Shown here: in pieces, positions 1 to 64,000 of the stretch
How positions within the stretch are numbered: position 1 is the stretch's first letter
How the letters are laid out: the number at the start of each line of letters is the position of its first letter
From: Elusimicrobiota bacterium
GTDB taxonomy: Bacteria; Elusimicrobiota; Elusimicrobia; UBA1565; UBA9628
NCBI GenBank assembly: GCA_016194705.1
Contig: JACQAZ010000001.1
Span: forward strand, 20,019 to 84,018
Length of the DNA: 64,000 nucleotides
Direction of reading: 5' to 3'
Position numbers and translations under genes: made by a program
Notes under the pieces: generated by a model
The model's input: the letters and a program-made list of their open reading frames with translations, nothing else
What the model was told of the DNA's origin: nothing
Database searches by the model: none

Positions 1-2
1 GC

Positions 3-209
3 GGCGTCGACGCCGAGACCGGCCACTGCTTCTATCTCAGCGGCGGCGACAAGGCCGGGGCCTTGGTCGACGCGCTCAAGAAGCTCGCGCGCGCGGGCGT
101 CAACATCGAGTGCGCCGACGCAGTGGCCGGCGGCGGCAAGTTCGGGGCCACTTTGTTCGTCGACAAGGCGCATCTGGCCAAGGCCAAGAAGGCGCTCAAA
201 GCCCGCTAG
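3..209 (+). CDS. ACT-domain protein, C-terminal part (5' truncated by window edge)
   Basis: Manual translation: ...CFYLSGGDKAGALVDALKKLARAGVNIECADAVAGGGKFGATLFVD...KAR*. D-x-x-G-x-L...L-x-x-x-G-V-N-I is the ACT pattern. Confidence 0.7.
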   Translation, partial: GVDAETGHCFYLSGGDKAGALVDALKKLARAGVNIECADAVAGGGKFGATLFVDKAHLAKAKKALKAR

Positions 210-212
210 GCC

Positions 213-569
213 GTGGAGGCGGGGTTCAGGACGCTCGACGAGTTCTGGCCCTACTACGTCTCGCAGCATCTCAACCCGACGACACGGCGCCTGCATTTCG
301 CCGGGACGACCGCGGGCCTAGCCTGCCTGGCGGCCTCGCTCGTCTGGAACAACCCCTTCTGGGTCCCCATCGGGCTGGTCTGTTCCTACGGCCTGGCTTG
401 GATCGGCCATTATCGCTATGAGAAGAACCGCCCCGCGACCTTCGCCTATCCCCTTTTTTCGCTGCGCGCGGACTTCCGGATGTACAGGCTCATGTGGCTC
501 GGGAGGATGGACGCGGAGATCGCCGACCTAAGCGAACTCTTGAAGGTCTACCGCCGCGGCCGGGCTTAG
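213..569 (+). CDS. DUF962/Mpo1-like membrane protein
   Basis: Motifs FWPYYVSQH, RRLHFAGT and WIGHYRYEKNRPATF. Confidence 0.85.
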   Translation: MEAGFRTLDEFWPYYVSQHLNPTTRRLHFAGTTAGLACLAASLVWNNPFWVPIGLVCSYGLAWIGHYRYEKNRPATFAYPLFSLRADFRMYRLMWLGRMDAEIADLSELLKVYRRGRA

Positions 570-2593
570 AAAAAGCCGAGCATGCCGGCCGTGCCCGCCG
601 CCAGCAGCAGGATCGAGAAGGCGTACTGCGCCTCGAGGCTGTAGCAGGTGCTGGTCTTACCGTCGCAGACAAACGAGCGCAGCTCAAGATAGGGCACGGG
701 AGCCCGTCGGTACCAGCCGATCACGCTCATCTCCCGGCCGATCAGCGCGGGCACGCGCGTGATCGCGAAGATCCACTGGAACAGAGCCAGGGGCTGCTTG
801 TAATCGAGAAAGAGAAAGCCCGTCTCGTCCTGAAGGACCATGTCCTCGGAAATGATGTAGCCCGGGACCCCGCGGCCAATGATGGTTCCCTTCAAAGCCG
901 CTGGTATGCCGCGCACGCCAGAGACCTTCACTTTTTTCAGCGCGGCCGCGACCGTCATGTCGGGATAGAAGCCGGTGCGGTAGGAGAACCAGAGCTTGCC
1001 GAGGTTCCCGATGGCCCAGCCTCCCGCCGCGCTCCAGAACACATGGGGGCCGCTGACTCCCCAGAAGCTGTCGGAAGCCAGCGAGAGTCCGGCGAGGAGC
1101 CAGGGCAGCCAAAGCATCAAGAAGTCGACGGCGAACTCGTCCCAGTAGCTTTCCGGCTGCTTGAGGTCGAAATTCACAAAGGGGGTCTGGCCGTAGGCGG
1201 CCGCTTGCTGGCCCAACAGCTCTAGGCGGTGGGCCGGCAGGGGGTGGGTCGACTGGAGTTCGTAGTACTTGGCCCAAGGATTCCAGAGGTCCCACTGCAT
1301 CGCGCCCAGTATGTTCTCCTTGGAAGGCGCCCCGCTTCGCGACAGCGAAGCGGCGACCAAGCCCATCGCCCCGATGGGGTCGAAGATTCCCAAAGCCCGC
1401 ACGGTCTCGTGGGTGGCCGACTCCTCTCCCTTGGCGTCCTCGCTTCGGTGCCCGGCCAGACCGTAGGCGATCTTGACGAGCGCCGAGGACAGCGAATTCG
1501 GATCGTGGGTCAGCTCTCCCGAAAAGCGGTCGGCGTAGAGTTCGCGCGTGCGCGAAAGGAACAAGACCGTGTATTCCGTGAGAAGGTACAAGATCCACGC
1601 GACGAAGGCGATCAATGGGAAGGGATTGTTCTTCTTGGCCTTGACGCGGCTGCAGACCTTGTAAATGGTATAGAGGACCAGCGGGACCAAAGCCGCGACG
1701 GTCATGACCAGCATGTCCCAATGCACGATGTGGCCGATCTCGTGGCCGACGACCGCCTGCAGTTCCTTCTCCTCGAGCATGTCGAGCACACCCTGCGTCA
1801 GCACGAGGCGGGCGTTGCTCGGGACATGGCCGTAGGTGAAGGCGTTGGGGTTTCCGTCCTCGAGGATGCCGACCCGCGGGAACGGGACGCCCTGCGCTTG
1901 GCACGCCTGGTTGATGAACTGGCGCAGGGGCGCCGGCAGGTCCTCGGGATTGGCCCAATGGAAGGCGTGGAGCCAACTGAGGCTCAGGTCGGTGAACCAG
2001 GGACCGATGACGAAGCTGATCAGCAGCGAGGCGGCCGAGCCTATGAAGATGAAGTCCAGCGGCAGCTCCAGCTTCCAAACGACGATCGCGCAGAAGCCCG
2101 CCAGGACCGCGTAGAGAGCGCCGAGGACGACCACGGAGCGAAACGCGAGGCTCGGCAGCGCGGCCAAGCCCGCGGCGGCGGCTGCCGTGCGCGCAAACGA
2201 CGGAGTCTGAGCCGCCGGCGGCGCCGCGACGACCGCCGCAGGAGCGCCGGAACCGGCCATCTCCTTGTCGAGCATGGCCTGCACGGCTTGAACCTCGCCG
2301 CCGTCGAACCAGTTGCCCCCGCACTTGGCGCAGGCGTCGATCAGCGGCCCCGGAGGGGGGAACTGAGCCTGGACCATCGCGACCGCGCAGCGCGGGCAGG
2401 TCCGATTTGATGGCGATGTGTTCTTATACGCCTTGGCGTAGTCCTCGTAAAGGCGCTTGGGGTCCTTGACGTAATGATAGACCTCGCCCTTGTCGAACCA
2501 CACCCCGCTGCACGCGGCGCAGAAGTCGACGATGACCCCGTGCGGCCCCATCCGCTGCGTCAACGGCTTGCCTGCGCACGCCGGGCAGTCCAT
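566..2593 (-). CDS. HtpX-like M48 zinc metalloprotease with two N-terminal zinc-ribbon (zf-TFIIB-like) domains and a C-terminal extension
   Basis: CPAC...CAACSGVWFDKGE and CPRC...CAKCGGNWFDGGE; PNAFTYG, HEIGH, SRTRELYAD, STHP. Confidence 0.85.
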   Translation of the reverse strand: MDCPACAGKPLTQRMGPHGVIVDFCAACSGVWFDKGEVYHYVKDPKRLYEDYAKAYKNTSPSNRTCPRCAVAMVQAQFPPPGPLIDACAKCGGNWFDGGEVQAVQAMLDKEMAGSGAPAAVVAAPPAAQTPSFARTAAAAAGLAALPSLAFRSVVVLGALYAVLAGFCAIVVWKLELPLDFIFIGSAASLLISFVIGPWFTDLSLSWLHAFHWANPEDLPAPLRQFINQACQAQGVPFPRVGILEDGNPNAFTYGHVPSNARLVLTQGVLDMLEEKELQAVVGHEIGHIVHWDMLVMTVAALVPLVLYTIYKVCSRVKAKKNNPFPLIAFVAWILYLLTEYTVLFLSRTRELYADRFSGELTHDPNSLSSALVKIAYGLAGHRSEDAKGEESATHETVRALGIFDPIGAMGLVAASLSRSGAPSKENILGAMQWDLWNPWAKYYELQSTHPLPAHRLELLGQQAAAYGQTPFVNFDLKQPESYWDEFAVDFLMLWLPWLLAGLSLASDSFWGVSGPHVFWSAAGGWAIGNLGKLWFSYRTGFYPDMTVAAALKKVKVSGVRGIPAALKGTIIGRGVPGYIISEDMVLQDETGFLFLDYKQPLALFQWIFAITRVPALIGREMSVIGWYRRAPVPYLELRSFVCDGKTSTCYSLEAQYAFSILLLAAGTAGMLGFF

Positions 2594-2641
2594 ACGCCCG
2601 AAGTATAGCAGGGGAACGGCTATTCTTCAATCCCGGCGTTT

Positions 2642-3229
2642 TCAGCGGCAGTCCGCCGGCGAGCGCTCGGCCACTTCCTGACGGCGCTCGTGGAAGAACG
2701 GCACGCCCCGGACCTTGGTCGACACCGTCTCGACCAAAGTCACGCGGCAGACCTCGCCGTCGAGCTCGGCGGTCTTCTTGAGGACCACGCGCACCGCGAT
2801 CTTCTCGCGCCCTTCGCCCGCCTTCAGGATGTCGTCGGGGCCGGCGCCTCCCGGCATGCAGCGGCCCGCGGCGACGCAGGGTGCCCCCTCGCGGGTGTTG
2901 CGGTGGTTGAGCACCGTCAGCTCGGCCAGGGCGGGCACGAGGATCTTGAGCATCGGCGCCTGGTAGTCGGCGGCCGAGCACTTCACCGTCTTGGTGTTCA
3001 GGTCGACCGGGACGACGCTGGTCTGGTCGCGCACGACCGATTCTGCGCCCAGCGGGCGGACCGAAGTCGCGGCGACGGAGACTGAGTCCTGGGTCTTCGC
3101 CGTCTCGATCGCGGCGCGGGCCGCGGGGCCGGCCGCGGAGAAGTCGGCGTCGAACGCGGCGACTGAGACGGAAGCAAGGCTTGCGACCAGTCCGAGTGCG
3201 GCAAGCTGCGTCTTGAGCGGCTTCGTCAT
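2642..3229 (-). CDS. Secreted Cys-containing hypothetical protein
   Basis: Signal peptide MTKPLKTQLAALGLVASLASVSVA from ATG 3229; several Cys in the C-terminal domain. Confidence 0.7.
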   Translation of the reverse strand: MTKPLKTQLAALGLVASLASVSVAAFDADFSAAGPAARAAIETAKTQDSVSVAATSVRPLGAESVVRDQTSVVPVDLNTKTVKCSAADYQAPMLKILVPALAELTVLNHRNTREGAPCVAAGRCMPGGAGPDDILKAGEGREKIAVRVVLKKTAELDGEVCRVTLVETVSTKVRGVPFFHERRQEVAERSPADCR

Positions 3230-3336
3230 GGCAGGACCCCCTTTGCGCCTTTGGTCTCCCTCGCGGGAGGCCCGACCACTATAGCATGGGAACATTAATA
3301 ACCAACAATTAATAATTATTACATCTATATTGTGTT

Positions 3337-5244
3337 TTAGTTACTATTTTCGGCGGCGAAGAACGTCCCGAGCTCCGCGAGCGTCGCGAGCCTGCGGCAG
3401 CGCGGCAGGGCCTCGAGGAAGGCCCGGCCGTAGCCCTTCTTGACGATGCGAGGATCCAGCACGACGACCGCGCCGCGGTCGGTCGACGAACGGATGAGGC
3501 GCCCGAAGCCCTGCCGGAACTTCATGACCGCGCGAGGGAGGCTGAAATCGTGGAAATAGCCTTTGCCGTTGGCCTCGAACCAGGCGCGCCGCGCCTCCTC
3601 GATCGGCGAGCCGAAATTCGCGAAGGGGAGCTTGACGAGCACGACGCAGGACAACGCTCCGCCGGACACGTCGACTCCTTGCCAGAAGGTGTCGACGCCG
3701 AGCAGGACGGCGTTGCCGGCTTGCGTGAAATCCGAGATCAGCGCGTCGTGGCCGGAATCTCCCTGGACCCACAACGGCCTGCCCTTGACCGTCTTGCGCA
3801 GGATCGCATGGACCCGGCGCAGCGACTTCCAGCTCGAGAACAGGATGAACAGGCCGCCGGGCACCGCGTCGATGATTTTGCGGCAGCGCGCGGACAGCGA
3901 CGAGGCGTATTTCGAGTCGTCGGAGGGCTCGGGCAGGTCGTCCATGATCAGCAGCCCCGCCTGCGTCGGATAATCGAAGGGCGAGTCGAGGACGAGCTCG
4001 CGCGCGTCGGGACAGCCGACCGCGGACTTGAAGTCCTTGAGGCCGTCGCCCGCCGAAAGGGTCGCCGAGGTCATCACGACGGGGATGCCGCGGGAGAATA
4101 GCCCTTCCGAGAGCCTCTGCGCGACCTCCAGCGGCGCGACCCGCAATTCGATGCCCCGGGGCGACCACTCGATCCAGCGCGCCAGATCCTCGGACTCCCC
4201 GGAAAGGATCGCGGCAAGATCGGAGCGCAGGGCGGCCGCGCGCCCCTGAAGCAGCCGCAGTTCGACCTGCTTTTCGGCCTGCCCCGCGGCCGCCGCCGCG
4301 CCGTCGAGGCCCTTCTCGAGCGCCGCCAGCGACTTGGGCGCCGCGATGTCCACGAGGCCCGACAGAAGCCTTCCTCCCGGCTCGGCGTCGTCGCCGGAGC
4401 GCCCATGCGCGTTTGCCAGCGCAGCGAAGAACGCCGCGAAGTCCTCCGCGGACTTGGCGCGCAGGGCCTCGAATCCGAAGGGCCGGATGTCCTCCAGGAG
4501 ATTGGCCAGGCGGGCCGGGCTCACGCTCAGCCCGAACCGGGACACGGCGGTCTCTTCGAGGTTGTGGGCCTCGTCGATGACCAGGGCGTCGTAAGCCGGA
4601 AGGCGCGCGCCGGACAGGAGCAGGGCGTGGTTGACCACGAGCACATGGGAGCGCTCGGCGCGCTCGCGGTCCTTGCGGTAGAGGCAGCCGCTCCAGAAGC
4701 ATCCCCCAGGACCTTGGCAGAGCTCCGGGTCGCGCGAGAGCCGGCTCCAGAGGCCTTGGGGGACCAAGCAGGGCAGCGCCGAGCGGTGCCCTGTCTCGGC
4801 GGTGCGCGCCCAAGCGGCGAGTTCGGCGACGACCCGGCCGACCGCCTCGGGGAGCATGGCGGGAGACTCGGCCGCGCGCCCAAGGCGCTGCGCGCAGAGG
4901 TAGTTGTCGGCGCCCTGGAGCATCGCGTAGCGCAGGGAATGCCCGAGCAGGCGCAGGACGCGCGCGGCCATGGGCAGGTCCTTCTCGAGGAGCTGCTCCT
5001 GCAGGGCGCGCGTGTGCGTCGAGACGAGCAGTCTGCGGCCGCGCGATACCGCCCACAAAGCGCCCGGAAGAAGATAGGCCAGCGACTTGCCGACGCCGGT
5101 GCCGGCCTCGACGACGAGGTTGGTCTCGCGCTCGAGAGCCTCCGCGACGGCCGCGGCCATCTGCGCCTGCTGGGGACGGGCCTCGAAGCGCGGGTCGACC
5201 CGCGACAGAGGGCCGTCATCGGCGAAGAGGCTCTGGATGTCCAT
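3337..5244 (-). CDS. DinG/YoaA-family ATP-dependent DNA helicase
   Basis: EAGTGVGKSLAYL (Walker A), Fe-S Cys (YLC...CQGPGGCFWSGC), IDEAHN, TSATL, FWQGVDV, QGFGRLIR. Confidence 0.92.
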   Translation of the reverse strand: MDIQSLFADDGPLSRVDPRFEARPQQAQMAAAVAEALERETNLVVEAGTGVGKSLAYLLPGALWAVSRGRRLLVSTHTRALQEQLLEKDLPMAARVLRLLGHSLRYAMLQGADNYLCAQRLGRAAESPAMLPEAVGRVVAELAAWARTAETGHRSALPCLVPQGLWSRLSRDPELCQGPGGCFWSGCLYRKDRERAERSHVLVVNHALLLSGARLPAYDALVIDEAHNLEETAVSRFGLSVSPARLANLLEDIRPFGFEALRAKSAEDFAAFFAALANAHGRSGDDAEPGGRLLSGLVDIAAPKSLAALEKGLDGAAAAAGQAEKQVELRLLQGRAAALRSDLAAILSGESEDLARWIEWSPRGIELRVAPLEVAQRLSEGLFSRGIPVVMTSATLSAGDGLKDFKSAVGCPDARELVLDSPFDYPTQAGLLIMDDLPEPSDDSKYASSLSARCRKIIDAVPGGLFILFSSWKSLRRVHAILRKTVKGRPLWVQGDSGHDALISDFTQAGNAVLLGVDTFWQGVDVSGGALSCVVLVKLPFANFGSPIEEARRAWFEANGKGYFHDFSLPRAVMKFRQGFGRLIRSSTDRGAVVVLDPRIVKKGYGRAFLEALPRCRRLATLAELGTFFAAENSN

Positions 5245-5271
5245 GCACCGCTATTCTAACAAAGCCGAGGC

Positions 5272-5300
5272 TTGCCAAATGGGCGGCGTTGCGCTATCCT
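5272..5300 (+). promoter_or_regulatory. Sigma70-type promoter TTGCCA-17-TATCCT
   Basis: TTGCCA 5272-5277 and TATCCT 5295-5300; ATG 6 nt downstream at 5307. Confidence 0.6.
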
Positions 5301-5335
5301 CTCGCCATGGCCGGCGCTCTTTCCTTTAATAGGTG

Positions 5336-7552
5336 ATGCGCGACGCGCGAATCCGGCTGGCGCCGGTCCTGATGGCCCTCTCCGGGGCCGCGGCGCTGGC
5401 CTACGAGACGGTCTGGCTGCGCATGCTCGCGCGCACTTTCGGGGTCACCGTCTACGCCGTCGCGGGGCTCGTCGCGCTCTACATGGGAGGCCTCGCGCTC
5501 GGAGCCGCGTGGTCAGCCCGACAGCGCGGGCCGGCCGATTGGCTGCGCCGCTACGCTTGGCTCGAGGCCGGCGCCGCGGCGTCCTCGCTCGCGGCGACCT
5601 GGTGGCTCATGCGCCTGCCGCAAGTCGTCGCCGCGCTCTCCACGGGGGCCCCGCTTCCCGCTGGGCTGCGCCTGGCCCTAGCCGCGCCCGCTCTGCTGCC
5701 GCCGACGGTGCTGCTCGGGGCGACGCTGCCGGCGCTCGCGCGCGACGGCGCGGACGCGGCGCGGCTCTACGGAGCCAACACCTTGGGCGCCATGGCGGGA
5801 CTGCTGGTCTGCGCGCTGGTCACGATCGGGGCCTGGGGGGAGACGGCCACGATCGCGGGCGCGGCCGGTCTCAACTGCGCGGCCGCCGCCGCGGCGCTGC
5901 TGCTCTCGCGGCGGCGCAGGAACCTCGCGGCGCCCCGGTTCGAGCAAGGCGCGGGCGGCGCGCCGCTGGCGCTGGGTCTCTTCGCCCTCTCGGGCTTCTG
6001 CGCGATGGGCTGCGAGGTCCTCTGGTCTCGGGAGCTCATCCCCCTGGTCGGAAACTCGACCTACGCCTTCGCGCTGCTGCTGGCCGCGTATCTCGGCGGC
6101 CTCGGCCTGGGCAGCTGTCTGCGCCTTGAGGCGCCGCGGCCCTGGGAGTCGTTCGCCGCTCTGTTGGCCGCGCTCGGCGCGGCGATCGCCTTGAGCGCGG
6201 CCAGCACGCGCTTCGTCGGGATACGGATCGATTCTCCCGATTTTCTCTACTCGCCTCTGCGAAGCTTCGCCGATTTTCCCCTGGTCGCCGCCGAGGCTCT
6301 GGTCTTCGTGTTTCCGTCGTCCTTGATCCTCGGCCTGCTGTTTCCGGTCGCGCTGAGCCTCTCCGGGAAGGACGGCGCCGCGGTCGGCCGCCTTTACGCC
6401 TGGAACACCCTGGGCGGCATCGCGGGCTCTTTGCTCTGCGGCTTCGCCGGCATCGCCGTTCTCGGGAGCCACGCGAGCCTCTTGGCGCTGGCCGGCCTCG
6501 CGCTGGCCGGGAGCGTCTGCGCCGCCGCGCACGCGGGCGGGCGCCGCGGCTGGGCCGCCGCCGGCGCATCGGCCCTCTTGGCCCTGGCGGCCTGCGCCTA
6601 CGCGCGCCTCGATCCCGCGCTCGAGATCCTCGCGGCTCGACTCGGCAAGACCCACCAAGGCGAGATCTCGTTTCTGTTCCACGACGAGTCTCCCGCGGCC
6701 ACGATCACCGGCACCGTTTCGACCGAAGGGGGGCGCACCCTGCTCATCAACGGCATCGAGACCTCCGCGGCCGGCCTCCTCGGGGCGCTCATGGAGCTGC
6801 TGCCCAACATCGCCGTCCCCGAGCCGCGCTCGACCCTGGTGATCTGCTTCGGCGTCGGCAACACCTTCCGCGCCGCCTCCCTGCTCGGAGGCTCGGTCGA
6901 CGCCGTGGAGCTCGTCGGCGACGTCGTGCGCAGGATGCCCTTCTTCCATCCCGACGCCGCGCAGCATCTGGCCAAGACCGGCAACGCCGTCTTCATCGAG
7001 GACGGCCGCAGCTACCTGCTGCGGACCGCCAAGCGCTACGACGTCATCGTGATCGACGCCGCGCCCCCTCTCTATAGCGCCGGGGCCGTCAACCTTTACA
7101 CGCGTGAGTTCCTGACCCTGGCGCGCGGCCATCTGACCGAGCAGGGCGCGCTCGCCCTCTGGCTGCCGACGCTCTCCTTCGAGAGCGACTATTGGCAGAT
7201 CCTGCGCGGCTTCAGCGATTCCTTCGAGCATGTCTCGGTCTGGGAGCAGCCGCTGATCCCGGGGTTTCTGGTCATCGGCTCGGCCAAACCGCGCGCCTGG
7301 CCGCCTGCGGACCTCGGGGCCATCGTGCGCCGGCGCGTGCCCCGGGCCCTGCGCTGGGAGGGACTCAACGAGGGGAGGCTCCGGATGGATTTCTGGCTCT
7401 CTGAGGCCGACCTCCGGGCCTTCGTCTCCCGCTTCGAGCCGGTGACCGACGACCGGCCCACCGTCGAGTTTCCGCTGGCGCGCTTCTGGCGCGGCGAGCC
7501 TCTGATGAGGTCCCCGGAATTCCTGCGCAAGGCGGTCGGCGCGGCGCGTTGA
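5336..7552 (+). CDS. Fused MFS-like membrane domain / spermidine-synthase-like SAM-dependent transferase
   Basis: SGAAALAYETVW and RLYGANTLG membrane repeats; C-terminal VELV...EDGRSYL...YDVIVID...NLYTREF. Confidence 0.85.
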   Translation: MRDARIRLAPVLMALSGAAALAYETVWLRMLARTFGVTVYAVAGLVALYMGGLALGAAWSARQRGPADWLRRYAWLEAGAAASSLAATWWLMRLPQVVAALSTGAPLPAGLRLALAAPALLPPTVLLGATLPALARDGADAARLYGANTLGAMAGLLVCALVTIGAWGETATIAGAAGLNCAAAAAALLLSRRRRNLAAPRFEQGAGGAPLALGLFALSGFCAMGCEVLWSRELIPLVGNSTYAFALLLAAYLGGLGLGSCLRLEAPRPWESFAALLAALGAAIALSAASTRFVGIRIDSPDFLYSPLRSFADFPLVAAEALVFVFPSSLILGLLFPVALSLSGKDGAAVGRLYAWNTLGGIAGSLLCGFAGIAVLGSHASLLALAGLALAGSVCAAAHAGGRRGWAAAGASALLALAACAYARLDPALEILAARLGKTHQGEISFLFHDESPAATITGTVSTEGGRTLLINGIETSAAGLLGALMELLPNIAVPEPRSTLVICFGVGNTFRAASLLGGSVDAVELVGDVVRRMPFFHPDAAQHLAKTGNAVFIEDGRSYLLRTAKRYDVIVIDAAPPLYSAGAVNLYTREFLTLARGHLTEQGALALWLPTLSFESDYWQILRGFSDSFEHVSVWEQPLIPGFLVIGSAKPRAWPPADLGAIVRRRVPRALRWEGLNEGRLRMDFWLSEADLRAFVSRFEPVTDDRPTVEFPLARFWRGEPLMRSPEFLRKAVGAAR

Positions 7553-7564
7553 GAGGAGGCAGAG

Positions 7565-8410
7565 CTATTTGCTGACGAGCTCGACGCGCCGGTTCTTGGC
7601 GCGGCCCTCTTCGGCCTTGTTGTCGGCGACCGGCTTGCCGTCGCCGAAGCCCTCGGCGGAAAGGCGCGCCTCGTCGACGCCGGAGGCGACCAAGGCGGCC
7701 TTGACGGCGGCCGAGCGGCGCTTGGACAAGGCCAGGTTCGCTTTGGCCTCACCGACATTGTCGGTATGCCCCTCGATGAGCAGTTTCAGGGACTCGTCGG
7801 CCTCGAGCATGGCGCGCACCTCGTCGACGAGCTTGAGCGACTCGGGCTTGATCGCGGACTTGCCCGTGTCGAAGAGGATGCCGTGCAGGGCGACGCGCCC
7901 GGAGGCCTTGAGGGCCTTGGCCATGTCGGCGGCGGTGAGCTCGACGCTCTGCTTCATCGCCGCGGTCTCGACGACGTCGAGCTCGTAGACCTCGCCGTTG
8001 TTGGAGACCGAGGTGTGCAGCCAGAGCTCGCCTCCCCCGGGAGCGGTCTTCTTGAGGGTCACCTCGCCGTCGTCCTCCTTGGAATAGAGGACGCTGCCGC
8101 CCGCCTTCTTGAAGGCGTTGGCGTAGTTGCGCGCGATCTCCAGCGGGCTCGGCGCCTTGCGGCCCTCGTGAATCCAGTACTCCAGGCGCCAGGTCCGGCC
8201 TTCGACGCGCTTGGTCTTGTCCTCGTCGGGCGTCCCGACCGAGAACTCGAACGCCCCGAAGTCGTGAGATTCGGAGCGGTCCTGCAGCTCGAACCCGGGC
8301 AGGGGGGGTATGCCCGGATGCCCCTTGGGCTTGGGCTCGTCCTGGGCGCGCGGCGCGACGGCAAGGCACGCGGCCGCGGCCGCGAGCAAGACGGTCTCTC
8401 TCTTCATCAT
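7565..8410 (-). CDS. OmpA-family peptidoglycan-binding protein with N-terminal periplasmic domain
   Basis: Signal peptide from ATG 8410; ILFDTGKS, IEGHTDNVG, NLALSKRRS, GRAKNRRVE. Confidence 0.9.
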   Translation of the reverse strand: MMKRETVLLAAAAACLAVAPRAQDEPKPKGHPGIPPLPGFELQDRSESHDFGAFEFSVGTPDEDKTKRVEGRTWRLEYWIHEGRKAPSPLEIARNYANAFKKAGGSVLYSKEDDGEVTLKKTAPGGGELWLHTSVSNNGEVYELDVVETAAMKQSVELTAADMAKALKASGRVALHGILFDTGKSAIKPESLKLVDEVRAMLEADESLKLLIEGHTDNVGEAKANLALSKRRSAAVKAALVASGVDEARLSAEGFGDGKPVADNKAEEGRAKNRRVELVSK

Positions 8411-8438
8411 GGCGGCGAGTATACTACAATCTTCCCGG

Positions 8439-9791
8439 ATGCTCAACGCGCTCGCCGAATTCTACAAGCCCGCTCCCTTCGCTCCGCCGGCGGCCAAGGA
8501 GGCGATCGAGCCGCTCTACCGGCGCTACCGCTGGCAGATGATGCTCTCGGCCTTCTGGGGCTACGCCGGCTTCTACCTTGTGCGCAAGAACTTCTCGCTG
8601 GCCAAGCCCTACCTGATCCGGGACCTTCACATGAGCACGACGGACGTGGGACTCATCGCGACCGGCCTTTCTCTGTCCTACGGGGTCAGCAAGTTCGTCA
8701 TGGGCAGCCTCTCCGACCGCTCGAACCCGCGCTATTTCATGGCGACGAGACTCATCCTCTCCGGACTCGTCAACCTCCTGTTCGGCACGCTGTCCTCATT
8801 GTGGGTGATGGTCTTCTGCTGGTTCCTCAACGGCTGGTTCCAGGGGATGGGCTGGACCCCCTGCGCCCGGACCTTGACCCATTGGTTCTCCGACCGCGAG
8901 CGCGGCAGGATGTTCGCGGTCTGGAACACGGCGCACAACATCGGCGGCGGTCTTGCGGGCCCCATCGGCAGCCTCGCGATCCTCCTCTTCGCCTCGTGGA
9001 CCTCGCTGTTCTACCTCCCCGGACTCCTGGCGATCGGGTTCGGAGTCCTGCTCATCATCTTCCTGCGCGACACTCCCCAGTCCGTCGGGCTGCCGCCGAT
9101 CGAGGAGTTCAAGGACGACTATCCCGAGACGGCGGTCAAGGACCGCGAGCGCGAACTGACCTCGAAGGAGATCTGCTTCGACTTCGTGCTCAACAACAAG
9201 CTGATCTGGCTGCTCGCGACGGCGAACATCTTCGTCTATGTCGTCCGCTACGGCGTGCTCGACTGGGCGCCGACTTATCTGACCGCGGTCAAGGGCAGCT
9301 CGCAGAACGTCGCGCGGTGGCAGTTCCTCGTCTACGAGTTCGCGGGGATCCCGGGGACCCTGCTGGCCGGTTGGCTCAGCGACCGCTGGTTCCGCGGCCG
9401 GCGCGGGCCGGTCTCGGTGCTCTTCATGGCGGCGGTGGCCGCGGCGGTCCTCGTTTATTGGCGTAATCCGCCGGGTCGGCCGTGGGTCGACTCCTTGACC
9501 CTTTCCATGATCGGTTTCCTCATTTACGGCCCGCTGATGCTGGTCGCAGTCGCCGGCGTCGACTGCGTTCCCAAGAAGGCAGCCGGGACCGCGGCGGGCT
9601 TCATCGGCCTGTTCGGCTACGTCGGCGGCGCGACCATCGCGGAATTGGGCATCGGCAAGGTGGTCCAGCATTGGGGCTGGGATGGGGGTTTCTGGGTCAT
9701 CTTGGCCTCCTGCCTGCTGTCCGCGGCTCTGCTCGCGCCCACCTGGAATACGCACGACCGCGGACCCGACCCTCACGAGGAGGCCTCATAA
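8439..9791 (+). CDS. glpT: Glycerol-3-phosphate:phosphate antiporter (OPA family MFS)
   Basis: GYAGFYLVRKNFSLA, SDRSNPR, FQGMGW, WNTAHNIGG, PKKAAGTAAGFIGLFGY; adjacent to a GDPD gene. Confidence 0.9.
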   Translation: MLNALAEFYKPAPFAPPAAKEAIEPLYRRYRWQMMLSAFWGYAGFYLVRKNFSLAKPYLIRDLHMSTTDVGLIATGLSLSYGVSKFVMGSLSDRSNPRYFMATRLILSGLVNLLFGTLSSLWVMVFCWFLNGWFQGMGWTPCARTLTHWFSDRERGRMFAVWNTAHNIGGGLAGPIGSLAILLFASWTSLFYLPGLLAIGFGVLLIIFLRDTPQSVGLPPIEEFKDDYPETAVKDRERELTSKEICFDFVLNNKLIWLLATANIFVYVVRYGVLDWAPTYLTAVKGSSQNVARWQFLVYEFAGIPGTLLAGWLSDRWFRGRRGPVSVLFMAAVAAAVLVYWRNPPGRPWVDSLTLSMIGFLIYGPLMLVAVAGVDCVPKKAAGTAAGFIGLFGYVGGATIAELGIGKVVQHWGWDGGFWVILASCLLSAALLAPTWNTHDRGPDPHEEAS

Positions 9792-9797
9792 AGAGAC

Positions 9798-10667
9798 TTG
9801 CTGCTGCTGATCTCGTCGTCCGCCCTCTGCGCGGCGCAGGCCGCGCCGGCCGTCAAGGTGCACGGTCACCGGGGCACCCGGGGCATGCGTCCCGAGAACA
9901 CCTTGGCCGCCTTCCGCGAGGCCCTGCGCGTCGGCGTCGACGCGCTCGAACTCGACATGGGCGTCACCAAGGACGACGCGGTGGTCGTCTCCCACGACCA
10001 GCGGGTCAACCCCGACCATTGCCTCGACGCCGCGGGAAAGCCGCTGACGGACTCTCCTCCGATACGCGTGCTCACCCTCAAGCAGTTCAAATCCTACGAC
10101 TGCGGCTCGCTGCGCAACCCGCGCTTCCCGGACCAGGTCCTCTCACCCGGGGAGCGGATGCCCACCCTCGACGAGGTCTTCGAGCTCGTCGCCCGCTCGA
10201 CCTATCCCGCCGCGAAGACCGTGGAGTTCAACATCGAGACCAAGATCGTCCCGAGCGCGCCCGAGCTCTCTCCCGAGCCGGAGCGCTTCGCCCTGCTCGT
10301 CGCCGCCGCCGTCGAGAGGCGGGGGCTCGCCTCCCGTGTGATCCTGCAGTCTTTCGACTACCGGACTCTCGCCGCCTTGAGAAAGCGCCTGCCCCAGGTC
10401 CGGCTCTCCCTCTTGACCAGCGACAATCTCTTCGACCTGAGCGCCGCCGCGCGAAGCCTCGGCGCGGACTTCGTCAGCCCGGACCAGCAGTGGATCACCA
10501 AAGACGAGGTCCGGCGCCTGCACGCCGACGGCGTCCAAGTCCTTCCGTGGACGGTCAACGACGAGGCCGGCTGGGACCGGATGATCGAGCTCGGCGTCGA
10601 CGGCATCATCACCGACTACCCCGAAAGGCTCATCGCCTACCTGCGCGCGCGCAAGCTGCGCCCGTAG
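9798..10667 (+). CDS. glpQ: Glycerophosphodiester phosphodiesterase
   Basis: HGHRG..PENTL, ELD, VVSHD, NIETK, LQSFD, WTVN, GVDGIITDYP. Start codon (TTG) is uncertain. Confidence 0.88.
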   Translation: MLLLISSSALCAAQAAPAVKVHGHRGTRGMRPENTLAAFREALRVGVDALELDMGVTKDDAVVVSHDQRVNPDHCLDAAGKPLTDSPPIRVLTLKQFKSYDCGSLRNPRFPDQVLSPGERMPTLDEVFELVARSTYPAAKTVEFNIETKIVPSAPELSPEPERFALLVAAAVERRGLASRVILQSFDYRTLAALRKRLPQVRLSLLTSDNLFDLSAAARSLGADFVSPDQQWITKDEVRRLHADGVQVLPWTVNDEAGWDRMIELGVDGIITDYPERLIAYLRARKLRP

Positions 10668-10682
10668 GGCAGCGCAAGCCCG

Positions 10683-12206
10683 CTACCAGACGCGGGGCAC
10701 GGCCGACCAGTGGAAGAAGGGCGGCGTGCGCGCCTCCGGCAGCCGCCGGACCTCGAAGGCCAAGTTCTGGTCGCAGGGCACCGCGCGGCTCCATTGGTGG
10801 AAAAACATGGGTCCGGCGATCATCTCGGGTTCGTCGCGGGGTGGAACGCATGCGTGGGAGGCGTCGTAGGCGGAGAACAGGGCGTCCTTGCGCGCGAAAT
10901 CCCACGAGCTCTCGCGCCGCCAGCCGACGGTGAACTCCAGAGGCCTGCGGTCCGCCGGGGCCGCTATCTCGCGCCACAGGACGAACTGGGTCCCCAGGGC
11001 CGCCGCCGCCGCGCAGAGGCGCACGGCCTTCTTGTCGGCGCCGGCCAACCGCGGGAGTGCCGCGGCCAGACCCGCCATCGCGGCCCAGACGGGCAGGCAG
11101 TAATAGCGCAGAGAGCTGGTGTGGCGGAAGGCGATGAAGACGGCCGCCAGAGCCGCCGGCCACAGCAGGAGCGTCCGCTCGTGCGCCGCCAGACGCTCGT
11201 CGTGCCAAGCGCGCACCGACTGCCAGGCCAGCACGCCGCACAGAAACAGCGCCCATAGAAGGAGCAGGAGGCTCGGGATCAAGGGCGGCGTCAACGAAAA
11301 CACCCGCATGAACACGACCGGCCCGGCCAGGATCTCGACGAGCGGCGCGAGGTGCCAGACCGCGAAGGCGAGCAGGCTCGCACCCAGCAGGAGTTGGGCC
11401 GCGCGCCGAACGCGCGGCAAGGCCGCGGCGGCCAGCGTCCGCTCCCAGGCGGCGGCGGGCAGCCGCGCGATCGCCGCCGCGGCGGCCGCCGGTCCCGCGA
11501 CGAGAAGCCCCGCGAGCCAAAAACGGTGGGCCGACCATTGCGCGTCGGCGATCGGATATTTGAGCAGAGCCAAGGCCAGGCCCGCGGCCAGGGCCGCCGC
11601 CGAGGCCCGCAAAGCCGGGCGAGCCGCGGTCTCGCCGCGCCACGCCGCGCGCGCGCCGAACATGAGCGCCAGCGAGGCGGGCACGCAAAGGAAGATAAAA
11701 TGGTTCAGGGCGCCGAGCCAGCAGAGCGCCGACAGCATCGCAGTACTGCCCCGGCGCTGGGGGCGGGCCAGGACGGCCAGGACGCCCGCGAGCAGCACGG
11801 GCTCGAGCGCGTAGACCTCCCAAGCGAGCCTCGATTTCATGAGCATATAGGCCGAGCCGGCGGCGAGCCACGCCCAAGCCGAGCCCGCCTCGGGCGAGAC
11901 GCGGCGCCGCAGGTGCGCCCAGAGCCCGATCAGCGCCGCGGCGTTGCAGAGCGCTCCGGTCAGGCGCAGAGAGGCGACCGAGACCCCGAAGGCTCCGAAG
12001 GACGCGGCCGCGCACCAGGCGTAGAGCGGTCCGGTGTAGCGGTTCATCTGGTGGAGGGTGTAGGCGCCGTGGGCGCGCAGCTGCCCCGCGAAGCTGCCGA
12101 TCCAGGCCTCGTCCATCGTCAAGGCCGGCACGCGCTCGAGGCCGACGAGCAGAGCGGCCAGACAGAAGGCCAGCGCGGGAAGGGCCCGCGCGTCGTCGCG
12201 CCGCAT
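10683..12206 (-). CDS. Multi-pass membrane protein, GT-C/ArnT-like glycosyltransferase candidate
   Basis: N-terminal TM followed by DEA motif, GPLY, SLRL and many TM helices. Confidence 0.6.
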   Translation of the reverse strand: MRRDDARALPALAFCLAALLVGLERVPALTMDEAWIGSFAGQLRAHGAYTLHQMNRYTGPLYAWCAAASFGAFGVSVASLRLTGALCNAAALIGLWAHLRRRVSPEAGSAWAWLAAGSAYMLMKSRLAWEVYALEPVLLAGVLAVLARPQRRGSTAMLSALCWLGALNHFIFLCVPASLALMFGARAAWRGETAARPALRASAAALAAGLALALLKYPIADAQWSAHRFWLAGLLVAGPAAAAAAIARLPAAAWERTLAAAALPRVRRAAQLLLGASLLAFAVWHLAPLVEILAGPVVFMRVFSLTPPLIPSLLLLLWALFLCGVLAWQSVRAWHDERLAAHERTLLLWPAALAAVFIAFRHTSSLRYYCLPVWAAMAGLAAALPRLAGADKKAVRLCAAAAALGTQFVLWREIAAPADRRPLEFTVGWRRESSWDFARKDALFSAYDASHACVPPRDEPEMIAGPMFFHQWSRAVPCDQNLAFEVRRLPEARTPPFFHWSAVPRVW

Positions 12207-12236
12207 GGCCAGATTCTACAATAGTATAATCACGGG

Positions 12237-12629
12237 ATGGACCACGACGACGCGGACGCTCGGCTGGCCAGGCTGGGCGTGCGGCCCGGAGATCTGCGGG
12301 AGTCCTTCGCCCGGTCCGGCGGCAGCGGCGGCCAAAACGTCAACAAGGTCGAGACCTCCGTCACCTTGACCCATCTGCCCACCGGCATCGCCGTGCGCTG
12401 CCAGGACGAGCGCTCCCAAGCGCGCAACCGCGCGCTCGCGCGGTTGCGCTTGGCCGAAAAGCTCGAGGCGCGGGAACGCGAGCGCGCCGCGCGGCGGCTG
12501 CACGAGACCGAGCGGCTGCGCCGCCAGAAGCGCGGGCGCTCGAAAGCCGCCAAGCGCCGCATGCTCGAGGACAAGCGCCACCGGGCCGGCGTCAAGCGGG
12601 GACGCGGCTCCGTGAGGGACGACGACTGA
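12237..12629 (+). CDS. Small GGQ peptidyl-tRNA hydrolase (ArfB/C12orf65-like ribosome rescue factor)
   Basis: [32 protein letters not shown] and a basic C-terminal tail; no codon-recognition domain. Confidence 0.85.
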
Positions 12630-13225
12630 TGCACGACGCGCTCAAAGCCGCGCGCTACCTGCTCAGCGAGACCGATCCCGCTAGGCTTGGCGAGAGCAAG
12701 GCCGAGGTGACCTTCGTCGGACGCTCCAACGTCGGCAAGAGCTCGCTGCTCAACGCCCTCTGCGGCGGCGCGCTCGCCCGTGTGTCGAACACCCCCGGGC
12801 GCACGCGCACGATCAACGTCTTTCTCGCCGGTTCCGACCGCTGGCTCGTCGACCTGCCGGGCTACGGCTTCGCGGGCGGCGACCGGGAGGAGATCGCGGG
12901 CTGGAAATCGATGCTCGAAGGCTACCTGACCGGCCGAGCCGCGATGAAGATGATCTTCCTGCTCGTCGACGCCAAGGTCGGCCCCACCAAGCTCGACCTC
13001 ATGATGGCAAAGTGGCTCGACGCCAAACGCCTGCCGTGGCGCGTGGTGGCGACCAAAGCCGACCAGGTCAAGCCTTCGCGCGGAATCTCCCGCCGCCGCG
13101 AAGTCGCCGAGTCCTTGGGCCTCGCGTCGGAGGACCTCGCCTGGGTCAGCGCGAAAGAAGACGTGGGCATGCGCGAGCTTCGCGGCGAGGTCTCAGCCCT
13201 GCTCGGCCTCGGCCTGGCGGCATAG
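12629..13225 (+). CDS. engB: Ribosome biogenesis GTPase YihA/YsxC
   Basis: GRSNVGKSSLLN, SNTPGRT, VDLPGYG, TKAD. Confidence 0.93.
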   Translation: MHDALKAARYLLSETDPARLGESKAEVTFVGRSNVGKSSLLNALCGGALARVSNTPGRTRTINVFLAGSDRWLVDLPGYGFAGGDREEIAGWKSMLEGYLTGRAAMKMIFLLVDAKVGPTKLDLMMAKWLDAKRLPWRVVATKADQVKPSRGISRRREVAESLGLASEDLAWVSAKEDVGMRELRGEVSALLGLGLAA

Positions 13226-13259
13226 GTCTTTTGGGCCCCTAACGATTGGGCCTTCCGTA

Positions 13260-13291
13260 CCCTTGACCGGTCAAGGGGTCGGGACTACTCT
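13260..13291 (+). promoter_or_regulatory. Promoter TTGACC-17-TACTCT overlapped by a perfect 18-bp palindrome
   Basis: CCCTTGACCGGTCAAGGG at 13260-13277; TACTCT at 13286-13291; ATG 6 nt later. Confidence 0.55.
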
Positions 13292-13297
13292 AGTCTC

Positions 13298-14350
13298 ATG
13301 ACCTCCCAAACCCCTCGCCGCACCGTGCTCGCCGCCGGGCTGTTTCTCGTCAGCGCGGGCTTCGCCCTCGCCGCCGAGCTGCCGGACTTGCGGTTTCAGG
13401 ACGCGGGCAAGCAGGATGGTCCGCCGGCGGCTTCCGCCAAGCCGGTCTGGGCGACGACCACCGAGCACCGGGTCGACACCATGACGCAGTTCCCGGACCC
13501 AGCGGAGCGCAGGCAATGCGGCGTGGGCGCCTGCCACGCCTTCAGCTCGATCTCGATCCTGGAGGCCGCCTACTTCCGGGCCCACGGCGAACGCGTCACG
13601 CTCTCGGAGGCCGACGTCTTCGTGCGCCGCACCGTGCTCTCGAAAAGGCTCTACGACGAATTCTGCGCCACGGGCAAGTGCGAGCTCAGCGAGGGCAACG
13701 ACGTCGCCGGCGACATCCAATTCGCCCTCGACAACGGCGTCGCCACCAGCCTCAATTACAAGGACTTCTCCGAGCGCTACCTGCGCTACCGCAAGGCCGA
13801 GCAGGCGACGCTCGCCGGCCTCGAGCGCGAGTACCAGAAGATGTCCTGGCTCGAGAAGCTTCTCTACGATCCGCGCGCGCATTGGGCCGAGCTCCAGCAG
13901 CAGCCCCGCGCCAAGAGGATCCTCTCCGACCTGCTGACGGGCCGCGACCCGAAGCTCGACGCCGAGCGCGCGCAGATCAAGAAGAAGCTCGCCGGCTTCA
14001 AGCTCAAGTCGCAGAGCTTCGACTACCTGGGCGAAAAGGCCAAGAGGACTTCGCCCGCGGACTGCGCCAAGAACGCCTCGAAGCAGAAGGCCGCGATCAT
14101 AGGCGAGCTCAAGGCCCAGCGGCCGGTCTCGGTCTCGATGAGCCTGGTGGGCTTGAAGGAGTGGCGCTCCGAGAAAGACAAAGACGACGCCAACCACGCC
14201 TTCACGATCGTCGCCTACCGCGACGAGCCCAAGGAGGGCCTGCGCTTCGAAACGCGCAACTCCTGGGGAGGAGACAACCCCGAGGTTCCCGAGACCAAGC
14301 TCTGCCGGATCTACTCGGTGGTGACCGTGCGCACTCCCGTGGACAAGTAG
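13298..14350 (+). CDS. Secreted papain-like (C1 family) cysteine peptidase
   Basis: Signal peptide; Q-CGVGACHAF (catalytic Cys), LSE, NHAFTIVAY (His), RNSWG (Asn). Confidence 0.8.
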   Translation: MTSQTPRRTVLAAGLFLVSAGFALAAELPDLRFQDAGKQDGPPAASAKPVWATTTEHRVDTMTQFPDPAERRQCGVGACHAFSSISILEAAYFRAHGERVTLSEADVFVRRTVLSKRLYDEFCATGKCELSEGNDVAGDIQFALDNGVATSLNYKDFSERYLRYRKAEQATLAGLEREYQKMSWLEKLLYDPRAHWAELQQQPRAKRILSDLLTGRDPKLDAERAQIKKKLAGFKLKSQSFDYLGEKAKRTSPADCAKNASKQKAAIIGELKAQRPVSVSMSLVGLKEWRSEKDKDDANHAFTIVAYRDEPKEGLRFETRNSWGGDNPEVPETKLCRIYSVVTVRTPVDK

Positions 14351-14400
14351 AGGCTCAAAGCCGGTGCGGCTCCGGCCGCAAATGAGGTATCCTGGGAACG

Positions 14401-15891
14401 ATGACGCGCATCAAGCGCATCGCGGCTCGCGCCGCCTTGGCGGCGGTCTCAACCGCATCCTCGCTGCTGCTCGCCGAGTTCTCTTACCGGGCGTACCTGC
14501 GGTCCCATTCATACCGGAGCGGCGTCTTCGAGCTTTACGTCGTCGGCGAGTCGAGCGCCTATGGCCGTCCCTACGGGCCAGAGCTCGCCTTCCCTGAGCT
14601 CGTCCGGCAGATGTTCGACGGGCGCCTGGCGGGCCGGCCCATCGTCGTCCACAACCTCGCCCGTCCGGGAGACACGCTCTACCCGCAAACGGTCCCCCTG
14701 CTCCGAGCCCTGCGCGTTCGCAATCGCTCCGAGCCCGCGGCCGTGCTGGTCTACTCGGGGCACAACGAGTATTTCCAGCGGCCCGGCGAGGCCTCACCGG
14801 CCGCGCGGGCCTACAATGCCCTCAAGCTGCCGGTTGCGCGTTGGTCGCTTCTCGCGGCCGACCTGCTCTGCGCCGTCGAGCGCCGGTTCGCCCTCCGGGG
14901 CGTGCGCGATTTTGCCACCTACGAGTACCATCTGCGCCGGCTCATCGAGGAAAGCCGGCGCGCAGGAGCCGTCCCGATCCTATCGACGGTGATCGGCAAC
15001 ACCGCCGGGATCGAGCCCAACGTCATTTGCGAGCCCGGGGCCGGATGCGCCTCGGTGCGCGCGGCGGCGCGGCGGGGTCTCGCCCTCGAGAAGGCGGGCC
15101 GCTTCGAGGCGGCGCTGCGGGCGTACCGCGAGGATCTCGGCGAGGACGACCGGAGGAGGGCCCTGCTCGAATACCTCAGCGCCCGCTGCCGCTGGGCCCA
15201 GGGGCGCACGGCCGAGGCGCACGAGTTGTTTTGGAGCGCCGTCGACGACGATCCAGGGGGGCGCTTCGGCCGCGCCTCGCGCGGCCTCAATGGGGAGCTC
15301 AAGGCGGCGGCGAGCCGGCTCGGCGTCCCGCTGGTCGACGCCGTCGCGCTGTTCGAGAGCCGCTCGCCCGGAGGGACGGTCGGAAGCGAGCTCATGAGCG
15401 ACGGGCAGCACCCGAATCTGCGCGGGAATCTGCTGCTGGCCGAGGGCTTCTCGCAGGCGCTCGCGCGCGCCTTCGGCGAGCGGACCAAGCGGACCGTGAC
15501 TCCCGCGGCGGCCCTGCGCGCGGCGTCCTACGGCCCCGAGCGGCAGGCGGCGGCCTTGCTGGAAAGCGGCCGCTGGCTGCTGATGGTCTCTCTCGACCAT
15601 CCCCTGCCCGCCGGCCGGCTCGCGCTGGCGCTGAGCCGCTTCCAGCGAGCCGTCGAACTGCAGCCCGCTGCCGTCGAGCCCCGGCTCGGCCTCGGCTTGA
15701 CGGCGGCTGCGCTGCGGTCGGAGTCCTTCGACGAAGCTCGGTGGGGCGCCGACGTGCGTCGCCTGCTCATGCCCGAGGGCTGCGCGAGGCCCGAGGACCT
15801 CGCAGCGATCATCGGTCGAATGGAACGCGCGGGAGTCGACGCCTCATCGCGCAGAGCCCTCGAGCGCGCGCCCGAGGGCCGCTGCCGGTAG
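14401..15891 (+). CDS. Membrane-anchored SGNH-hydrolase-like protein with TPR-like insertion
   Basis: N-terminal TM; VGESSAYG (block I), YSGHNE (block III), SDGQHPN (DxxH); TPR-like helices in between. Confidence 0.65.
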   Translation: MTRIKRIAARAALAAVSTASSLLLAEFSYRAYLRSHSYRSGVFELYVVGESSAYGRPYGPELAFPELVRQMFDGRLAGRPIVVHNLARPGDTLYPQTVPLLRALRVRNRSEPAAVLVYSGHNEYFQRPGEASPAARAYNALKLPVARWSLLAADLLCAVERRFALRGVRDFATYEYHLRRLIEESRRAGAVPILSTVIGNTAGIEPNVICEPGAGCASVRAAARRGLALEKAGRFEAALRAYREDLGEDDRRRALLEYLSARCRWAQGRTAEAHELFWSAVDDDPGGRFGRASRGLNGELKAAASRLGVPLVDAVALFESRSPGGTVGSELMSDGQHPNLRGNLLLAEGFSQALARAFGERTKRTVTPAAALRAASYGPERQAAALLESGRWLLMVSLDHPLPAGRLALALSRFQRAVELQPAAVEPRLGLGLTAAALRSESFDEARWGADVRRLLMPEGCARPEDLAAIIGRMERAGVDASSRRALERAPEGRCR

Positions 15892-16087
15892 ATTCCGCAT
15901 TCTAGAGTCTCGCCCCCGAACCGCGGCGCGTCAAATCGCCGCATCAAGATTCCTGCGCCGCGATCAGGACCAATGACTGCCCCGAAAGGGCCAAAGGGCC
16001 GGCATCGGCGTCTAGGGTTTATTTCTATGATCGCTTGCGTTCTCACGCCGAGACCGTCTCGGCGAATCCGCGTTCCGGAGGAAATGA

Positions 16088-16678
16088 ATGACGAAAAATA
16101 CCGTAGTCGTGCTGAGCCTCGCGCTCTTGTGCGGGCCGGCCTTTGCCGCAGAGCAGCCGGTGATGGGCTTGTTGATGCAGGATGCCGCAGTGTCCGAACT
16201 GCCCGATGTCGCTCCGGCAGCGGCCAAGGCCGTCGCCAACCCCGACCCCGCCGCACTGAAGTCCACCTTCGCCTGCACGATGGACGTCCAGTACACGGAG
16301 AAGCTGGTCGGCTTGGTGGTCTACCGCAAGAAGATCAATGGGACCGCCGTCGTGCACTGTCCGGGAAACCGGCCGGTGGAGCTCTCGCTGGAAGGGCGCG
16401 GCGTGGCCTTAGGCATCGGCATCCCGAACAACGGCCTGTTCCACTCGATCGGCACGGGCTTCGCGGGAAACCTCCAGATCAGGGTCCCGTTCCCGTTCGT
16501 CCCGAAGAACTTCGAGGGCGAGTACTTGAATGTCGGCGGCTCGACTCCGATCGGCGGAGTCGCGGTCTCACCTTGGACCAACACCGACGGGTCGGCCAAC
16601 GTGACGATCTATCTGCCGACGAATGTCAACGCGTCCTTCAACGCCAGCCTCACGTCGCTGACCTTCAAGCTGAGGTAG
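16088..16678 (+). CDS. Secreted beta-rich hypothetical protein
   Basis: GGAGG SD upstream, signal peptide, Gly-rich beta-strand pattern with two Cys in the mature part. Confidence 0.7.
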   Translation: MTKNTVVVLSLALLCGPAFAAEQPVMGLLMQDAAVSELPDVAPAAAKAVANPDPAALKSTFACTMDVQYTEKLVGLVVYRKKINGTAVVHCPGNRPVELSLEGRGVALGIGIPNNGLFHSIGTGFAGNLQIRVPFPFVPKNFEGEYLNVGGSTPIGGVAVSPWTNTDGSANVTIYLPTNVNASFNASLTSLTFKLR

Positions 16679-16709
16679 GGTCGCCCGTAAACGACGCTTA
16701 AGCAAGACG

Positions 16710-16752
16710 CCCCCCGCCGGCGCTCAGCAGCGAGTCCCGGCGGGGGGTTTTG
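16710..16752. terminator. GC hairpin between convergent genes, probable intrinsic terminator
   Basis: CCCCCCGCCGG...CCGGCGGGGGG followed by a short T run. Confidence 0.6.
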
Positions 16753-16756
16753 CCTG

Positions 16757-17194
16757 CTAAGGACCGATTTTGTAGGTGAGGACGACGTTACGCCCCGTGA
16801 ATCCGACGTGGTCGATGATCCCGTCGGGCAGGACGAGCCCGACGCGGCCCGCCAAGTCCTTGATGTTGATGGTCACGCGCCCCCCTCGGGCGGCGCCGAC
16901 GGGCGACGGCGCCGTTGACTCGACGGGCGGCAATTCTGAGCGGCGCGATTGCTCGGCCGCCGCCTCGCGGTCGATCCGCATCGCAACGCTAAAATCGAGC
17001 TGAGCCGGGCAATCCGGGTCCTTCGGCGGCGCGGCTCCGAAATCGGTCGAATGCTCCTGCATGCGCTTGATCGCCGCGTCGATGCAGTATTGCTTCTGGA
17101 CCTGCGGGTCGACCTTCCAGTCTTTCGTGTGGTTCGATCGCGGCGCGGCCATGGCCGGCGCGAGCAGCGCGACGAAGGCCGCGGCGATCATCAT
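16757..17194 (-). CDS. Small secreted hypothetical protein
   Basis: Signal peptide MMIAAAFVALLAPAMA. The upstream part of the tracked ORF overlaps the next gene. Confidence 0.6.
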   Translation of the reverse strand: MMIAAAFVALLAPAMAAPRSNHTKDWKVDPQVQKQYCIDAAIKRMQEHSTDFGAAPPKDPDCPAQLDFSVAMRIDREAAAEQSRRSELPPVESTAPSPVGAARGGRVTINIKDLAGRVGLVLPDGIIDHVGFTGRNVVLTYKIGP

Positions 17195-17241
17195 CACATA
17201 AGAATGGCAGGGCTTCGAGCGGCCCGCATGGGTCTTTGGGC

Positions 17242-18141
17242 CTAGAGCGCCCCGTTTCTTCGCGCGCGATGGATCACGCACTTGCCGTCGACCTTCTTGT
17301 GAAAGAACAGTTCCCGAAGGTCCGTCGAGACCGTGGGAGCCTCGACGAAGCCCGTCAAGGCGCGAAGGACTCGAGGCTCGCCGAACGGCAGGCCCTGCGC
17401 GGGACGCGTCGCGACCATGATGCGCATGCCCCCGGGGATGCTCGCCCGGGTGAAGTAGAGCTCGAGGCCGTCGGGTGAGATCGCGGGCGCGTACTCCAGC
17501 GCCCTCGTGTTGACGTTCTTCATGATGACGGCGCTGTCGGGCGCGACCTTCCAAGCGCCGTCCTTGAGGCGGGCGACAAGGAGGTCGGAGCCGATCGGGG
17601 GCAGCGGCAGCGGGGGGAGGAAGACCGCGCGCGAGATGTAGAGCGTCCCGCCGTCCGGGCTGACGCCGACGTCCATGTTGATCGCCCCCAGACGGCGGGG
17701 CCAGATCTCGCCCGGCGCCGGACGGACGCCGGCGACGCGCTTGCCGTCGAAGTCTCCGGTGAAGGTCGACTTCAAGGTCCGGAGGTACTCCCTTGCCGAG
17801 GTAAAGAAGAAGTGTCCCGCCGCGTCCATGCTGGGAACTGCGTCGAGCTCCTTGGAGTTGGCTCCCGGCAGTTCGCCGAGATATTTGAACGAGAGCGGGC
17901 CGGTGCGCTCGGCGAAGTGCAGATTGGTGTCCACCTTGGGCTCGTTGGAGTTGTTGAAGAACAAGAAGCGCCCGTCCGGCGAGAGGAAAGGCTCCATGGC
18001 GACGCCGTCATAGCCCGCAATCTCGACCGGCTCCGGCTCGACGTACAAGTCGCTTTCGGGCTCGCGCTCGAGGCGGATGGGCAGGATGAGCGCGGCGAGG
18101 ATCGCGACGAGGGCGGCGGCGCCGAGGAGCTTCTTGAGCAA
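17242..18141 (-). CDS. TolB/PD40-repeat beta-propeller protein
   Basis: Repeats EPFLSPDGRFLFF, VSPDGGTLYI and PAISPDGLELYFT; N-terminal TM; TTG start inferred. Confidence 0.75.
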   Translation of the reverse strand: MLKKLLGAAALVAILAALILPIRLEREPESDLYVEPEPVEIAGYDGVAMEPFLSPDGRFLFFNNSNEPKVDTNLHFAERTGPLSFKYLGELPGANSKELDAVPSMDAAGHFFFTSAREYLRTLKSTFTGDFDGKRVAGVRPAPGEIWPRRLGAINMDVGVSPDGGTLYISRAVFLPPLPLPPIGSDLLVARLKDGAWKVAPDSAVIMKNVNTRALEYAPAISPDGLELYFTRASIPGGMRIMVATRPAQGLPFGEPRVLRALTGFVEAPTVSTDLRELFFHKKVDGKCVIHRARRNGAL

Positions 18142-18151
18142 GTCGGCCCGC

Positions 18152-20641
18152 CTAAAGCTTCGCGGCCTTCGGCGGCGCGTTCTTGACCCAGCGGTCGAAC
18201 CAGGAGAGCATCTCATGGAGGACGTGCTCGTTCGACTCGATGGACTGATACCAGTGGGACTCGGAGGGCAGCATGACGAGGCGCACGACGCCGCCGTTGC
18301 CGCGTATGGCCTCGAAGAACTGCTCGGACTGCAGAGAGACGGTGCCGGGATTGGCATCATCCTCGCCGTGGATGAGCAGCAGCGGGGCCTTCATTTCGTT
18401 GGCGTGAAAGAACGGCGAGACCTTCGTGTACACCTCGGGCGCCTCCCAGAGCGTGCGCCGCTCGTTCTGGAAGCCGAAGGCCGTCTTGAGGGTGCGGTTG
18501 TAGGCGCCGCTGCGCGCGATGCCGGCCCGGAAGAGCTCAGTGTGAGCGACCAGGTTGGCCGTCATGAGCCCGCCGTGGCTGTGGCCCATGACGCCGATGC
18601 GGTCGCGGTCGACGACGCCCAGCGAAACGGCCTTATCCACCGCGGCCTGGGCTCCCGCCACGAGCTGCTCCATGTACGTGTCGTAGATCTTGTTGGCGTC
18701 GCCCACCACCGGCATCAGCGGGTTGTCGATCACCGCGTAGCCCTGGAGCAGGAAGTAGAGATGGTCCCGGTAGCCGAAGGTCGTGAAGCGCTGGGTCGAG
18801 CCTTTGACTTGGCCCGCCATCTTGGGGTCGGTGTAGTCCAAGGGATAGGCGTAGAGCACCGCCGGCAGGCGCGTTCCTTCCTTGTAGTGCGGCGGCAGGT
18901 AGAGCGTGAAGGACAGGTCGATGCCGTCCTTGCGCTTGTAGCTCACGAGGCGCTTGGCGATGAGCCTCAGCTCCGGAGTCGGGTCCGCCATGAGGGTGAT
19001 CGGCTTGGCTGATGAGGTCCAGACGGCCTCGTCCTCGGCAGCGGGGATCTGCTTGTCCGGCACGCGCAGGACGTAGTTCGGGAAGTCCTTGGGCGTCTCG
19101 CGGCGCGTGATGAAGCGCCGCGCGCGGACGTCCGACCAAGCGACGAAGCGCTCGTAGGCCGTCTTCTCGCAGCGAAACAGGCGCTCGGTCTTGAGCGTCT
19201 TTAGGTCCAACCGGTCGAGGAAGGGCCGGTCTCCGTCGACGGAGGCGCCGGTGCCGCTCAAAAACACCGAGTCGCCGTCCTGCTCCATGACGTGAAACCC
19301 GTTGGGCAGGGCGCGGAGCACGGGATAGCCCGGGAACTTGTACGACTCGTCGCTGCTCATGTCCCAAACCACGCGCGCGGGGGACTTGAGATCGTCGAAA
19401 TCGACGGCCAAGGTCTTGGTCCAATGCTTGATGAGATCGATCTCAGTCACGAAGGCGAGCCCGCCCTTCTCTCCCCATGTGATGCCGTCGAAGCGCATCT
19501 CGGTGCGCAGGGCCTCGGCCGGAGCGCCCTTGAACGGGGCCTTGAGCGTCATGAGGCGATCGCGATGCGGGACCTGAATCTTCCAATCGCCGCCGTCTTG
19601 CGCCTCGGCCCAGAGCAAAGTGGCGGGCTCGGTCGCGCGCCATCGAAACTCGCGGGGGCCGGTGCGCACGCCCCAGATCGGCACGGCGTCGGCCAGCGGC
19701 AGCGTGGCGAGCTTGTGCGCCAGCCGCCCTTCGGAGTCCCACAGCTCGATGGCCGTGGGGAAATGGTCGTGCGTCGTCAGGTACGAGTAGGGCCGCTGGA
19801 CTTTTCCGACCAGGATGTAGCGCCCGTCGGGGGAAGGGTCGATCTGCTCGTAGAGCGCCGGCTGGCCCAGGGGCTTGAGGCTCCCGGTGCCCGCGTCCAC
19901 GAGCATGAGCTGGGAGGCCGCGTAGTAGTCGAAGAGCTCCTCGTCGTGGACGTTCTTGAGCACGTCGCGGACCTCGTACGTGCTGCTCGCCCCCTTGCCG
20001 CCCATGGACTCCTGGATGTGAGGGCCCTTGGGCGCCGACGGCTCGGTCGGAGCCGGGCCTTGCCCCTCGGGCACCGTCTTGACGATCAGCGTCTTCTGGT
20101 CCGGCATCCACTGCAGCGAATCGCCCAACATAGGGTTCAACCGCACGCCCTCGACTTTTCGCACAGAATCCGAGCCGACCGCGCCCAGCCAGAGCTCGAT
20201 GGCCTCGGCCGTGATGTTCGTGAAGGCGTAGCGCCTGCCGTCCGCGCTCCAGACCGGCAGGCCGACTTTGGCTCCCGCGGGCAGCGCCACGGACGTGCGC
20301 GCGCCGCCCGGCAAGCTCACCAGCGTGAAGGCGCTCCAATAGTCCTGGCCGCTGCCGTACGGGCCGTGGACGGTGCGGTTGCGCGGCACGACGCGCACGC
20401 CCGCCAAGCCCAGCGCGGGCAGAGCGATGTGGGAGATCGGCGGAAAGCTGACGGGAGCGGCCAGGATCATCGCGTCGTGCGTCGGGTTGAGCGACGCGTC
20501 GGGCGGCAGCGGCGCGTGCAGCACCTCGAGCACGGCCTTCGGGGGCTTCTGGTAGGAGGTCTCCTCGGCCAAGAGGCGTCCGGCTCCCGGGCCCGCGGCC
20601 AGGCACAGCATGAGAACTGCGGCGAAAGCGTGACGGATCAT
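18152..20641 (-). CDS. Secreted S9-family prolyl oligopeptidase / glutamyl endopeptidase-like
   Basis: Signal peptide from ATG 20641 with GGAGG SD; GHSHGG nucleophile, HGEDD, ESH; beta-propeller N-terminus. Confidence 0.9.
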   Translation of the reverse strand: MIRHAFAAVLMLCLAAGPGAGRLLAEETSYQKPPKAVLEVLHAPLPPDASLNPTHDAMILAAPVSFPPISHIALPALGLAGVRVVPRNRTVHGPYGSGQDYWSAFTLVSLPGGARTSVALPAGAKVGLPVWSADGRRYAFTNITAEAIELWLGAVGSDSVRKVEGVRLNPMLGDSLQWMPDQKTLIVKTVPEGQGPAPTEPSAPKGPHIQESMGGKGASSTYEVRDVLKNVHDEELFDYYAASQLMLVDAGTGSLKPLGQPALYEQIDPSPDGRYILVGKVQRPYSYLTTHDHFPTAIELWDSEGRLAHKLATLPLADAVPIWGVRTGPREFRWRATEPATLLWAEAQDGGDWKIQVPHRDRLMTLKAPFKGAPAEALRTEMRFDGITWGEKGGLAFVTEIDLIKHWTKTLAVDFDDLKSPARVVWDMSSDESYKFPGYPVLRALPNGFHVMEQDGDSVFLSGTGASVDGDRPFLDRLDLKTLKTERLFRCEKTAYERFVAWSDVRARRFITRRETPKDFPNYVLRVPDKQIPAAEDEAVWTSSAKPITLMADPTPELRLIAKRLVSYKRKDGIDLSFTLYLPPHYKEGTRLPAVLYAYPLDYTDPKMAGQVKGSTQRFTTFGYRDHLYFLLQGYAVIDNPLMPVVGDANKIYDTYMEQLVAGAQAAVDKAVSLGVVDRDRIGVMGHSHGGLMTANLVAHTELFRAGIARSGAYNRTLKTAFGFQNERRTLWEAPEVYTKVSPFFHANEMKAPLLLIHGEDDANPGTVSLQSEQFFEAIRGNGGVVRLVMLPSESHWYQSIESNEHVLHEMLSWFDRWVKNAPPKAAKL

Positions 20642-20723
20642 GGACGGCCTCCCGCGCTCGTGGGCGCTGAAAAATGATAGCAAACCGCGGCGCGTCAAGC
20701 CCGTTTCACGCTATAATCGGGGA

Positions 20724-21437
20724 GTGAGCGCCCCCGAGATCGACGAGGGAGACGCCGGGGACCGGCGCTACTACCGGCGCCTGTTCAACTACGGCTTCAT
20801 CTGGAATCTGGCGCACGCCCCGCGCCGGCGCATGTTCGAGACGTTCATGGCCGAGCTCAAGCCCCGGGCTTCGGAGACGGTGCTCGATCTGGGCGCCTCG
20901 AACCTGTCCGAACCGCTCGAGAACATGTTCGAGGTCTACTATCCGCACGCATCCAAGATCACCGCGGTGGGGCAGGAGGACTGCTCGTTCCTCGAGCGGC
21001 GCTATCCGGGCCTGCGCTTCGTCAAGGTCGAGGCGCATGGACCCTTGCCGTTCAAAGACGGGGAATTCGACATCGGCTTCTCGAGCGCGACCATCGAACA
21101 TGTCGGCTCGCGCCGGCAGCAGGGGCTGTTTCTCTCCGAGCTTCTCCGGGTCAGCAAGCGCGCCGTCTTTCTGACGACCCCCAACCGCTATTTTCCCGTC
21201 GAGCTGCACACGCGCCTGCCTCTGGTGCACAGGCTGCCCCCGGCCGTGTTCCGCTCCATTCTGAGGCGGCTCGGCTTTTCGTTCTACGCCGAGGAGGCTA
21301 ATTTGAACCTGGTCTCGCGCGCCGAGCTCAAGGGCTTGCTGCCTGCGGCCAAGTTCAAGCGCGCCGAACTGCGCACCTGCTCGTTCTTCGGCCTTCCCAG
21401 CAACCTGATTCTCATCGTCGAGAAAACCACCTCGTAA
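20724..21437 (+). CDS. Class I SAM-dependent methyltransferase
   Basis: VLDLGAS, LPFKDGEFDI, IEHVG, TTPNRYFPVELH. GTG start lies 6 nt after TATAAT. Confidence 0.85.
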   Translation: MSAPEIDEGDAGDRRYYRRLFNYGFIWNLAHAPRRRMFETFMAELKPRASETVLDLGASNLSEPLENMFEVYYPHASKITAVGQEDCSFLERRYPGLRFVKVEAHGPLPFKDGEFDIGFSSATIEHVGSRRQQGLFLSELLRVSKRAVFLTTPNRYFPVELHTRLPLVHRLPPAVFRSILRRLGFSFYAEEANLNLVSRAELKGLLPAAKFKRAELRTCSFFGLPSNLILIVEKTTS

Positions 21438-21561
21438 TTGGTCATGCCGCGCATGAACGGGATCCGCGCTCCATTGATGCGTCGCGATACGGACCAAAGC
21501 CTGGCCCCGCCTGGATCAAGAGACACGCGCCATCCGCGGCTTTGCGGCTTACACTCCCAAT

Positions 21562-23235
21562 ATGACCAAACAAACCGTCTCCATGGTTTTGTCGCTTCTG
21601 CTGTGCGCCGCGCCCGTGTTCAACGCGGTCGGGGAAAACAGCGGGCAGCTCGATCCTCAGGCATACGCCCACAAAGACAATATTCCCCCGGATGACTTGG
21701 ATTCCCTGAAGACCAAGGGGTATCGATCCGACGCCGATGGCTTGTTCCCCTATGACGGCACCTGTTGTCTAAGAAACAGAGATGTATGGACGTTGCTTCG
21801 GGGAAAACCCTCCGGAGAGGACCAACCGTCGCGGGAACAAGCGCGCTCCGGGAAGCCCGAGCCAATCGTTGCGCCGGATATGGCCGGCCGACTCCAAAAC
21901 GGCATACAAAATGGCGTCAGAGACTGGGGTAATGGCGGCGATAAGGGAGATGCACTCATCACTGGCAGCGTGGCCGCTGTCCCAGACGTCCGCGGCGTCG
22001 CTCCCGCCCGCCGAGCTCTCCTCCGGGTCGCACACGCGAACAACGCTTCACCTTCCTCCGTACAACCCTGGGAGGTACATCTGGCGCCGTACAAGCAGGC
22101 GCCTGTCGCCTCCGCGGACACCGCGCCGCCCACAATGCCGGCGAAGCCGCCGGTCATTAAAGACGCGCGGACCGCACCCGCTACCGCAAGGCATTCCGCG
22201 ACGGGACAAGCGCAAAATTCCTCAACAAAGGGGGAAGTCGCAACTCCGGACGCGACTGTGGTCGACCACTCGAAACAGGACCTCAAGGGCGGGGAGACTC
22301 TCAAAACCTACAACAAGCAGCTCGACGATTTCTTCCAGGATTCCGCCCAGACGTCGCCTGCTTCAACCCTGAATCATGATACCGGCGTCCAATCGGGTGG
22401 CTATTCCCCGGTGGGCAGCTTCGGGCTCGCCGAAGGGTACGTCAACGACCAGCTCCAAAAGTTCATATCGGAGCTCCTTCGTCAAAGCGTCTCCCTGATG
22501 GGGTGGAAACTCGATATTAAATTAAAATTCAAGGAGAACCATGACGTGATGGTGGATATCGATATGAGCATCCCGCCTGGTTTTTTCGGCATGCCCAGCA
22601 CCGACAAGGATCTGCTCACCTATCACATAACCTCCAAGATGGAAGTGCTCAGCACCCCGCACCAGGGATATCTCATCTTCAAGCTCCCGCCGAACGGCAC
22701 CCTGTTCAAACGCGCCAATTCAGACATCCCGCCGGTCGCCATCCACACCGAACTGCTTTCGGACGCCGTGGCTATCGCCCGCGGATATTTGGCCGCGCTG
22801 TCCGGAGATATGGCGGGGTTCGACGCCGCGGCGGCGTTGCTTCAAAAGCAGATGGCCGCGCTTAAACTCCAAATGGACCAGCTCAACAAGGAACGCGACC
22901 GCAAAGAATACATGAAACTTCAGGCGCAGTTCAGGCTATTTGAGCTTCAAAAGGAAGCCACCGAGATCCAGCGCGGCCAGTTCAAGGACATCGCCGAACA
23001 GGTGCATACGCAGATGTTCTCTTTCGTCGGGGACAAGGAATTGAATTTGAACAATCTCCTGGCCGCGCGCGGCAACTCGCTGGTTCTTAAAGTCAACCTG
23101 GAGCAGATCACCCCGCCGAACATCTATAAGCTTGTGGCGGGCATACGGCTCAAAAATATCCAGGTAGAGGATCGTGACGGCCATAAGGAGTTGTACTTCT
23201 ATCTAGAAGGTCCTAAGGCGAAGAAGAAGGTATAG
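21562..23235 (+). CDS. Secreted hypothetical protein with low-complexity N-half and TULIP-like C-half with coiled-coil insert (lower GC)
   Basis: Signal peptide; codon usage visibly more AT-rich than the flanks; C-terminus resembles the next gene. Confidence 0.7.
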   Translation: MTKQTVSMVLSLLLCAAPVFNAVGENSGQLDPQAYAHKDNIPPDDLDSLKTKGYRSDADGLFPYDGTCCLRNRDVWTLLRGKPSGEDQPSREQARSGKPEPIVAPDMAGRLQNGIQNGVRDWGNGGDKGDALITGSVAAVPDVRGVAPARRALLRVAHANNASPSSVQPWEVHLAPYKQAPVASADTAPPTMPAKPPVIKDARTAPATARHSATGQAQNSSTKGEVATPDATVVDHSKQDLKGGETLKTYNKQLDDFFQDSAQTSPASTLNHDTGVQSGGYSPVGSFGLAEGYVNDQLQKFISELLRQSVSLMGWKLDIKLKFKENHDVMVDIDMSIPPGFFGMPSTDKDLLTYHITSKMEVLSTPHQGYLIFKLPPNGTLFKRANSDIPPVAIHTELLSDAVAIARGYLAALSGDMAGFDAAAALLQKQMAALKLQMDQLNKERDRKEYMKLQAQFRLFELQKEATEIQRGQFKDIAEQVHTQMFSFVGDKELNLNNLLAARGNSLVLKVNLEQITPPNIYKLVAGIRLKNIQVEDRDGHKELYFYLEGPKAKKKV

Positions 23236-23242
23236 AACTCCC

Positions 23243-23848
23243 ATGACGACAAAAACCATCTGGCTTCTCTGCCTCCTCTCGCCGGCATGCACCCTGCCGC
23301 GCGCGCGGGCCGAGGTTCCGGCTCCGCTCCGGCCCGACCTCGTGCTGCGGCTCAACCAGGAACTCTTCGAGACCCAGGGGGTTCAGGAAGCCCTGGATGC
23401 GGGCAAACGACGGTTGGACCCGGGCTTCCACGATGCATTCCTCGATTTCAGGAACGACGGCATCCACCTCAAGTTCACGCAATCGCTCTTATGGAAAGAA
23501 TTCGAATTCGACATAATCCTGCGTCTACTCTGGACCGGCCGCAACACATTCGAAGCGCATCTCCAAAAATTCGATGTTTCCGGGAAGCTCCTTTTATTCC
23601 ATTTCAAGGTCGACCTTAAAACGCTGAAGGCCCAGTTATTCCAATTTTTCAAGCTCAACATCCAAGTCGTGCTGCTGGACGCCATCGATTTAAAGTATGT
23701 CGGGAACACGGCGGACCAATCGCTCGTATTCCGCGGCACGGTCAACGTGGGCAAGCTGGTCCCCCTGCCGGCGGCCGCCGACCTCGATCTCTCGGGCATA
23801 CAGACGCAGGACCGATTGTTGGTTTTAGAGTTGGCAAGACGTCCTTAG
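23243..23848 (+). CDS. Secreted hypothetical protein, TULIP-like, co-transcribed with the previous gene
   Basis: Signal peptide; alternating hydrophobic strands; 7-nt gap to the upstream gene. Confidence 0.7.
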   Translation: MTTKTIWLLCLLSPACTLPRARAEVPAPLRPDLVLRLNQELFETQGVQEALDAGKRRLDPGFHDAFLDFRNDGIHLKFTQSLLWKEFEFDIILRLLWTGRNTFEAHLQKFDVSGKLLLFHFKVDLKTLKAQLFQFFKLNIQVVLLDAIDLKYVGNTADQSLVFRGTVNVGKLVPLPAAADLDLSGIQTQDRLLVLELARRP

Positions 23849-23955
23849 CGCCCCCCTGCGATACCCTGTCCACCATCCTTCCTGGAGGCGCCCGCGATGG
23901 TTTCATCTTACGGCCGTCGAAATTCTAGCCCAGTTTCACGGTATAATAGGAAGGC

Positions 23956-24312
23956 ATGAACCGGCTCATCCTCCTGGTCTTCACCGTTTTGGCGTGGCCC
24001 TCGCTGGCGCACGCCGAAGAGAAGAAGCAAAAGAACAAAGTCGGTACCCTACCGGCCATGCAACAGCGCGTGCTCGACGCGAAGACGGCCGGCGAGACCC
24101 ACGAGATGACCCTCGACGCGATCTTCGACAACCACCAGCACGGAGACGGCTCGGTCAATGCGACGACCGACAAGCTGCTCTCTGGAACCGCCGTGAGCCC
24201 GGAGCAGGCCAAGGAAGCCCGGCTCAAGGAAGCCGAGTGCCGAGCCGCAGCCCGCCACGGCAAGCGCAAAGGGCCGCGCTGCCGGGGCCGCCAGACTCGC
24301 GGCGAGCGCTAA
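23956..24312 (+). CDS. Small secreted hypothetical protein with basic tail
   Basis: TATAAT and AGGAAGG upstream; signal peptide MNRLILLVFTVLAWPSLAHA. Confidence 0.65.
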   Translation: MNRLILLVFTVLAWPSLAHAEEKKQKNKVGTLPAMQQRVLDAKTAGETHEMTLDAIFDNHQHGDGSVNATTDKLLSGTAVSPEQAKEARLKEAECRAAARHGKRKGPRCRGRQTRGER

Positions 24313-24366
24313 GCCGCTTTTTTCCCTAGCGACATCGGGGCGCACATTCGCCAAGACGCCGCCTTC

Positions 24367-25200
24367 TCAATAATCATGCCAATGCCATTTCGGCCTTTTG
24401 TCTTCGGGCGGATCGTCCGGCAGGCGGCTGTTCCACCCGGGGGCCACGATCAAGGCGTTGGCCTTTTCCGTGCAGCACCTGTTGGCCACGAAGCTCGCGT
24501 AGGTATTGCTGTTGGGTCCGGTGAAATAATAATAGCCGATGGGCCAGTCCTCGACGGCCTTGTTGACGCAGGAGATGCGCTCGTGGAGCTTCCTCTGGGC
24601 TTCGTCGGGGGGCAGTTTCTTGGAGCAATCGCTGCAGGGGACGCACGTGCCTCCCTCGCGATGCGTGATCTGCGGCCAAGTGTAGGGGCCGGTCGTGGGG
24701 CCCTCGCCGGTGACCGGATCGATCTCCTTGTGCATCTGCGGAAAGCCCTCCGTCGTCATCACGACCTTGCGCGCGGTTCTTTCCCGGATCCTTTCCCTGA
24801 TCCGGCTGAAATCCTTGTCCGCATTGGTCGAGATGCGGCGCATCTCGACCAAGTCGTGGCCGGTGTGCTCGGAGATGAATTGTATCCATGCCTCGTCATA
24901 GACTCTCCGCTCGGCCTTTTCGTCCAGGGACATGTGCTTGACCACCGCGATCCAGCAATGCGCGGGCGCCAGCGGAAAAAGGATGGGTGGAGCGTGGCCC
25001 GCGAAGTTGACCAGCAGGTGCGCACAGCAGATCTCGACTCCGGCCTGCGCGAGGGTCCCTGGCCCCGGGGGCAGCGACTTGTTGATCGCCGCCTGGGCCT
25101 GGCTTAAGGTCGAGTCGAAGTCCTGGGCGCGCGCGGACCAATGCAGGCATAAAGCCGCGGCCAGGAGCACCGTCTTGATCGCCATCCTTAGGCTCGTCAT
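24367..25200 (-). CDS. Secreted DUF3750-like (permuted papain-like) Cys-rich protein
   Basis: Signal peptide; HCWIAV near the N-terminus and YYYFTGPNSNTYASFV near the C-terminus. Confidence 0.55.
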   Translation of the reverse strand: MTSLRMAIKTVLLAAALCLHWSARAQDFDSTLSQAQAAINKSLPPGPGTLAQAGVEICCAHLLVNFAGHAPPILFPLAPAHCWIAVVKHMSLDEKAERRVYDEAWIQFISEHTGHDLVEMRRISTNADKDFSRIRERIRERTARKVVMTTEGFPQMHKEIDPVTGEGPTTGPYTWPQITHREGGTCVPCSDCSKKLPPDEAQRKLHERISCVNKAVEDWPIGYYYFTGPNSNTYASFVANRCCTEKANALIVAPGWNSRLPDDPPEDKRPKWHWHDY

Positions 25201-25415
25201 TCACATCGCCGCGTCTGCGGCTTTGAAACATAGGATTGCCTGTCTTGGAGGCACTCTCCCGAGGCGAATGGGTAGTCCGCCGCCGTCAAAGGTCCCTCTC
25301 GCGCGATGATAAAACTCTACCTCCTTCTTATCATGCCGCGATGACCAGCCGGTACAGCGGGCTCTCTCGCTCGCGGCGAGGTTCGTAAGCCCGGCAGGCG
25401 GAGACCGCTTAGGCG

Positions 25416-25572
25416 CTAGCAGGGTGCTGAAAAACTCGCGGTCGGCGAGCGTCGGGTCCGGGGCAGTCGTTCTCCGCTATTGGTCCGTTGCTTTAAAGCA
25501 ACGGACCAACGAGGAGTGATGGCCGAGCGGCGGAGCCAAGGCGGCCGAATGACTTTTTCAGCAACCTGCTAG
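25416..25572. mobile_element. MITE-like element with terminal inverted repeats and an internal 30-bp palindrome
   Basis: CTAGCAGGGTGCTGAAAAA ... TTTTTCAGCAACCTGCTAG (1 mismatch); CTAG at both ends; TTGGTCCGTTGCTTTAAAGCAACGGACCAA at 25480-25509. Confidence 0.7.
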
Positions 25573-28500
25573 CGCCCGAACGCGGCGAGCGCGAAGAGGC
25601 GCGGCACGATCGGGAAGCCGGGCAGGTTCGCCTTCGGGGTCGCCGCGTCGGCCGCGGCGCGAAGCGCCAGACGCGCCTCCTCGGACCGCGCGAGCGCGAG
25701 CTCGGCCTCGGCGATGAGCCTCATGTCGTCCGGCGGCGGGACGGGTTTGGCCTCTTCGAGCTTTTTCCGGTAGGCCTCGTAGACCTTGCGCCTCTGCTTC
25801 TGCTGGGCCGCGCCCAAGCCGACCTGCACCGCGACCCGCACCGTGTCCACGGCGATGTGATCGGGAGTCGCGACTGTCTGTCCGATGCCGTCCGAATCGG
25901 TGCGGTCGCCGATCGCATTCAGGGTGTTCTCGACGGCCAGCCTCCCGGTCTGGTGGTCCACCTTCGTTTCCGCGTACTCTCCCGCGCGGCCGCGCACGGA
26001 TTCTACGAAGCTCTTGCGCACGCTCCCCGTAAACGAGCCCATGATCTGGCCCCGGGCGTCCTCGAGGTCCTCCTTGGCCCAGCCGATCTCGCGCAGCAAG
26101 GAGCCCTTGCCCAGATGGACGTCTTTCTTGCCGTCCGTCGAGACCGGGGCTTTCTCGTGCTCCCACTCGCCCGGCTTTATCGGAGAGTCGTTGTCGACGC
26201 GCTTGGGGAACTGCGACGGATCGTAGTAGCGGTCGACCGGATCGGGCAGGATCTCGAAGATGTCGATGAAGTGCACGACCTTGCCGAGCGCGCCGCGGTG
26301 GACGGTCGCGCCGCCGTCGGTCTGGCGCATGTAGACGCGCCCGATGTAGCCTTCCTGGTTGGGGTCGCGGCCGGTGATCATCTCGATGGGCGTCTTGATG
26401 ATGCCGCGGGGGGTCTCGAGGATGATGTTGCCCCAATTCTGCGGCATGTAGGCCCAGCGTCCGTTGGCCCCGAGGCCGCTCTCCGCTTTCGAGAGCCTCT
26501 GCGCGAGGATCGCGCGTCCCAATGAGACGGGAAGGCCCGTCCTCGGGTCTATGTAGCGCTTGAGCCGCGCGATGGGCGAGATGTCCTTGTCGGTCTGCTT
26601 CCAGACCTTGCCCTCCATATCCTCGATCCACCAGGCGCCGGCCTCGCGCTCGAGTTCCTCCTTGCTGCGGAACACGCGCGCGACGCGCCCCTGCGCGTCG
26701 ACCTCCAGAGCCCAAATCTCGCCTTCGAGCCACTGCAAAGCGGCGCCGCCGCCGAGCTTGAAGGAGAAACCCTTGCCCGAGGCGCTCACGACGACGCCCT
26801 CGCCGTCGAGCCCGAGACGGAGGTCCGAGACGAGGTGGAAGGACCAGTCGTGCTCGAGCGACTTCGCGTCCTTGGCCTTTTCGCGCGCCGTGGAAAGTTC
26901 TTCCTGGTTCATGTAGACGGCCGCGACCTCGGCGTCTTTGTCGAGCGCATAGGCGAAGCCCTCCAGCTTGAGGTTGAGCCAACCTTTGCGCCGGGCGGCG
27001 AGCTCGTCGTTGGCCGCCTCGTCGAGCAGGGCGCCGGCGCCGCGCTTGCCGAATTCCGCCCTTTGGAAGAGCCGCGCGTAATCGGAGGCCTCGAGCGACT
27101 CGAGGCTCGGGAAGGTCCCGGCCGGCAGGGCCTCTCCCGAGACCTGCACGAGGATCACGAGCTCGTCGGGGCTCCTCCAGCGCGCGGCCAGAGCGTGGAC
27201 CGGCAGGCGCAGGCCCGCGCGCGGGTCGCGCGCCTTGTTGAAATAGAGGACCTTGCCCTGGCGCTCCATCCTCCTGAGCTCGGCCAGGCTCAAGGCGCCC
27301 GCGTACTGGCCCGCCTTCGCGCCGGACTCCACGCGAAGCGCCAGCTCGGATTTCTCGAGCGCCGCGTCGACTTCCTGGCGGCGCGAGCGCTGCTCGGCGC
27401 GAGCCTTCAGAACCTCGAGCTCTTCTCGGCGCGCATCGACGCCGGCCACGATCTCTTGGCCCCCCGCGCGCCGCGCCTCATCCTCGGTCGTCGGCCGGGC
27501 GCCGACGAAGGTGGGGGGGAGAAGGAAGCGCTTGCCGCCTAGCTCGACGACCTGGTTGCGGCCCTTGAGCCACTCCAGATCCTTGCCCGTCAGCCATTGC
27601 GTCTCGCCGCCGCCCTTGACCTCGTAGAGCGCCGGCAAGGACTCGGGCTTGGCGATCCAGCGCTCGCGCATCGCGCGCAGGAAGGCCAGCGACTCGGAGG
27701 CCGGCTGGATCTGGTCGCGCGCTTCCGGCGAGGCGCGCAGGGCCTGCATGCGCACCTCCCCCAAGGTGATCGCGCCGTCGAGCGTCACGATGCCGCGGCC
27801 GTAGCGCAGCATGTCGCGGCGGCGCTCGAGGCTGCCCCGCAGCCCGAACATCGCGTTGAGGCCGCTCGTCCAGCGCGGGTCCAAGCCCACCTCCTTCATC
27901 GCGAAGGTCTTGAGGACCTCGTTGTCGTAGGCGATGAGCGCCTTCACGTAGGCCTCCAGCGCCTTGTCCTTGAGCACGTAGTCCTCGGGCTTGAGCTTCT
28001 GCTGGAGGTAGTGGTGCAGCGCCTCCTGCCTCGCCTCGTAGACCGCGTCCTTGAGCGTCGAGAGGCGCGCATAGGCCGCCTCGACGGCCGGGGGCGCCGG
28101 GACCGCGCGCCAGTAGGCGGCGCGCAGGGCCTGCATCTCGTTTTGCTGACGGCGCACGTCGCCCTCGGCGCCGACGGCCTGGCTCTCGACGTCGGAGCGC
28201 AGGAAGCCCATCAGATCCGTCCAGGCCGAGCCGCCGCTTTGGGCCTCGAGCTCCCGCAGGATTTGCTCCAAGGCTGATTCCACGCGGCGCCGTCTGCCGT
28301 CGAGGTCGACCTTGGTCAGAAGGTCGAGCTTCTCGGCAGGCGTGAAGTCCTTGCTGAGCACGAGGCTCTGGCTGCGGCGGCTCGAGCGGTACTTCTCGAG
28401 CTCGCCCTTGAGGGACTGGCGCAGCTTGGGAGAGACCCCCGAGAGCAGCGAGTCCTGGCCTTTCTCGAAACCCTCGTCGAGCAGGCGCTGGGCCCAGTAG

Positions 28501-31500
28501 GCCAGCAGCTCCTGGCGCGGGGTCTTCTCCCCGGTCGCCGCGGCGGGAGCCGTCATCGATACGCCGCCCGAGAGGGAGGCCTGCCCCGTGTAGCCCAGGG
28601 CCTCGAGCTCGGTCACCAGGCGGATGAAGTCGAGCCTCAGGGCGTAGACGGTCGCGACCCACTCCTCGTGAGCCGCGGAGGCCTCGAGCTGGGCGGCCAC
28701 GACGTCGGCCTCGGTCCCCATGCGCATTCGCAGGCGCTCGACGGCCCCCATGAGGTTGCGGCGCGCGACCTCGACGCGGGAGCGCTCCGCCTCGAGGAGC
28801 TTGACCTTGTCGGAAACCGAGGCCATCAGGGAATGCAGCATCAGCGAAAGGCTCTTGAGCCGGTCCTGGGACTCGAGCTCGCGGCGCAGGGCGTCGTTGA
28901 GTATGCCCTCGAGGCTCTTCATGACCTTGATGGGATCGGGCGCCTCGAGGAAAACGCCGCCGACCCAGCGCCCCTGGAAGAGGCCGAAAGCGGCCAGCGG
29001 CGTGAAGCCCTTGTAGCTCATGCGCTCGGCGATGATGTTGGCCTGCATCTGGGAGAGCGGGTCGCGGGCGGCGGCGATCTCCTCGGGCAGGCCTTCCTGG
29101 AACAAATGGCGCTTGAGGAGTTCCAGGTCGAGGGCCTGCGCCTCGCTCAGGTAGCGGTCCGCCGCCGCGCCGAGGTCGGCGTCCTCGGCCGGGATGAGAG
29201 TGAGGAACTGATCGAGAGTCGTCCCCGACGGCAGCCTCAAGTGAGCCGCGACCTCGGCGAAATCGCGTTCGAGGGCCTTGCGCGCGCTCTGCGCCGCTTC
29301 GCCCTGGGCGCCGCGCGCTATGGCGACCTCCAAGCGCAGGCGCGAGAGCAGTATGTCGGCCTTGGCCTTCGCCAGCGAGAGCTCGGTCTTGTAGAGCGAG
29401 TCGGCCTTCTCTTCCTGCAGCTTCGCAAGCGCGATGAGCGCCTCGGGCGGAGTCGCAGCACTTCGCAGGCGCACCTCGATCCAGCCCTCGACGAATTGCT
29501 TGCCGATGGGCTCCTTGGTCAGGGACTGGCGCAGGTCGTAATACCTCAAGGTCCCGTTCGATTCGAACGGAGCCTCCTGCGGCACGGAGGCGCGCAAATC
29601 GCCGACGTCGGGACTCGCCGACTCCGCCCCCAGGGCGACTTCGAGCGCGTCCTTGAGCGCCGCGAAACTCGACGGCAGAGAGCCCTGCTTCTGCTCTTTT
29701 GCCCCATCTCCGCCGTAAGCCATCATCATCGCCTTGAGCCCGTAGATGCGGTTCCGGAGTTGGATCGCCGAAAGCCGGCTCGCCCCGTCGGTTCGGCCCT
29801 CGACGGCCTTCAAGCCCCGCTCGGCCGCGGCCAGTTCGAAGGACCAGCGCGCCCTCATGGCCGGCAGGCGCGCGTCGAAGGAGCGCAGGTCGCGCTCGGC
29901 CGTCAGGGTCTGCTCGCGCGCCAAGGCGACCAGTTCGGGCGACGCCAGGCCCTCGCCCGAGAGCGCCGAGATCAGCCGCCCCAAGGCTCGGCCTATCAAA
30001 GAGATCGGCTCGACGCGGATGTCTTGGACCTTGAGGTTCTTGTCGACGATCTGCTCGACGGATCTGGCGACCTTGACGCGCGAGGCCAGCACGTCCCTGC
30101 TGGCGGCGAGCGGATCCATCTTTCCCAGCCGGTCCTTGAGCTGCGCCAGGGCCTCGTCCATCGTGTCGGTGAGAGCAACGCCGGCGTCGAGCGGCCGGCC
30201 CAGCAGATAGTTGAGTTGGGCGCGGGCCTGGGCGAACTCCCCCTCCAGGTGTTTTAGGTCAGCGCGAGCTTGATCGAGCTCCAAGGATCGTTGAGCGCCG
30301 CCGTCCTGGGCGCGCTCGAGCTCCGGGATGATCTGGTCGCGGTAGAGGTCGCGCGAGTCGCGCGCCGCGCGGAAGGCCGCGTAGCTCTGGAAGAGCTGCA
30401 GGGAGAGGTCGCCTCCGACCTTCTCCTGCAGCCGTGAGTACATCGCCGCCTCGCCGCCGCGGCGCTCCATCGAGAGCTCTTTGAGCTCGCCCGGCTGCAG
30501 GGCGACGTTGAAGATCGGGAAGACCCCCAGGCCGGTGATCCCGAAGGCCGGGAGCAGCGCGACCCCGGCCGCCGTCAGGTTGAGCCCGATGTTGACGTCG
30601 ACGGAGACCTTCTGGAAGCGGTGGGAGGCCGCCTCCATGAGCTCGGAGGCGGCCTGCGAGCGCTGGGCCAGGGCCTCCATGTTCGGAGAATTCCCGACGG
30701 CCGCGTCGAACGCCTCGCTCAGCCGCCGCGGCGCCTCGGGGGCGTTGGCGTAATCGTCCTCGGCGCGGTCGGCGTTTTGAGCGCCGTCCATGACGCTCCA
30801 GGCGTCCTTGAGCGAGCCCTGGGCGCGCGCCTCGAGCTGGCCGCTCGTGGTCCAATACCAGCGCCTGAACCGCGCCCACAGCTCGGCCGGCGGGATGAGT
30901 CCGTTGCGCCACTGCCGGATTCCGTCGGCCAGCGCCGACCGCGCCGCCGGCGCCGAGGCCTGGAGCTGCCAGAAGCGCGCGTCCCAGGACTCCGCGATCA
31001 GGCGCTCCGAGCGCGACTTGAGCCGGAAATCGCGCAGGGAGCCGGCCATCTCCGCGATGATGGCCCGGTCCTGAAAGCGCAGGGCCTTGTCGTTCGACTT
31101 GGCGGCGGGGTCATAGATCGGCAGCCGCAGCGAGACCCCCGCGCCGATGACCTGGTTGGCGAGCACGTCCTGAAGCTGGACGCCCAGCGAGAAGGTGATC
31201 TTCTCGAAAAACGGAATGTAGTCCATCAGGTTGAAGCCTTCCTCGGGAACGCCCATCTGGCCGCGCAGGCCCGAGATCAAGTCGGAGAGGCGGTCGGGGC
31301 TCCCCAGAGCCTTCTGCAGCAGAGCGGAGAAGCCTTCGAGATCCTGCGGGGTCAACTCGTCGAGGATCGCGGTGTCGTCGGGGCCCCGGCCGGTCAGCGC
31401 GTTGTAGCGCAGCAGGGCCTGGCGATGGCGGTCGGCCGCCGAAAGCGCGCGGGTCTGCGCCTCGGCGCGGATGACGGGGTCGTCGGCGTTGGCGTACATC

Positions 31501-34500
31501 CAGGCGGCCAGCGACATGTCCCAGCGCGACTCGACGAGCTCGACGAGCGAGGCCTGCCAGGCCTTGGTGATGTCCAAGAGTCGCGACTGCAGGGCCAGAC
31601 CCTCCTGGAAGAGGGCGAGGATCTTGTCGTGGATGAGCGCCTTCTGGGACTTGGTCAAGGTGAGCTCGGTCATCGTGCCGACCTGGAAGCCGCCGCCCGT
31701 GGCGCGCTCGGCCGTGCCGGTGCCGACCGGGTTGGTCACGAAGCCGATCATGCCCCTCATACGAACGTTGTCCAGAATCGCCCCTGCCTTTTGCAGCTCT
31801 TTGAGGTCCCGTGTCATCTGGCCGATCTCGAGCGAGAGGAGCTTCTTGCCGACGTCGGCGTCGAAGACGCGCTTGAGTTCCAAGACGAGGCGCTCATCGG
31901 GCGACGAGCGCTTGAAGAACTCGTCGACGGACTTGTTGAATTTCGCGAGAGTCTGGCCTCCCTGCAGGTCCTCGGCGGCGCCGCCGGCTACGAGGCGCCA
32001 GAGCTCGCCCAAAGTGAAGGTCGTCTGCGCGCCCAGCGTCAGCCGGTCGTTGAGGCCCACGTAGCGGCTGCCGTAGGAGACGAAGGCGTCGGTGTTCTGG
32101 CCGAGCTTCTTCCTGAGCTCCACGAAGTAAGTGCTCGCGTCCCCGAGGATCTTCCCCTGGGCCGAGAGGGCGAGGCCCTGGTTGGGCAGCTCGAAGCTCA
32201 CGCGCCCCGACAGGGTGTTGTACTTCTCGCCGAGTTCCCCGGTACCGCCGATCGTGGTCTTGACAGGCGTGCCGTCAATATCGAAGGAAAAGCCCTTGAC
32301 GATGGTCGCTCCCACCGCGTTCTGCTGTATGTCGTCGGTGCCGGTGACCCTCGAGAGGTAGAAATCGACCTTGAAGCTGTCCTTGGTCTCGAGGGCCTTC
32401 TGGAGGTCGAAGCCCACGCCGACCTTGTCGCGCCGGAAGAACTTGTTGTCGCCGTGGGCCCCGATCACGAAGTCCTTGTCGAGGTCGGGGTCGAACTTGG
32501 TGAAGTCGAGGTTGACGGTCTGCAGGAACTTTCGCGGGTCCTTGGCGAACAACGCCGACTCCTCGGCGTTGAGGCTCATGATCTCGGAAAACTTCACGCT
32601 GGCCTTGACGTTGCCGCCGTAGTAGTAGGGCTTGTTGGCGGCATCCCTGGCCGCGAAATCGGCGAAGCCCGCGGCGCCGAAGTAGAGCTTGCCGTTGGCC
32701 AGCATCATCGCGAAATCGTCGAAGATCATCATGCGCGCCTCCTGGACCTGCGAGCCCACCTTGAGGTCCGGAGGTATGTCCTGGATGAACTTGTGGAAGG
32801 TCACGTCGAGGTAATTGACGAAGTTCTTGCCCTGCAGCGATTCGACCTGCACCGTGATGCCCTGGTCGCCGAACGGGGCGTTGCCGTCGGAAGGCGGGCT
32901 TGCGAAGCGGTGGCCGATGACGGAGACGTTGTTGCCCCAGAGGTTGAGCACGTTGCCCATGGTCATCTGGCTCGAGGTCTCGAGGCCTCCAGGCGTCGAG
33001 AATTCGGTCTGATAGACGAGGTAGAAACCGTCCGAGCCCGTGCCGACCTCGACCATCTTGGTGTTCGGGAGAAGCTGCGCCAGCGACATCGGGTTCTTGA
33101 GGATATCCTCGCGCAGGCCCGCGATGTCGCGCGCGGTGGAATCCGCCGAGATTGCGCCGAAGAGCTGGGAGAGAAAATTAGAGAACATCGACTTCGGGAT
33201 CACGATGGTCTGGGGTCCGCCCGGGCCCGTCGCGAGCCACGAGGAGCCCTGGCCGGAGACCGCCTGTACGCGGTTGGCCAGTTCCGGCGAGAGCTGGCGC
33301 AGGTCGCCGACGGCTTCGAGCTTCTTCGAGAGCAGGGCTTGCTCTTTCTGCATCGCGATCAGCGATTCCTCGAGAGTCTTCTTGGCGGCCGCGTATTGGT
33401 CGGTGAGCTTGTGGTGCTCGATGTTGGTCTCGAGGACGGCGCGCGTCTTGTCCTGGATCGCCGAGAGGTTCTCGGTCACGCGCCGCAGGGCGCTCTCGTG
33501 CGGGTCGTTGAGCTGCTTGAGCCAGCCGGTGACCTCGGCCTTCTGCTTGGCGATCTGGTCCTGGGCTTTGGTCAAGGTGTCCTTGAACTGCTGGGCCGCC
33601 TTGCGGTCGGCGTCGAGCGCCTGGTCGCCCGAGCTGTAGACCTGCCCGAGAGAGTCGTAGTAGCCGGCGGCGTCGGTGACGGTCTGGAAGGACTCGGTGT
33701 CCCAGGAGGTCTTCTGTTGGAAGATGCCCGCGCCCTCCTTGGCCGTGTCCCTGATCCGCGTGTAGATCGAGATCTTGCGGTCGGGCACCGCGTCGCCTCC
33801 CGAAAGGTCGCCGGAGACGAAGGCGTCGTCCGCGTCGAGGTCCGCGAAGACCGCATCGAGCGCTGAGGTCGCATTATTAAGGAAAGCCTCGAAGAGGGGG
33901 ATGCGTTCGTTGAGGTTCTTGTTGGCCGAGACGATCAGCGCGTCGGAAAACAGGAAGCGGGCCAGAGCCTCGGCGACCGAGTCTCCGGTCCCGGTCGCAG
34001 TCGTGGGCACGAGGCGCTTGACGACGTCGAGGCCGTAGAGCGCCAGCTGCTGGAGATTCTGGAGCGCGAGCGGCGGCTGCGGGCCCGTCGGTATGCTGCC
34101 GCCCGAGCCGCCGATGTTGAGATCGGTCTTCCCGGCCTGCGCCGAGGCTGCGTCGGCGATGGCCTTGATGTCGGCGGCCATGTTCTGGAGGACCTTGCCG
34201 TCGGCCATCGCCTTAAGGCGAGTCACGGAGTCCGCGCCGGTCGCAGATAGGTCCGTCGGCATCTTGTATTTCGAGGCGAGGTTGTACTTCCCGGGGAACA
34301 GCGCGTCCATCTTGCCGAGGATGTCGTTGATCTGCGCGTCGCGGGCGTTGATCTGTCCGGCTCGGAGGACCTTCTCCGCCTGATAAACGACGGCGCGCTT
34401 GACCAAGGAGTAGGGCGCCGGCTCGCCGTAGACGTCCTCGGTCTCGTTGTTGTTGGGGTCCTTGCGGCGGCGGATCTGGTCGACGAGGTCGTTGACGAGC

Positions 34501-37091
34501 TTGCGGTAGTCGTTGAACTGCTTGCGCACCTCCGCGATGCCGGCCTTGGCGCCCGCGACGTCGCCGAGCTTGGCCCCGCCGGAGGCCAGTCCCCAAGGGA
34601 AGGTCTTGTGCAGGCCGTCGTAGATCTTCTTGTAGACGTCTCCTTTCTGCTGATACAGCAAGGCCAGGCTGTCGCCGGTCGCGTGCGGATCGGCCAGGTC
34701 GATGCGGTCCTGCTGGTAGGGGATCAAGGTCTGGTCGAGCAGCTGCTGGAGGCCCTGAAGCTCGGGACGCAAGGTCGAGTCGACCAAAGCGGTCTTGCGG
34801 TCGATCAAGGCCTGCGCCTGGGATTGGGGGAAGCCCGCGTTGACGTACGCGACGTCGGCGGCGATGTCGCTCATGATCGCCTGCAGCGCGGCCACCGACT
34901 TCGTGAAGGCGTCGCGCACGGCGGGCAGGATCCGGGTGATCGGCTTGTCCAGCGCCTTGGAAGTCGCCTGGGCCTCGAGGCGGCGCACGGTCATGTCGCC
35001 CATGAAGGTCAAGCGCTTGGCGATCCCGAGCTTGGCCATCTTGCCGGAGAAGCCCGCGTCGGTGCCGGGGAAGGAGAGGCCGTCGATCTGGTCGACATAC
35101 TTGGGCAGGAGGTCGCGCAAGTCCTGCGCCGAACGGCCCGAGAGCCGAGCTAAAGTCGTGCCGGCGCCCTGCTCGACGGCCGGGGCCAGCGCGTCGATCT
35201 CGGAGGCGACCGCGTCCGAGGTCTGCCCTATGTTCGAGGCGAGCGCGTTCTCCTCGTTCTGATAAGCCACCAACGACTCGGGGATCGAGTCGCCGAAGTC
35301 GTTGAGCACGCGCTTGGAATTGCCGGGATCGAGCGCGCGGTTGACGCCGGCCAGCGTGTCTTGATGCTCTTTGAGCTGAGCGGCCCAATAGACCTTGCGG
35401 TCGGCTAGGATCTGCAGGGCCTGCGCGACCGTCGGATTGCTCGCGCTGACCGCCGGTATGCCCGGGACCAGCAGGACGAGCACGCCCGCGAACTCGACGG
35501 GCGTCGACGCCAATTTCGCGTCCGCGCCGCTGAGCAATGAGAGATCCGAGCTGATCTCGGCGGATTTCGATTTGAGGTAGTCCATCGAGAGGCTCGTCAG
35601 GTCGGTCGTGCCGCCGCCGCCGGAGCCGTGGATGAGCTTCTGTTGGAGCTGGGGCAGCAGGGCCAGGCGCCGCTGATATTCCGACGGCGCGTCGGCGCTC
35701 TGGCCCTTGTCGCGGGCGTTGATCGCGGCGACCAGGCCCGTAACGCCGGTCTTGAATTCAGTGATCCTCTGCACGCCCTGCGCGGCCTGATCGGAGAGCT
35801 TGCCGAAATCTTTGGTGTGCTGCTTGTCCAGGTCCAAGGCGTCCTGGGCGTCCTTGTTCCACTGGTCCTTCTTGGCCTTGTTGGCCGCGGCCGAGGCCGC
35901 GTTGGCGTCGTTGGCCTTCTTCTGGGCGTCGATCTTGGCGATCTTCTGGTCGAGGAGCTGCTGCATCCCGGCGAGCGCAGCCTGCGCCGAGTTGAGGAGA
36001 TTGAGGCTGTAGGAGAGGTCCATCACCATCGCCAGACGGGAAAAATTCTTGCGGAATTCGAGCATGTCCGAGCCGGAGCGCCGCTCGCGCAGAGCCGAGT
36101 CGCGCGCGCGGTCGGCGACGGCCAGCATCGCGGCCAGGGCGTCTCGCGCGGCGAGTTGGGCCTGAACGCTGGATTTGAGGGCCTCGACCTTGGCCACCTC
36201 CTTGGAAACCTGACGCTCCGTTTCGGTGCCCGCCAGGGCGGGCTTGGTCCCCGCTCCCGGCGCGGGAGCGGACTTCATGTCCTCGAAGAGCCGGCGAAGG
36301 GCATCCAGCGAAGCCCACTTGAGCTCGTTGGACTGCGTGCGCCCCGGAGCCGTCGCGCCTGGCCCCTCGAGCAGGTCCTTGTAATTCTTGGCCAACTCCT
36401 CGAGCCGAGCGAGCTCCTCGGCGTTCTTGGGCGGCGACGAGAGGTCGGCGCGCTGGGCGAGTTTTTCCTGCGCGGCCTCCTCATCGGAGACCGGCGTCGG
36501 GATGACGAGCCGAGCCGTGCGCGTCGGCAGCACGACCTCCGCCCGGGGCGGCGCCGGCGACTGGGGCGGCGCGGCGGCCGCCTCGAGAGCCGCGGAAGGG
36601 ACTCCCGAGAGGCTGGCGGCGAGATTCCTCGCGTCGGCCTGAAGCTTCTCGCCCTCGCGCTCCTTGCGCCGCTCGGGCGCCTGCTGCATGAGAGCGCGCA
36701 GCTCCTCGAGGCCGTCTCGCGCGAGCTCGAGGAGCTCCGGACGCGGCGCCGCGAAGTCGTCGAGGCCGGCAAGAGTCAAGGGAACTTCTACGCGGGTCGA
36801 AAGCCAGGCGGCCACCGCGCGACGGCCGTCGGCCGAGCGGATGGCCCGCGCTTGGGCCCGCAGGAGCCCCGCGATCGGGGGCGGGTCGACGCTCAGCAGC
36901 CGCGCCAATCCCGCGAAGGCCTGGTCGGGAGCGGCCGCCGGAACCATGGAGGCCCTCACGGGGCGGGCCGCGACGGGGGGGGCTGAGAGCTCGGCCGCCA
37001 AGGCCGGCCAAGGGCCGCAGAGGGAAAGGGAAACGACCCCCGCGAGCGCGCGGGGGGCCAGGGATGGGGCTCGGCGAGAGGGGTATCCCAT
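25569..37091 (-). CDS. Giant (3840 aa) secreted envelope protein: helical stalk + beta-barrel-like block + tandem TolC/OEP-like repeats + C-terminal domains
   Basis: Uninterrupted ORF with host-like codon usage and a signal peptide. TolC-like motifs: GVSLRLPIYD, WRNGLIPPAELW, LSEAFDAAVGNSP, ARAQLNYLLGRP, RMGTEADVVAAQ. Confidence 0.85.
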   Translation of the reverse strand: MGYPSRRAPSLAPRALAGVVSLSLCGPWPALAAELSAPPVAARPVRASMVPAAAPDQAFAGLARLLSVDPPPIAGLLRAQARAIRSADGRRAVAAWLSTRVEVPLTLAGLDDFAAPRPELLELARDGLEELRALMQQAPERRKEREGEKLQADARNLAASLSGVPSAALEAAAAPPQSPAPPRAEVVLPTRTARLVIPTPVSDEEAAQEKLAQRADLSSPPKNAEELARLEELAKNYKDLLEGPGATAPGRTQSNELKWASLDALRRLFEDMKSAPAPGAGTKPALAGTETERQVSKEVAKVEALKSSVQAQLAARDALAAMLAVADRARDSALRERRSGSDMLEFRKNFSRLAMVMDLSYSLNLLNSAQAALAGMQQLLDQKIAKIDAQKKANDANAASAAANKAKKDQWNKDAQDALDLDKQHTKDFGKLSDQAAQGVQRITEFKTGVTGLVAAINARDKGQSADAPSEYQRRLALLPQLQQKLIHGSGGGGTTDLTSLSMDYLKSKSAEISSDLSLLSGADAKLASTPVEFAGVLVLLVPGIPAVSASNPTVAQALQILADRKVYWAAQLKEHQDTLAGVNRALDPGNSKRVLNDFGDSIPESLVAYQNEENALASNIGQTSDAVASEIDALAPAVEQGAGTTLARLSGRSAQDLRDLLPKYVDQIDGLSFPGTDAGFSGKMAKLGIAKRLTFMGDMTVRRLEAQATSKALDKPITRILPAVRDAFTKSVAALQAIMSDIAADVAYVNAGFPQSQAQALIDRKTALVDSTLRPELQGLQQLLDQTLIPYQQDRIDLADPHATGDSLALLYQQKGDVYKKIYDGLHKTFPWGLASGGAKLGDVAGAKAGIAEVRKQFNDYRKLVNDLVDQIRRRKDPNNNETEDVYGEPAPYSLVKRAVVYQAEKVLRAGQINARDAQINDILGKMDALFPGKYNLASKYKMPTDLSATGADSVTRLKAMADGKVLQNMAADIKAIADAASAQAGKTDLNIGGSGGSIPTGPQPPLALQNLQQLALYGLDVVKRLVPTTATGTGDSVAEALARFLFSDALIVSANKNLNERIPLFEAFLNNATSALDAVFADLDADDAFVSGDLSGGDAVPDRKISIYTRIRDTAKEGAGIFQQKTSWDTESFQTVTDAAGYYDSLGQVYSSGDQALDADRKAAQQFKDTLTKAQDQIAKQKAEVTGWLKQLNDPHESALRRVTENLSAIQDKTRAVLETNIEHHKLTDQYAAAKKTLEESLIAMQKEQALLSKKLEAVGDLRQLSPELANRVQAVSGQGSSWLATGPGGPQTIVIPKSMFSNFLSQLFGAISADSTARDIAGLREDILKNPMSLAQLLPNTKMVEVGTGSDGFYLVYQTEFSTPGGLETSSQMTMGNVLNLWGNNVSVIGHRFASPPSDGNAPFGDQGITVQVESLQGKNFVNYLDVTFHKFIQDIPPDLKVGSQVQEARMMIFDDFAMMLANGKLYFGAAGFADFAARDAANKPYYYGGNVKASVKFSEIMSLNAEESALFAKDPRKFLQTVNLDFTKFDPDLDKDFVIGAHGDNKFFRRDKVGVGFDLQKALETKDSFKVDFYLSRVTGTDDIQQNAVGATIVKGFSFDIDGTPVKTTIGGTGELGEKYNTLSGRVSFELPNQGLALSAQGKILGDASTYFVELRKKLGQNTDAFVSYGSRYVGLNDRLTLGAQTTFTLGELWRLVAGGAAEDLQGGQTLAKFNKSVDEFFKRSSPDERLVLELKRVFDADVGKKLLSLEIGQMTRDLKELQKAGAILDNVRMRGMIGFVTNPVGTGTAERATGGGFQVGTMTELTLTKSQKALIHDKILALFQEGLALQSRLLDITKAWQASLVELVESRWDMSLAAWMYANADDPVIRAEAQTRALSAADRHRQALLRYNALTGRGPDDTAILDELTPQDLEGFSALLQKALGSPDRLSDLISGLRGQMGVPEEGFNLMDYIPFFEKITFSLGVQLQDVLANQVIGAGVSLRLPIYDPAAKSNDKALRFQDRAIIAEMAGSLRDFRLKSRSERLIAESWDARFWQLQASAPAARSALADGIRQWRNGLIPPAELWARFRRWYWTTSGQLEARAQGSLKDAWSVMDGAQNADRAEDDYANAPEAPRRLSEAFDAAVGNSPNMEALAQRSQAASELMEAASHRFQKVSVDVNIGLNLTAAGVALLPAFGITGLGVFPIFNVALQPGELKELSMERRGGEAAMYSRLQEKVGGDLSLQLFQSYAAFRAARDSRDLYRDQIIPELERAQDGGAQRSLELDQARADLKHLEGEFAQARAQLNYLLGRPLDAGVALTDTMDEALAQLKDRLGKMDPLAASRDVLASRVKVARSVEQIVDKNLKVQDIRVEPISLIGRALGRLISALSGEGLASPELVALAREQTLTAERDLRSFDARLPAMRARWSFELAAAERGLKAVEGRTDGASRLSAIQLRNRIYGLKAMMMAYGGDGAKEQKQGSLPSSFAALKDALEVALGAESASPDVGDLRASVPQEAPFESNGTLRYYDLRQSLTKEPIGKQFVEGWIEVRLRSAATPPEALIALAKLQEEKADSLYKTELSLAKAKADILLSRLRLEVAIARGAQGEAAQSARKALERDFAEVAAHLRLPSGTTLDQFLTLIPAEDADLGAAADRYLSEAQALDLELLKRHLFQEGLPEEIAAARDPLSQMQANIIAERMSYKGFTPLAAFGLFQGRWVGGVFLEAPDPIKVMKSLEGILNDALRRELESQDRLKSLSLMLHSLMASVSDKVKLLEAERSRVEVARRNLMGAVERLRMRMGTEADVVAAQLEASAAHEEWVATVYALRLDFIRLVTELEALGYTGQASLSGGVSMTAPAAATGEKTPRQELLAYWAQRLLDEGFEKGQDSLLSGVSPKLRQSLKGELEKYRSSRRSQSLVLSKDFTPAEKLDLLTKVDLDGRRRRVESALEQILRELEAQSGGSAWTDLMGFLRSDVESQAVGAEGDVRRQQNEMQALRAAYWRAVPAPPAVEAAYARLSTLKDAVYEARQEALHHYLQQKLKPEDYVLKDKALEAYVKALIAYDNEVLKTFAMKEVGLDPRWTSGLNAMFGLRGSLERRRDMLRYGRGIVTLDGAITLGEVRMQALRASPEARDQIQPASESLAFLRAMRERWIAKPESLPALYEVKGGGETQWLTGKDLEWLKGRNQVVELGGKRFLLPPTFVGARPTTEDEARRAGGQEIVAGVDARREELEVLKARAEQRSRRQEVDAALEKSELALRVESGAKAGQYAGALSLAELRRMERQGKVLYFNKARDPRAGLRLPVHALAARWRSPDELVILVQVSGEALPAGTFPSLESLEASDYARLFQRAEFGKRGAGALLDEAANDELAARRKGWLNLKLEGFAYALDKDAEVAAVYMNQEELSTAREKAKDAKSLEHDWSFHLVSDLRLGLDGEGVVVSASGKGFSFKLGGGAALQWLEGEIWALEVDAQGRVARVFRSKEELEREAGAWWIEDMEGKVWKQTDKDISPIARLKRYIDPRTGLPVSLGRAILAQRLSKAESGLGANGRWAYMPQNWGNIILETPRGIIKTPIEMITGRDPNQEGYIGRVYMRQTDGGATVHRGALGKVVHFIDIFEILPDPVDRYYDPSQFPKRVDNDSPIKPGEWEHEKAPVSTDGKKDVHLGKGSLLREIGWAKEDLEDARGQIMGSFTGSVRKSFVESVRGRAGEYAETKVDHQTGRLAVENTLNAIGDRTDSDGIGQTVATPDHIAVDTVRVAVQVGLGAAQQKQRRKVYEAYRKKLEEAKPVPPPDDMRLIAEAELALARSEEARLALRAAADAATPKANLPGFPIVPRLFALAAFGR

Positions 37092-37145
37092 TAGGCCTAC
37101 TCAGTCTATCCCTGAAGTCCCAGGTTCTCCAGGTCCAGACGGCCT

Positions 37146-37175
37146 ATTCTATCATGGGCCCGAAGTCCCTGTCAA
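37146..37175 (-). promoter_or_regulatory. Near-consensus sigma70 promoter of the giant gene (TTGACA-18-TGnTAGAAT) with an imperfect palindrome in the spacer
   Basis: Minus strand reads TTGACA gggacttcgggcccatga TAGAAT. Confidence 0.7.
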
Positions 37176-37277
37176 GTGCCGAGCTTGAAGAGTCGCTTTG
37201 TCGACGGTAATTAATCATTTAATGTCTGGCACTAATGAGCTTTCCACCGGTCCCACCGTCGGAAAATAGCCTCCGCC

Positions 37278-37646
37278 TTGACGGCGGCGACCCTTCCTTG
37301 CTACTCTTTGGTCGTGGAACCGGCCCGGGAAGCCGCCGCCCTGAGGCTTTGGCAGGCGGCGCGCTTTTTGCCTCAGAGCGTCCGCCTATTGGGGACCCGT
37401 TATCGGTCCTTGTTCGTCGCTTACGCCCAGCAATGCTCCCCCCAAGGCGACTCGCTGGCCGTGGCCGACGCCTTGGCCTTCGTCGAGTTCATGTTCCTGC
37501 AAAACCGGGTGGGGCTGCTCGATCCCGAGCAAAGGGCGCTGAGAAGCGACCAGAAGGCGCTGCGCCGGCGCTACCGGCTGCGGCGGCGCGGCGACGCGGT
37601 CTCGGTCGTGGAAAAATGGAAGGTACTCCAATGGTTGAGCTTCTGA
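37278..37646 (+). CDS. Small hypothetical protein, SCO6045-like helical domain
   Basis: LPQSVRLLGTRYRSLFVAYA...P.G....DALAF pattern. Start codon uncertain. Confidence 0.5.
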   Translation: MTAATLPCYSLVVEPAREAAALRLWQAARFLPQSVRLLGTRYRSLFVAYAQQCSPQGDSLAVADALAFVEFMFLQNRVGLLDPEQRALRSDQKALRRRYRLRRRGDAVSVVEKWKVLQWLSF

Positions 37647-38347
37647 AGAAGGGAAAGAAGACGGTCCCGCATCACACGGGAGTCGGGCGCGGCGAGTACC
37701 GCTCCGAGGCCCTGTTGGGCTTCGTGCGCGAGGCTCTCGGCGGGGAGGATCCGGCCTTCAAGAGAATCCGCGAGGAGACCCCGAAAAAGGGCCTGCCGCC
37801 GATCAGCATCGGACCGGACGAGGGCCAGCTGCTCTCCATCCTCGTGCAAGCCTGCGGCGCCAAGAAGGCCGTCGAGGTCGGCACCTTGGCCGGCTACTCC
37901 GCCTGCTGGATCGCCGCCGCCCTGCCTGACGACGGCGTCCTGCACACGATCGAGTTCGATCCCAAGCACGCGGCGGTCGCGCGCGACAACATCAAGGCCG
38001 CGGGCCTCGCCAGCAAGGTCACCGTCCATGTAGGCCCAGGCTCCGAGATCCTGCCGACTCTCGACGGCGAGGGACCCTACGATCTTTGCTTCATCGACGC
38101 CGACAAGGTCAACTACCCGGTCTACCTGCGCTGGGCCGTCGAGAACGTCCGCTCCGGCGGCCTCGTGGTCGGCGACAACGCCTACCTCTTCGGCAAGGTC
38201 CACTTGAAGCCCGCCGAGGCCGGCGAGGACGCCCCCGGCGTGCCCGCGATGCGCGCCTTCCTCAAGTGCCTGGCCGACCGGCGCTACTTCACCTCGTGCG
38301 CGATGATCCCGACCGGGGAGGGAATGGCGGTCGCTGTTCGTCGGTGA
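37631..38347 (+). CDS. O-methyltransferase (caffeoyl-CoA/COMT-like, Methyltransf_3)
   Basis: EVGTLAGYS, FIDADK, GGLVVGDN. Confidence 0.9.
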   Translation: MVELLKKGKKTVPHHTGVGRGEYRSEALLGFVREALGGEDPAFKRIREETPKKGLPPISIGPDEGQLLSILVQACGAKKAVEVGTLAGYSACWIAAALPDDGVLHTIEFDPKHAAVARDNIKAAGLASKVTVHVGPGSEILPTLDGEGPYDLCFIDADKVNYPVYLRWAVENVRSGGLVVGDNAYLFGKVHLKPAEAGEDAPGVPAMRAFLKCLADRRYFTSCAMIPTGEGMAVAVRR

Positions 38348-38628
38348 GAAAATCCGGCGCGGCCGTCCTCGAAGAGGAAACGACCTCGCACGGAGGGACC
38401 GAGTCCGGCTGGAGGACGCTCCTCTTCAACTGCGAGTGCCACAGCTTCGACCAAGTGGAGAGCCAGTTGTTGAAAGCGATCCGCTGCTCCCTTTCCAGGG
38501 CGCGCGCCATCTCTTGGGAGGTCCACACGAAAGGCTCGGCCGTGGTCTATGAAGGAGCGCGCGAGCGCGCGGAGGCCGTCGCCGCCGTGCTCGGCGACAT
38601 CGGGCTCATCGTCAAGGTCGCGCAATAG
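38344..38628 (+). CDS. clpS: ATP-dependent Clp protease adaptor ClpS (atypical NCECH motif)
   Basis: GTGA start/stop overlap; WRTLLFNCECHSFDQV...A..I.WEVHTKGSAVVYEG..ERAE...L...GL. Confidence 0.75.
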   Translation: MRKSGAAVLEEETTSHGGTESGWRTLLFNCECHSFDQVESQLLKAIRCSLSRARAISWEVHTKGSAVVYEGARERAEAVAAVLGDIGLIVKVAQ

Positions 38629-38632
38629 CGCC

Positions 38633-39003
38633 CCAAGTTCCCCCGGTTTTGTCGTTTACCTCCACCGGTGGAGGTAACCATCATGGAAGTGTCGGCAGCA
38701 CCAAGATGATTTGGTCTGCCGTTGTTGTTGGAGCTCTCGCCGAAGGCGAGAGCCGCCCGCCGCAGGCGCCGGTTTATGGGCTGCCGCCCCGCGGTCGGGC
38801 CCTCGCGCGCTCGAAAGGTCCGGGTCCGCCGCCACAGCCGCTGCGCAGGGACAGATCACCAATTTGATTTTCAGAATTCCCCTATAGGGTTTTGGGACAA
38901 TAAACTGCGTCAGGCCTTTGTCCCAAAACCCTCCTCGGGATTCCTAAAATACGGCGCGGAGCTTCCTCCCGCGGCCGCCGGGTTTGGGGCCGGGGGAACT
39001 TGG
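38633..39003. mobile_element. MITE-like element with 14-bp perfect TIRs, flanking direct repeat and internal palindromes
   Basis: CCAAGTTCCCCCGG at 38633-38646 and CCGGGGGAACTTGG at 38990-39003; CAATAGCGCC on both sides (38623-38632 and 39005-39014). Confidence 0.75.
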
Positions 39004-39015
39004 ACAATAGCGCCC

Positions 39016-39044
39016 TTGACTCGCGGCGTTACACCTGCTACATT
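39016..39044 (+). promoter_or_regulatory. Leaderless promoter TTGACT-17-TACATT
   Basis: ATG 39051 lies 6 nt after the -10 box; no SD. Confidence 0.65.
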
Positions 39045-39050
39045 TCGAGC

Positions 39051-40538
39051 ATGAACGCCGAATCACTATGGCTCATCCGAGGGCGACAAGCCCTCGCCCT
39101 TCTCCTCTGCTTCTCGCTTAGCTCGTGCGCCACGCTGGCCGTCACCCCGGAGCTCAAGCCGGCGCCGCCCGCTCGGGCCGTCGCGGGCAAACTCGGCATC
39201 CAATACGAGGGGGAGCAGCTCAAGCGCGTTTTCGCGGCCGCCGACCGCTCCGCGATCGGCGCGGCGTCCGGCCAGTTTTTCTCCGACGTGACCGTGCTCC
39301 CTCCCGAGAGCCGCTACGCGGCTCCCCAGGACCTCTTCGACCAATACGGCACGGACCTCATCCTCCAGGCCCAGGTCGCCGACACCGTGAGCAACGGGGC
39401 CGTCAATGCGCTGTTCGCGAGCTGCTTCCTGCTGATGTGGTTCTGCATCGCGACCGTGCCCCAGATGACCATGACCGACGACGTCACCCTGCAGGGGAAC
39501 CTGCGCGACTCCCGTACGGGACGGCTGCTGTGGGCCGGAACCGTCAAGTCCCGGGGCACCGATCACTTCACGCCGATGGGCTCCTCGGGCATCCAGCCGC
39601 TGCTGGTCCAGCGGGTCGTGCACAACGCCGTCATCGAGCTCATGCAGACCGCCGCGGGGCAGGTCTCCGGCTACCGCCCGGAGTCGGTCAAGGAGGAGAG
39701 CCTGCAGGCGGCCGTGCGCAAGGCGCCCGGCCTGGCCAACCTCCATCTCCTGCATCCGGCCGCCAAGTCCAAGAACCGCTACGCCATCGTCATCGGCATC
39801 GACCGCTACCGCGAGCATCTGCCCAAGGCGGACTTCGCGGCCGACGACGCCAGAGACGTCGCCAAGTTCCTCATCGAGCGCGCGGGCTACCCGGAGGAGA
39901 ACGTGGTGGTCAGGCTCAACGAGGAAGCGAGCAAGGGCGACATGGAAAAGTACTTCGAGTCCTGGGCGAAGAACAACGTCGACGCGAGCTCGAGCCTGCT
40001 CGTCTACTACTCCGGCCACGGCTCGCCCGACGTCAACAACGGCGACGCCTACATCGTCCCTTACGACGGCGATCCGGCCTACATCGAGCAGACCGGCTAC
40101 CCGCTCAAGAAGCTCTACAGAGTCCTCGACGGCCTGCCGAGCAAGAACACCTTGGTCCTGCTCGACTCCTGCTTCTCGGGAGCCGGCGGCCGCTCGGTGC
40201 TCATGGCGGGCGCCAGGCCCCTGGTCAACGTCAAGCCCGTCTCGGTCTCGGACCAAGGAAAGACCGTGGTCTTGTCTGCGACCTCCGGCAACCACATCAG
40301 CGTGGCCTACCGCGAGACCGGACACGGCCTCTTCACCCATTATCTGCTCCAGGGGCTCTCCGGCGAGGCCGACGCCAACGGCGACAACGCCGTCGACGTC
40401 CAGGAGCTATACGAATACCTCAGGCCTCAGGTGGAGCGCGTGGCGCGCAAGGTCTACAACACCGAGCAGGTGCCGCAGCTCATCGAGCCCGCGGCGATGC
40501 TCGGCTCGCCTCCGATCAGGATCGTCGTGTCGCAGTGA
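39051..40538 (+). CDS. Lipoprotein with C-terminal caspase-like (peptidase C14) domain
   Basis: Lipobox SLSSC; YAIVIGIDRY, YYSGHG (His), LDSCFSG (Cys), HGLFTHYLLQGL, EQVPQ. Confidence 0.88.
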   Translation: MNAESLWLIRGRQALALLLCFSLSSCATLAVTPELKPAPPARAVAGKLGIQYEGEQLKRVFAAADRSAIGAASGQFFSDVTVLPPESRYAAPQDLFDQYGTDLILQAQVADTVSNGAVNALFASCFLLMWFCIATVPQMTMTDDVTLQGNLRDSRTGRLLWAGTVKSRGTDHFTPMGSSGIQPLLVQRVVHNAVIELMQTAAGQVSGYRPESVKEESLQAAVRKAPGLANLHLLHPAAKSKNRYAIVIGIDRYREHLPKADFAADDARDVAKFLIERAGYPEENVVVRLNEEASKGDMEKYFESWAKNNVDASSSLLVYYSGHGSPDVNNGDAYIVPYDGDPAYIEQTGYPLKKLYRVLDGLPSKNTLVLLDSCFSGAGGRSVLMAGARPLVNVKPVSVSDQGKTVVLSATSGNHISVAYRETGHGLFTHYLLQGLSGEADANGDNAVDVQELYEYLRPQVERVARKVYNTEQVPQLIEPAAMLGSPPIRIVVSQ

Positions 40539-40545
40539 CGCGCCG

Positions 40546-41262
40546 CTAGTAGGACGCCCAAAGCCGGCCCTCGAAGTCCGAGTGCGTGCAGTCCACGAAC
40601 ACGATACCCCAGCACGGGCTCTTCGGGTCCTTGACATAGCCCCAATGCCCGGTGTCCTTGAGGTTGACGAAGTTGATGTTGGCGTTGGTGACCCCGCGGC
40701 AGGCCTCGCCGCCGTAAGACTCCACTTCCGTCGAGACCGGATGCGGGACCAGGCGGCGGCCGTAGTCGGAGCGCGAAGACCAAGCGGCGGGGATCGCCGC
40801 CGGCCCGTCGAGCCGGTCGGGAAAGGCGCCCGCGTGACCCGCGCGGTATCTCTGCACGGCCGCGCGCAGGCCTCCAAGACTCGAGCCCAGCGTCTCGCTC
40901 ATGTCCCCGCCCACCATCCGGTTGAGGAAGACTCCGCTGAGCAGACGCGAGAGCAGCACCCAGACCAGCGCGAAGAACAAGCGGGTCGCCCAGCGGCTGA
41001 ACTCGGGCGGCGGGGCCAGGCGGCCGAGCCGCCCGAGCCAGGGAGGGCCCGCCGCGGCGTCGATGTCCGGCGAGGAGACCGCGCCGATGAGCAGCTGCGC
41101 CTGCGCCAGGCCGAGCGCCGCGGCCGCGGCGCCGGCCAGGACCTCGATGGCGCGCGCATCGGGCAGAAACCGCGCCAGAATCCACAAGACGCAGAGCAGG
41201 AGTCCGAAAAACAGCGCCGGGCTCAAGATCAGCTTCGCTCGTGCGAGCAGCGGTGGCGCCAC
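40546..41262 (-). CDS. Membrane protein with C-terminal pilin/pseudopilin-like globular domain
   Basis: Three TM segments, then SLGGLRAAVQRY...G.FP..LD ... DTGHWGY ... VFVDCTHSD..G..W.SY. Confidence 0.6.
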   Translation of the reverse strand: MAPPLLARAKLILSPALFFGLLLCVLWILARFLPDARAIEVLAGAAAAALGLAQAQLLIGAVSSPDIDAAAGPPWLGRLGRLAPPPEFSRWATRLFFALVWVLLSRLLSGVFLNRMVGGDMSETLGSSLGGLRAAVQRYRAGHAGAFPDRLDGPAAIPAAWSSRSDYGRRLVPHPVSTEVESYGGEACRGVTNANINFVNLKDTGHWGYVKDPKSPCWGIVFVDCTHSDFEGRLWASY

Positions 41263-41315
41263 GGCGTGACACTACCACTATTTGCGGCCCCCGTCAATTC
41301 TTGCTAAATTAGGGC

Positions 41316-42329
41316 ATGACCGCGACCAAACCCTCGGCCGCGCCCCGCATGCGCTACCGTCCGCTCGGACGCACGGGCCTGGAGGTTTCCGAGATCGGCT
41401 TCGGCGGCTGGGGCATCGGCAAGTCGATGTGGGGCCGCACCGACGACGCCGAGTCCATGCGCGCCCTGCACGCGGCCCTGGACTGCGGCATCACCTATTT
41501 CGACACGGCCTTCGCCTACGGGCACGGCCATTCCGAGCGGCTGATCGCGCGGCTGCGCAAGGAATCCTCCGCGCAGTTCACCGTATCGACCAAGATCCCT
41601 CCGCGCAACATGGAATGGCCGGCGCGCTCGAGCACGGCGCTGGCGCTCGCCTTCCCGCCGGATTGGATCCGCCTCTGCGTCGAGCGCTCGCTGCGCAACC
41701 TATCGACGGACTGCCTGACTCTCTATCAATTCCACGTCTGGACGGACTCCTGGCTCAAGGATCCCCTGTGGCCCGCGGTCGTGGAGACCTTCGCGGCGCT
41801 TAAGAAGCAAGGCAAGATCCGCCACGCCGGAGCCTCGATCGGGGACGACGATCCCGAGACCGCGCTGGGCCTGGTGCGCTCGGGCTTCGTCGACCAGATC
41901 CAGGTCCTCTTCAACATGTTCGAACAGCGGCCGCTCGACCGCCTCTTCCCGCTGTGCCGGGAGAAGGGCGTCGCCGTCGTGGTCCGCTGTCCTTTCGACG
42001 AGGGGGGGCTCACGGGAGCCTTGAGGCCCGACACCCGCTTCGAGCCGGAGGATTTCCGCAGCCACTATTTCGGAGGCGAGCGCCTCGCCGAGACCTGCCG
42101 CCGCGCGGACGCGCTCGAGACCCTCGTCGTGGGAAAGAAGGCGCGGACCCTGCCGGAGGCCGCTTTGAAGTTCTGCTTGAGCTTCGACGCGGTATCGACC
42201 GTCATCCCCGGCATGCGCAAGGTCTCTCACGTGAGCGCCAACGCGGCGGCCTCCGACGGGAATTACTTCGACGCGGGCGAGCTCGAGGCCGTCGCGGCTC
42301 ACCGCTGGGTGCGCAACTTCTATCAATAA
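41316..42329 (+). CDS. Aldo/keto reductase
   Basis: LGRTGLEVSEIGFG, FDTAFAYG, STK, SLRNL, LKKQGKIR, VIPGMRK. Confidence 0.92.
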   Translation: MTATKPSAAPRMRYRPLGRTGLEVSEIGFGGWGIGKSMWGRTDDAESMRALHAALDCGITYFDTAFAYGHGHSERLIARLRKESSAQFTVSTKIPPRNMEWPARSSTALALAFPPDWIRLCVERSLRNLSTDCLTLYQFHVWTDSWLKDPLWPAVVETFAALKKQGKIRHAGASIGDDDPETALGLVRSGFVDQIQVLFNMFEQRPLDRLFPLCREKGVAVVVRCPFDEGGLTGALRPDTRFEPEDFRSHYFGGERLAETCRRADALETLVVGKKARTLPEAALKFCLSFDAVSTVIPGMRKVSHVSANAAASDGNYFDAGELEAVAAHRWVRNFYQ

Positions 42330-42366
42330 GCCGACCCCGCGCCTCCTGCTGCTGCCGGCCCTCTGC

Positions 42367-42672
42367 ATGGCCCTCAACGGCTGCTTCCTCGCCGTGGTCG
42401 GGGCGGGCGCGGGAGAGGCGGGCTACGCCGCCACGCGCAAGGATCGCACCGCCGGCGAGGTCGTCTCGGACCAATGGATCTTCGCGAAAGTCAGATCGTC
42501 TCTCGACACGGACTCCAGGATCGTTTCAAGGAATATCACGGTCGAAGTCCGCAAGGGCGCAGTCACGCTGACGGGCACGGTGCCCGACGCCGCGCAGGGA
42601 AAGCTGGCCGGAGAGGTCGCGGCCGTGATCAACGGCGTGAAGTCCGTCCGGAACCGGCTCAAGACTCCCTAG
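42367..42672 (+). CDS. BON-domain lipoprotein (true start probably upstream)
   Basis: Lipobox LNGC; [16 protein letters not shown]...I.VEV..G.VTLTG.V....GVKSVRNRL. Confidence 0.8.
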
Positions 42673-43157
42673 GGGAGCTTCGAGAGGTCGCGCGTCTTGA
42701 GCACGCGCGCGGGAACGCCGGCGACCACGGCGCCCGCCGGCACGTCCTTCGTGACGACCGCCCCGGCCCCGATGATCGCGTGGCGTCCGATCTTGACGGG
42801 CAGCAAGGTCGCGTTCGAGCCGATCCGCACAAAATCCTCCACGGTCGTCGCGCGCATCTTGTACTCGCGGTTCGGCAGGGGAACGTCGTACTTGTCGTTG
42901 GTGAACATGACGGCGTGGCCCACGAAGCAGTCGGAGCCCACCGTCACGCCCTCGCAGAGGAAGCTGTGCGAACTGATCCGAGAGCGCGCTCCGACCTTGG
43001 CCCCCCGCTGGATCTCCACGAAGGGCCCGACGAAGGCGTCGGCTGCGACCTCGCACTCGTAGAGATTGGTGAAGTCCATGATCTTGGCCGTGGGATCGAT
43101 CTTGCAGGCGCGGCTCTTCTTAAGCGGCGACGGCGCCGAGGCCGGTGGGCGTTTCAC
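42669..43157 (-). CDS. Hexapeptide-repeat N-acetyltransferase (amino-sugar nucleotide acetylation type)
   Basis: [41 protein letters not shown]. Confidence 0.85.
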
Positions 43158-43174
43158 GGTTCCATTATATCCAT

Positions 43175-44791
43175 TCAGAGCCGCTTGGCGACGTAGAACC
43201 GCTCGAGGGGTTCCCCGCTGACGGCGAAAGGAAGGAAGCCGAAGACGCTCGAGTAGAATCCCGCGCGCCCGGCGGAAATCAGCCGCAAGGGCACGGCCTC
43301 GCCGATCTCGGCCGCCCGCACGTCTGCGATGCGCAGGTCCATCGGGATGCTCAGGATGTTCGTGTTATTGACCGGGACGATGAGGATGTCTCCCGCCCGC
43401 GCGGCCGCCCAGCCGCCGGCGCCGCGGTCCACCGCGACGGCGCCCGCCTTCTCCATGTAGTATTGGAATCCCCAATGCCCCGTGAACCAGACCCTCTTGC
43501 CGGCGGCGACGTAGCGGCGGGCCGCGTCGGCGGTGTCGCGCTGCGCCGCCGCATAGCGCGCGTCGACGGCCGCCAGAGTCAGCGACAGCGCCAGGATCGA
43601 AAGGAAGCTCCCCAAATAGAGCCTGCGCAGCGTCCGTTCGGACGCGGTCTCTTCGAGCAGGTGGGCCTGAAGGAGCGCCAGCGGGATCAAAAGGAAAAGG
43701 ACATAGCGCGTCACGATGCTCCAATAGAACAGGAGTTGCAGCCCGCCCACGATGAAGATCCACGCGAGAAGCAGGCGCCTCTCTTCGCCCCGCCTGGCCT
43801 CCGGCCGCAGGCACACGGCCACCGACAGTCCGGCGGCGGCGGCGAAGGCCGCTCCGAGCGCCCGGTCGAGGGCCGCGACCGCCTGGGTGTCGAAAACCGG
43901 CAGCAGGAGCGCGGCGGCCGCGCCGGCGGCGGCCAGCGCGGCCCAACGCCGCCCGTCCTTCAGGAGAAGGAATCCGCCGGGCAGCGTCGCCAAGCCGCAG
44001 CCGCCCGTAAAGCAGAGCAGCGCGCGCAGCCTCCCCGGGATATCCCCCGCGTGGAACGCGGCCCCGCGGTTGAGAAACCACAAGCCGGTCGCGGCGATGC
44101 CGCCCCAGGCGTCGCCCGCGAACTCCTTGCCCAAGAACAACAGAAGCGGACCGGCGGCGAGAGCTCCGTAAAGGATCACGCCCCGCCAGGGCTGCCGACG
44201 CCGGCGCGCGGCCAGCGCCGCCAGGAGGAGAAGAAAGATCCCGGTGATCTTGCTCAGAAGGGCGAGCATCATGAGCGCCGCCGAAGCCCGGATCCACGCG
44301 CTCCTGCCTTCGTCGAGCCCGCGCAACAGGAGGTAGAGCGAGGTCAGGCCGAACGCGGCCAGGAGCTTGTCCGGCATGATGTGCTGGATGTTGAGGAGGT
44401 AGGCCGGGCCGGCGAGAATCGTCAGCGTGGGCCAGAGAGGGCGCTTGAGCAAGCGGGCGGCCAGGCCGTAAAGGGCCAGCCCGGCCGCCAGGTCGAACGG
44501 CAGGAAGGCCAGGCGCGTGCGCCACTCCAGGCCGCGCGTGAGGCCGGCCGCGGCGGCCAATAGGTAAGGAAGGATGGTGGGATAGGCGTTGACTTCGGAC
44601 ATCGGCACCGCGCGCCCGTACCAGTTGTAGAGGAATGAGAGGGGATGCAGCGGATCGCGCGCGATGTGGCCGGCGATCGCCAGGTAGGCGGGCTCGTCGA
44701 TGTGGTAGGCTTTCCCCAGGAAAGGCAGGGCCGACAGCACGACGAACGCCGCGACGGCCGCGGGCTCGGAGAGGGTCCTTTGGGGTCGCAT
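43175..44791 (-). CDS. ArnT/PMT-like (GT-C) membrane glycosyltransferase
   Basis: TM, then HIDEP; multiple TMs, ALLSK, RYVL; periplasmic C-terminal domain (GHWGFQYY). Confidence 0.7.
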
Positions 44792-44860
44792 CGCCTTCGA
44801 TTATACATTGTGTCCCCCAGGACTTGAATATTTAATATTTTTCCACTACCTTTACGGCAT

Positions 44861-47800
44861 ATGAAGCTCGCCAAGCGACTCCTGGTCGCCTGGGCGGTCG
44901 CCTCCTGCGCGGGCCCCGCCGGGGCCGCCAGCTCGAAGATCGCCGCGCGCCGGGCCTACGATTACGGCCTCGAGCGCTACCTCAACGGCGACTTCAAGCG
45001 GGCTCTTTCCGAGGTCAACAACGCGATCTCCGACGATCCGGGCCTTTCGGTGGCCTTCGCCCTGCGCGCCCGGCTCTGGTCGGTGCTCGGCGACGTCGTC
45101 AACATGGAGAAGGACTGCGACAAGGTGCTCGACCGCTTGGGCTCCTCATTGGCCTCTCTCGACATCGAGCAGCTCACAGCCCAAGGCACGGCCCAGCTCC
45201 TCAAGGGCCGCACCGAGCACGCCATGCCCAGCTTCGACGCGGCCCTGCAGCTCAACAGCCAGAACCCCGAGGCCCTGGCCGGCCGCGCGCGGGTCTGGCG
45301 GGCCAAAGGCATGAACGATCGCGCTCTCGACGACCTCAACGAGCTTCTCCAGCGCGAAAGAAAGACCCCTCTCTACCTTTATAACCGCGGCAACGCCTAT
45401 TACGAGCTCGGACAATACGACAACGCGCTGGCCGATCTGACCCTCGCCCTAAGGCAGAACAAGAACTTCTATCCGGCCTACGGCCTGGCCGGCGCGGCCC
45501 TGGCCAGGAAGGGCGACTTCAAGCGCGCGGCCAAAGCCTACGACAAGGCCCTGGCCGTCAATCCCGAGTACGCCTACGCCTACCTCGGACGCGCGGCCAT
45601 CTCGCTGGCCAAAGGCGCCGAGGAGGAGGCCTTCGCCGATTTCGACAACGCGGTCCGCGTCTCGCCTCACGACTACGCGCCGTATTTCAACCGCGGCGAA
45701 GCCTACTGGCGCCGCGGCAACAAGGAAGAAGCCCTCAACGACTACCGCAAGGCGCTGACCGCGGACTCGCTCGAGCCCGAGTTCATGCTCTCGATCGGCG
45801 ACCGCATGGCCCAGATGATCCTCTTCCGCGAGGCGATCGGGGCCTTCACCCGCGCCTACGCCCTGGCCGGCGGAGAGGGAAACGCGGCCGTGCCGCGCGC
45901 TTCGTCCAAGGGAAAGAACTCTCGCGCGGCCGCGAAGGCGACCCTGTCCCCGGTCGGGGTCAGGGCCTTGATCCGCCGGGCGGGGGCCTACGAGGGGCTC
46001 AAGGACCTCAAGGCCGCGATGGCCGACCTGACCGAAGCCGTGAGCCGCGATCCCTCGAGCGCCACGGCCTGGGCCGCTCGCGGGACCCTCTCGCTCAAGA
46101 TGGGCCTCGACGCGCAGGCGCTCAGCGACCTCAATCAGGCCGTGCGCCTCGACGCCAAGAACGCCGAGGTGCGCGTGGCGCGCGGCAGCTACTACGCGCG
46201 CACCGACCGGCCCAAGGCCGCGCTGGAGGACTTCAACGCGGCCGTACAGCTCGACTCCGCGCGCGCCGACGCCTACAACGACCGCGGCGCGCTCTACGTG
46301 AACGCCTTCAACCAGCCCGAAAAGGCCATGGCGGACATCGAGAAGGCCGTGAGCCTCGCGCCCAAGGATCCGAACTACCTCTTCAACCTCGCGATGCTGC
46401 GCCTCAAGGTCCGCGACTATTGGAAAGCCGTCGAGCTGTTCAACGCCTCCTTGAAGTACCAGGGCCCTCCCGCGCGGGTCATGGCCTACCGCGCCGAGGC
46501 CTATTCCCAGCTCGGCGATCACGCCAACGCCCTGCGGGACATCCAGATCGCGCTCGAGAAAGACCCCAAGTACGTCCCGCTCTACGATGCCCTGGGGAGC
46601 ATCCGCTTGCGCTCGCACGACTACGAGCAGGCCGTGCGCGACCTCGACCAAGCGCTCGACCTCGAGCCCGAGAACGTCAGCGCGCTGGTCCACCGCGGGG
46701 CCGCCTACGGGGCGCTGGGCTCGCTCAAGCGCGCCCTCAAGGACTTCAAGCGGGCCGTCGAACTCGACCCGAAGTCCAAGGAGGCGCTGACCTACCATTG
46801 CCAGGCCCTGCGCTTGAGCCGCGACCCCGCCGGCGCCGTGCGGGAGTGCTCCAAGGCCGTCGACCTCGACGCCTACTACGCCCCGGCGTACCTGCAAAGG
46901 GGCCTGAGCTACCTCGCGATGCGCCAGGCCGACAAGGCCATCGAGGACGTCAACACCGCCTCCGAGCTCGGCCTGCGCCGGCCCGAGGGACTGCTGGCCC
47001 AGGCCATCGCCCACACCGCGTCTCACCTTTATAAGGAGGCACACGCCGATTTCGAGGCCGCCATGGAGCTCGATTCCTCCGTCCACACCCGCGAGATCGG
47101 GCTCAAATTCCCCCATGGGGACAACGAGGATTATTACAACGACATCGCCGACCTCGAACCGCTGATGCGCCGCGACTCCTCGAAGCCCTACGTTTTCATC
47201 GTCCGCGCCGACTCCATGCGCAACGCGGAGCATTTCGACAAGGCCATCGCCGAGTACACCAAGGCCATGGAGCTCGACGGCTCGCTCTCGGACGCCTACG
47301 TCGGCCGGGGCTTGGCGCTCATGGCGCAGGAGGCCTACGACTCGGCCCAGCAGGATTTCCTGCGCGCCCTCGAGCTCAACGCCGACGACGCCAAGACGCG
47401 CGTGCGCCTGGCCACCTTGCTGACCCTCAAACGCGACTACAGGGGAGCCCTGCAGGAGGTCGCTCGGGCGCTCAAGCTCGACGGCCGCAACTCGGAGGCC
47501 TACCTCCGGGGAGGCAACGCCCAGTACTTCCTCAAGAACTACAAGAAGGCGCTCGACAACTACGAGCTCTCGGCCAAATACGACCCCTTGAGCCCCGCCG
47601 CGCACAACGCCGTCGGCATGGGCCATTTCGCCCTGCGCCAGTACAAGGAGGCCCTCGAGAGCTTCAGCCGCGCGATCTCGCTCAACCCCAACTCCGACCG
47701 CTTCTTCCGCAACCGCGCCTCGACCTACTCCAACATGCGCAACTTCGTCAACGCGGCCGCGGAGTTCAAGAACGCCAGCGCGCTCAACACCGACCCCGCG

Positions 47801-47866
47801 ATGGTCGACGACTACAAGAAGCTCATCGACGAGAGCGAGGCCCAGAGCACCGACGGCAAGGGCTGA
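44861..47866 (+). CDS. Secreted long TPR-repeat protein (1001 aa)
   Basis: Signal peptide followed by near-continuous 34-aa TPR units (YNRG..Y..LG.Y..A..D...AL...P). Confidence 0.9.
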   Translation: MKLAKRLLVAWAVASCAGPAGAASSKIAARRAYDYGLERYLNGDFKRALSEVNNAISDDPGLSVAFALRARLWSVLGDVVNMEKDCDKVLDRLGSSLASLDIEQLTAQGTAQLLKGRTEHAMPSFDAALQLNSQNPEALAGRARVWRAKGMNDRALDDLNELLQRERKTPLYLYNRGNAYYELGQYDNALADLTLALRQNKNFYPAYGLAGAALARKGDFKRAAKAYDKALAVNPEYAYAYLGRAAISLAKGAEEEAFADFDNAVRVSPHDYAPYFNRGEAYWRRGNKEEALNDYRKALTADSLEPEFMLSIGDRMAQMILFREAIGAFTRAYALAGGEGNAAVPRASSKGKNSRAAAKATLSPVGVRALIRRAGAYEGLKDLKAAMADLTEAVSRDPSSATAWAARGTLSLKMGLDAQALSDLNQAVRLDAKNAEVRVARGSYYARTDRPKAALEDFNAAVQLDSARADAYNDRGALYVNAFNQPEKAMADIEKAVSLAPKDPNYLFNLAMLRLKVRDYWKAVELFNASLKYQGPPARVMAYRAEAYSQLGDHANALRDIQIALEKDPKYVPLYDALGSIRLRSHDYEQAVRDLDQALDLEPENVSALVHRGAAYGALGSLKRALKDFKRAVELDPKSKEALTYHCQALRLSRDPAGAVRECSKAVDLDAYYAPAYLQRGLSYLAMRQADKAIEDVNTASELGLRRPEGLLAQAIAHTASHLYKEAHADFEAAMELDSSVHTREIGLKFPHGDNEDYYNDIADLEPLMRRDSSKPYVFIVRADSMRNAEHFDKAIAEYTKAMELDGSLSDAYVGRGLALMAQEAYDSAQQDFLRALELNADDAKTRVRLATLLTLKRDYRGALQEVARALKLDGRNSEAYLRGGNAQYFLKNYKKALDNYELSAKYDPLSPAAHNAVGMGHFALRQYKEALESFSRAISLNPNSDRFFRNRASTYSNMRNFVNAAAEFKNASALNTDPAMVDDYKKLIDESEAQSTDGKG

Positions 47867-47887
47867 GGCCGCTCTGATACGGGGGCA

Positions 47888-48135
47888 TCCATGTTCCCGG
47901 ACATTTCAGGCTGACTTGCCGGGCGCCTGCGGCGAGAGCTCCAACAACGACTTCAGAAAGAGAGGTGCGCGTGAGCGCAGCGAACGCGCAACCGGCCGGA
48001 GCGAAGCGACGGACGGCTGCCGTGCGGATACCGGAGTCCTAACATTGTCACTTTTTTGGACCATATGGTCCAAAAAAGTGACAATTCCTGCGACAGATGC
48101 CGCGTGGGTCACGCGTCAATGTCCTGGAACCTGGA
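47888..48135. mobile_element. MITE-like element with 18-bp imperfect TIRs and a 42-bp perfect palindrome
   Basis: TCCATGTTCCCGGACATT / AATGTCCTGGAACCTGGA (2 mismatches); palindrome at 48044-48085; shares a 19-mer with the 38633 element. Confidence 0.6.
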
Positions 48136-48154
48136 GGAGAGGCCCCCTTGACAC

Positions 48155-49561
48155 TGTCAACCCCAAATAGAATTGTCCCCTAGTTGTCCCAAGTAGAAAT
48201 GTCCCCTTCGTTGGGTTCATCTGTGGAGCCTGAATCCTGCGCTGGTGCGGAAGTTTCCGTGCTTGAGCGCCTTCCAGTAGCGATGAGCCGTTTTGATGTG
48301 GCTCGAATTCGAATAGCCGTTGAGTGACCGGGTTGGGCGGTGGGGCAGGTATTCGTAGTTGAGCGTCAGGCCCTTGTAGAGCAGGCGAACGCTGTCGTCG
48401 AGCCTGGTTTGGATCGTGACCTCTGCTTTTGGCCGTACGCCTGCGCCTTCTTTCAGCTGAATCCATCGGCCGAAGTACTGGATCGTGTAGTCGTTCTTGA
48501 CGCATCGGCTTAGCTTGACCGAGAGCACCTCCAGCAGATCCTGGCCGGGGACCAGAGGCCGGTGCGCATCGATGGCGGATCGCGGCGCTTCGGCGTAGGT
48601 TTCGTTATGCTTGGGAATATAAGTCTGCCAAAGAAACTTATTGGCCGCCTCGATCGTTGCTATCCCGCGCAGGCGCAGCTCTTTGACCAGCCGGTCTTGG
48701 TGGGTGTGAAAGCCGCGTTCAACGCGGCCTTTGGCTTGCGGACTGTTGGCGGTGATGACTTGGATGTTCAGCTCGGCCATGGCCCTGGTGAATTGCGTCA
48801 TCGGCATTTCGTCCCGGGATTGATCGTGGTTGGTTTTGTAGATCGAGTCCCTGTCGACGTAGAAAGCCACGGGACGGCCGTTCTGTTTGAGATAGCTGCG
48901 CGTGGTGCGAAGCAAGGTCATCGTGTCTTCAACCTCAACGAACTCGCCGTAGAGAATCCTGCTCGTGGCGTCGTCGATGTAGATGATGAGCACGCACTTG
49001 GGTCCGCGGTCTTCAAACCAAGCGTGGGGCGAGCCGTCGAGCTGCACAAGCATGCCGACGCATTCGCGGCGCTCGCGCCAGCTTCTGTGGCGCAGACGAT
49101 GGCCCCACGGCTGCCAGAGACCGACTTGGGTCATCAGCTGGCGAAGGGTTTCAACGCCCAGCGTGATGCCGGCGTGCTCGCGGAGCTTGTCGCTAGCGAA
49201 GGTCGGCCCAAAGCCTTCCCACAGCGGGTCGTGGAGCGCGCTTAGCGCGGCTTCCAGCAGCATGGGGTCGAGCTGGTGGTTGGAGGGCCGGCCGCGCAGC
49301 TTGTGAGCCATGCCAAGAGGGCCTTGCTCGCGCTGCCGCGCGCAGAGGCGCTTGACCTGGCGCACGCTGAGCCTGAGCATAGTTGCGCCTCGCGCCTGCG
49401 TCAGCCTTCGGTCCATCACCTGGCGAATCACTTGAATTCGATCCAATTCCTTGCGGCTCATCCGCACAACCTCGTCGTCCATGAACCCTCCCGCTCGGCG
49501 GGAAGGGTAAAGGTGACATTTCTATTTGGGTAGAAGGGGTCATATCTAATTGGGGGTGACG
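48155..49561 (-). mobile_element. Insertion sequence, IS1202/ISNCY type
   Basis: Ends TGTCAACCCCAAATAGAATTGTCCCCT and (reverse complement) CGTCACCCCCAATTAGATATGACCCCT, each with a second subterminal TAGAAATGTC-like repeat; lower GC. Confidence 0.85.
48217..49482 (-). CDS. ISNCY/IS1202-family DDE transposase
   Basis: HTH (LSVRQVKRL), FGPTFA, QLDGSPHAW, IDDATS, YVDRDSIY, SPQAKGRVER. Confidence 0.92.
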   Translation of the reverse strand: MDDEVVRMSRKELDRIQVIRQVMDRRLTQARGATMLRLSVRQVKRLCARQREQGPLGMAHKLRGRPSNHQLDPMLLEAALSALHDPLWEGFGPTFASDKLREHAGITLGVETLRQLMTQVGLWQPWGHRLRHRSWRERRECVGMLVQLDGSPHAWFEDRGPKCVLIIYIDDATSRILYGEFVEVEDTMTLLRTTRSYLKQNGRPVAFYVDRDSIYKTNHDQSRDEMPMTQFTRAMAELNIQVITANSPQAKGRVERGFHTHQDRLVKELRLRGIATIEAANKFLWQTYIPKHNETYAEAPRSAIDAHRPLVPGQDLLEVLSVKLSRCVKNDYTIQYFGRWIQLKEGAGVRPKAEVTIQTRLDDSVRLLYKGLTLNYEYLPHRPTRSLNGYSNSSHIKTAHRYWKALKHGNFRTSAGFRLHR

Positions 49562-49602
49562 AGCAGTGGCTCCGGGGCTATGATTCCCCCAAGGACAAAA
49601 CC

Positions 49603-49975
49603 ATGGAGTGTTTTTCTCACGCCGGCGCTCCGGCGGTCGGCGTGTGTCGAGGGTGCGGCAAGGGAATCTGCCGATCCTGCGCGAAGGACCTGGGGTTCGG
49701 CTTGGCGTGCGCTCAAGCGTGTGTTAAGGAAGCGACCGAGGCCCGCGAGGCTCAACCAGCGCGCAAAGAGAATCTACGGCGTCGGATTCCCTCGCCCTCG
49801 CATCGCCACCGGTGCGGTCATGTTTCTGATCTTGGGCGCGACGTTCCTGGGCTTCACTCTCGTCTGCGACTATCTCAACGGTCAGGTCGAATGGTTCAAC
49901 GTGATTTTCTCCGGAGTTTTCTTCCTTCTGGCCCTGGTCGCCCATCGCCGGGCCAAGTCCGTCGGCCTCTGCTGA
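49603..49975 (+). pseudogene. Zn-finger (B-box/DUF2180-like) membrane protein interrupted by a +1 frameshift
   Basis: MECFSH...CRGCGKGICRSC...C...C in one frame continues as LNQRAKRIYG...TM-TM in another frame after an extra G near 49750. Confidence 0.65.
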
Positions 49976-50015
49976 TCTGCGCTGCCTGGACCATGTGCTA
50001 CAATTCCTACACGGC

Positions 50016-50885
50016 ATGGACATCCCCGAGCTTTTCACGCGCGGAGAACCCGTTTTTTCCTTCGAGTTCTTCCTTCCGAAAATAACGGATGACATCCCCA
50101 GCTTCCTCGATGGAGTCCGGGAACTCAAGCGCCTCTCTCCGTCCTTCGTCACTTTGACCTACGGCGCCGGCGGCTCGGCGCGGGACAAGACCATCGAGAC
50201 GGCCGGCCGCATCAAGCGCGAGGTCGGTCTCGAGACGGCCTGCCACATGACCTGCATCACCCACACCAAGGCCGAGATGTCGGAGAACCTCTCGCGCCTG
50301 ACTTCAGAGGGCATCCGGCACATCGTCGCCCTGCGCGGCGACCAGCCCAAGGACCAAGCCGTGCCGCCGCCCGGGGAGCGCGACTTCGGCTACGCGCGCG
50401 ATCTCGTCGCTTTCATCAAGAGTGCCGGGGGCTTTCGGATGGCCGTGGCCGGCTACCCGGAAACGCACCCGGAAGCCGTCTCGCCCGACGACGATCTCAG
50501 AAACCTCGTCGAGAAAGTCAAAGCCGGCGGCGACTGGGTCATCACGCAGCTTTTCTTCGACAACCAAGCTTACTTCCGGTTCGTGGAAAAGGCCCGCGCC
50601 GCCGGCGTGAGAGTCCCCATCGTCCCCGGGATCATGCCCGTGACCGGCTACGCCCAGCTCAAGCGCTTCACGGCGATGTGCGGCGCGAGCATACCCCCGG
50701 CTCTCAACGCGGAGCTCGAGAAGGTTTCTGCCGATCCCGAGGCCGTGATCCGCCTGGGCGTCGACTACGCCGCCCGCCAGTGCCGCGAACTGCTCGAAGG
50801 CGGCGCCCCGGGCATCCACTTCTACACGCTCAACAAGACGCGCTCGACCTCCGAGATTCTCTCAAAACTGCGTAAAGCCTCCTGA
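50016..50885 (+). CDS. metF: 5,10-methylenetetrahydrofolate reductase
   Basis: SFEFF.PK, TYGAGGS, HMTC, ALRGD, AGYPETHP, ITQLFFD, PGIMP, HFYTLN. Confidence 0.95.
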   Translation: MDIPELFTRGEPVFSFEFFLPKITDDIPSFLDGVRELKRLSPSFVTLTYGAGGSARDKTIETAGRIKREVGLETACHMTCITHTKAEMSENLSRLTSEGIRHIVALRGDQPKDQAVPPPGERDFGYARDLVAFIKSAGGFRMAVAGYPETHPEAVSPDDDLRNLVEKVKAGGDWVITQLFFDNQAYFRFVEKARAAGVRVPIVPGIMPVTGYAQLKRFTAMCGASIPPALNAELEKVSADPEAVIRLGVDYAARQCRELLEGGAPGIHFYTLNKTRSTSEILSKLRKAS

Positions 50886-50886
50886 C

Positions 50887-52539
50887 ATGGCGCCGCTGGC
50901 TCTGCTCCTGGCGCTGGCAAGCCCCGCGGCGGCGGTCTCGGTCTCGACGGAGCCCTTCATCGCCGGAGTGCGCGTCGAGCACGTCAACGTCTTCGATCCG
51001 GCGGTCCAGGGAGAGAACTGGTGGCTGTTCCGCCTCGCCGACAGGATCCATTTCACCACGCGCGAGGAGGTCATCCGCCGCGAGCTCCTGCTCGGACCCG
51101 GCGACAAGTGGGACAGCTTCAAGGCGCTCGAGTCCGAGCGCAACCTGCGCCAGCTCAACATCTTCCGCCGCGCCGAGGTCAAGCCGGTCCCGAAGCCCGA
51201 CGGCAAGCTCGACCTGCTGGCCCGCACGCAGGACAGCTGGACGCTCGCCCTGCAGGCCGGCGCCGGGACCGAGGGGGGGCAGACCTTGCTGCGCTACGGC
51301 GTCTCCGAGGACAACCTGCTCGGCTACGGCAAGTCGATCGGGGCCTTCCACACCGAGGACGGGCGCCTCGTGCGCAACGAGTTCCGCTACCGCGACTCGC
51401 GCTTCCTCGGCTCGCGCTTCTCCTTCGACCCCTTCTTCACTCGCACCGGCCACGGCACCTCGGTCGGCAGCGACCTGATCCGGCCCTTCTTCTCGCTGGA
51501 GACGCCCACGGCCGCGGGCGGGAACTGGTCGCACACCGTCGATGAGTCCATCCTCTACCGGGATTCCGAGGAAGGCTCCAAGTTCGTTCTCAAGAACGAC
51601 ACGGTGCTGGCCGCCACCGGCGCGCGGCTCCCCCAGGACCGGTGGGCGGCGCAGCGGGTCGAAGCGGGCTGGTACGCCCAAAAAGACCAGTTCTACCCGT
51701 TCGACCTCACGGCGGACGGCACCTTGCCCACCGACCGCACCCTCTCCGGTCCTGTGGTAGGCTACAATCTCGTGCAGCCGCGCTATGTCAAGGAGACCTA
51801 CATCAACAAGATGGAGCGGGTCGAGGACTTCAACATGGGAAACGAGCTGCGCGTCTTCGGCGGCTTCATGGGCCGCGCGCTGGGCTCGGACCGCGACCGC
51901 TGGATCTACAACATCGCAGACCAGCAGGGCGTCTATTTCGCGCCGGGCCGCTTCATCCTCGCGCAGATCGGCGCCAAGGGGCGTCTGGCCAACGCCCGCC
52001 CGGACAACACCTTGATTTTTGCGAACCTCAATCTCTTCTACGCGACCGACTGGCAGATCCCGCAGACCTGGGTCGCCCACATCGAGGCCAACAAGGGCCG
52101 CAACCTCGACGGCGAGAACCAGATCATCCTCGGCGGCAACAACGGCCTGCGCGGCTACAAGAACTACAGCTTCACGGGAGCCGAGTCCCTGCTGCTCAAC
52201 CTCGAGGACCGTTTTTTCCTGCCGGGGGAATATTTCCATCTGGTCCGGTTCGGAGCCGCGGTCTTCTGGGACACCGGCGCCGTCGAGCCCGCAGGCAGGG
52301 GGATGACGTTCAAGGATTTTAGATCGGACCTGGGCCTGGGCTTGAGGGCCTCGCCGACCCGCGGCCAGACCGGCAACGTCGTGCGGCTCGACTTGGCGCG
52401 TTCGCTGCAGCGCGGCCCCGGCCCCGACCGCTGGGTCGTGTCGCTGACGGGCTCCCAGGCGTTCCAGATCTTCAACAGCTCGACGAAGTCGGTGCGCGGG
52501 AGCCCGTCCTCCCAGCTCGTCGTGGAGCCGCGCCGCTAG
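50887..52539 (+). CDS. Omp85 (BamA/TamA-like) outer membrane protein with one POTRA domain
   Basis: TREEVIRRELL...ESERNLR (POTRA), EDNLLGYG, LGG.NGLRGY, FWDTG, GLGLR. Confidence 0.85.
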   Translation: MAPLALLLALASPAAAVSVSTEPFIAGVRVEHVNVFDPAVQGENWWLFRLADRIHFTTREEVIRRELLLGPGDKWDSFKALESERNLRQLNIFRRAEVKPVPKPDGKLDLLARTQDSWTLALQAGAGTEGGQTLLRYGVSEDNLLGYGKSIGAFHTEDGRLVRNEFRYRDSRFLGSRFSFDPFFTRTGHGTSVGSDLIRPFFSLETPTAAGGNWSHTVDESILYRDSEEGSKFVLKNDTVLAATGARLPQDRWAAQRVEAGWYAQKDQFYPFDLTADGTLPTDRTLSGPVVGYNLVQPRYVKETYINKMERVEDFNMGNELRVFGGFMGRALGSDRDRWIYNIADQQGVYFAPGRFILAQIGAKGRLANARPDNTLIFANLNLFYATDWQIPQTWVAHIEANKGRNLDGENQIILGGNNGLRGYKNYSFTGAESLLLNLEDRFFLPGEYFHLVRFGAAVFWDTGAVEPAGRGMTFKDFRSDLGLGLRASPTRGQTGNVVRLDLARSLQRGPGPDRWVVSLTGSQAFQIFNSSTKSVRGSPSSQLVVEPRR

Positions 52540-52545
52540 AGGAAT

Positions 52546-52631
52546 GGTGCCAGGCCTTCACTCTTTTCACTCTTTTTTCATGACCATCCGAATATTGTGT
52601 GAAAGAGTGAAAAGAGTGAAGGCCTGGCACC
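52546..52631. repeat. REP/REPIN-like long hairpin (30-bp perfect stem, 26-nt loop), copy 1
   Basis: GGTGCCAGGCCTTCACTCTTTTCACTCTTT ... AAAGAGTGAAAAGAGTGAAGGCCTGGCACC. Confidence 0.85.
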
Positions 52632-52638
52632 CCACTGT

Positions 52639-53742
52639 ATGGATGAGATAGACGCCGTCGTCGTCGGGGCCGGAGCCGTGGGCCTGGCGCTCGCCGCGCG
52701 CCTGGCGCGCGCCGACAGGAACGTCGTCGTCTTGGAGCGGCACGAGCGCCACGGGATGGAAACCTCGAGCCGCAACTCGGAGGTCGTGCACTCGGGACTC
52801 TACTACCCGGCGGCCAGCCTCAAGACCAAGCTCTGCGTCGAGGGACGGCGCCGGCTCTACGAGCTGGCCCCCAAGCGCGGCTTCTTCGTCAAGAAGACCG
52901 GCAAGCTCATCGTCGCATGCGAACAGGGCGAGCTCGAGAAGCTCGAAGCGCTCAAGAAGAACGGCGAGGCCAACGGCGTCGAGGGCCTCGAACTCGTCGA
53001 CGGCAAGGACTTGGCGCAGTTCAGCTACGGCGTCAAGGCGGTCGCCGCGCTGTGGTCGCCCGAGACGGGGATCGTCGACTCCGAGGACCTCATGCGGGCC
53101 GCTCTTGACGAGGCCAAGGACAAGGGGGCCATCTTCCTCTGGGGCTGCGGGCTTTCCAACGTCGGGCGCAAGGACGGGCGGTACGACCTCTGGGTCACGG
53201 GCCAGGACGAGCCGATACCGGCGCGCTGCGTGATCAACTCCGCGGGTCTTAATGCCGACAAGATAGCGGCCCTGGCCGGTCTCGATTGCGGCGCGATAGG
53301 CTACGGCCTCCACTATTATAAAGGAGAGTACTTCTCGCTCAAACGGCCGCTCGAGGTCCGGCCCTTGGTCTACCCCGTGCCCTCCAAGCAGGGGTTGGGC
53401 ATCCATCTGACCGTCGACCGCCAAGGGCGCCATCGCCTCGGACCGAACGCCTTTCCGGTCGAGAAACTGGACTACGATGTCGACTCGTCCCACGCCGATT
53501 CCTTTCATGCCGCAGCCTCCCGCTACCTCCCCGACCTAAAAAGGGAGGACCTCATGCCGGGGACATCGGGGATCCGTCCGAAGCTCGCCGCTGACGGCTC
53601 GTTTCGCGACTTCGTGATCGCCGAGGAATCGGCCCGCGGGCTGCCGGGCTGGGTCAACCTCTTGGGCATCGAGTCCCCGGGCCTGACGGCCAGCCTCGCC
53701 ATCGCCGATTATGTCGCCAATTTGCTATCATGGCCGCGTTGA
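52639..53742 (+). CDS. FAD-dependent oxidoreductase, L-2-hydroxyglutarate oxidase (LhgO)-like
   Basis: VVGAGAVG, ETSSRNSEVVHSGLYY, KGEYF, LGIHLT, GIRPK, GIESPGLTASLAIA. Confidence 0.88.
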   Translation: MDEIDAVVVGAGAVGLALAARLARADRNVVVLERHERHGMETSSRNSEVVHSGLYYPAASLKTKLCVEGRRRLYELAPKRGFFVKKTGKLIVACEQGELEKLEALKKNGEANGVEGLELVDGKDLAQFSYGVKAVAALWSPETGIVDSEDLMRAALDEAKDKGAIFLWGCGLSNVGRKDGRYDLWVTGQDEPIPARCVINSAGLNADKIAALAGLDCGAIGYGLHYYKGEYFSLKRPLEVRPLVYPVPSKQGLGIHLTVDRQGRHRLGPNAFPVEKLDYDVDSSHADSFHAAASRYLPDLKREDLMPGTSGIRPKLAADGSFRDFVIAEESARGLPGWVNLLGIESPGLTASLAIADYVANLLSWPR

Positions 53743-54596
53743 AGAAATCCCTGTTTCTGCTTCCTTGGATTGCGCTTTCCGGGTGCAGCGCCAAGACGAT
53801 CGCCCTTCATCAGACCGTCGCGCTGCTCGACTCCGGAGCGCAGGCCTTCTACGACGAGCCCGATCCCGTGCTGGCGCAAGAGGTCATGGGCTCCAACATG
53901 AAGCTCCTCGAGGCGCTGCTCGTCAGCGAGCCCGACAACGCGCGGCTGTTGGCGCGCGCCGCCGAGAGCTTCAACGGCTACGCCTTCCTTTTTCTCGAAG
54001 ACGCCGCGCCCGAGCGCGCCAAGGGGTTCTACAAGCGCGGCCGCGACCACGCCCTCAAGCTGCTGGCCCGCAAGAACGCCTTCAAAGGCCTGGCCGAGAA
54101 AAACCTCGACGCCTTCACTCAAGCCTTGGCCAAGGCCGGCCCCTCGGATGTCGAGGCCCTGTTCTGGGCGGGCTTCGGCTGGGCCAACTCGATCAACCTC
54201 TCCAAGGACGACCCCGGCGCGGTGGCGGAACTCCCGAAGGCCGTGGCGCTCATGCAGCGCGTGCGCGACCTGTCTCCCGACTACCAGTTCGCGGGCCCCG
54301 AGCTGTTCTTCGCGATCTACTACGCCTCGCGCCCCGCCATCCTCGGCGGCGACGTCGCCAAGGCGCGGACCTATTTCGAGGACGCCCGCGCGCGCACGAG
54401 CGGCAAGTTCCTGATGACCTATGTGCTCGAAGCGCGCTTCCTCGCCGTCGCAGTGCAGGACCAGGAGCTCTTCAAGGCGCTCCTGACGCGTGTCGCGCAG
54501 ACGCCGGCAGGCGCCCTTCCGGGCTCGCGGATGCAGGACGAAGTCGCCAAGCGCAAAGCCGCCGCACTCATGGGGAAGATCAATGATTATTTCTAA
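53730..54596 (+). CDS. TRAP transporter TatT component (TPR lipoprotein)
   Basis: Lipobox LSGC; EPDPVLA..., YAFLF, RA..FY.RGRD.AL, GGD..KAR.YF; directly upstream of dctPQM. Confidence 0.85.
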   Translation: MAALKKSLFLLPWIALSGCSAKTIALHQTVALLDSGAQAFYDEPDPVLAQEVMGSNMKLLEALLVSEPDNARLLARAAESFNGYAFLFLEDAAPERAKGFYKRGRDHALKLLARKNAFKGLAEKNLDAFTQALAKAGPSDVEALFWAGFGWANSINLSKDDPGAVAELPKAVALMQRVRDLSPDYQFAGPELFFAIYYASRPAILGGDVAKARTYFEDARARTSGKFLMTYVLEARFLAVAVQDQELFKALLTRVAQTPAGALPGSRMQDEVAKRKAAALMGKINDYF

Positions 54597-55584
54597 CCTG
54601 CTGTTGGCCGCGATTCTCTCGTCGGCCCGCGCGGAGCCCAAGGTCATCAAGTTCGCGACCTTGGCCCCGGAAGGCTCGACTTGGATGAAGGTCATGAACG
54701 AGCTCAATACGGAGCTCCAGGAGAAGACCAAGGGCGAGCTCAAGTTCAAGATGTACCCGGGCGGCATCTCGGGCGACGAGAAAGACGTCGTCAAGAAGGT
54801 CAAGATCGGCCAGCTTCACGCCGCGGGCTTCACCGGCGTGGGCCTGGGCGAGATCGCCCCCGAGGTGCGCATACTCGACGCCCCTTGGCTGTTCCGCAGC
54901 GATAAGGAGCTCGACTTCGTCTACAAGGCCTTCGACAAGGACTTGAGCGCGGCCATCGACAAGGGGGGCTTCGTTCTGCTCGGCTGGACCGAGCTGGGGC
55001 CCGTCTACGTCTTCAGCAAGAACCCGATCGCGGACCCCGACGACATGAAGAAGCAGAAGATGTGGGTCTGGGAAGGCGATCCGATCGCCCAGGCCGCCTA
55101 CAAGGCGATCGGCGTGAGCCCGATCCCGCTCTCGGTCATCGATGTCATGAGTTCCTTGCAGACGGGCCTCATCGACGCCGTTTACGGCCCGCCGATGGGC
55201 GTGGTCGCCCTGCAGTGGTTCACGCGCGCCAAGCACATCTACGGCACGCCGATGGCGATGTCGACCGGCGCGGTCTTGCTCTCCAAGTCCTTCTTCGCCT
55301 CGCTCGCCCCGGAGCAGCGGAAGATCCTCCTCGAGGTCAGCCGCAAGCACTTGAAGGAGCTCAACGAGCTCTCGCGCAAGGAAAACGACGAGGCCCTGGC
55401 CTCGCTGCAGAAGCAGGGCCTGACGCTCTCGGCCAAGGCCACGCCCGAACTCCTGAAGACCTACCAAGAACTCGGCCAAAAGGCGCGCCGCGAGCTCGTC
55501 GGCAAGCTCTACTCCGCCTCGCTGCTCGACCGGGTCGAGAAGTCCGTCGCAGACCTCAGAAGTGGGAAACCTAAAAAAAGCTGA
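54583..55584 (+). CDS. dctP: TRAP transporter substrate-binding protein
   Basis: IKFATLAPEGSTW, YPGG.SGDE, LQTGLIDAV. Confidence 0.9.
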   Translation: MIISNLLLAAILSSARAEPKVIKFATLAPEGSTWMKVMNELNTELQEKTKGELKFKMYPGGISGDEKDVVKKVKIGQLHAAGFTGVGLGEIAPEVRILDAPWLFRSDKELDFVYKAFDKDLSAAIDKGGFVLLGWTELGPVYVFSKNPIADPDDMKKQKMWVWEGDPIAQAAYKAIGVSPIPLSVIDVMSSLQTGLIDAVYGPPMGVVALQWFTRAKHIYGTPMAMSTGAVLLSKSFFASLAPEQRKILLEVSRKHLKELNELSRKENDEALASLQKQGLTLSAKATPELLKTYQELGQKARRELVGKLYSASLLDRVEKSVADLRSGKPKKS

Positions 55585-56050
55585 GGCAAGGCTCGTCCAG
55601 CTCGAGACGGCGCTGCTCGTCGTCCTGCTCTCGACGATGGTCAGCCTATCCTTCCTGCAGGTCGTCCTGCGCCATTTCGGCAAGGGGCTGCTCTGGGCCG
55701 ACACCCTGTCGCGCTATCTCGTGCTCTGGGTCGGCTTTCTCGGGGCGGCCCTGACGGCGGCGAGCAACAAGCACTTCGCCTGGGAGGCGGCCGCGCAGCG
55801 CGAGGACCGCACGGGCCATCTGATGCACGTGGGCGCGCATCTGGCCGCCGTCGTGCTCGCGGGATTTCTCGCTCGGGCTTCCTGGGCCTACCTTCTCTCG
55901 GAGAAGGCCGACGCGCAGACCTTGTTCACCGTCGCGGGCGCCGCGTTCCCGGAATGGGTCTTCGTCGCGGCCGTGCCGCTGGGCTTTTTCCTGGTCATCC
56001 TGCACACCGCAGTCAGACTCGCCGAGTCGGCGGAGAAGCTCAAGTCATGA
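55562..56050 (+). CDS. dctQ: TRAP transporter small permease
   Basis: QVVLR, WAD.LSRYLVLWVGFLGA, H motif; 4 TMs. Confidence 0.88.
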   Translation: MGNLKKAEARLVQLETALLVVLLSTMVSLSFLQVVLRHFGKGLLWADTLSRYLVLWVGFLGAALTAASNKHFAWEAAAQREDRTGHLMHVGAHLAAVVLAGFLARASWAYLLSEKADAQTLFTVAGAAFPEWVFVAAVPLGFFLVILHTAVRLAESAEKLKS

Positions 56051-57324
56051 CCTGGCTCGTGCTGGCTTTTTTCGCGGCCCTGGCCCTGATCGGCACGCCC
56101 ATCTTCGCCCTGATCGGCGGCCTGGCCCTCTACCTCTTCCACGCGGCGGCCAGCCCCGCTCCCGGCCTCTCGGTCATCACCGAGCTCATGCGTCTGGCGA
56201 CCATGCCCTCTTTGATCGCGGTGCCCTTGTTCACCTTCGCCGGCTACGTTCTGGCCGAATCGCAATCCCCAAAACGCCTCGTCGACCTGGCCGAGGCGTT
56301 GTTCGGGTGGATGCCGGGCGGCGTCGCCATCGCGGGGCTGTGCGCCTGCGCGCTCTTCACGGCGTTTACGGGAGCCTCGGGGGTGACGATCATCGCGCTC
56401 GGCGGGCTCATCTACCCGCTGCTGCGCAAGCAGCGCTACCCCGACGGCTTCTCGCTGGGCCTCGTCACGACGACGGGCAGCCTCGGCCTCCTGTTCCCTC
56501 CGAGCCTGCCCATCATCCTCTACGCCTTGGTCGGCAAGATCTCGGTCGACAAGCTCTTCGCCGCCGCTTCGGGACCGGGGCTCATCCTGATCCTGATCCT
56601 GAGCGTCTACGCGGTCATCGTCGGCGTGCGCAACAAGGTCCCGCGCATACCGTTCTCGTGGGAGGCCCTGCGGACCTCGGCGCGCGCGGCCCTGTGGGAG
56701 ATTCCCTTGCCTTTCGTCATCATCGGCGGCATCTACTCGGGCCAGTTCACGGCCTCCGAGGCCGCCGCCGTCATGTCGTTCTACGTGCTGATCGTGGAGG
56801 TGCTCGTCTACAAGGACCTTAAATTTTCGGACATCCCCGGCGTCATGGCGCGCAGCATGATCCTCGTCGGCGCGATTTTGATCGTGCTCGGGACCGCGCT
56901 CGGCCTGACCAATTACATGATCGACGCGGAGATTCCCGGCCAGCTCTTCGACTTCCTCAAGCTCCACATCTCGAGCCCCTGGGGCTTCCTCGCCCTTCTC
57001 AATGTGGTTCTGCTCGTCGTCAACATGGTCGAGATCTTCTCGGCCATCATCATCGTCGTGCCCATCATCGTGCCAGTCGCCCTCAAATACCAGATCGACC
57101 CGATCCATCTGGGCGCCTTATTCCTGCTGAACCTCGAGATCGGCTACATGACGCCCCCGATGGGCCTCAACCTGTTCTTGTCGAGCCGGCGCTTCGAGCG
57201 CCCCTTGCCCGAGCTCTACCGCGCGACCTTGCCCTTCTGGCTCATCCTGGTGGCAGCACTCGCCTTGGTGACCTACTGCCCAGCCTTGAGCCTCTGGCTG
57301 CCCAACCATCTGAGGATCCAATGA
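56047..57324 (+). CDS. dctM: TRAP transporter large permease
   Basis: LIAVPLFT.AG, FTGASG, GSLGLLFPPS, FTASEAA, IDPIH, IGYMTPPMGLNLF. Confidence 0.92.
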   Translation: MTWLVLAFFAALALIGTPIFALIGGLALYLFHAAASPAPGLSVITELMRLATMPSLIAVPLFTFAGYVLAESQSPKRLVDLAEALFGWMPGGVAIAGLCACALFTAFTGASGVTIIALGGLIYPLLRKQRYPDGFSLGLVTTTGSLGLLFPPSLPIILYALVGKISVDKLFAAASGPGLILILILSVYAVIVGVRNKVPRIPFSWEALRTSARAALWEIPLPFVIIGGIYSGQFTASEAAAVMSFYVLIVEVLVYKDLKFSDIPGVMARSMILVGAILIVLGTALGLTNYMIDAEIPGQLFDFLKLHISSPWGFLALLNVVLLVVNMVEIFSAIIIVVPIIVPVALKYQIDPIHLGALFLLNLEIGYMTPPMGLNLFLSSRRFERPLPELYRATLPFWLILVAALALVTYCPALSLWLPNHLRIQ

Positions 57325-57325
57325 C

Positions 57326-58216
57326 ATGAAGACCGAAGCGAGAAACTCCGAGCTGACGCCGCAGCAGAAGAAGCAGATGCTCGACAAGATCAAGTCCTCG
57401 TCCTCCTACCTCCGGGCCTACGAGGACGTCTCCTTCATGGCCAAGAAGGACCTGCGGCCGATCAGACTTCAGTTGGAGCTCCTTAAACCCGAGACCGTCC
57501 TGCGCGAGCACAAGATCCGCTCGACCATCGTCGTCTTCGGCTCGGCCCGCGTGCTCCCGCCCGAAGAGGCGCGCGCCCAGCTCGCGTCGGCCAAGGAGGA
57601 GCTCGAGGGCAACCCGCGCAGCGACGCGCTCAAGCGCCGACTCAAGCGCGCTCGGATGCGCCTCGAGCAATCCAAGTACTACGAGGAAGCCCGGCGCTTC
57701 TCCTACATCATCTCCAAGGCTCAGCAATCCGACAAGAACCTCGAGTTCGTCATGGTGACCGGCGGCGGCCCCGGCATCATGGAGGCCGCCAACCGCGGGG
57801 CCTGGGAGGCGGGCTCGAAGTCCATAGGACTCAACATCACCTTGCCCCACGAGCAGGACCCCAACCCGTACATCACGCCGGGCCTGTGCTTCCAGTTCCA
57901 TTACTTCTCGCTGCGCAAGATGCACTTCATGATGCGCTCGAAAGCCTTGGTGGCCTTCCCCGGAGGCTACGGGACTCTCGACGAGCTCTTCGAGACCCTG
58001 ACCTTGGTGCAGACCAGCAAGAAGAAGCACCTGCCCATCGTCCTCTTCGGCAAAGAGTACTGGAGCCGCCTCATCGACTTCGACTTCATGGCCGAGCAGG
58101 GCATGATCTCCTGGGACGACACCAAGCTGTTCAAGATCGTCGAGAAGGCCGAGGAAGGCTGGGAGCACATACGGAGTTTCTGGAACACGCACCGCGGTCC
58201 CGTCGCCGAGGACTAG
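57326..58216 (+). CDS. LOG-family (TIGR00730) nucleotide phosphoribohydrolase
   Basis: VFGSAR, TGGGPGIMEAANRGA, RKMHF, PGGYGTLDELFE. Confidence 0.9.
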   Translation: MKTEARNSELTPQQKKQMLDKIKSSSSYLRAYEDVSFMAKKDLRPIRLQLELLKPETVLREHKIRSTIVVFGSARVLPPEEARAQLASAKEELEGNPRSDALKRRLKRARMRLEQSKYYEEARRFSYIISKAQQSDKNLEFVMVTGGGPGIMEAANRGAWEAGSKSIGLNITLPHEQDPNPYITPGLCFQFHYFSLRKMHFMMRSKALVAFPGGYGTLDELFETLTLVQTSKKKHLPIVLFGKEYWSRLIDFDFMAEQGMISWDDTKLFKIVEKAEEGWEHIRSFWNTHRGPVAED

Positions 58217-58223
58217 AGGCCCG

Positions 58224-59237
58224 ATGCTGGCGACCATCCTCCTCGGGCTGGGCCAAACCTTGGCCCCGTGCTGGGCGGCCGACGAGTTCCTCAAGAACAT
58301 GCGCAAGGCCGCGAAGGTCAAGGAAGACCCCGACAAGATCGAGTACTACGACCGCGCGATCTCGGCCTGGGAGCCCGACGACGGGGGCCCGCTCCTGGCG
58401 GAATGCCGTTTCCGCCGCGGCGAGGCCCATTTTCGCCGCTGGGAGTTTTCCGCCGCCGAGCCCGACCTCTCCAAGGCCATCGAGCTCGACTCGGGAAACA
58501 GCCAGGCGAGGCTTCTGCGCGGGCGCGTGCGCCTGCGGGCCGGCCGGGTCCCCGAGGCGCTCAAGGATCTCTTCGACTTCACGATCATGGCGCCCGAGAA
58601 CATCGAGGGCTTCCTCTGGCTCGGCCAAGCCCATCTCAAGATCGACGAATACGAGCCGGCCCTCCGATCGTTTTCGCGCGCCGCGCAGATCGACGCGCGC
58701 GACTATCGCGCGCCGCTCGGGCAGGGGCGCGTCTGGCTCGGGCGCCGGGAGTGGGACAAAGCCCTGGCATCCTTGAGCGCCGCCGACGGGCTGGCCAAAC
58801 GCAGGGTCCCCGACGTGCTGACCGAGCTCGCGGTCTGCGAGGTCGCCCGCGGCCGCCACGAAGCGGCCTTGGACGATTACGGGCGGGCGATCCCGCTGCT
58901 TGAGCACGCCCTCTCGCAGCTCTCGCGGGCCGACATCCCGACCGTCGAGCTCGCAGACGAGCGCGAGACCGCCGCCCGCGCCTACTACGGCCGCGGCAGG
59001 GTCAACGAGTTCCTTGTCCGCCTACCCGACGCGCTCGCGGATTACCGGCAGGCCTGCGAGCTGGGCCATCAGGAGTCCTGCCGCAAAGCCGAGGGGCTCG
59101 CCGCGCGGTCCGAGGAGACCAAGCAAGCGAAGACTCGGACCCTGGCCAAGCCCGAACGCAAAGCTCCAGCCGCGTCCAAGAAAAAGAAGCTCCCGCCGCC
59201 CGACAGCGAGGCCGGAGACAGAATCTACGCGAACTGA
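58224..59237 (+). CDS. Secreted TPR protein
   Basis: Signal peptide; TPR units; ends A.ADY..AC.LG....C. Confidence 0.8.
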   Translation: MLATILLGLGQTLAPCWAADEFLKNMRKAAKVKEDPDKIEYYDRAISAWEPDDGGPLLAECRFRRGEAHFRRWEFSAAEPDLSKAIELDSGNSQARLLRGRVRLRAGRVPEALKDLFDFTIMAPENIEGFLWLGQAHLKIDEYEPALRSFSRAAQIDARDYRAPLGQGRVWLGRREWDKALASLSAADGLAKRRVPDVLTELAVCEVARGRHEAALDDYGRAIPLLEHALSQLSRADIPTVELADERETAARAYYGRGRVNEFLVRLPDALADYRQACELGHQESCRKAEGLAARSEETKQAKTRTLAKPERKAPAASKKKKLPPPDSEAGDRIYAN

Positions 59238-59259
59238 TATCATGATCGGCTCCTTTCGA

Positions 59260-60522
59260 ATGAAACGTCTCTCATTGCTGGTCGTCCTCCTGCTCGCCTC
59301 GGCGCGCGCCGAGGCCAAGCTCTCGCCGGTGGCCGAGAAGTACCTCGACGAAGGGCTGCACCATCTCTACAGCCTCGACTACCCCGAATCCCGCGCGGCC
59401 TTCCGCAAGATCATCGAAGCCGAGCCCGACAGCCCGTTCGGCTACCTCTTCGAGGCCGGCGGCATCTGGTGGCAGTCCTCGATGGAATACGGGCTCTTTA
59501 AGGATACGCCGACTTTGCAGGGCCTCTTCGAGCAGGACATCGAGGCCGCCCTGCGCAAGGTCGACGCCCTGGAGTCCTCGAAAGACAAGGACACGCGCGC
59601 CGACGGGCATTTCGTCGAGGGGATGACCGAGGGGACCCGCGGCCAGTGGGAGATGATGCGCGGCCATTGGCTCAAGGCCTACTCGAACGGCCGCAAGGCC
59701 CTCAAGCACCTCAACAAATGCCTCAAGACCGACCGAGAGTACTACGACGCGGACCTCGGTCTTGGCGTCTTCGACTACCAGGCGGCGCATTTCGGGGGCG
59801 TCGTGAAGGTCTTCGCGGCCATCGGCGGCATCCACGGGAACGAGAAGAAGGGCCTCGAGCTGATGCGGCTGGCCGCCGCCAAGGGTCGCTACGGCTCGCG
59901 CCAAGCCGCGCAGTTCCTCGCTTCCATCTACATCGCCGACCGGCACGACTACGCCAGCGCCCTGCCCCACATCCAGAGGCTGCGGCGCGATTTCCCCGAG
60001 AGCGCGTACTTCGAGTTCATCGAGGCCATGCTGCAGTACCGTTTGGGGCATTGGGACGAGTCGCTCAAGCTCGGCCGCGAGATCTTCGAGCGCTTCCGCT
60101 CGGACCCCAAGGCCCTCAACCGCAAGCTCCTCGGACTGACCTGCGGGCTCACGGGCGAGAAGTGCCTCGAGAAAGGCGACGTCGATAAGGGCTTGGTCTG
60201 GTTCACGCACGCCATCGAGTCGACCCCGGAACCCAAGCCCGGCGCCCGCGCGCCCAAGAAGGGCCCTGCGGCGGACAAGCAGGCCGCGGACCTGCAGTGG
60301 CTCTCCCTGACTCATCTCTACCGCGGCTACACCTTCGACATCCTCGGACAGAGCGACGAGGCCGAAAGGGACTACCATTGGGTCCTCGACCACCCCGACT
60401 TCTCGGACGGCCGCGCGCGCGCCGCCGAGTGCCTGGCGACCTCCTGCGACGCCAAGCCCCTGGTCTTGTACTTGCGCGCCATGTCCAACGGCGATCCCTG
60501 GCCTCCCTCCCGAGCCAAATAA
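59260..60522 (+). CDS. Secreted TPR-like protein (TTC39/IML2/DUF3808-like)
   Basis: Signal peptide MKRLSLLVVLLLASARA; GLHHLYSLDY, DADLGLGVFDY, G.HGNEKKGL..M..AA.KG. Confidence 0.7.
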   Translation: MKRLSLLVVLLLASARAEAKLSPVAEKYLDEGLHHLYSLDYPESRAAFRKIIEAEPDSPFGYLFEAGGIWWQSSMEYGLFKDTPTLQGLFEQDIEAALRKVDALESSKDKDTRADGHFVEGMTEGTRGQWEMMRGHWLKAYSNGRKALKHLNKCLKTDREYYDADLGLGVFDYQAAHFGGVVKVFAAIGGIHGNEKKGLELMRLAAAKGRYGSRQAAQFLASIYIADRHDYASALPHIQRLRRDFPESAYFEFIEAMLQYRLGHWDESLKLGREIFERFRSDPKALNRKLLGLTCGLTGEKCLEKGDVDKGLVWFTHAIESTPEPKPGARAPKKGPAADKQAADLQWLSLTHLYRGYTFDILGQSDEAERDYHWVLDHPDFSDGRARAAECLATSCDAKPLVLYLRAMSNGDPWPPSRAK

Positions 60523-60581
60523 ATCCTGCGTTTTGAAACATTTTCGCCCTTGAAAAAAAGGCGGAGGCGAGCTATCCTCCT

Positions 60582-61268
60582 ATGGCAATGAGCGCCGCCG
60601 ATCCGTTCACAGTCTGGCTCGAGGGCTTCAAGAGAGAAGTCGACGCCGTCGTCGCGACCGTCGCGCCGTCGCGGGTCCCGGCCGCCGACGACGCCAAGGC
60701 CGCCTTCGAGAATTGGTGGCAGACCAGCCAGCAGCCCATCCTACCCGAGGGTCGAGGACCCGATCCCGGCGCGGGCCGCGTCGACGCCCTGACCGCCGAG
60801 CGCTCCGAGCTGCGCCAACAGCTGACCCAGGCGCAGGCGGGCTTCTCGGCCGAGCGCGAGGGACTCACCTTGCGGCTCGCCAAAGCCGAGACCCAGGTCC
60901 GCGCCCTGCTCGAGGGGGTCAAGACCCTCAAGGAGGACAAGCTGCGCCTCGAGGAGAGCGCGCGCAAGGCCGAGAGCGCCAATGCCTCGTCCGATGAGGA
61001 GCTGAGAATCGAACGCGAGCGCGCCCTGCTGGCCGCCACGGAGCTGGTCTCGCTCAAGCACAAGTCGGCCGAGCAGCAGGACGCCCTGGCCAAGCTGCGC
61101 GAGGCCGTGGCCGCCCGCGACGGCACCCTCGAGGAGCTGCGCCGCCAGGCCTCGGCCTACCAGGAGCGCCTCATCCACTCCAAAGAGCTCACCGACGCCG
61201 ACGTCGCTTTGCTGCGCCAAGAGCTGAAGCTTTTCATCGAGGAAATCCGGATCATGCTGAGGAAGTAA
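60582..61268 (+). CDS. Coiled-coil hypothetical protein
   Basis: Long heptad-rich E/L/K/A helix; host-like codon usage. Confidence 0.7.
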   Translation: MAMSAADPFTVWLEGFKREVDAVVATVAPSRVPAADDAKAAFENWWQTSQQPILPEGRGPDPGAGRVDALTAERSELRQQLTQAQAGFSAEREGLTLRLAKAETQVRALLEGVKTLKEDKLRLEESARKAESANASSDEELRIERERALLAATELVSLKHKSAEQQDALAKLREAVAARDGTLEELRRQASAYQERLIHSKELTDADVALLRQELKLFIEEIRIMLRK

Positions 61269-61335
61269 GGTGCCAGGCCTTCACCCTTTTCACTCTTTGT
61301 CCTCAAAAGAGTGAAAAGGGTGAAGGCCTGGCACC
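61269..61335. repeat. REP/REPIN-like long hairpin (30-bp perfect stem, 7-nt loop), copy 2
   Basis: GGTGCCAGGCCTTCACCCTTTTCACTCTTT ... AAAGAGTGAAAAGGGTGAAGGCCTGGCACC. Confidence 0.85.
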
Positions 61336-61353
61336 AACCAAGGGAGAATTGAA

Positions 61354-62247
61354 ATGAAATACTGGGTCTACATGAACGGCGAGGTCCCCGGCAGCTACAC
61401 GCCGGCCGAGCTGGTCGCCTTGAACGGATTTTCGATGACGAGCCTGGTCTGCCCCGCCGAGGGGGAAATATTAGAGAAGAACTGGAGGCGCTCGGGCGAA
61501 TTTTCCGACATCATCAAGGTCCTGCACGAGCGCGACGCCAAGCAGCCGCCCTCGGCGCCGTCGCTCGCGCAGGAATCGGTCATGACCGCCGACGTCAACC
61601 AAGTCATCGACACGGCCAGCACGCGCCTGTTCTCGCAAGTCTCCCACCTCATGAAGGAGCTCGAGAACCGCCGCGAGGAGCGGGCGCTGACCGTGACTTT
61701 GCAGCGCCAGGTCGTCGACCTCAAGGACCAGCTGCTCGCCGCCCAGGACAAGCTCTACGGCCTCGAGGGGAAGATGCCCCGCATCGCCGAGCTCGAGGAG
61801 ATCGTGCGCAAGGACGAGACCGCGATCTCGAACCTCGAGAGCGCGCTCAAGGCCCGCGAGGAGGGCCTCGGCGAGCTGCGCCAGCAGACCGAGAAGACCA
61901 AGATCGAGCTCGAGAACACCAAGCGCCGCCTGGGCGAGTCGCTCAACGATCTCTCGATCCGCAACCGCCTGGTCGACAAGCTCAGCCGCGACCTCACCGA
62001 GAAGGAGCTCTCACTGGCCAAGTCCCTGGGCGTCATCAGGCGCCTCGAGGAGGACCTCAATCGCCTGTGCCCCGTCGTCGACGCCCTGGCGGCCCAGGAG
62101 CCGGCCCCGGCGCCGGCACAGCAGCTCCCCTCGGCCGCCGCACCGGCAGAAGAGGCGCCGAAGGAGCAGCCCGCGGCCCAAGGAGCGCTTGTCGACAAAT
62201 TCAAGAAGCTGATGGGGCGTTCGGATCCCGGTCAATACGACCACTGA
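61354..62247 (+). CDS. GYF_2-like N-terminal domain plus long coiled coil
   Basis: MKYWVYMNGEVPGSYTPAELV...SLVCP....NWR..GEF; C-terminal heptads. Confidence 0.7.
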   Translation: MKYWVYMNGEVPGSYTPAELVALNGFSMTSLVCPAEGEILEKNWRRSGEFSDIIKVLHERDAKQPPSAPSLAQESVMTADVNQVIDTASTRLFSQVSHLMKELENRREERALTVTLQRQVVDLKDQLLAAQDKLYGLEGKMPRIAELEEIVRKDETAISNLESALKAREEGLGELRQQTEKTKIELENTKRRLGESLNDLSIRNRLVDKLSRDLTEKELSLAKSLGVIRRLEEDLNRLCPVVDALAAQEPAPAPAQQLPSAAAPAEEAPKEQPAAQGALVDKFKKLMGRSDPGQYDH

Positions 62248-62310
62248 GCCGCGGTCTTAATTAGCGCTCGGCCCGCCTGACTGCCTAAAGTTAGCAGTCC
62301 AATTAGGGGA

Positions 62311-62340
62311 TTGACAGTTTTGGATTCTCTGTGCTATAAT
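62311..62340 (+). promoter_or_regulatory. groESL sigma70 promoter TTGACA-18-TGnTATAAT
   Basis: TTGACA at 62311-62316 and TATAAT at 62335-62340. Confidence 0.85.
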
Positions 62341-62366
62341 TAGCACTAGAGGAGATGAAGTGCTAA
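62340..62366. promoter_or_regulatory. CIRCE element (HrcA operator)
   Basis: TTAGCACTA-N9-AAGTGCTAA versus consensus TTAGCACTC-N9-GAGTGCTAA, upstream of groES. Confidence 0.9.
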
Positions 62367-62413
62367 CTCTCCGCTAAGTGCTTTAAGGACGGATATATCT
62401 GGAGGCAAGAACA

Positions 62414-62725
62414 ATGACCGAAGCGACGCTGACCAAAGTGAAGCTGCAGCCCCTGGGCGACCGGGTCCTCGTGAAGCCGCTCGAACAGAAGGAAGTGAAG
62501 CGCAGCGGCATCATCATCCCCGACACCGCCAAGGAGAAGCCGCAGGAAGGCCAGGTGGTGGCCACGGGCAAGGGAAAGACGACCGACGACGGCAAGGTGC
62601 TGCCCATGGACGTCAAGCCGGGAGACCGCATCCTGTACGGCAAGTACTCCGGCAACGAGATCAAGATCGACGAGCAGGACTACCTGATCATGCATCAGGA
62701 AGACATCCTGGGCTTGCTGAAGTAG
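62414..62725 (+). CDS. groES: Co-chaperonin GroES
   Basis: LQPLGDRVLVK, SGIIIPDTAKEKPQEG, VKPGDRILYGKYSG. Confidence 0.97.
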   Translation: MTEATLTKVKLQPLGDRVLVKPLEQKEVKRSGIIIPDTAKEKPQEGQVVATGKGKTTDDGKVLPMDVKPGDRILYGKYSGNEIKIDEQDYLIMHQEDILGLLK

Positions 62726-62746
62726 TCCTATATTAAGGAGAGGTAG

Positions 62747-64000
<1,254 letters not shown>

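Follow-up and report, generated by a model that had tools for sequence, protein, structure and literature searches.

We report here a single gene from a groundwater Elusimicrobiota bacterium. Structural models predict that its product is a secreted protein of the outer membrane in which one chain holds two membrane barrels. The gene, which is intact, lies within the window, that is, the whole stretch of 64,000 nucleotides that was analysed. The novelty is one of architecture, as the models predict a large beta-barrel combined with a one-chain TolC-like channel, an arrangement to which no counterpart was met in the searches made. We propose, with slightly less than even confidence, that the giant protein constitutes the outer-membrane end of a duct or bridge that spans the envelope, with the adaptor parts built into the chain. 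The features on which this proposal is based are the following, in window coordinates.

37146..37175, minus strand: predicted sigma-70-type promoter, TTGACA, 18-nt spacer and TG-extended TAGAAT, 11 of 12 consensus matches
25569..37091, minus strand: whole ORF, 3,840 codons and a stop, in a stop-free frame
36993..37091, minus strand: signal peptide (aa 1-33), with a basic n-region, a hydrophobic stretch at aa 15-33 and a site between ALA and AE
36102..36992, minus strand: variable N-terminal segment (aa 34-~330), the least conserved part of the giant protein
33072..36101, minus strand: N-terminal arm (aa ~331-1340), conserved, mostly long helices, with invariant residues among homologues
32022..33059, minus strand: predicted beta-barrel (aa ~1345-1690), ~19 strands, the most conserved part of the giant protein
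28512..31994, minus strand: single-chain TolC-like domain (aa ~1700-2860), six units of beta-hairpin, long helix and shorter helix; hairpins in the model at aa 1776-1813, 1964-1993, 2159-2198, ~2356-2381, 2511-2541 and 2697-2717
27402..28511, minus strand: tail domain 1 (aa 2861-3230), helical, ending in a W..W.WL...GRRFLLP-type motif
25572..27401, minus strand: tail remainder (aa 3231-3840), with the conserved motifs ITGRDPNQ.GY.GR, DPSQFP and VRGR.G.Y

The first-pass annotation had described a stand-alone giant ORF composed of a signal peptide, a helical or coiled-coil part, a beta block of ~340 aa, TolC-like repeats and a tail of ~1000 aa, and this outline is upheld in most of its parts. 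The GC3 is 0.87-0.92 against a GC2 of 0.40-0.51 in all eight 500-codon blocks of the ORF, and such GC3 values are seen in its frame only; the high GC3 of every block indicates that the ORF is coding over its entire length. Independent assemblies contain 52 full-length homologues of the giant protein, each colinear over 77-100 % of the query, and positions 25000-37600 are tiled in 30 of 30 bins by contigs of two runs from different samples, with 0 indels. The tiling and the homologues together establish that the ORF is not a chimera. The routine splitting of homologues into ordinary genes, the other hazard to which the annotation had pointed, was not found either, a split N-terminus occurring at one of the 12 loci examined. 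A few contig joints with sides of 20-22 letters were attributed to other organisms or to the paralogue, since these sides are shorter than 30 letters. It could be argued that the ORF was joined wrongly in assembly or is open merely by chance, as spurious long frames are common in high-G+C DNA and 63 ORFs of at least 100 aa are found in 22 kb. This reading, of negligible probability, is already refuted by the independent colinear homologues, by the frame-specific GC3, by the indel-free tiling in two samples and by the confident models obtained for two fragments of the protein (the aa 521-1690 region and aa 1690-2880). The near-consensus promoter previously noticed is also confirmed: it is located ~55 nt 5' of the ATG (37091), inside the 143-nt gap to a divergent O-methyltransferase gene, and the scan of the region returned 4 promoter-like sites against 0.7 expected. 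The giant gene would be transcribed alone from its own strong predicted promoter.

The signal peptide, assigned by reading the sequence and its hydropathy (1.51) rather than with a dedicated predictor, has a pattern that is retained in the consensus of 20 homologues. The sequence LSLC (aa 22-25) had been considered as a lipoprotein N-terminus. A lipobox does not accept Leu at position -1, which is the residue found here, and the homologue consensus does not retain the Cys, so that this candidate was dropped. Mean identity is 0.18-0.32 in the first three 100-aa blocks of the protein, and long homologues carry insertions of 40-291 aa located at aa 37-152 of the query. The arm that follows has no Pfam family. 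Its residues 521-1340 were modelled as long helices of up to 94, 74 and 61 residues, with a pLDDT mostly of 80-93, and it contains a conserved hydrophobic motif at aa 527-555 (35427-35513; hydropathy 1.94). The whole part upstream of the barrel amounts to ~1,300 aa, with helices of 110-140 Å in the model.

The beta block is predicted to form an outer-membrane-type barrel of ~19 strands. Its model comprises 21 strands, 19 of which form a consecutive meander, at a pLDDT of ~80-90; dyad hydrophobic alternation is present in 16 of the 21 strands, and the identity among homologues reaches 0.54-0.68. The structural comparison gave CdiB as best match (Z 17.3, rmsd 4.7 over 286 aa), with FhaC at 16.0, Wzi at 15.4, and AlgE, OccK, Tom40 and BamA at 13-14. 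Foldseek returned a best E-value of 2.9e-3, its high-probability matches being membrane barrels. As many unrelated barrel families score alike, only the fold class can be assigned to the block. TpsB proteins (CdiB, FhaC), Wzi, AlgE, OccK and Omp85/BamA resemble it in size and in the up-and-down meander (Z 13-17, rmsd 4-6 Å over 230-300 residues). Compared with these barrels of 16-19 strands, the block differs in having no sequence-family match and no detected POTRA, and in sitting inside a chain. TpsB and Omp85 proteins consist of one or more POTRA domains and a 16-strand barrel of the ShlB/Bac_surface_Ag families; the block has no Pfam match to these, and its similarity to their fold is generic. 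In type Va autotransporters the passenger is N-terminal and the protein finishes with a 12-strand barrel, whereas here a barrel of ~19 strands is followed by 2,150 residues and no Autotransporter family is matched. The 26 shorter relatives of the block, none of which has a Pfam family, were set aside as stand-alone forms: they are incomplete members of this very family, for the most part from short contigs or marked as partial.

The middle of the giant protein has, by modelling, the TolC fold. The AlphaFold2 model of aa 1690-2880 (alignment of 50 rows) reached a pLDDT of 75.3 and a pTM of 0.73; the repeat units span aa ~1776-2831, the long helices measure 45-69 residues, and the hairpins show pore-type alternation, with the fourth one poorly predicted (pLDDT < 50 at aa 2362-2381). 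Among the Foldseek matches listed down to rank 38, all 31 are TolC, OprM, OprN, CusC, MtrE, CmeC, VceC or SilC, with a probability of 1.0, and 24 matches have E <= 0.001. VIA-align likewise placed TolC-family proteins in all of its top 29 entries (Z 17.7-12.3, including OprN at 17.7 and TolC at 16.0), the next entry, which is unrelated, falling to Z 7.9. In the alignments listed, one protomer of an outer-membrane factor (OMF) aligns to model residues 131-616 or 432-773, repeats 5-6 lying outside the explicit alignments; these two registers indicate that successive repeat pairs have TolC geometry. That the six repeats close into one barrel is inferred from the pTM, the repeat order and the two registers. 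At the sequence level, homology between this domain and OEP (PF02321) is detectable, as a moderate signal, when families are compared. The OEP HMM exceeds its cut-off in two of 11 full-length homologues (29.0 and 28.1 bits) and reaches E <= 0.01 in five of 41 domain fragments, two of them above cut-off, in repeats 2, 3 and 6. The hhalign comparison with 24 ordinary OEPs from the bacterial family of the host gave 83.8 % with E 7.8e-6 over 281 columns, and Atlas gave a score of 0.95 to TP096X_N/OEP clusters. For the query itself, no OEP match was obtained (0 families at E <= 1 with the whole protein, 0 at E <= 0.01 with aa 1690-2880), and the best hhalign match to single OEPs of the genome is weak (26.9 %, E 6.8e-4). 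When the TolC-like part is divided into thirds, the first two match each other (hhalign E 5e-4), and the other pairs gave no match.

An OEP protomer consists of two repeats (~430-500 aa) and works as a homotrimer, so that ordinary TolC or OprM contains six such units per trimer, two per chain in three chains. The giant protein shares the repeat unit and similar helix lengths with OMFs of this type, but holds all six repeats in a single chain of 3,840 aa instead of three two-repeat protomers. Unlike ordinary OEPs, its TolC-like domain sits in mid-protein, between the second barrel and the long arms. The literature searched yielded no account of a one-chain TolC.

The tail extends over ~980 aa (aa 2861-3840) and has no Pfam family. 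Its first domain also occurs in ~20 stand-alone proteins of ~430-570 aa (profile positions 1-370), for which no Pfam family covers the domain. Six of them were inspected, and signal-peptide-like N-termini were present in the five that are full-length; TPR/Sel1 fusions were found in seven of 34 relatives. When 401 genomes of the phylum were searched, matches to the stand-alone profile were confined to giant-family open frames or contig-limited pieces of these, and the locus of one stand-alone protein was not found in genome or metagenome contigs. All these stand-alone relatives are labelled "hypothetical" and carry no taxonomy. The aligned blocks of the remaining part suggest a mixed alpha/beta composition, and the last 500 aa gave nothing at 0.9 or above in Atlas.

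Searches with the whole protein were consistently negative. Pfam returned 0 families at E <= 1, NCBIfam a single match of 18.7 bits against a cut-off of 45, and a profile of 20 homologues against PDB sequences three rows at noise level (E 0.19-6.8). No Pfam family was detected for the HlyD-type lipoyl, beta-barrel and alpha-hairpin domains that define membrane-fusion proteins (MFPs), for the peptidoglycan-binding families OmpA_C, SLH and LysM, or for POTRA, ShlB/Bac_surface_Ag, autotransporter and adhesin repeat families. The likeness of the long helices of the arm to MFPs can be offered as a functional analogy only, the structural lists for that fragment being filled by the barrel. No functional annotation of the giant family exists in the records seen, in line with the earlier impression that the type had not been described.

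The absence of an adjacent transport gene, an important element of the first-pass annotation, extends well beyond this locus. The 21 flanking ORF candidates include an S9 peptidase, methyltransferases, ClpS, a caspase-like protein, an aldo-keto reductase, a PMT_2 protein and a TPR protein, and none belongs to the ABC, RND or HlyD families. Pump or MFP families are also absent from the 60 flanking ORFs at 11 orthologous loci and the paralogue locus, so that none of the 13 loci examined has an adjacent MFP or pump gene. The partial synteny of the loci involves ClpS, aldo-keto reductase and TPR genes, and not transport genes. TPR-linked Ser/Thr kinases lie near five of the 11 orthologous loci; a functional linkage was discarded, as the window contains no kinase and such genes are frequent in these genomes. 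Elsewhere in the host genome, there are three ordinary OEP genes, one of them directly adjoining an MFP gene, and MFP matches on contigs C4 and C29; no RND pump was found at the family cut-off.

The giant family comprises a short class, to which the protein described here belongs, and a long class of paralogues with 31-40 % identity over 77-84 % of the query. Its matches are found in 39 of 47 and nine of 10 genomes of the two main Elusimicrobiota families. Copies of both classes, on separate contigs, are present in 12 genomes including the host, and three genomes have a short-class match only (G367, G380 and G374; completeness 84-89 %). The N-terminal extension of the long class contains clusters of hydrophobic helices in 28 of 31 proteins, and a hydrophobic helix is located near the C-terminus in 27 of 31; in the 10 C-termini inspected, basic residues (RRRR, RRGK or similar) come after this helix. 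These membrane helices were called with a hydropathy window, and not with a trained predictor. None of the 22 short-class proteins has the N-terminal cluster or a C-terminal hydrophobic segment. In the giant protein, only the signal peptide, the motif at aa 527-555 and one TolC hairpin exceed the hydropathy threshold, and it does not combine an inner-membrane helix with an outer-membrane barrel. Such a dual-membrane topology is predicted for the long paralogues, at the N-terminus in 28 and at the C-terminus in 27 of the 31. An experimentally supported precedent for this topology is Dma1, a single polypeptide that joins an inner-membrane helix to a barrel in the outer membrane. Dma1 is a regulator of ~55 kDa with one barrel, whereas the giant protein has no inner-membrane helix and, for the long paralogue, an inner-membrane anchor is predicted at each end. 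Since inner-membrane helices are predicted at either end of the homologous paralogues, the arms should traverse the periplasm, and those of the giant protein are, judging from sequence, most likely periplasmic.

The predicted ~19-strand barrel (aa ~1345-1690) leads directly into the six-repeat TolC-like channel (aa ~1700-2860). As all six repeats are in one chain, a single protein would form a 12-strand pore and a helical periplasmic tube of ~100 Å. Both arms, the ~1,300 aa before this core and the ~980 aa after it, would hang in the periplasm and serve in cis as separate MFPs serve ordinary TolC. By linking the outer-membrane duct to an inner-membrane partner, they would make the protein the outer half of a duct or bridge across the envelope. 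The most likely partner may be the long paralogue, which has the same core and, at each end, predicted inner-membrane helices, or else a complex formed around it; their contact is a guess. It can be hypothesised, more tentatively, that the short and long paralogues represent an undescribed envelope machine, in which a monomeric six-repeat TolC-like duct, a second barrel and periplasm-spanning arms are joined in the same chain. The long form would run from the inner membrane through two outer-membrane barrels and back to the inner membrane, and the short form would be its outer-membrane-only partner, giving a conduit or bridge with no separate adaptor, ABC or RND pump. The first-pass annotation had imagined a self-contained trans-envelope conduit. 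Its trans-envelope part gains indirect support from the predicted inner-membrane helices of the paralogues, and no support was found for its self-contained part, as the giant protein has a signal peptide only and no membrane anchor.

Several other readings have to be weighed against the duct or bridge. It is rather unlikely, yet deserves attention, that the protein is a structural tether or spacer, the TolC-like tube and the long helices acting as a rigid strut that sets the distance of the outer membrane from the wall or the inner membrane, with no transport. Helices of 61-94 residues in the N-terminal arm would suit such a strut, as would a housekeeping-like presence in most genomes of the two families, a synteny that is not with transport genes, the lack of any energising component nearby and a long paralogue predicted to be fixed in both membranes. 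However, the full six-repeat TolC fold, including the pore-type hairpins, is kept over 31-72 % sequence divergence, which is more than a strut needs, and no OmpA_C, SLH or LysM domain was detected. A tether is also compatible with a duct or bridge. We consider it improbable that the protein is an ordinary OMF with accessory arms, serving ABC, MFS or RND pumps and MFPs whose genes lie elsewhere. It is well known that a lone OMF gene can serve several distant pumps, as in the case of E. coli tolC, and the host genome does have MFP matches, on contigs C4 and C29. Nevertheless, it already has its three ordinary OEP genes, one of them beside an MFP, and no RND pump at the family cut-off; ~70 % of the giant protein lies outside the TolC-like part and is conserved, and a one-chain pseudo-trimer with ~2,300 aa of periplasmic mass would probably obstruct the docking of an MFP hexamer.

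The idea of prey attachment or cell contact, also raised in the first-pass annotation, finds nothing that points to it. It would take the form of a surface adhesin whose N-terminal ~1,300 aa are exported via the adjacent barrel, in two-partner or autotransporter style, to contact prey or a substrate, and we regard it as very improbable. The best structural matches of the barrel are indeed the TpsB transporters CdiB and FhaC, with alignments beginning in the helix upstream of the barrel (model residue ~680), and the protein varies most in its N-terminal ~330 aa. On the other hand, Wzi, AlgE, OccK, Tom40 and BamA score almost equally (Z 13-15), which makes the similarity generic, none of the families expected of such a device was detected, and nothing indicates a predatory lifestyle. 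The N-terminal hydrophobic helices of the long paralogues, together with the C-terminal helix followed by basic residues, fit insertion in the inner membrane, and this topology argues for a periplasmic arm rather than one at the cell surface.

TolC-type OMFs work with an MFP and an inner-membrane pump, the partner genes being often, though not always, adjacent. Like tripartite efflux pumps and type 1 secretion systems, the proposed system would have an outer-membrane duct, a long periplasmic tube and helical periplasmic elements directed toward the inner membrane. In contrast to their separate MFPs, its periplasmic elements belong to the same polypeptide and match no MFP family; no ATPase or RND component is associated with the giant gene, and the inner-membrane part of the long paralogue is, by prediction, in the same chain. 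Multi-barrel outer-membrane proteins have been predicted (Solan et al., PNAS 2021; PMC8346858), with 34 architectures, mostly of 8-stranded barrels, in Proteobacteria and Bacteroidetes. They share with the giant protein the presence of more than one outer-membrane barrel per chain. The main text of that study contains neither "TolC" nor "Elusimicrobia" (0 times each), and its supplements may list more families.

The giant family is among the largest genes of these genomes, yet has neither a Pfam family nor a functional annotation in the records seen. Most of the genomes searched in two related Elusimicrobiota families contain it, and it is kept there as one large gene. The prevailing view of TolC-type channels is that they have to be homotrimers and need separate adaptors and pumps. 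If the present model is true, a natural one-chain TolC would show that a trimer is not required for the fold. Each of the six repeats would be separately mutable, which would permit an asymmetric mutagenesis useful for gating studies. The protein would also raise the question of how the BAM machinery folds a 400-kDa chain into two barrels and a 12-helix tube. Taken together with the long paralogue, the family may represent one protein that spans the inner membrane, the periplasm and the outer membrane and returns; such a one-chain bridge, if true, would bear on how membranes are connected in poorly studied diderm phyla.

The minus-strand frame at 25569-37091 (the giant gene) is a single open frame of 3,840 codons, and models and comparisons show its product to be a secreted protein that combines an outer-membrane barrel, a one-chain six-repeat TolC-like domain and two long conserved flanks. 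The whole length is coding, since third-position G+C is high (0.87-0.92) and second-position G+C low (0.40-0.51) in all eight blocks of 500 codons. The near-consensus promoter ascribed to the gene in the first-pass annotation is confirmed: a sigma-70-type element at 37175-37146 on the minus strand (TTGACA, 18 nt, TG-extended TAGAAT) matches at 11 of 12 positions and lies about 55 nt upstream of the ATG. An artefact, whether assembly chimera or chance frame, is excluded by 52 homologues and by contigs of two samples (one possible source run and one second sample), which tile window 25000-37600 in 30 of 30 bins with 1-2 substitutions and no indels. The gene is present in four DNA runs, all from one groundwater-metagenome study, and the window sits on contig C12 of a 4.16-Mb genome (49 contigs, 95 % complete).

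The homologues, found by a word-seeded search restricted to proteins of 2,112-6,720 aa and every one at E = 0, are 3,659-5,734 aa long, with 31-72 % identity over 77-100 % of the query. Those with source names are "hypothetical protein" entries from Elusimicrobia MAGs, the exceptions being one Proteobacteria bin and one JGI name, "exonuclease VII small subunit". Among 401 sampled genomes of the phylum, residues 1320-2860 are matched in 55, including 39 of 47 in family f1, 9 of 10 in f2, 1 of 2 in f3, 1 of 1 in f11 and 4 of 4 in f8, and were not found in f4 (0 of 118), f5 (0 of 47) and f16 (0 of 89). In f8 the match is weak and covers only part of the query, with 26-30 % identity inside frames of 2,623-3,817 aa, and these frames may form a more distant branch of the family. 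The four f8 genomes (G096, G130, G273 and G285) belong to the same class as the source genome; only the barrel and the start of the TolC-like region are matched, at E 2.6e-42 to 5.6e-22 against the giant. Splitting is not the rule, because it was seen at 1 of 12 loci examined, and the homologues are thus not routinely divided into known genes. At that locus (L065, genome G178) the N-terminal ~1,010 aa form their own frame, which overlaps the remainder by 4 nt; the split could be genuine or a frameshift in the assembly.

L065:2442-5474, plus strand, N-terminal frame ending in TGA
L065:5471-16462, plus strand, remainder starting with GTG, 3,664 aa

The middle of the protein is invisible to direct profile searches: a Pfam scan of the query gave 0 families at E <= 1, NCBIfam one sub-threshold match, and the query-family profile against PDB sequences only noise. 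The model of residues 1690-2880, folded from a 50-row alignment taken from genome loci (mean pLDDT 75.3, pTM 0.73), consists of six consecutive units of beta-hairpin, long helix (45-69 residues) and shorter helix, the fourth hairpin being poorly predicted. The TolC-like repeats proposed earlier are borne out by this model and by structural comparisons. Foldseek against the PDB returned 24 matches at E <= 0.001, and among the rows shown to rank 38, 31 of 31 are TolC, OprM, OprN, CusC, MtrE, CmeC, VceC, SilC or TOprJ1. VIA-align placed 29 TolC-type entries at Z 17.7-12.3 (OprN, rmsd 3.8 Å over 294 residues; TolC 1ek9, Z 16.0, 4.9 Å over 334 residues), with the next row at 7.9. In the VIA-align rows a single solved protomer fits model residues 131-616 or 432-773, so that the TolC geometry of neighbouring repeat pairs is seen in more than one register. 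The OEP HMM (Pfam PF02321, TolC/OprM-type outer-membrane factors) exceeds its cut-off in 2 of 11 full-length homologues, one match corresponding to query residues 1965-2071, and in 41 of the 50 aligned fragments it gave 5 matches at E <= 0.01, 2 of them above cut-off, in repeats 2, 3 and 6. This is corroborated by hhalign, with 83.8 % and E 7.8e-6 over 281 columns against 24 ordinary OEPs from the source organism's own bacterial family, and by Atlas, a comparison of protein-language features, in which the closest clusters are TP096X_N and OEP (score 0.95). Models and comparisons thus show a TolC-like six-repeat domain in the middle of the giant. The ordinary TolC trimer draws its six repeats from three chains, whereas the giant carries all six in one. 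We propose that they would close into one 12-strand barrel and 12-helix tube, on the basis of the repeat count, the compactness of the model and the alignment registers.

The beta block just upstream, the most conserved stretch of the protein (identity 0.54-0.68), was modelled within residues 521-1720 from a 41-row alignment (pLDDT 75.2; the pTM of 0.40 is as expected for an elongated shape). Residues 521-1340 are modelled as long helices, with maxima of 94, 74 and 61 residues, and are followed by a small hairpin and, at ~1372-1690, by 19 successive strands of 7-16 residues; hydrophobic and polar faces alternate in 16 of 21 strands of the block. Foldseek gave nothing at E <= 0.001 for this model; its high-probability matches to the block are membrane barrels, led by CdiB (2.9e-3), then BamA, Toc75, porins, BcsC, PelB and VDAC. 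VIA-align likewise gave CdiB (Z 17.3, 4.7 Å, 286 residues), FhaC (16.0), Wzi (15.4), PgaA (15.3) and FhuA (14.7), with AlgE, OccK, Tom40, BamA and OmpM1 at Z 13-14. The earlier description of a beta block behind a mostly helical part holds for residues 521-1720, and the model assigns the block to the outer-membrane barrels, with about 16-19 strands, as a fold class rather than a family. A search for shorter relatives of the block found only fragments of the giant family.

A 12-row profile of the tail (residues 2861-3840), run against 1.84 billion representative proteins, matched only 151 at E <= 0.001, mostly giant-family members or fragments. About 20 are stand-alone proteins of ~430-570 aa that match profile positions 1-370 (residues 2861-3230, domain 1); of six sequences read, the five full-length ones have a signal-peptide-like start. 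Pfam found nothing in 27 of 34 tail matches; the other 7 have TPR or Sel1 repeats behind the domain. P0132-P0207 of the representative library form an unannotated secreted family built from this domain, some with TPR or Sel1 repeats added at the C-terminus. In the source genome the tail profile matches only the two giants, and in the 401 phylum genomes a profile of the stand-alone proteins matches only within giant frames. Beyond domain 1 the tail has strongly conserved motifs, yet no family assignment was found.

The family divides into two classes, a short one of about 3,660-3,920 aa (P0001-P0022, the giant included) and a long one, mostly of 4,100-5,730 aa (P0023-P0053). Twelve genomes carry a copy of each on separate contigs, one copy being cut by a contig end in some (G000, the source genome, G072, G176, G182, G238, G279, G291, G295, G320, G331, G341 and G356). 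The long paralogue of the source genome is as follows.

G000 contig C41, 184528-201882 (L070:1526-18781), minus strand, 5,724 aa from the likely start

Pfam gave no match in the first 1,800 aa of this paralogue, N-terminal extension included. Within its N-terminal 1,950 aa a module occurs twice (~207-525 and ~619-950), each copy with a ~140-aa domain and two strongly hydrophobic helix pairs; another hydrophobic cluster occupies ~1280-1351, and the C-terminus is a helix followed by RRGKR.

A hydropathy scan of all 53 family proteins (19-residue window, threshold 1.7) bears on topology. Short-class segments above threshold are the signal peptide, a motif at ~527-555 and one TolC hairpin only, with one extra hydrophobic segment near 700-750 in some members. 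In the long class, strongly hydrophobic segments are clustered in the N-terminal extension (28 of 31 proteins) and a hydrophobic segment lies in the last 110 residues (27 of 31); neither feature is marked in the short class (0 of 22). In the ten long-class C-termini inspected, basic residues (RRRR, for example) come after this segment, and in most a Pro/Asn-rich linker comes before it, a pattern typical of a helix whose end would lie in the cytoplasm. Since the arms are homologous between the classes, we infer that both arms of the giant are periplasmic, and the comparison predicts a long form whose two ends are both anchored in the inner membrane while its two barrels sit in the outer one. 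The motif PVEFAGVLVLLVPGIPAVS (residues 527-555, window 35427-35513, minus strand) is conserved and strongly hydrophobic (hydropathy 1.94), contains proline and occurs in both classes; a single membrane pass there would contradict this topology, so the motif may instead dip into the membrane or be buried. A smaller single chain spanning both membranes has been demonstrated experimentally, namely Dma1 (PMC10927553), and several outer-membrane barrels per chain have been predicted before, in a survey whose main text contains "TolC" 0 times (PMC8346858).

The genes around the giant are these.

Genes flanking the giant (window coordinates)
18152-20698, minus strand, S9 peptidase, beyond the 3' end
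20640-21437, plus strand, methyltransferase, beyond the 3' end
21562-23235 and 23243-23848, plus strand, two unknown ORFs, beyond the 3' end
24367-25200, minus strand, weak DUF3750-like ORF, beyond the 3' end
37235-38347, plus strand, O-methyltransferase, divergent, beyond the 5' end
38086-38628, ClpS, beyond the 5' end
39000-40538, plus strand, caspase-like protein (Peptidase_C14), two genes from the giant, beyond the 5' end
41316-42329, aldo-keto reductase, beyond the 5' end
43175-44791, minus strand, PMT_2 protein, beyond the 5' end
44861-47866, TPR protein of 1,001 aa, beyond the 5' end

ClpS recurs at 3 orthologous loci and the reductase and TPR genes at 1-2; a DinG-like helicase lies downstream of the giant at 3 related loci (L062, L063 and L068), and TPR-linked Ser/Thr kinases occur near 5. 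At one orthologous locus a Sel1-repeat-caspase fusion stands directly beside the giant (L059:15696-17882, minus strand). The ORF at 21562-23235 (557 aa, signal-peptide-like start, no Pfam family, located in DNA with a lower G+C content, 0.57) shares DLKGGETLK.YN.QLDDFF with the giants, exactly at the barrel/TolC-like junction (59 % over 39 aa with the long paralogue, pairwise E 5e-10; 39 % over 46 aa with giant residues 1688-1730). Past the stop codon of the giant, a gap of 368 nt holds a perfectly palindromic promoter-like element, ATGATA-17-TATCAT, at 25306-25334, scored on both strands.

The claim that no pump or membrane-fusion protein (MFP) gene adjoins the giant stands, and none of these families occurs among 60 flanking ORFs at 11 orthologous loci and the paralogue locus. 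That the giant is an ordinary outer-membrane factor serving distant pumps is less likely; the source genome has three ordinary OEP genes, one adjoining an MFP gene, and no RND pump at cut-off. Less likely, too, is a surface adhesin: the cell-contact role suggested at first would place the N-terminal arm outside, and the homologous arms of the long class point to the periplasm. The main rival is a pure tether, which is compatible with a duct. We propose that the giant would make up the outer half of a duct or bridge that spans the envelope, its predicted periplasmic flanks taking over the role of separate adaptors, and that the long paralogue is probably its companion there. The TolC-like module is of an already known kind; among the papers retrieved by full-text searches, none describes six such repeats in one chain, the fusion of this form to a second barrel and to ~2,300 aa of unassigned, predicted periplasmic sequence, or the lack of partner genes. 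It can tentatively be surmised, at somewhat less than even chances, that the giant family constitutes a novel type of trans-envelope machine made from a single chain.

Follow-up and report, generated by a model that had tools for sequence, protein, structure and literature searches.

With a probability that we put at about 0.5, residues ~1730–2835 of a 3,840-aa protein encoded in the window (the whole 64,000-nucleotide stretch of DNA analysed here) represent three tandem diverged TolC protomers packed into an asymmetric single-chain pseudo-trimeric duct. The presence of tandem TolC-like modules within aa 1700–2850 is, on sequence grounds, very likely and that of six half-repeats probable; closure of one chain into a channel is plausible. 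According to the proposed architecture, this part of a Sec-exported protein would consist of three copies of a TolC/outer-membrane-factor protomer, all strongly diverged, i.e. of six half-repeats, each composed of a helix, a beta-hairpin and a long helix. The three modules would most likely pack side by side within one chain, like TolC protomers in the trimer, giving a duct whose outer-membrane part has about 12 strands and whose periplasmic part is a helical tunnel. Next to it the chain would have a porin-like beta-barrel domain, and about 1,400 mostly helical N-terminal residues and about 1,000 C-terminal residues would flank the two in the periplasm. Since the chain would carry three copies of the TolC subunit, it may build on its own a channel that normally needs three proteins. 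In this case module 3 would be a true third protomer, the hairpins would number exactly six, the ring would close within one chain and the duct would presumably conduct something.

The giant gene and its apparent export signal

The segment 28590–31900 of the window corresponds to about aa 1731–2834 of a single stop-free frame on the minus strand (P0001, 25569–37091, 3840 aa), whose residues ~200–3750 are conserved across 65 giant homologues. All features described below lie on the same strand. The gene is real: intact frames recur across the phylum and homologues exist in the protein database, where 48 giant ones were found. Intact giant frames of 3,300–5,800 aa were registered in 51 of 401 Elusimicrobiota genomes searched, including 39 of the 47 genomes of one family (f1) and nine of the ten genomes of another (f2), and the genes form two old paralogue clades, each spanning both families. 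The giant protein is conserved within one order of (groundwater) Elusimicrobiota. Its N-terminus (aa 1–33, 36993–37091) looks by eye like a Sec signal with a basic n-region, a hydrophobic core and an AxA site (ALA before AE), and a crude test for a hydrophobic stretch at this end was passed by 49 of 61 full-length homologues. Judging by this inspection and this test, the 3,840-aa protein appears to carry an export signal of the kind expected of an OEP protein.

Resemblance of the region to TolC

The earlier note had described about six tandem TolC/OEP half-repeats in this segment and proposed a possible single-chain channel. All 18 peptide strings quoted in its support are present in the translation in the order given there (aa 1776–2801), and many of them are retained in the family consensus (LRYNxLTGR, SVRLPIYD, NxLLGRP, FxEGWxExRL, FTPVAAFG, FLEAP). 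For further comparison the region was divided into module 1 (units 1 and 2, aa 1700–2119, 30735–31994), module 2 (units 3 and 4, aa 2120–2489, 29625–30734), both resembling a TolC protomer, and a putative module 3 (units 5 and 6, aa 2490–2850, 28542–29624), which is the most diverged one.

No Pfam family was found with the whole 3840-aa protein as a query. When the protein was cut into 400-aa pieces, the OEP family (PF02321) appeared at aa 1966–2070 (E 4.4e-4, 20.5 bits), at aa 2124–2298 (E 0.51, covering model positions 1–187) and at aa 2739–2820 (E 0.075), and it was registered at E≤1 in none of the seven pieces outside aa 1700–2850. The gathering score of this family, 22 bits, was reached neither by the window protein, with its best value of 20.5, nor by any of eight diverse members, four of which had OEP listed at E≤10, with at most two to three stretches in any chain. 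Thus, the OEP scan suggested by the earlier note did give matches in all three thirds but never more than three stretches per chain, a number which, read literally, falls into the range of two to four repeats named there as speaking against the proposed channel. Among family members, no Pfam family recurred as often as OEP at E≤0.01 in any of the thirds (4 of 50 for module 1, with the best E 5.7e-7; 2 of 50 for module 2; 8 of 49 for module 3, with the best E 5.2e-4), and their flanking domains gave such a match in 0/27 and 0/26 cases. At the level of sequence profiles, an OEP-type signal is therefore found in all three thirds and is absent from the flanks; the resemblance exceeds chance, but it is weak.

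Comparison by hhalign with a reference profile of 41 ordinary Elusimicrobial TolC proteins gave E 6.8e-6 (probability 84.6%) for module 1 and E 5e-4 (probability 31%) for module 2, both of which matched the same TolC segment, namely the end of repeat 1 and the linker into repeat 2. At a looser alignment setting positions 9–361 of module 2 were colinear with TolC 26–423, that is with nearly the whole protomer, and modules 1 and 2 aligned colinearly with each other at E 3.9e-4. In the controls E ranged from 0.015 to 0.48 for reversed profiles and was 0.21 and 0.55 for flank domains compared with TolC. Modules 1 and 2 are, by these profile comparisons, homologous to TolC and to one another, and homology to bona fide TolC is detected at profile level for module 1 and, more weakly, for module 2. 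Module 3 gave E 0.073–0.078 with TolC, which is at noise level, its alignment falling on the C-terminal helices of TolC, and its E values with modules 1 and 2 (0.1–0.24) were inside the control noise. The TolC reading of the earlier note holds in so far as the region is related to TolC/OEP, the relation extends beyond one protomer-equivalent and the layout fits three modules; for module 3 the profile comparison (E 0.078) stays at noise level. Units 4 and 5 were said there to be the weakest, and in the unit-by-unit comparison neither of them indeed matched significantly on its own.

TolC was not retrieved from the full set of PDB sequences by profile searches in which the complete region or any of its thirds served as query. 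Searches by phmmer over 1.84 billion representatives and with the module-3 profile retrieved family members only and no ordinary TolC. For a 1,143-aa homologue fragment (region 176–1150) the nearest clusters in the features of a language model (ESM) were OEP families with a score of 0.96, while values of at least 0.95 arise about once per 100 shuffled proteins; spirochaete OEP-like clusters were among the nearest neighbours of this fragment.

Candidate hairpins, helices and predicted packing of the modules

The propensity map revealed six non-helical, beta-prone interruptions marked by Gly and Pro, spaced by 150–205 residues and each followed by a long predicted helix (positions 77–113, 255–295, 461–497, 664–685, 812–845 and 994–1019 of the region). 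Together with the motif strings it delineates hairpin candidates 1 (aa 1776–1812, 31656–31766) and 6 (aa 2693–2718, 28938–29015), while candidates 3 (aa 2160–2196, 30504–30614) and 5 (aa 2511–2544, 29460–29561) are marked by hydrophobicity as well. The most TolC-like one is candidate 2 (aa 1954–1994, 31110–31232), which contains SVRLPIYDP and has alternating hydrophobicity in both strands; the weak candidate 4 (aa 2354–2384, 29940–30032) aligns with it when module 1 is compared with module 2. Alternating hydrophobicity of the kind typical of membrane strands peaks clearly only at hairpin 2, in the first strand of hairpin 3 and in the second strand of hairpin 5; an extra peak near position 530 of the region lies outside every proposed hairpin. 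Five of the six units are closed by an L..LG-type motif, as at the end of an OEP repeat.

Insertions and deletions in the family spare the helices, being placed at unit borders and 46–68 residues past the hairpins, where the helices probably turn. In units 3 and 6 they occur 66–68 residues past the hairpin and are followed by 35–44 residues to the unit end, which fits the lengths of the OprM helices H3/H7 (67 residues) and H4/H8 (36 residues) given in section 6.2 of PMC8277102. The apparent helix lengths are, however, unequal among the units (about 46–58 versus 66–68 residues), an inequality that a regular tunnel would not readily accommodate.

Two-chain structure prediction for modules 2 and 3 gave a score of 0.58 (0.58, 0.62 and 0.55 in separate runs) against 0.00 for the best of three controls, with a partner pLDDT of at least 69 and at least 27% of contacts common to the runs. 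Of 80 solved complexes 58 attain the pass mark of this score, as do 2 of 110 mismatched pairs; since passes at or below 0.60 comprise only seven of the 80 solved complexes together with both passing mismatches, the result is a weak pass. It lends weak support to the packing of module 3 on module 2 and may reflect remembered TolC trimers.

It is conceivable, though rather unlikely, that only modules 1 and 2, i.e. four half-repeats, originate from TolC, the last third being a different helical domain. A barrel, should there be one, would then owe its closure to oligomerisation or to the beta domain upstream and not to a pseudo-trimer formed by one chain. Such an arrangement would agree with the noise-level position of module 3 in every profile comparison, with units 4 and 5 having no significant match and with the Pfam limit of three stretches per chain. 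It is at variance with the recurrence of OEP among family members, which is higher in module 3 (8/49, best E 5.2e-4) than in modules 1 or 2, and with the fact that the Pfam match at aa 2739–2820 and the weak hhalign match are in register, both falling on the C-terminal helices of OEP/TolC. Two hairpin-like interruptions and L..LG ends in module 3, as well as its predicted packing on module 2 (0.58 versus 0.00 in the control, a weak pass), also argue for a third module.

If all six hairpins are of TolC type, several such chains might still assemble into one barrel of 24–36 strands. All characterised outer-membrane factors are trimers according to section 6.2 of PMC8277102, and the AI models of Treponema pallidum proteins described in PMC13749626, with 8 strands in the monomer and 24 in the trimer, imply that chains of the superfamily may differ in their number of strands, which is in line with a larger protomer. 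Nevertheless, a TolC ring is closed by exactly three protomers, as many protomer-equivalents as one chain would contain, and the predicted packing of modules 2 and 3 on each other is weakly supported; we regard the multi-chain barrel as improbable.

Least probable of all is that long amphipathic helices mimic an OEP signal by their composition, the region being a periplasmic or extracellular coiled-coil scaffold having no membrane barrel: the missing matches above the curated threshold and among PDB sequences, as well as the coiled-coil-like character of the remaining protein with its weak coiled-coil Pfam matches, would suit it, but other helical parts lack OEP (0/7 window pieces, 0/27 and 0/26 members), modules 1 and 2 surpass the reversed-profile controls by a factor of 30–3000, the matches keep the TolC repeat register, also at the strand motif SVRLPIYDP and at the N.L.GR linker, and ESM features point to OEP families (0.96).

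Known systems and surroundings of the array

In classical autotransporters (type Va secretion) the entire 12-strand outer-membrane barrel comes from a single chain, which also bears very large extra domains. The single-chain TolC-type duct would resemble them in providing the whole barrel plus large additional domains, but the giant protein has no Pfam autotransporter match, its barrel would be located in the middle of the chain rather than at the C-terminus, and it would be made of TolC-type hairpins continued by a long periplasmic helical tunnel. Should the duct carry a segment of its own polypeptide to the surface, a new secretion architecture would emerge, a TolC-based counterpart of autotransport. 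A broader suggestion is that the protein operates as an envelope machine made of one polypeptide, in which the duct, the porin-like barrel and >2,000 helical and other residues either replace adaptor and docking partners or thread the chain itself to the surface; this we consider doubtful.

Likeness to TolC/OprM comprises the putative repeat unit (a short helix, a two-strand hairpin, a long helix of ~67 residues and a return helix), two repeats per protomer-equivalent, profile homology of modules 1 and 2, the N.L.GR linker between repeats 1 and 2 and the export signal. Known outer-membrane factors are described in PMC8277102 as chains of 420–500 aa forming homotrimers of two-repeat protomers, whereas here three protomer-equivalents, each below the Pfam threshold, are apparently fused in a giant chain, and the array shares its 3,840 residues with other large domains. 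The TolC-like proteins TP0966–TP0969 of T. pallidum (TP096X_N clusters), for which the AI models in PMC13749626 give 8 strands per monomer and 24 per trimer, are likewise divergent relatives departing from four strands per chain, but they are modelled there as homotrimers of ~500-aa chains with no tandem protomer fusion. Very long and mostly unannotated genes from the same group of phyla are reported by West-Roberts et al. (bioRxiv 10.1101/2023.11.21.568195), whose preprint on giant Omnitrophota/Elusimicrobia proteins deals with cell-wall degradation and with repeats of dockerin/CBM-like type; its text has 0 occurrences of the word TolC.

If the proposed architecture is true, a natural chain with six repeats breaks the three-fold symmetry of outer-membrane factors, which PMC8277102 describes as homotrimeric, so that each "protomer" would be free to evolve separately, as the unequal divergence of the modules suggests. 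It would also offer a natural test case for folding and insertion of a TolC-type barrel without trimerisation and indicate that giant envelope proteins can use the TolC fold as one of their domains. For a conserved family of 3,800–5,800-aa proteins, which has two paralogues in an order of Elusimicrobiota, it would supply the first clue to function.

Directly upstream of the array lies a beta-rich domain (about aa 1400–1715, 31947–32894), which is the best conserved part among those examined (45–67% identity). It had no Pfam or PDB sequence match and is probably an outer-membrane beta-barrel of the porin/TonB-receptor type. The earlier note had overlooked this porin-like neighbour and the fact that the array makes up just one domain of a 3,840-aa chain. 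The C-terminal 990 aa (25572–28541) are conserved in the family and bear no OEP signal. Outside the array, coiled-coil-like sequence is abundant in the protein and gives weak coiled-coil Pfam matches.

Genes for adaptors and pumps, which are often but not always located near outer-membrane factors, are absent beside the giant gene: no adaptor, ABC, RND or MFS pump was found among the 20 neighbouring ORFs scanned. These encode a peptidase S9, methyltransferases, a caspase-like peptidase, an aldo/keto reductase, a TPR protein and a PMT_2 glycosyltransferase. In the relatives checked, only the TPR protein (4/4) and the reductase (3/4) recur near the gene. Three ordinary OEP proteins are encoded in the same genome.

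The giant reading frame and its family

The TolC-like region belongs to a giant protein encoded by a single open reading frame of 3,840 codons on the minus strand (window 25569-37091), in which aa 1730-2835 correspond to window 28590-31900. The earlier note had quoted peptides from this part; all 18 were found in the translation, in the order stated there (aa 1776-2801), and in the consensus of 50 homologues many of the quoted strings are preserved (LRYNxLTGR, SVRLPIYD, NxLLGRP, FxEGWxExRL, FTPVAAFG, FLEAP). A word-indexed search registered 48 relatives of 2,214-5,724 aa, nearly all of them "hypothetical proteins" from Elusimicrobiota, one partial sequence being termed "TolC family protein" by its source. 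The 86 proteins matched by phmmer among 1.84 billion representatives are all members of the giant family or fragments thereof, with no ordinary TolC among them. Matches to the family occur in 51 of the 401 genomes of the phylum, including 39 of 47 in family f1, 9 of 10 in f2, one of two in f3 and the single genome of f11, and the matching open frames, free of internal stops, reach 5,785 aa. Since intact long frames recur across these 51 genomes, an assembly or ORF-calling artefact was ruled out. The giant gene is real and conserved.

Residues ~200-3750 are covered in nearly all of 65 giant homologues. Judged by eye, the N-terminus has the look of a Sec signal, and a crude test for a hydrophobic stretch was passed by 49 of 61 full-length homologues. 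Many genomes, that of the window included, carry two copies. The own-genome paralogue (G000:C41:188629-192201, minus strand, locus L040) resides in a longer open frame of 5,785 aa and shares 39% identity with the window copy across the TolC-like region. In a tree of 50 region sequences the window copy falls into a clade of 19 rows and its paralogue into a clade of 31 rows, which is separate, old and present also in most relatives. The duplication is old, because families f1 and f2 occur in each of both clades. The window stretch is present in three DNA sequencing runs of one groundwater study, one of which may be the run it came from, and no RNA run was listed as containing it in the sequencing-run search.

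TolC-like signal in three consecutive modules

The earlier note proposed about six tandem TolC/OEP half-repeats. A scan of the entire giant protein returned no Pfam family, and from NCBIfam only a sub-threshold match to an unrelated hypothetical family. Rescanning in pieces of 400 aa gave one OEP (PF02321) match in each third of the region, at aa 1966-2070 with E 4.4e-4 and 20.5 bits (the cut-off being 22), at aa 2124-2298 with E 0.51 over model positions 1-187, and at aa 2739-2820 with E 0.075; none appeared at E<=1 in the seven pieces outside it. Even the best match stays under the cut-off, and Pfam repeats never exceed three per chain. The thirds (aa 1700-2119, 2120-2489 and 2490-2850, hereafter modules 1-3, of two units each) were aligned with 48-49 homologues apiece (alignments A2, A3 and A4) and every member was scanned. 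OEP was the most recurrent Pfam family in every third at E<=0.01, with 4/50 members in module 1 (best E 5.7e-7), 2/50 in module 2 (8.7e-4) and 8/49 in module 3 (5.2e-4); it was registered in 0/27 members for the upstream domain (E<=0.05) and in 0/26 for the downstream 460 aa. Since all thirds respond and no flanking piece or domain does, the signal is, as far as family models can tell, specific to the region and present in each third of it. Among whole regions of eight diverse members OEP was listed in four at E<=10, with 2-3 stretches apiece and none above 22 bits. A half-repeat HMM built from ordinary TolC matched all six units weakly, reaching E<0.01 in units 1, 2 and 6 alone. Over 41 genomes of the order PF02321 fell, among the matches listed, on ordinary frames of 276-832 aa and is uninformative for giant genes; 508 weaker matches exist besides. 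The genome of the window has only five OEP domain matches, in three ordinary TolC-type proteins, versus 8-25 matches in each of the 40 others.

Profile-profile comparison with A6, in which 41 ordinary TolC proteins of Elusimicrobiota are aligned, gave E 6.8e-6 (probability 84.6%) for module 1 and E 5e-4 (31%) for module 2, both matching the same TolC segment, which comprises the last part of repeat 1, N.L.GR motif included, and the linker leading to repeat 2. Relaxing the alignment setting extended the colinear match of module 2 to nearly the full protomer (9-361 versus 26-423). Modules 1 and 2 are also colinear with each other (E 3.9e-4), hairpin 4 falling opposite hairpin 2. Since reversed profiles gave E 0.015-0.48 and flanking domains E 0.21 and 0.55 against TolC, modules 1 and 2 exceed noise by this comparison. 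The chain very likely (probability of about 0.85) contains tandem TolC-derived modules amounting to at least two protomer-equivalents.

Module 3 stays within noise by the same measure (E 0.078, 0.7%), its match being to the C-terminal helices of TolC. This speaks for a less likely rival reading, four true repeats joined to an unrelated third module, against which stand the OEP matches of module 3. The module-3 profile retrieved four family fragments and no ordinary TolC from 5.8 billion proteins, self-comparison of the region yielded one repeat pair only (574-661 versus 177-268, E 0.0014), and all-against-all comparison of units was significant only where units 1 and 3 end. Sequence-profile searches of the PDB with the whole region and each third retrieved neither TolC nor anything else meaningful. 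The window sequence is absent from the ESM Atlas and homologue fragments were used there; one such fragment, 1,143 aa long and spanning most of the region, had OEP clusters as its language-model neighbours (0.96). Three protomer-equivalents with six half-repeats are, on balance, the probable composition.

Candidate hairpins, predicted packing and the putative duct

A profile-averaged propensity map displays six non-helical, Gly/Pro-marked and beta-prone interruptions (region 77-113, 255-295, 461-497, 664-685, 812-845 and 994-1019; adding 1699 converts to aa), each followed by a long predicted helix. Alternating hydrophobicity is clear only in hairpin 2, the first strand of hairpin 3 and the second strand of hairpin 5, and one further, isolated peak lies at region 530. 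Indels in the family mark unit borders (region 244-251, 410, 764-769 and 923-939) and points 46-68 residues beyond hairpins (563-566, 731-734, 899 and 1087-1090). In units 3 and 6 the hairpin-to-indel spacing is 66-68 residues and another 35-44 lead to the unit end, in agreement with the 67 residues of H3/H7 and 36 of H4/H8 listed for OprM in section 6.2 of PMC8277102. The other units appear shorter, which would imply an uneven tunnel or wrongly assigned turns. A stretch comprising up to 23 alignment columns, present in 45 of 50 family members, is missing from the window protein itself; its place (window ~29394-29396, minus strand; region 899, aa 2598) is likely a helix turn of unit 5.

Predicted together as two chains, modules 2 and 3 received weak support, scoring 0.58 (runs 0.58, 0.62 and 0.55) against 0.00 for the best of three controls, with partner pLDDT of at least 69 and agreement between runs of at least 27% of contacts. 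Of 80 solved complexes 58 reach the benchmark mark, as do 2 of 110 mismatched pairs; only seven of the 80, but both passing mismatches, did so with 0.60 or under. A pass may also stem from remembered solved complexes, here TolC trimers. The prediction lends modest support to module 3 as a TolC-like partner of module 2 and carries no information on ring closure.

A jumbo protomer that still oligomerises, a less likely rival, would accord with known outer-membrane factors, described in PMC8277102 as homotrimers of two-repeat protomers. For TolC-like proteins of T. pallidum, AI modelling is reported in PMC13749626 to give monomers of eight strands. The simplest use of exactly three protomer-equivalents would be a closed single-chain pseudo-trimeric duct, a tentative reading to which we give roughly even odds at best. 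A compositional echo is improbable beside the colinearity of modules 1 and 2 and the reversed-profile controls. No natural single-chain or fused TolC was found in the open-access literature searched, and the array reads as a variant of the known TolC/outer-membrane factor type. It lies outside formal Pfam OEP membership, yet on present evidence putatively works like a fused TolC.

Upstream domain and genomic surroundings

Directly upstream of the array lies a beta-rich domain (aa ~1400-1715, window 31947-32894, minus strand) which is more conserved than the TolC-like part (45-67% identity). For a homologue fragment over it the Atlas model is of low confidence (pLDDT 0.44), and the structures nearest to this model are a TonB-dependent receptor barrel, DUF5916 and DUF6029 (TM by query 0.49-0.62); by its features the fragment neighbours "OMP beta-barrel" and "porin" (0.89-0.91). 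Sequence-profile search of the PDB with the domain gave nothing meaningful. Kinship with outer-membrane barrels is suggested by these models as a lead only, and one chain may carry two different outer-membrane barrels. The N-terminal 1,400 aa and C-terminal 990 aa match no family.

Neighbouring genes encode peptidase S9, methyltransferases, a caspase-like peptidase, an aldo/keto reductase, a TPR protein and a PMT_2 glycosyltransferase, with no adaptor or pump gene among them. The TPR protein (1,001 aa, window 44861-47866, plus strand) is found near the giant gene in all four relatives checked and the reductase (41316-42329, plus) in three of them; the PMT_2-type glycosyltransferase (43175-44791, minus) lies between the two. 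The caspase-like (Peptidase_C14) protein, encoded 2 kb upstream of the giant gene (39000-40538, plus), is weakly lipoprotein-like in its N-terminal part and has a homologue near the giant gene in one of the four relatives. Just downstream of the giant gene, two ORFs (21562-23235 and 23243-23848, both plus) without a Pfam family accompany a fall of GC to 0.57 at window 22001-24000, versus 0.63-0.73 elsewhere, and this stretch may be foreign DNA.

Follow-up and report, generated by a model that had tools for sequence, protein, structure and literature searches.

A predicted outer-membrane-type beta-barrel of a candidate new sequence family, lying ahead of a TolC/OEP-like region in a giant Elusimicrobiota protein

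What is a membrane-type barrel doing in the middle of a protein of several thousand residues? The question was raised by a first-pass annotation of the window, a stretch of 64,000 nucleotides from an Elusimicrobiota contig, which noticed a run of short alternating strands just N-terminal to TolC-like repeats in a giant gene and proposed a separate outer-membrane barrel at that point. We consider it likely that aa ~1357-1693 of this protein form an autonomous outer-membrane-type barrel, with hydrophobic residues along one face of its strands and polar or small ones along the other. The giant protein runs from a signal-peptide-like N-terminus through a helix-rich region, the barrel, a linker and a TolC/OEP-like region to a C-terminal region, laid out in the window as follows.

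25569..37091, minus strand: giant gene P0001, 3,840 aa with an ATG start (ORF list and translation)
36993..37091, minus strand: signal-peptide-like N-terminus, aa 1-33, with a basic start, a hydrophobic core and an ALA-A site (translation, by eye)
33024..36992, minus strand: N-terminal helix-rich region, aa 34-1356, no recognised domain (AELKRQ 43-61%)
32013..33023, minus strand: aa 1357-1693, predicted beta-barrel domain of porin type with 20 strand elements and an 18-strand-class wall (AF2, structure matches, dyad tests)
31890..32012, minus strand: post-barrel helical linker, aa 1694-1734 (helix 350-360 in the AF2 model)
28572..31889, minus strand: aa ~1735-2840, TolC/OEP-like region interpreted as six OEP repeats, equivalent to three protomers (hhalign, sequence profiles)
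25572..28571, minus strand: C-terminal region, aa 2841-3840, without a recognised family in Pfam or NCBIfam, identity to homologues 0.41

The giant gene is conserved within one Elusimicrobiota clade. Scoring of 1,943 candidates gave 109 homologous giant proteins of 2,163-5,940 aa that match the barrel segment at 42-88% identity, and the giant was found in 9 of the 151 sampled Elusimicrobiota genomes. Searches with the whole protein, with seven pieces of it and with the barrel segment returned zero above-threshold Pfam or NCBIfam families. The gene is flanked by a methyltransferase, a caspase-like peptidase, an S9 peptidase and ORFs without known function; across 43 loci the only recurring flank genes were an O-methyltransferase (2 loci) and a caspase-like gene (1 locus), and no polysaccharide synthesis genes were found adjoining the giant gene. 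The putative signal sequence has a hydropathy of 1.51 over aa 15-33. The N-terminal region differs in length among homologues, with the barrel starting anywhere from ~aa 1,050 to 3,100, while about 2,100-2,570 aa follow the barrel. TPR repeats were not found by Pfam in the helical part. Within it a 19-mer at aa 532-550 is very hydrophobic, a stretch for which the main topology set out below gives no account.

All 13 peptides picked out by the first-pass annotation were located at aa 1355-1694 (window 32010-33029) of the minus-strand ORF 25569-37091, and each overlaps one of the 20 strands in the confident AF2 model described below, which bears out a real beta-rich segment N-terminal to the TolC-like region. 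Its composition is distinctive: aa 1301-1700 contain 9-14% aromatics and 30-38% helix formers (AELKRQ), and elsewhere in the protein aromatics stay below 9% in 28 of the remaining 35 100-aa blocks and AELKRQ is at least 43% in all blocks except two C-terminal ones. In a test that is independent of the model, the period-2 amphipathicity of the whole protein peaks in this segment: the beta moment is larger than the alpha moment in a fraction 0.63 of the 11-residue windows of the barrel region, as against 0.36, 0.50 and 0.51 in the other three regions, and just one of 350 equal-length windows reaches 0.63, namely the barrel itself. When residues are assigned to alternate faces of the model strands, the difference in fraction hydrophobic is 0.367, compared with 0.209 +/- 0.035 when residues are shuffled within strands (0 of 2000 shuffles reach the observed value), the two faces being 0.66 and 0.30 hydrophobic and carrying 10/113 and 30/116 charged residues respectively. 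The dyad contrast is weak (0.11-0.17) in strands 3 and 5-7, and in strands 5-7 both faces are hydrophobic. The beta-signal of outer-membrane barrels is a last strand with an aromatic or hydrophobic end; here the final predicted strand, in a domain that is internal, has a conserved F-T-L end followed by G-E-L-W.

AF2 was used to fold aa 1345-1705 on a 62-row alignment to which distant whole giants had been added, yielding a mean pLDDT of 87.6 and a pTM of 0.78 (the five models span 78.1-87.6). The predicted topology is an antiparallel meander of 20 strands in which every strand pairs with its next neighbour, with strands of 10-16 residues and turns mostly of 2-5 residues across 337 aa, dimensions that are typical of membrane barrels. 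The longest loop connects strands 5 and 6; it has 17 aa, includes a short helix and presumably occupies the position at which classical porins carry their constriction loop. An earlier fold on 42 rows with the helical tail included reached a mean pLDDT of only 52.5, yet fell by its matches into the same fold class.

Structure searches with VIA-align covered 48,161 chains, of which the best 50 were listed and 103 had Z of at least 8. In the first search the best of the 50 listed was PgaA (Z 15.9, rmsd 4.6, 254 aligned), together with PelB (15.4), Wzi (15.2), OpdQ/OccD3 (15.0) and BcsC (14.7), and a second look gave Wzi (16.5, 270 aligned, rmsd 4.8), OccK3 (16.0, 269 aligned, rmsd 4.6), FhaC (15.9) and AlgE (15.5, 277-280 aligned). 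All 50 listed rows were membrane barrels (Z 16.5-14.0), as were the best 50 rows listed by Foldseek, all of them outer-membrane barrels with E from 1.9e-6 and TM up to 0.49. No sandwich, solenoid or other soluble fold occurred among the listed matches of either program (50 rows for each VIA-align search, best 50 for Foldseek); in the AlphaFold and Foldseek check proposed with the first-pass annotation, the best 50 matches listed were all outer-membrane barrels. Similarity to solved barrels is modest (TM <= 0.49, rmsd 4.4-5 A), and the Z values level off so that no single barrel family stands out; alignments to single-chain 18-strand barrels span the model from residue 1-3 to 350-351. These fold matches suggest that the barrel is closed, and from them and the sequence pattern we infer the outward direction of the hydrophobic face and the thickness of its belt. 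A separate membrane-type barrel within the polypeptide is thus supported by a predicted fold that closes on itself and by listed structure matches that are membrane barrels throughout.

At the level of sequence the domain stands apart. None of 42 barrel-domain members matched an outer-membrane protein family in Pfam at E <= 1, the sole Pfam match of the window's own segment was DUF7796 (E 0.1), and a PDB profile search with the barrel alignment returned one chance match (E 0.34). Protein-language-model neighbours were DUF3187 clusters or had no name, and among those with a Pfam assignment Porin_4, NfrA_C, Phage_OMP and Tsx came nearest; both sets are leads only. An exhaustive search of 1.84 billion representatives found 71 clusters with the barrel, nearly all of them giant proteins. 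Seven hits shorter than 1,400 aa were checked and a stand-alone barrel was not found among them, as five were flagged partial on contigs of <= 3.9 kb and two were unnamed fragments with part of the domain. The domain therefore appears to belong to a sequence family that is new among outer-membrane-type barrels, and it is part of an unusual fusion, at a place that current annotation leaves blank. It is also the best-conserved module of the giant protein, with an identity of 0.62 compared with 0.41-0.47 in other modules, and its loops are short and highly conserved. With conservation highest in this module and extending to its loops, the barrel is probably more than a passive anchor; an anchor had been one earlier suggestion.

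Two other readings of the strands themselves have to be weighed. We hold it to be very improbable that the barrel is an artefact of modelling and the segment instead a soluble domain rich in beta structure, such as a sandwich, a solenoid or a lectin-like fold: sandwiches also have amphipathic strands, the first AF2 model was low (pLDDT 52.5) and the barrel has no sequence link to outer-membrane protein families, but the second model scores 87.6 with all five models at least 78, zero soluble folds appear among the 50 listed rows of each VIA search or in the Foldseek top list, and long strands with short turns over 337 aa are typical of membrane barrels. The hydrophobicity of both faces in strands 5-7, as if the inner side were packed, might instead mean that the strands enter the outer membrane as part of a larger composite pore, paired with the hairpins of the TolC-type region or with their own counterparts in other chains. 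TolC-type barrels are themselves assembled from separate hairpins, and the barrel domain was folded alone with any such partners absent. This arrangement is nonetheless quite unlikely given the self-closure of the domain in AF2 at high confidence and the coverage of the whole model, from residue 1-3 to 350-351, by single-chain 18-strand barrels.

A further alternative accepts the barrel and gives it a different task: as in autotransporters or two-partner systems, it would be the pore through which its own chain is secreted, the 1,350-aa helical N-terminal part being threaded to the surface and the rest remaining periplasmic. The order of signal peptide, long 'passenger' and barrel resembles that of classical autotransporters, homologues differ in the length of the N-terminal part just as passengers do, and the tied top matches include the FhaC and CdiB barrels (Z 13.4-15.9). 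An autotransporter barrel has 12 strands and holds a linker helix in its pore, and that of two-partner translocators has 16 and comes with POTRA domains, whereas the barrel here looks to be of the 18-strand class, the NalP and AIDA-I barrels score lower (Z 7.1-7.3 with the first model) and no POTRA, autotransporter or TpsB family was detected in the giant protein with Pfam and NCBIfam. The ~2,100 residues that follow the barrel have no counterpart in known autotransporters. Bacterial barrels with an even number of strands have both ends in the periplasm, and the 20 predicted strand elements would accordingly place both flanks on that same side, unless the linker sits in the pore. The proposal that the barrel serves as translocator for the N-terminal helical stalk runs against this rule, and own-chain secretion is, in our judgement, unlikely.

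Returning to the autonomous outer-membrane-type barrel, the giant protein would be exported by its putative N-terminal signal sequence, after which the general BAM machinery would insert the barrel into the outer membrane, both flanks staying periplasmic as a result of the even strand number. Membrane insertion, this topology and the presence of an open or gated pore are what we infer from the predicted fold. The first-pass annotation had further suggested dedicated help from an Omp85 encoded nearby, and the window does contain a candidate at that position.

50887-52539: short Omp85-like ORF (Pfam: only POTRA, E 0.22)

Near full-length relatives of this ORF occur in 19 of the 151 sampled Elusimicrobiota genomes, comprising all 9 giant-bearing genomes and 10 others without a detected giant, and in only 3 genomes does it lie on the contig of the giant, 12-18 kb apart. 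The ORF is thus present and Omp85-like, and a role dedicated to the giant is rejected by its distribution (10 of 19 carrier genomes without a detected giant).

Some 40 residues beyond the barrel the chain would continue into the TolC/OEP-like region of ~1,100 aa, a position that agrees with the earlier placement of the barrel just ahead of the TolC repeats, here a remote and repeated TolC/OEP similarity. The intervening linker is conserved among giants in the alignment consensus, and its motif is also found in the neighbouring ORF 21562-23235 (P0161). For comparison with the downstream region an OEP profile was built from 16 canonical OEPs of related genomes, an iterative HMM filter having dropped 16 of 32 candidate ORFs which were probably wrong ORF picks in GC-rich loci. 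Against this 16-sequence profile hhalign placed the region at four offsets over the full protomer length (81.5, 80.6, 75.3 and 72.4%), and the profile alignment locates five of the six expected hairpins, with matching motifs at the hairpins and in the helix after them. With a single-repeat OEP template there were only three usable matches (61.6, 53.6 and 24.1%), hhalign of the downstream alignment against single canonical OEP sequences was weak (10.3% and 2.9%), and self-comparison of aa 1700-3000 gave a weak shift of ~405-418 columns (24.6% and 15.3%). Pfam OEP scored 12.6 bits (E 0.12) and 9.8 bits (E 0.84) on the window's protein relative to a cut-off of 22, and a PDB profile search with the downstream alignment returned no matches. 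Among homologues Pfam OEP was matched by 2 of 29 at E <= 1 and among distant giants by 1 of 8 at E <= 0.01; the distant member P0134 is above threshold at 28.7 bits and bears the NCBI name 'TolC family protein'. On these profile comparisons the TolC reading of the downstream region is moderately supported.

In size and repeat phase the region would correspond to a set of three TolC protomers with their six repeats and twelve strands, and a region of three-protomer size following the barrel would mean that one chain sets a porin-type barrel beside a TolC-type duct. Taken together, it is possible, and we offer it tentatively, that a single polypeptide provides the outer membrane with two different channels next to each other, a porin-type barrel belonging to a new sequence family and a complete single-chain six-repeat TolC-type duct that needs no trimer, with over 2,000 residues of helical scaffold flanking them in the periplasm. 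The barrel would then act as a gated pore coupled to the duct and not as a mere anchor, given that it is the most conserved module and has a porin-like loop between strands 5 and 6. Such a one-gene envelope machine would be confined to one Elusimicrobiota clade, with distant copies of the barrel in giant proteins of Omnitrophota. If true, it would provide a test of how BAM handles two consecutive barrel types within one substrate and a natural single-chain TolC for structural work, and would hint at a novel kind of envelope structure in a phylum that is uncultured and little studied.

As a rule, an outer-membrane barrel either makes up a protein by itself or forms its end, and a TolC duct is assembled from three chains. 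A chain in which an internal 18-20-strand barrel precedes a complete TolC equivalent was not described in the literature searched and is, to our knowledge, undescribed. The best structural matches are 18-strand outer-membrane channels, namely the OprD/Occ porins (OccK3/OpdO, OccD3), the alginate exporter AlgE and the capsule protein Wzi, all of them single-chain antiparallel meanders that cover almost the whole domain, although aligned identity is only 7-13%, there is no Pfam or PDB profile match to the barrel, and those proteins are stand-alone with about 360-490 aa whereas the barrel of the giant lies within a chain of 3,840 aa. The exopolysaccharide exporters PgaA, BcsC and PelB, whose barrels are tied among the best matches (Z 15.9, 14.7 and 15.4), share with the giant the order of signal peptide (putative in the giant), long helical periplasmic part and barrel, but their barrel is C-terminal with 16 strands and their scaffold is made of TPRs, while the giant has neither detected TPRs nor adjoining polysaccharide genes. 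Autotransporters and inverse autotransporters (type V secretion) likewise carry a barrel in a long chain with a large non-barrel part; theirs has 12 strands and is terminal or near-terminal, whereas the predicted barrel of the giant is larger, has more than 1,300 aa on either side and shows no family match. With respect to TolC/OMF proteins (Pfam OEP, PF02321), the region after the barrel matches the canonical OEP profile at four offsets, and we know of no member with a preceding porin-type barrel, nor was one described in the literature searched. Canonical members have ~430-500 aa with two repeats and assemble as trimers, whereas in the ~1,100-aa region of the giant one chain would supply all six repeats.

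The candidate barrel segment lies within a giant protein (P0001) encoded on the minus strand of the window.

25569-37091, minus strand: giant gene, a single ORF of 3,840 amino acids (aa) with an ATG start

Read from the translation, the N-terminus of the giant resembles a signal peptide by eye and ranks among its three most hydrophobic 19-residue stretches. The most hydrophobic 19-mer of the protein is aa 532-550 (window 35442-35498, minus strand; Kyte-Doolittle 1.94), which exceeds the signal peptide in hydrophobicity and contains a Pro-Gly turn. No Pfam or NCBIfam family scored above threshold with the whole giant or with seven overlapping pieces of it. All 13 strand peptides cited by the first-pass annotation, which had proposed an outer-membrane barrel in mid-chain, are present at aa 1355-1694 (window 32010-33029). 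Relative to the rest of the giant this region is high in aromatics and glycine and low in helix formers, and nowhere else in the protein is period-2 (beta-type) amphipathicity, computed without a model, as strong. The beta moment exceeds the alpha moment in 63% of its 11-residue windows compared with 36-51% elsewhere, and only one of 350 equal-length windows, namely the region itself, reaches its amphipathicity value.

An AlphaFold2 run on aa 1331-1760 with 42 alignment rows produced a low-confidence all-beta model (mean pLDDT 52.5) in which aa ~1550-1690 alone were confident; its structural matches were nonetheless membrane barrels throughout. Cutting the query to aa 1345-1705 and adding distant whole giants to the alignment (62 rows) gave a mean pLDDT of 87.6 and a pTM of 0.78, the five models ranging from 78.1 to 87.6. 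This model comprises 20 consecutive strands of 7-16 residues each with turns of mostly 2-5 residues and ends in a helix; a single 17-residue loop, which includes a short helix, connects strands 5 and 6. The best 50 matches listed by Foldseek against the PDB are all outer-membrane barrels (E from 1.9e-6, TM up to 0.49). VIA-align, searching 48,161 representative chains, found 103 chains with Z of at least 8, and the best 50 listed are membrane-barrel entries throughout, judged by their titles; top among those listed are PgaA (Z 15.9), PelB (15.4), Wzi (15.2) and OpdQ/OccD3 (15.0), followed by Tom40, CdiB and BcsC (each Z 14.7). Re-examination of Foldseek's best 1,000 chains gave Wzi (Z 16.5, 270 aligned, rmsd 4.8), OccK3 (16.0), PgaA (15.9), FhaC (15.9) and AlgE (15.5). 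The Z values form a plateau and therefore no single barrel family is singled out. As the best-covering matches are presumably 18-stranded barrels, and two neighbouring elements among the 20 are only 7 residues long, we describe the barrel as having 18-20 strands. The proposed mid-chain fold of outer-membrane type is borne out by the AlphaFold2 model and by its matches, membrane barrels among those listed; neither a soluble sandwich nor a solenoid occurs among the Foldseek and VIA-align matches listed.

The membrane character of the strands was assessed by a dyad analysis using the strand limits of the model and the 62-row alignment. Each strand has one face more hydrophobic than the other, the mean hydrophobic fraction of the two faces being 0.66 versus 0.30 and the polar or charged fraction 0.16 versus 0.39, and the face contrast, 0.367 on average, is larger than in any of 2,000 shuffles within strands (average 0.209 +/- 0.035). 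In the window sequence the hydrophobic face consists mostly of F, L, V, A and I with 10 of 113 residues charged, and the opposite face mostly of G, S, T, D and K with 30 of 116 charged. Judged by the fold matches and the sequence pattern, the hydrophobic face would point outward and form a belt of membrane thickness. A closed barrel of such a size has a water-filled lumen and requires a lipid environment. Strands 3 and 5-7 show low face contrast (0.11-0.17), as if their inner face were packed against something.

In sequence terms the barrel represents a new family. No Pfam family of outer-membrane proteins was matched at E <= 1 by any of 42 domain members, and a PDB profile search with the barrel returned one chance match only (E 0.34). 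In protein-language-model space it neighbours clusters that are unnamed or carry DUF3187 (score 0.93), and among clusters assigned to a Pfam family Porin_4, NfrA_C, Phage_OMP and Tsx come nearest (0.86-0.88); having low recognition value, these neighbours serve as leads only. No other module of the giant is as well conserved: across 38 homologues of comparable length, identity to the window protein is 0.62 in the barrel but 0.42 in the N-terminal, 0.47 in the TolC-like and 0.41 in the C-terminal part.

A word-indexed search limited to proteins of 2,112-6,720 aa (E <= 0.001; 1,943 candidates scored) identified 109 proteins matching the barrel over its full length at 42-88% identity; those with a named source come from Elusimicrobia or Elusimicrobiota MAGs, and almost all are annotated as hypothetical. 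When 1.84 billion cluster representatives of any length were searched exhaustively with HMMER, just 71 clusters matched, nearly all of them giants. Seven shorter matches were checked, five being partial-flagged contig-end fragments and two unnamed pieces with part of the domain; no stand-alone form was therefore seen among the HMMER matches. Even the most distant matches (23-34% identity) are Elusimicrobiota giants together with a few Omnitrophota giants. P0147, a partial Omnitrophota MAG protein of 2,503 aa, carries a distant barrel copy (E 3.4e-11) at its cut C-terminal end, downstream of SecA_DEAD (aa 36-466) and peptidase M23 (aa 1517-1618) domains, and the family thus extends to Omnitrophota giants with other N-terminal modules. 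This layout fits the giant proteins described in a preprint (10.1101/2023.11.21.568195), the available passages of which mention neither TolC nor porin. Likewise, the available portions of the literature on Elusimicrobia giant proteins, single-polypeptide TolC, and TolC with a beta-barrel or the outer membrane hold no description of this giant. The barrel domain occurs in 9 of 151 sampled genomes of the phylum, comprising all seven from the order of the window's genome (itself included) and both from one further family, and was not found in the other 142. The window's genome encodes a second giant paralogue with the barrel (G000:C41:192022-193371, minus strand, outside the window; open frame of 5,785 aa). 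By length the homologues form classes of ~3,800 aa and ~4,600-5,900 aa differing mainly in the N-terminal part; the barrel starts at residue ~1,050 to 3,100 and is always followed by ~2,100-2,570 residues.

Downstream of the barrel the giant shows only sub-threshold traces of the Pfam outer membrane efflux family (OEP, TolC), at aa 1966-2070 (E 0.12, 12.6 bits) and aa 2740-2820 (E 0.84). A scan of the window's genome identified three canonical OEP genes and no match of the giant to the Pfam OEP model at E <= 0.01. We compared an OEP profile built from genes of 20 related genomes (16 of 32 candidate ORFs kept after an HMM filter) by hhalign with a slice (aa 1700-3000) of the 39-row giant alignment, 38 rows being used. 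Four matches of near protomer length were found, offset by half or whole protomers.

OEP-profile matches in the giant (hhalign)
aa 1855-2306: 81.5%
aa 1735-2108: 80.6%
aa 2553-2840: 75.3%
aa 2108-2447: 72.4%

The two hairpin regions of the canonical profile map to aa ~1775-1815, 1958-2002, 2160-2204, 2357-2385 and 2690-2725, five of the six expected for three protomer equivalents. P0134, a distant family member named TolC family protein at NCBI, exceeds the Pfam OEP threshold (28.7 bits, E 1.4e-6) ~425 residues past its barrel domain. Against a TolC reading, however, OEP was matched in only two of 29 close homologues at E <= 1 and one of eight distant giants at E <= 0.01, single-sequence and single-repeat OEP comparisons were weak, self-repeat detection reached 24.6% at most, and a PDB profile search with the downstream region found nothing. 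On balance these profile comparisons incline us slightly towards six TolC repeats after the barrel.

The genes around the giant encode an O-methyltransferase, a caspase-like peptidase, an aldo/keto reductase, an S9 peptidase and unknown ORFs, a neighbourhood that gives no hint of a transport operon.

21562-23235, plus strand: P0161, a 557-aa ORF with a signal-peptide-like start, convergent with the giant
39000-40538, plus strand: caspase-like ORF of 512 aa with a Peptidase_C14 domain and a weak GNA1162-like lipoprotein match

P0161, 2.3 kb past the giant stop, has a ~25-aa motif in common with the post-barrel linker of the giant (aa ~1700-1725), with tblastn matches of 47-59% identity over 27-55 aa and an hhalign match of 46% (E 2e-4). 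One possibility is that P0161 serves as a small partner, or as a decoy that shares the giant's docking motif; the flanks of related loci showed no separate copy. GC content dips to 0.57 at 22001-24000, compared with 0.63-0.73 in the rest of the window, across P0161 and a 201-aa ORF (23243-23848), both without a family match. The caspase-like ORF lies 1.9 kb upstream of the giant gene, and a relative (42% identity) lies just past the giant gene in one related locus.

The first-pass annotation had also suggested that a one-POTRA Omp85 might assist the barrel.

50887-52539, plus strand: Omp85-like ORF of 550 aa, adjoining a methylenetetrahydrofolate reductase gene

In Pfam this ORF gives a POTRA trace only (E 0.22), its language-model neighbours (score 0.99) are clusters with Omp85 (29-38% of members) and POTRA (11-24%), and for its residues 57-190 there is weak similarity to proteins of ~760-885 aa from other genomes. 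We therefore read the ORF as a probable short Omp85 bearing one or two POTRA domains. Of the 151 genomes, 19 encode a relative of near full length (E <= 1e-59): all nine that bear the giant and 10 where the giant was not found. The two lie on one contig, 12-18 kb apart, in three genomes of a single order, including that of the window; in the other giant-bearing genomes the Omp85-like ORF is on a different contig or 245 kb away. A specific co-occurrence thus does not hold, and the proximity reflects at best a conserved local gene order.

Our account builds on the fold class, the dyad pattern and the remote similarity to TolC, from which we infer the membrane insertion of the barrel, its topology and any pore activity it may have. 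The giant chain would be exported by Sec, and residues 1357-1693 would be inserted as a porin-type barrel, both flanks being periplasmic because the strand count is even. After a conserved 40-residue helical linker, the chain would build a TolC-type duct from six repeats. An inner-membrane helix at aa 532-550 would not fit this topology, which leaves that stretch unexplained. Two features speak for a functional role of the barrel beyond simple anchoring: it is unusually conserved, loops included, and its long helix-bearing loop sits between strands 5 and 6, the location of the constriction loop in classical porins.
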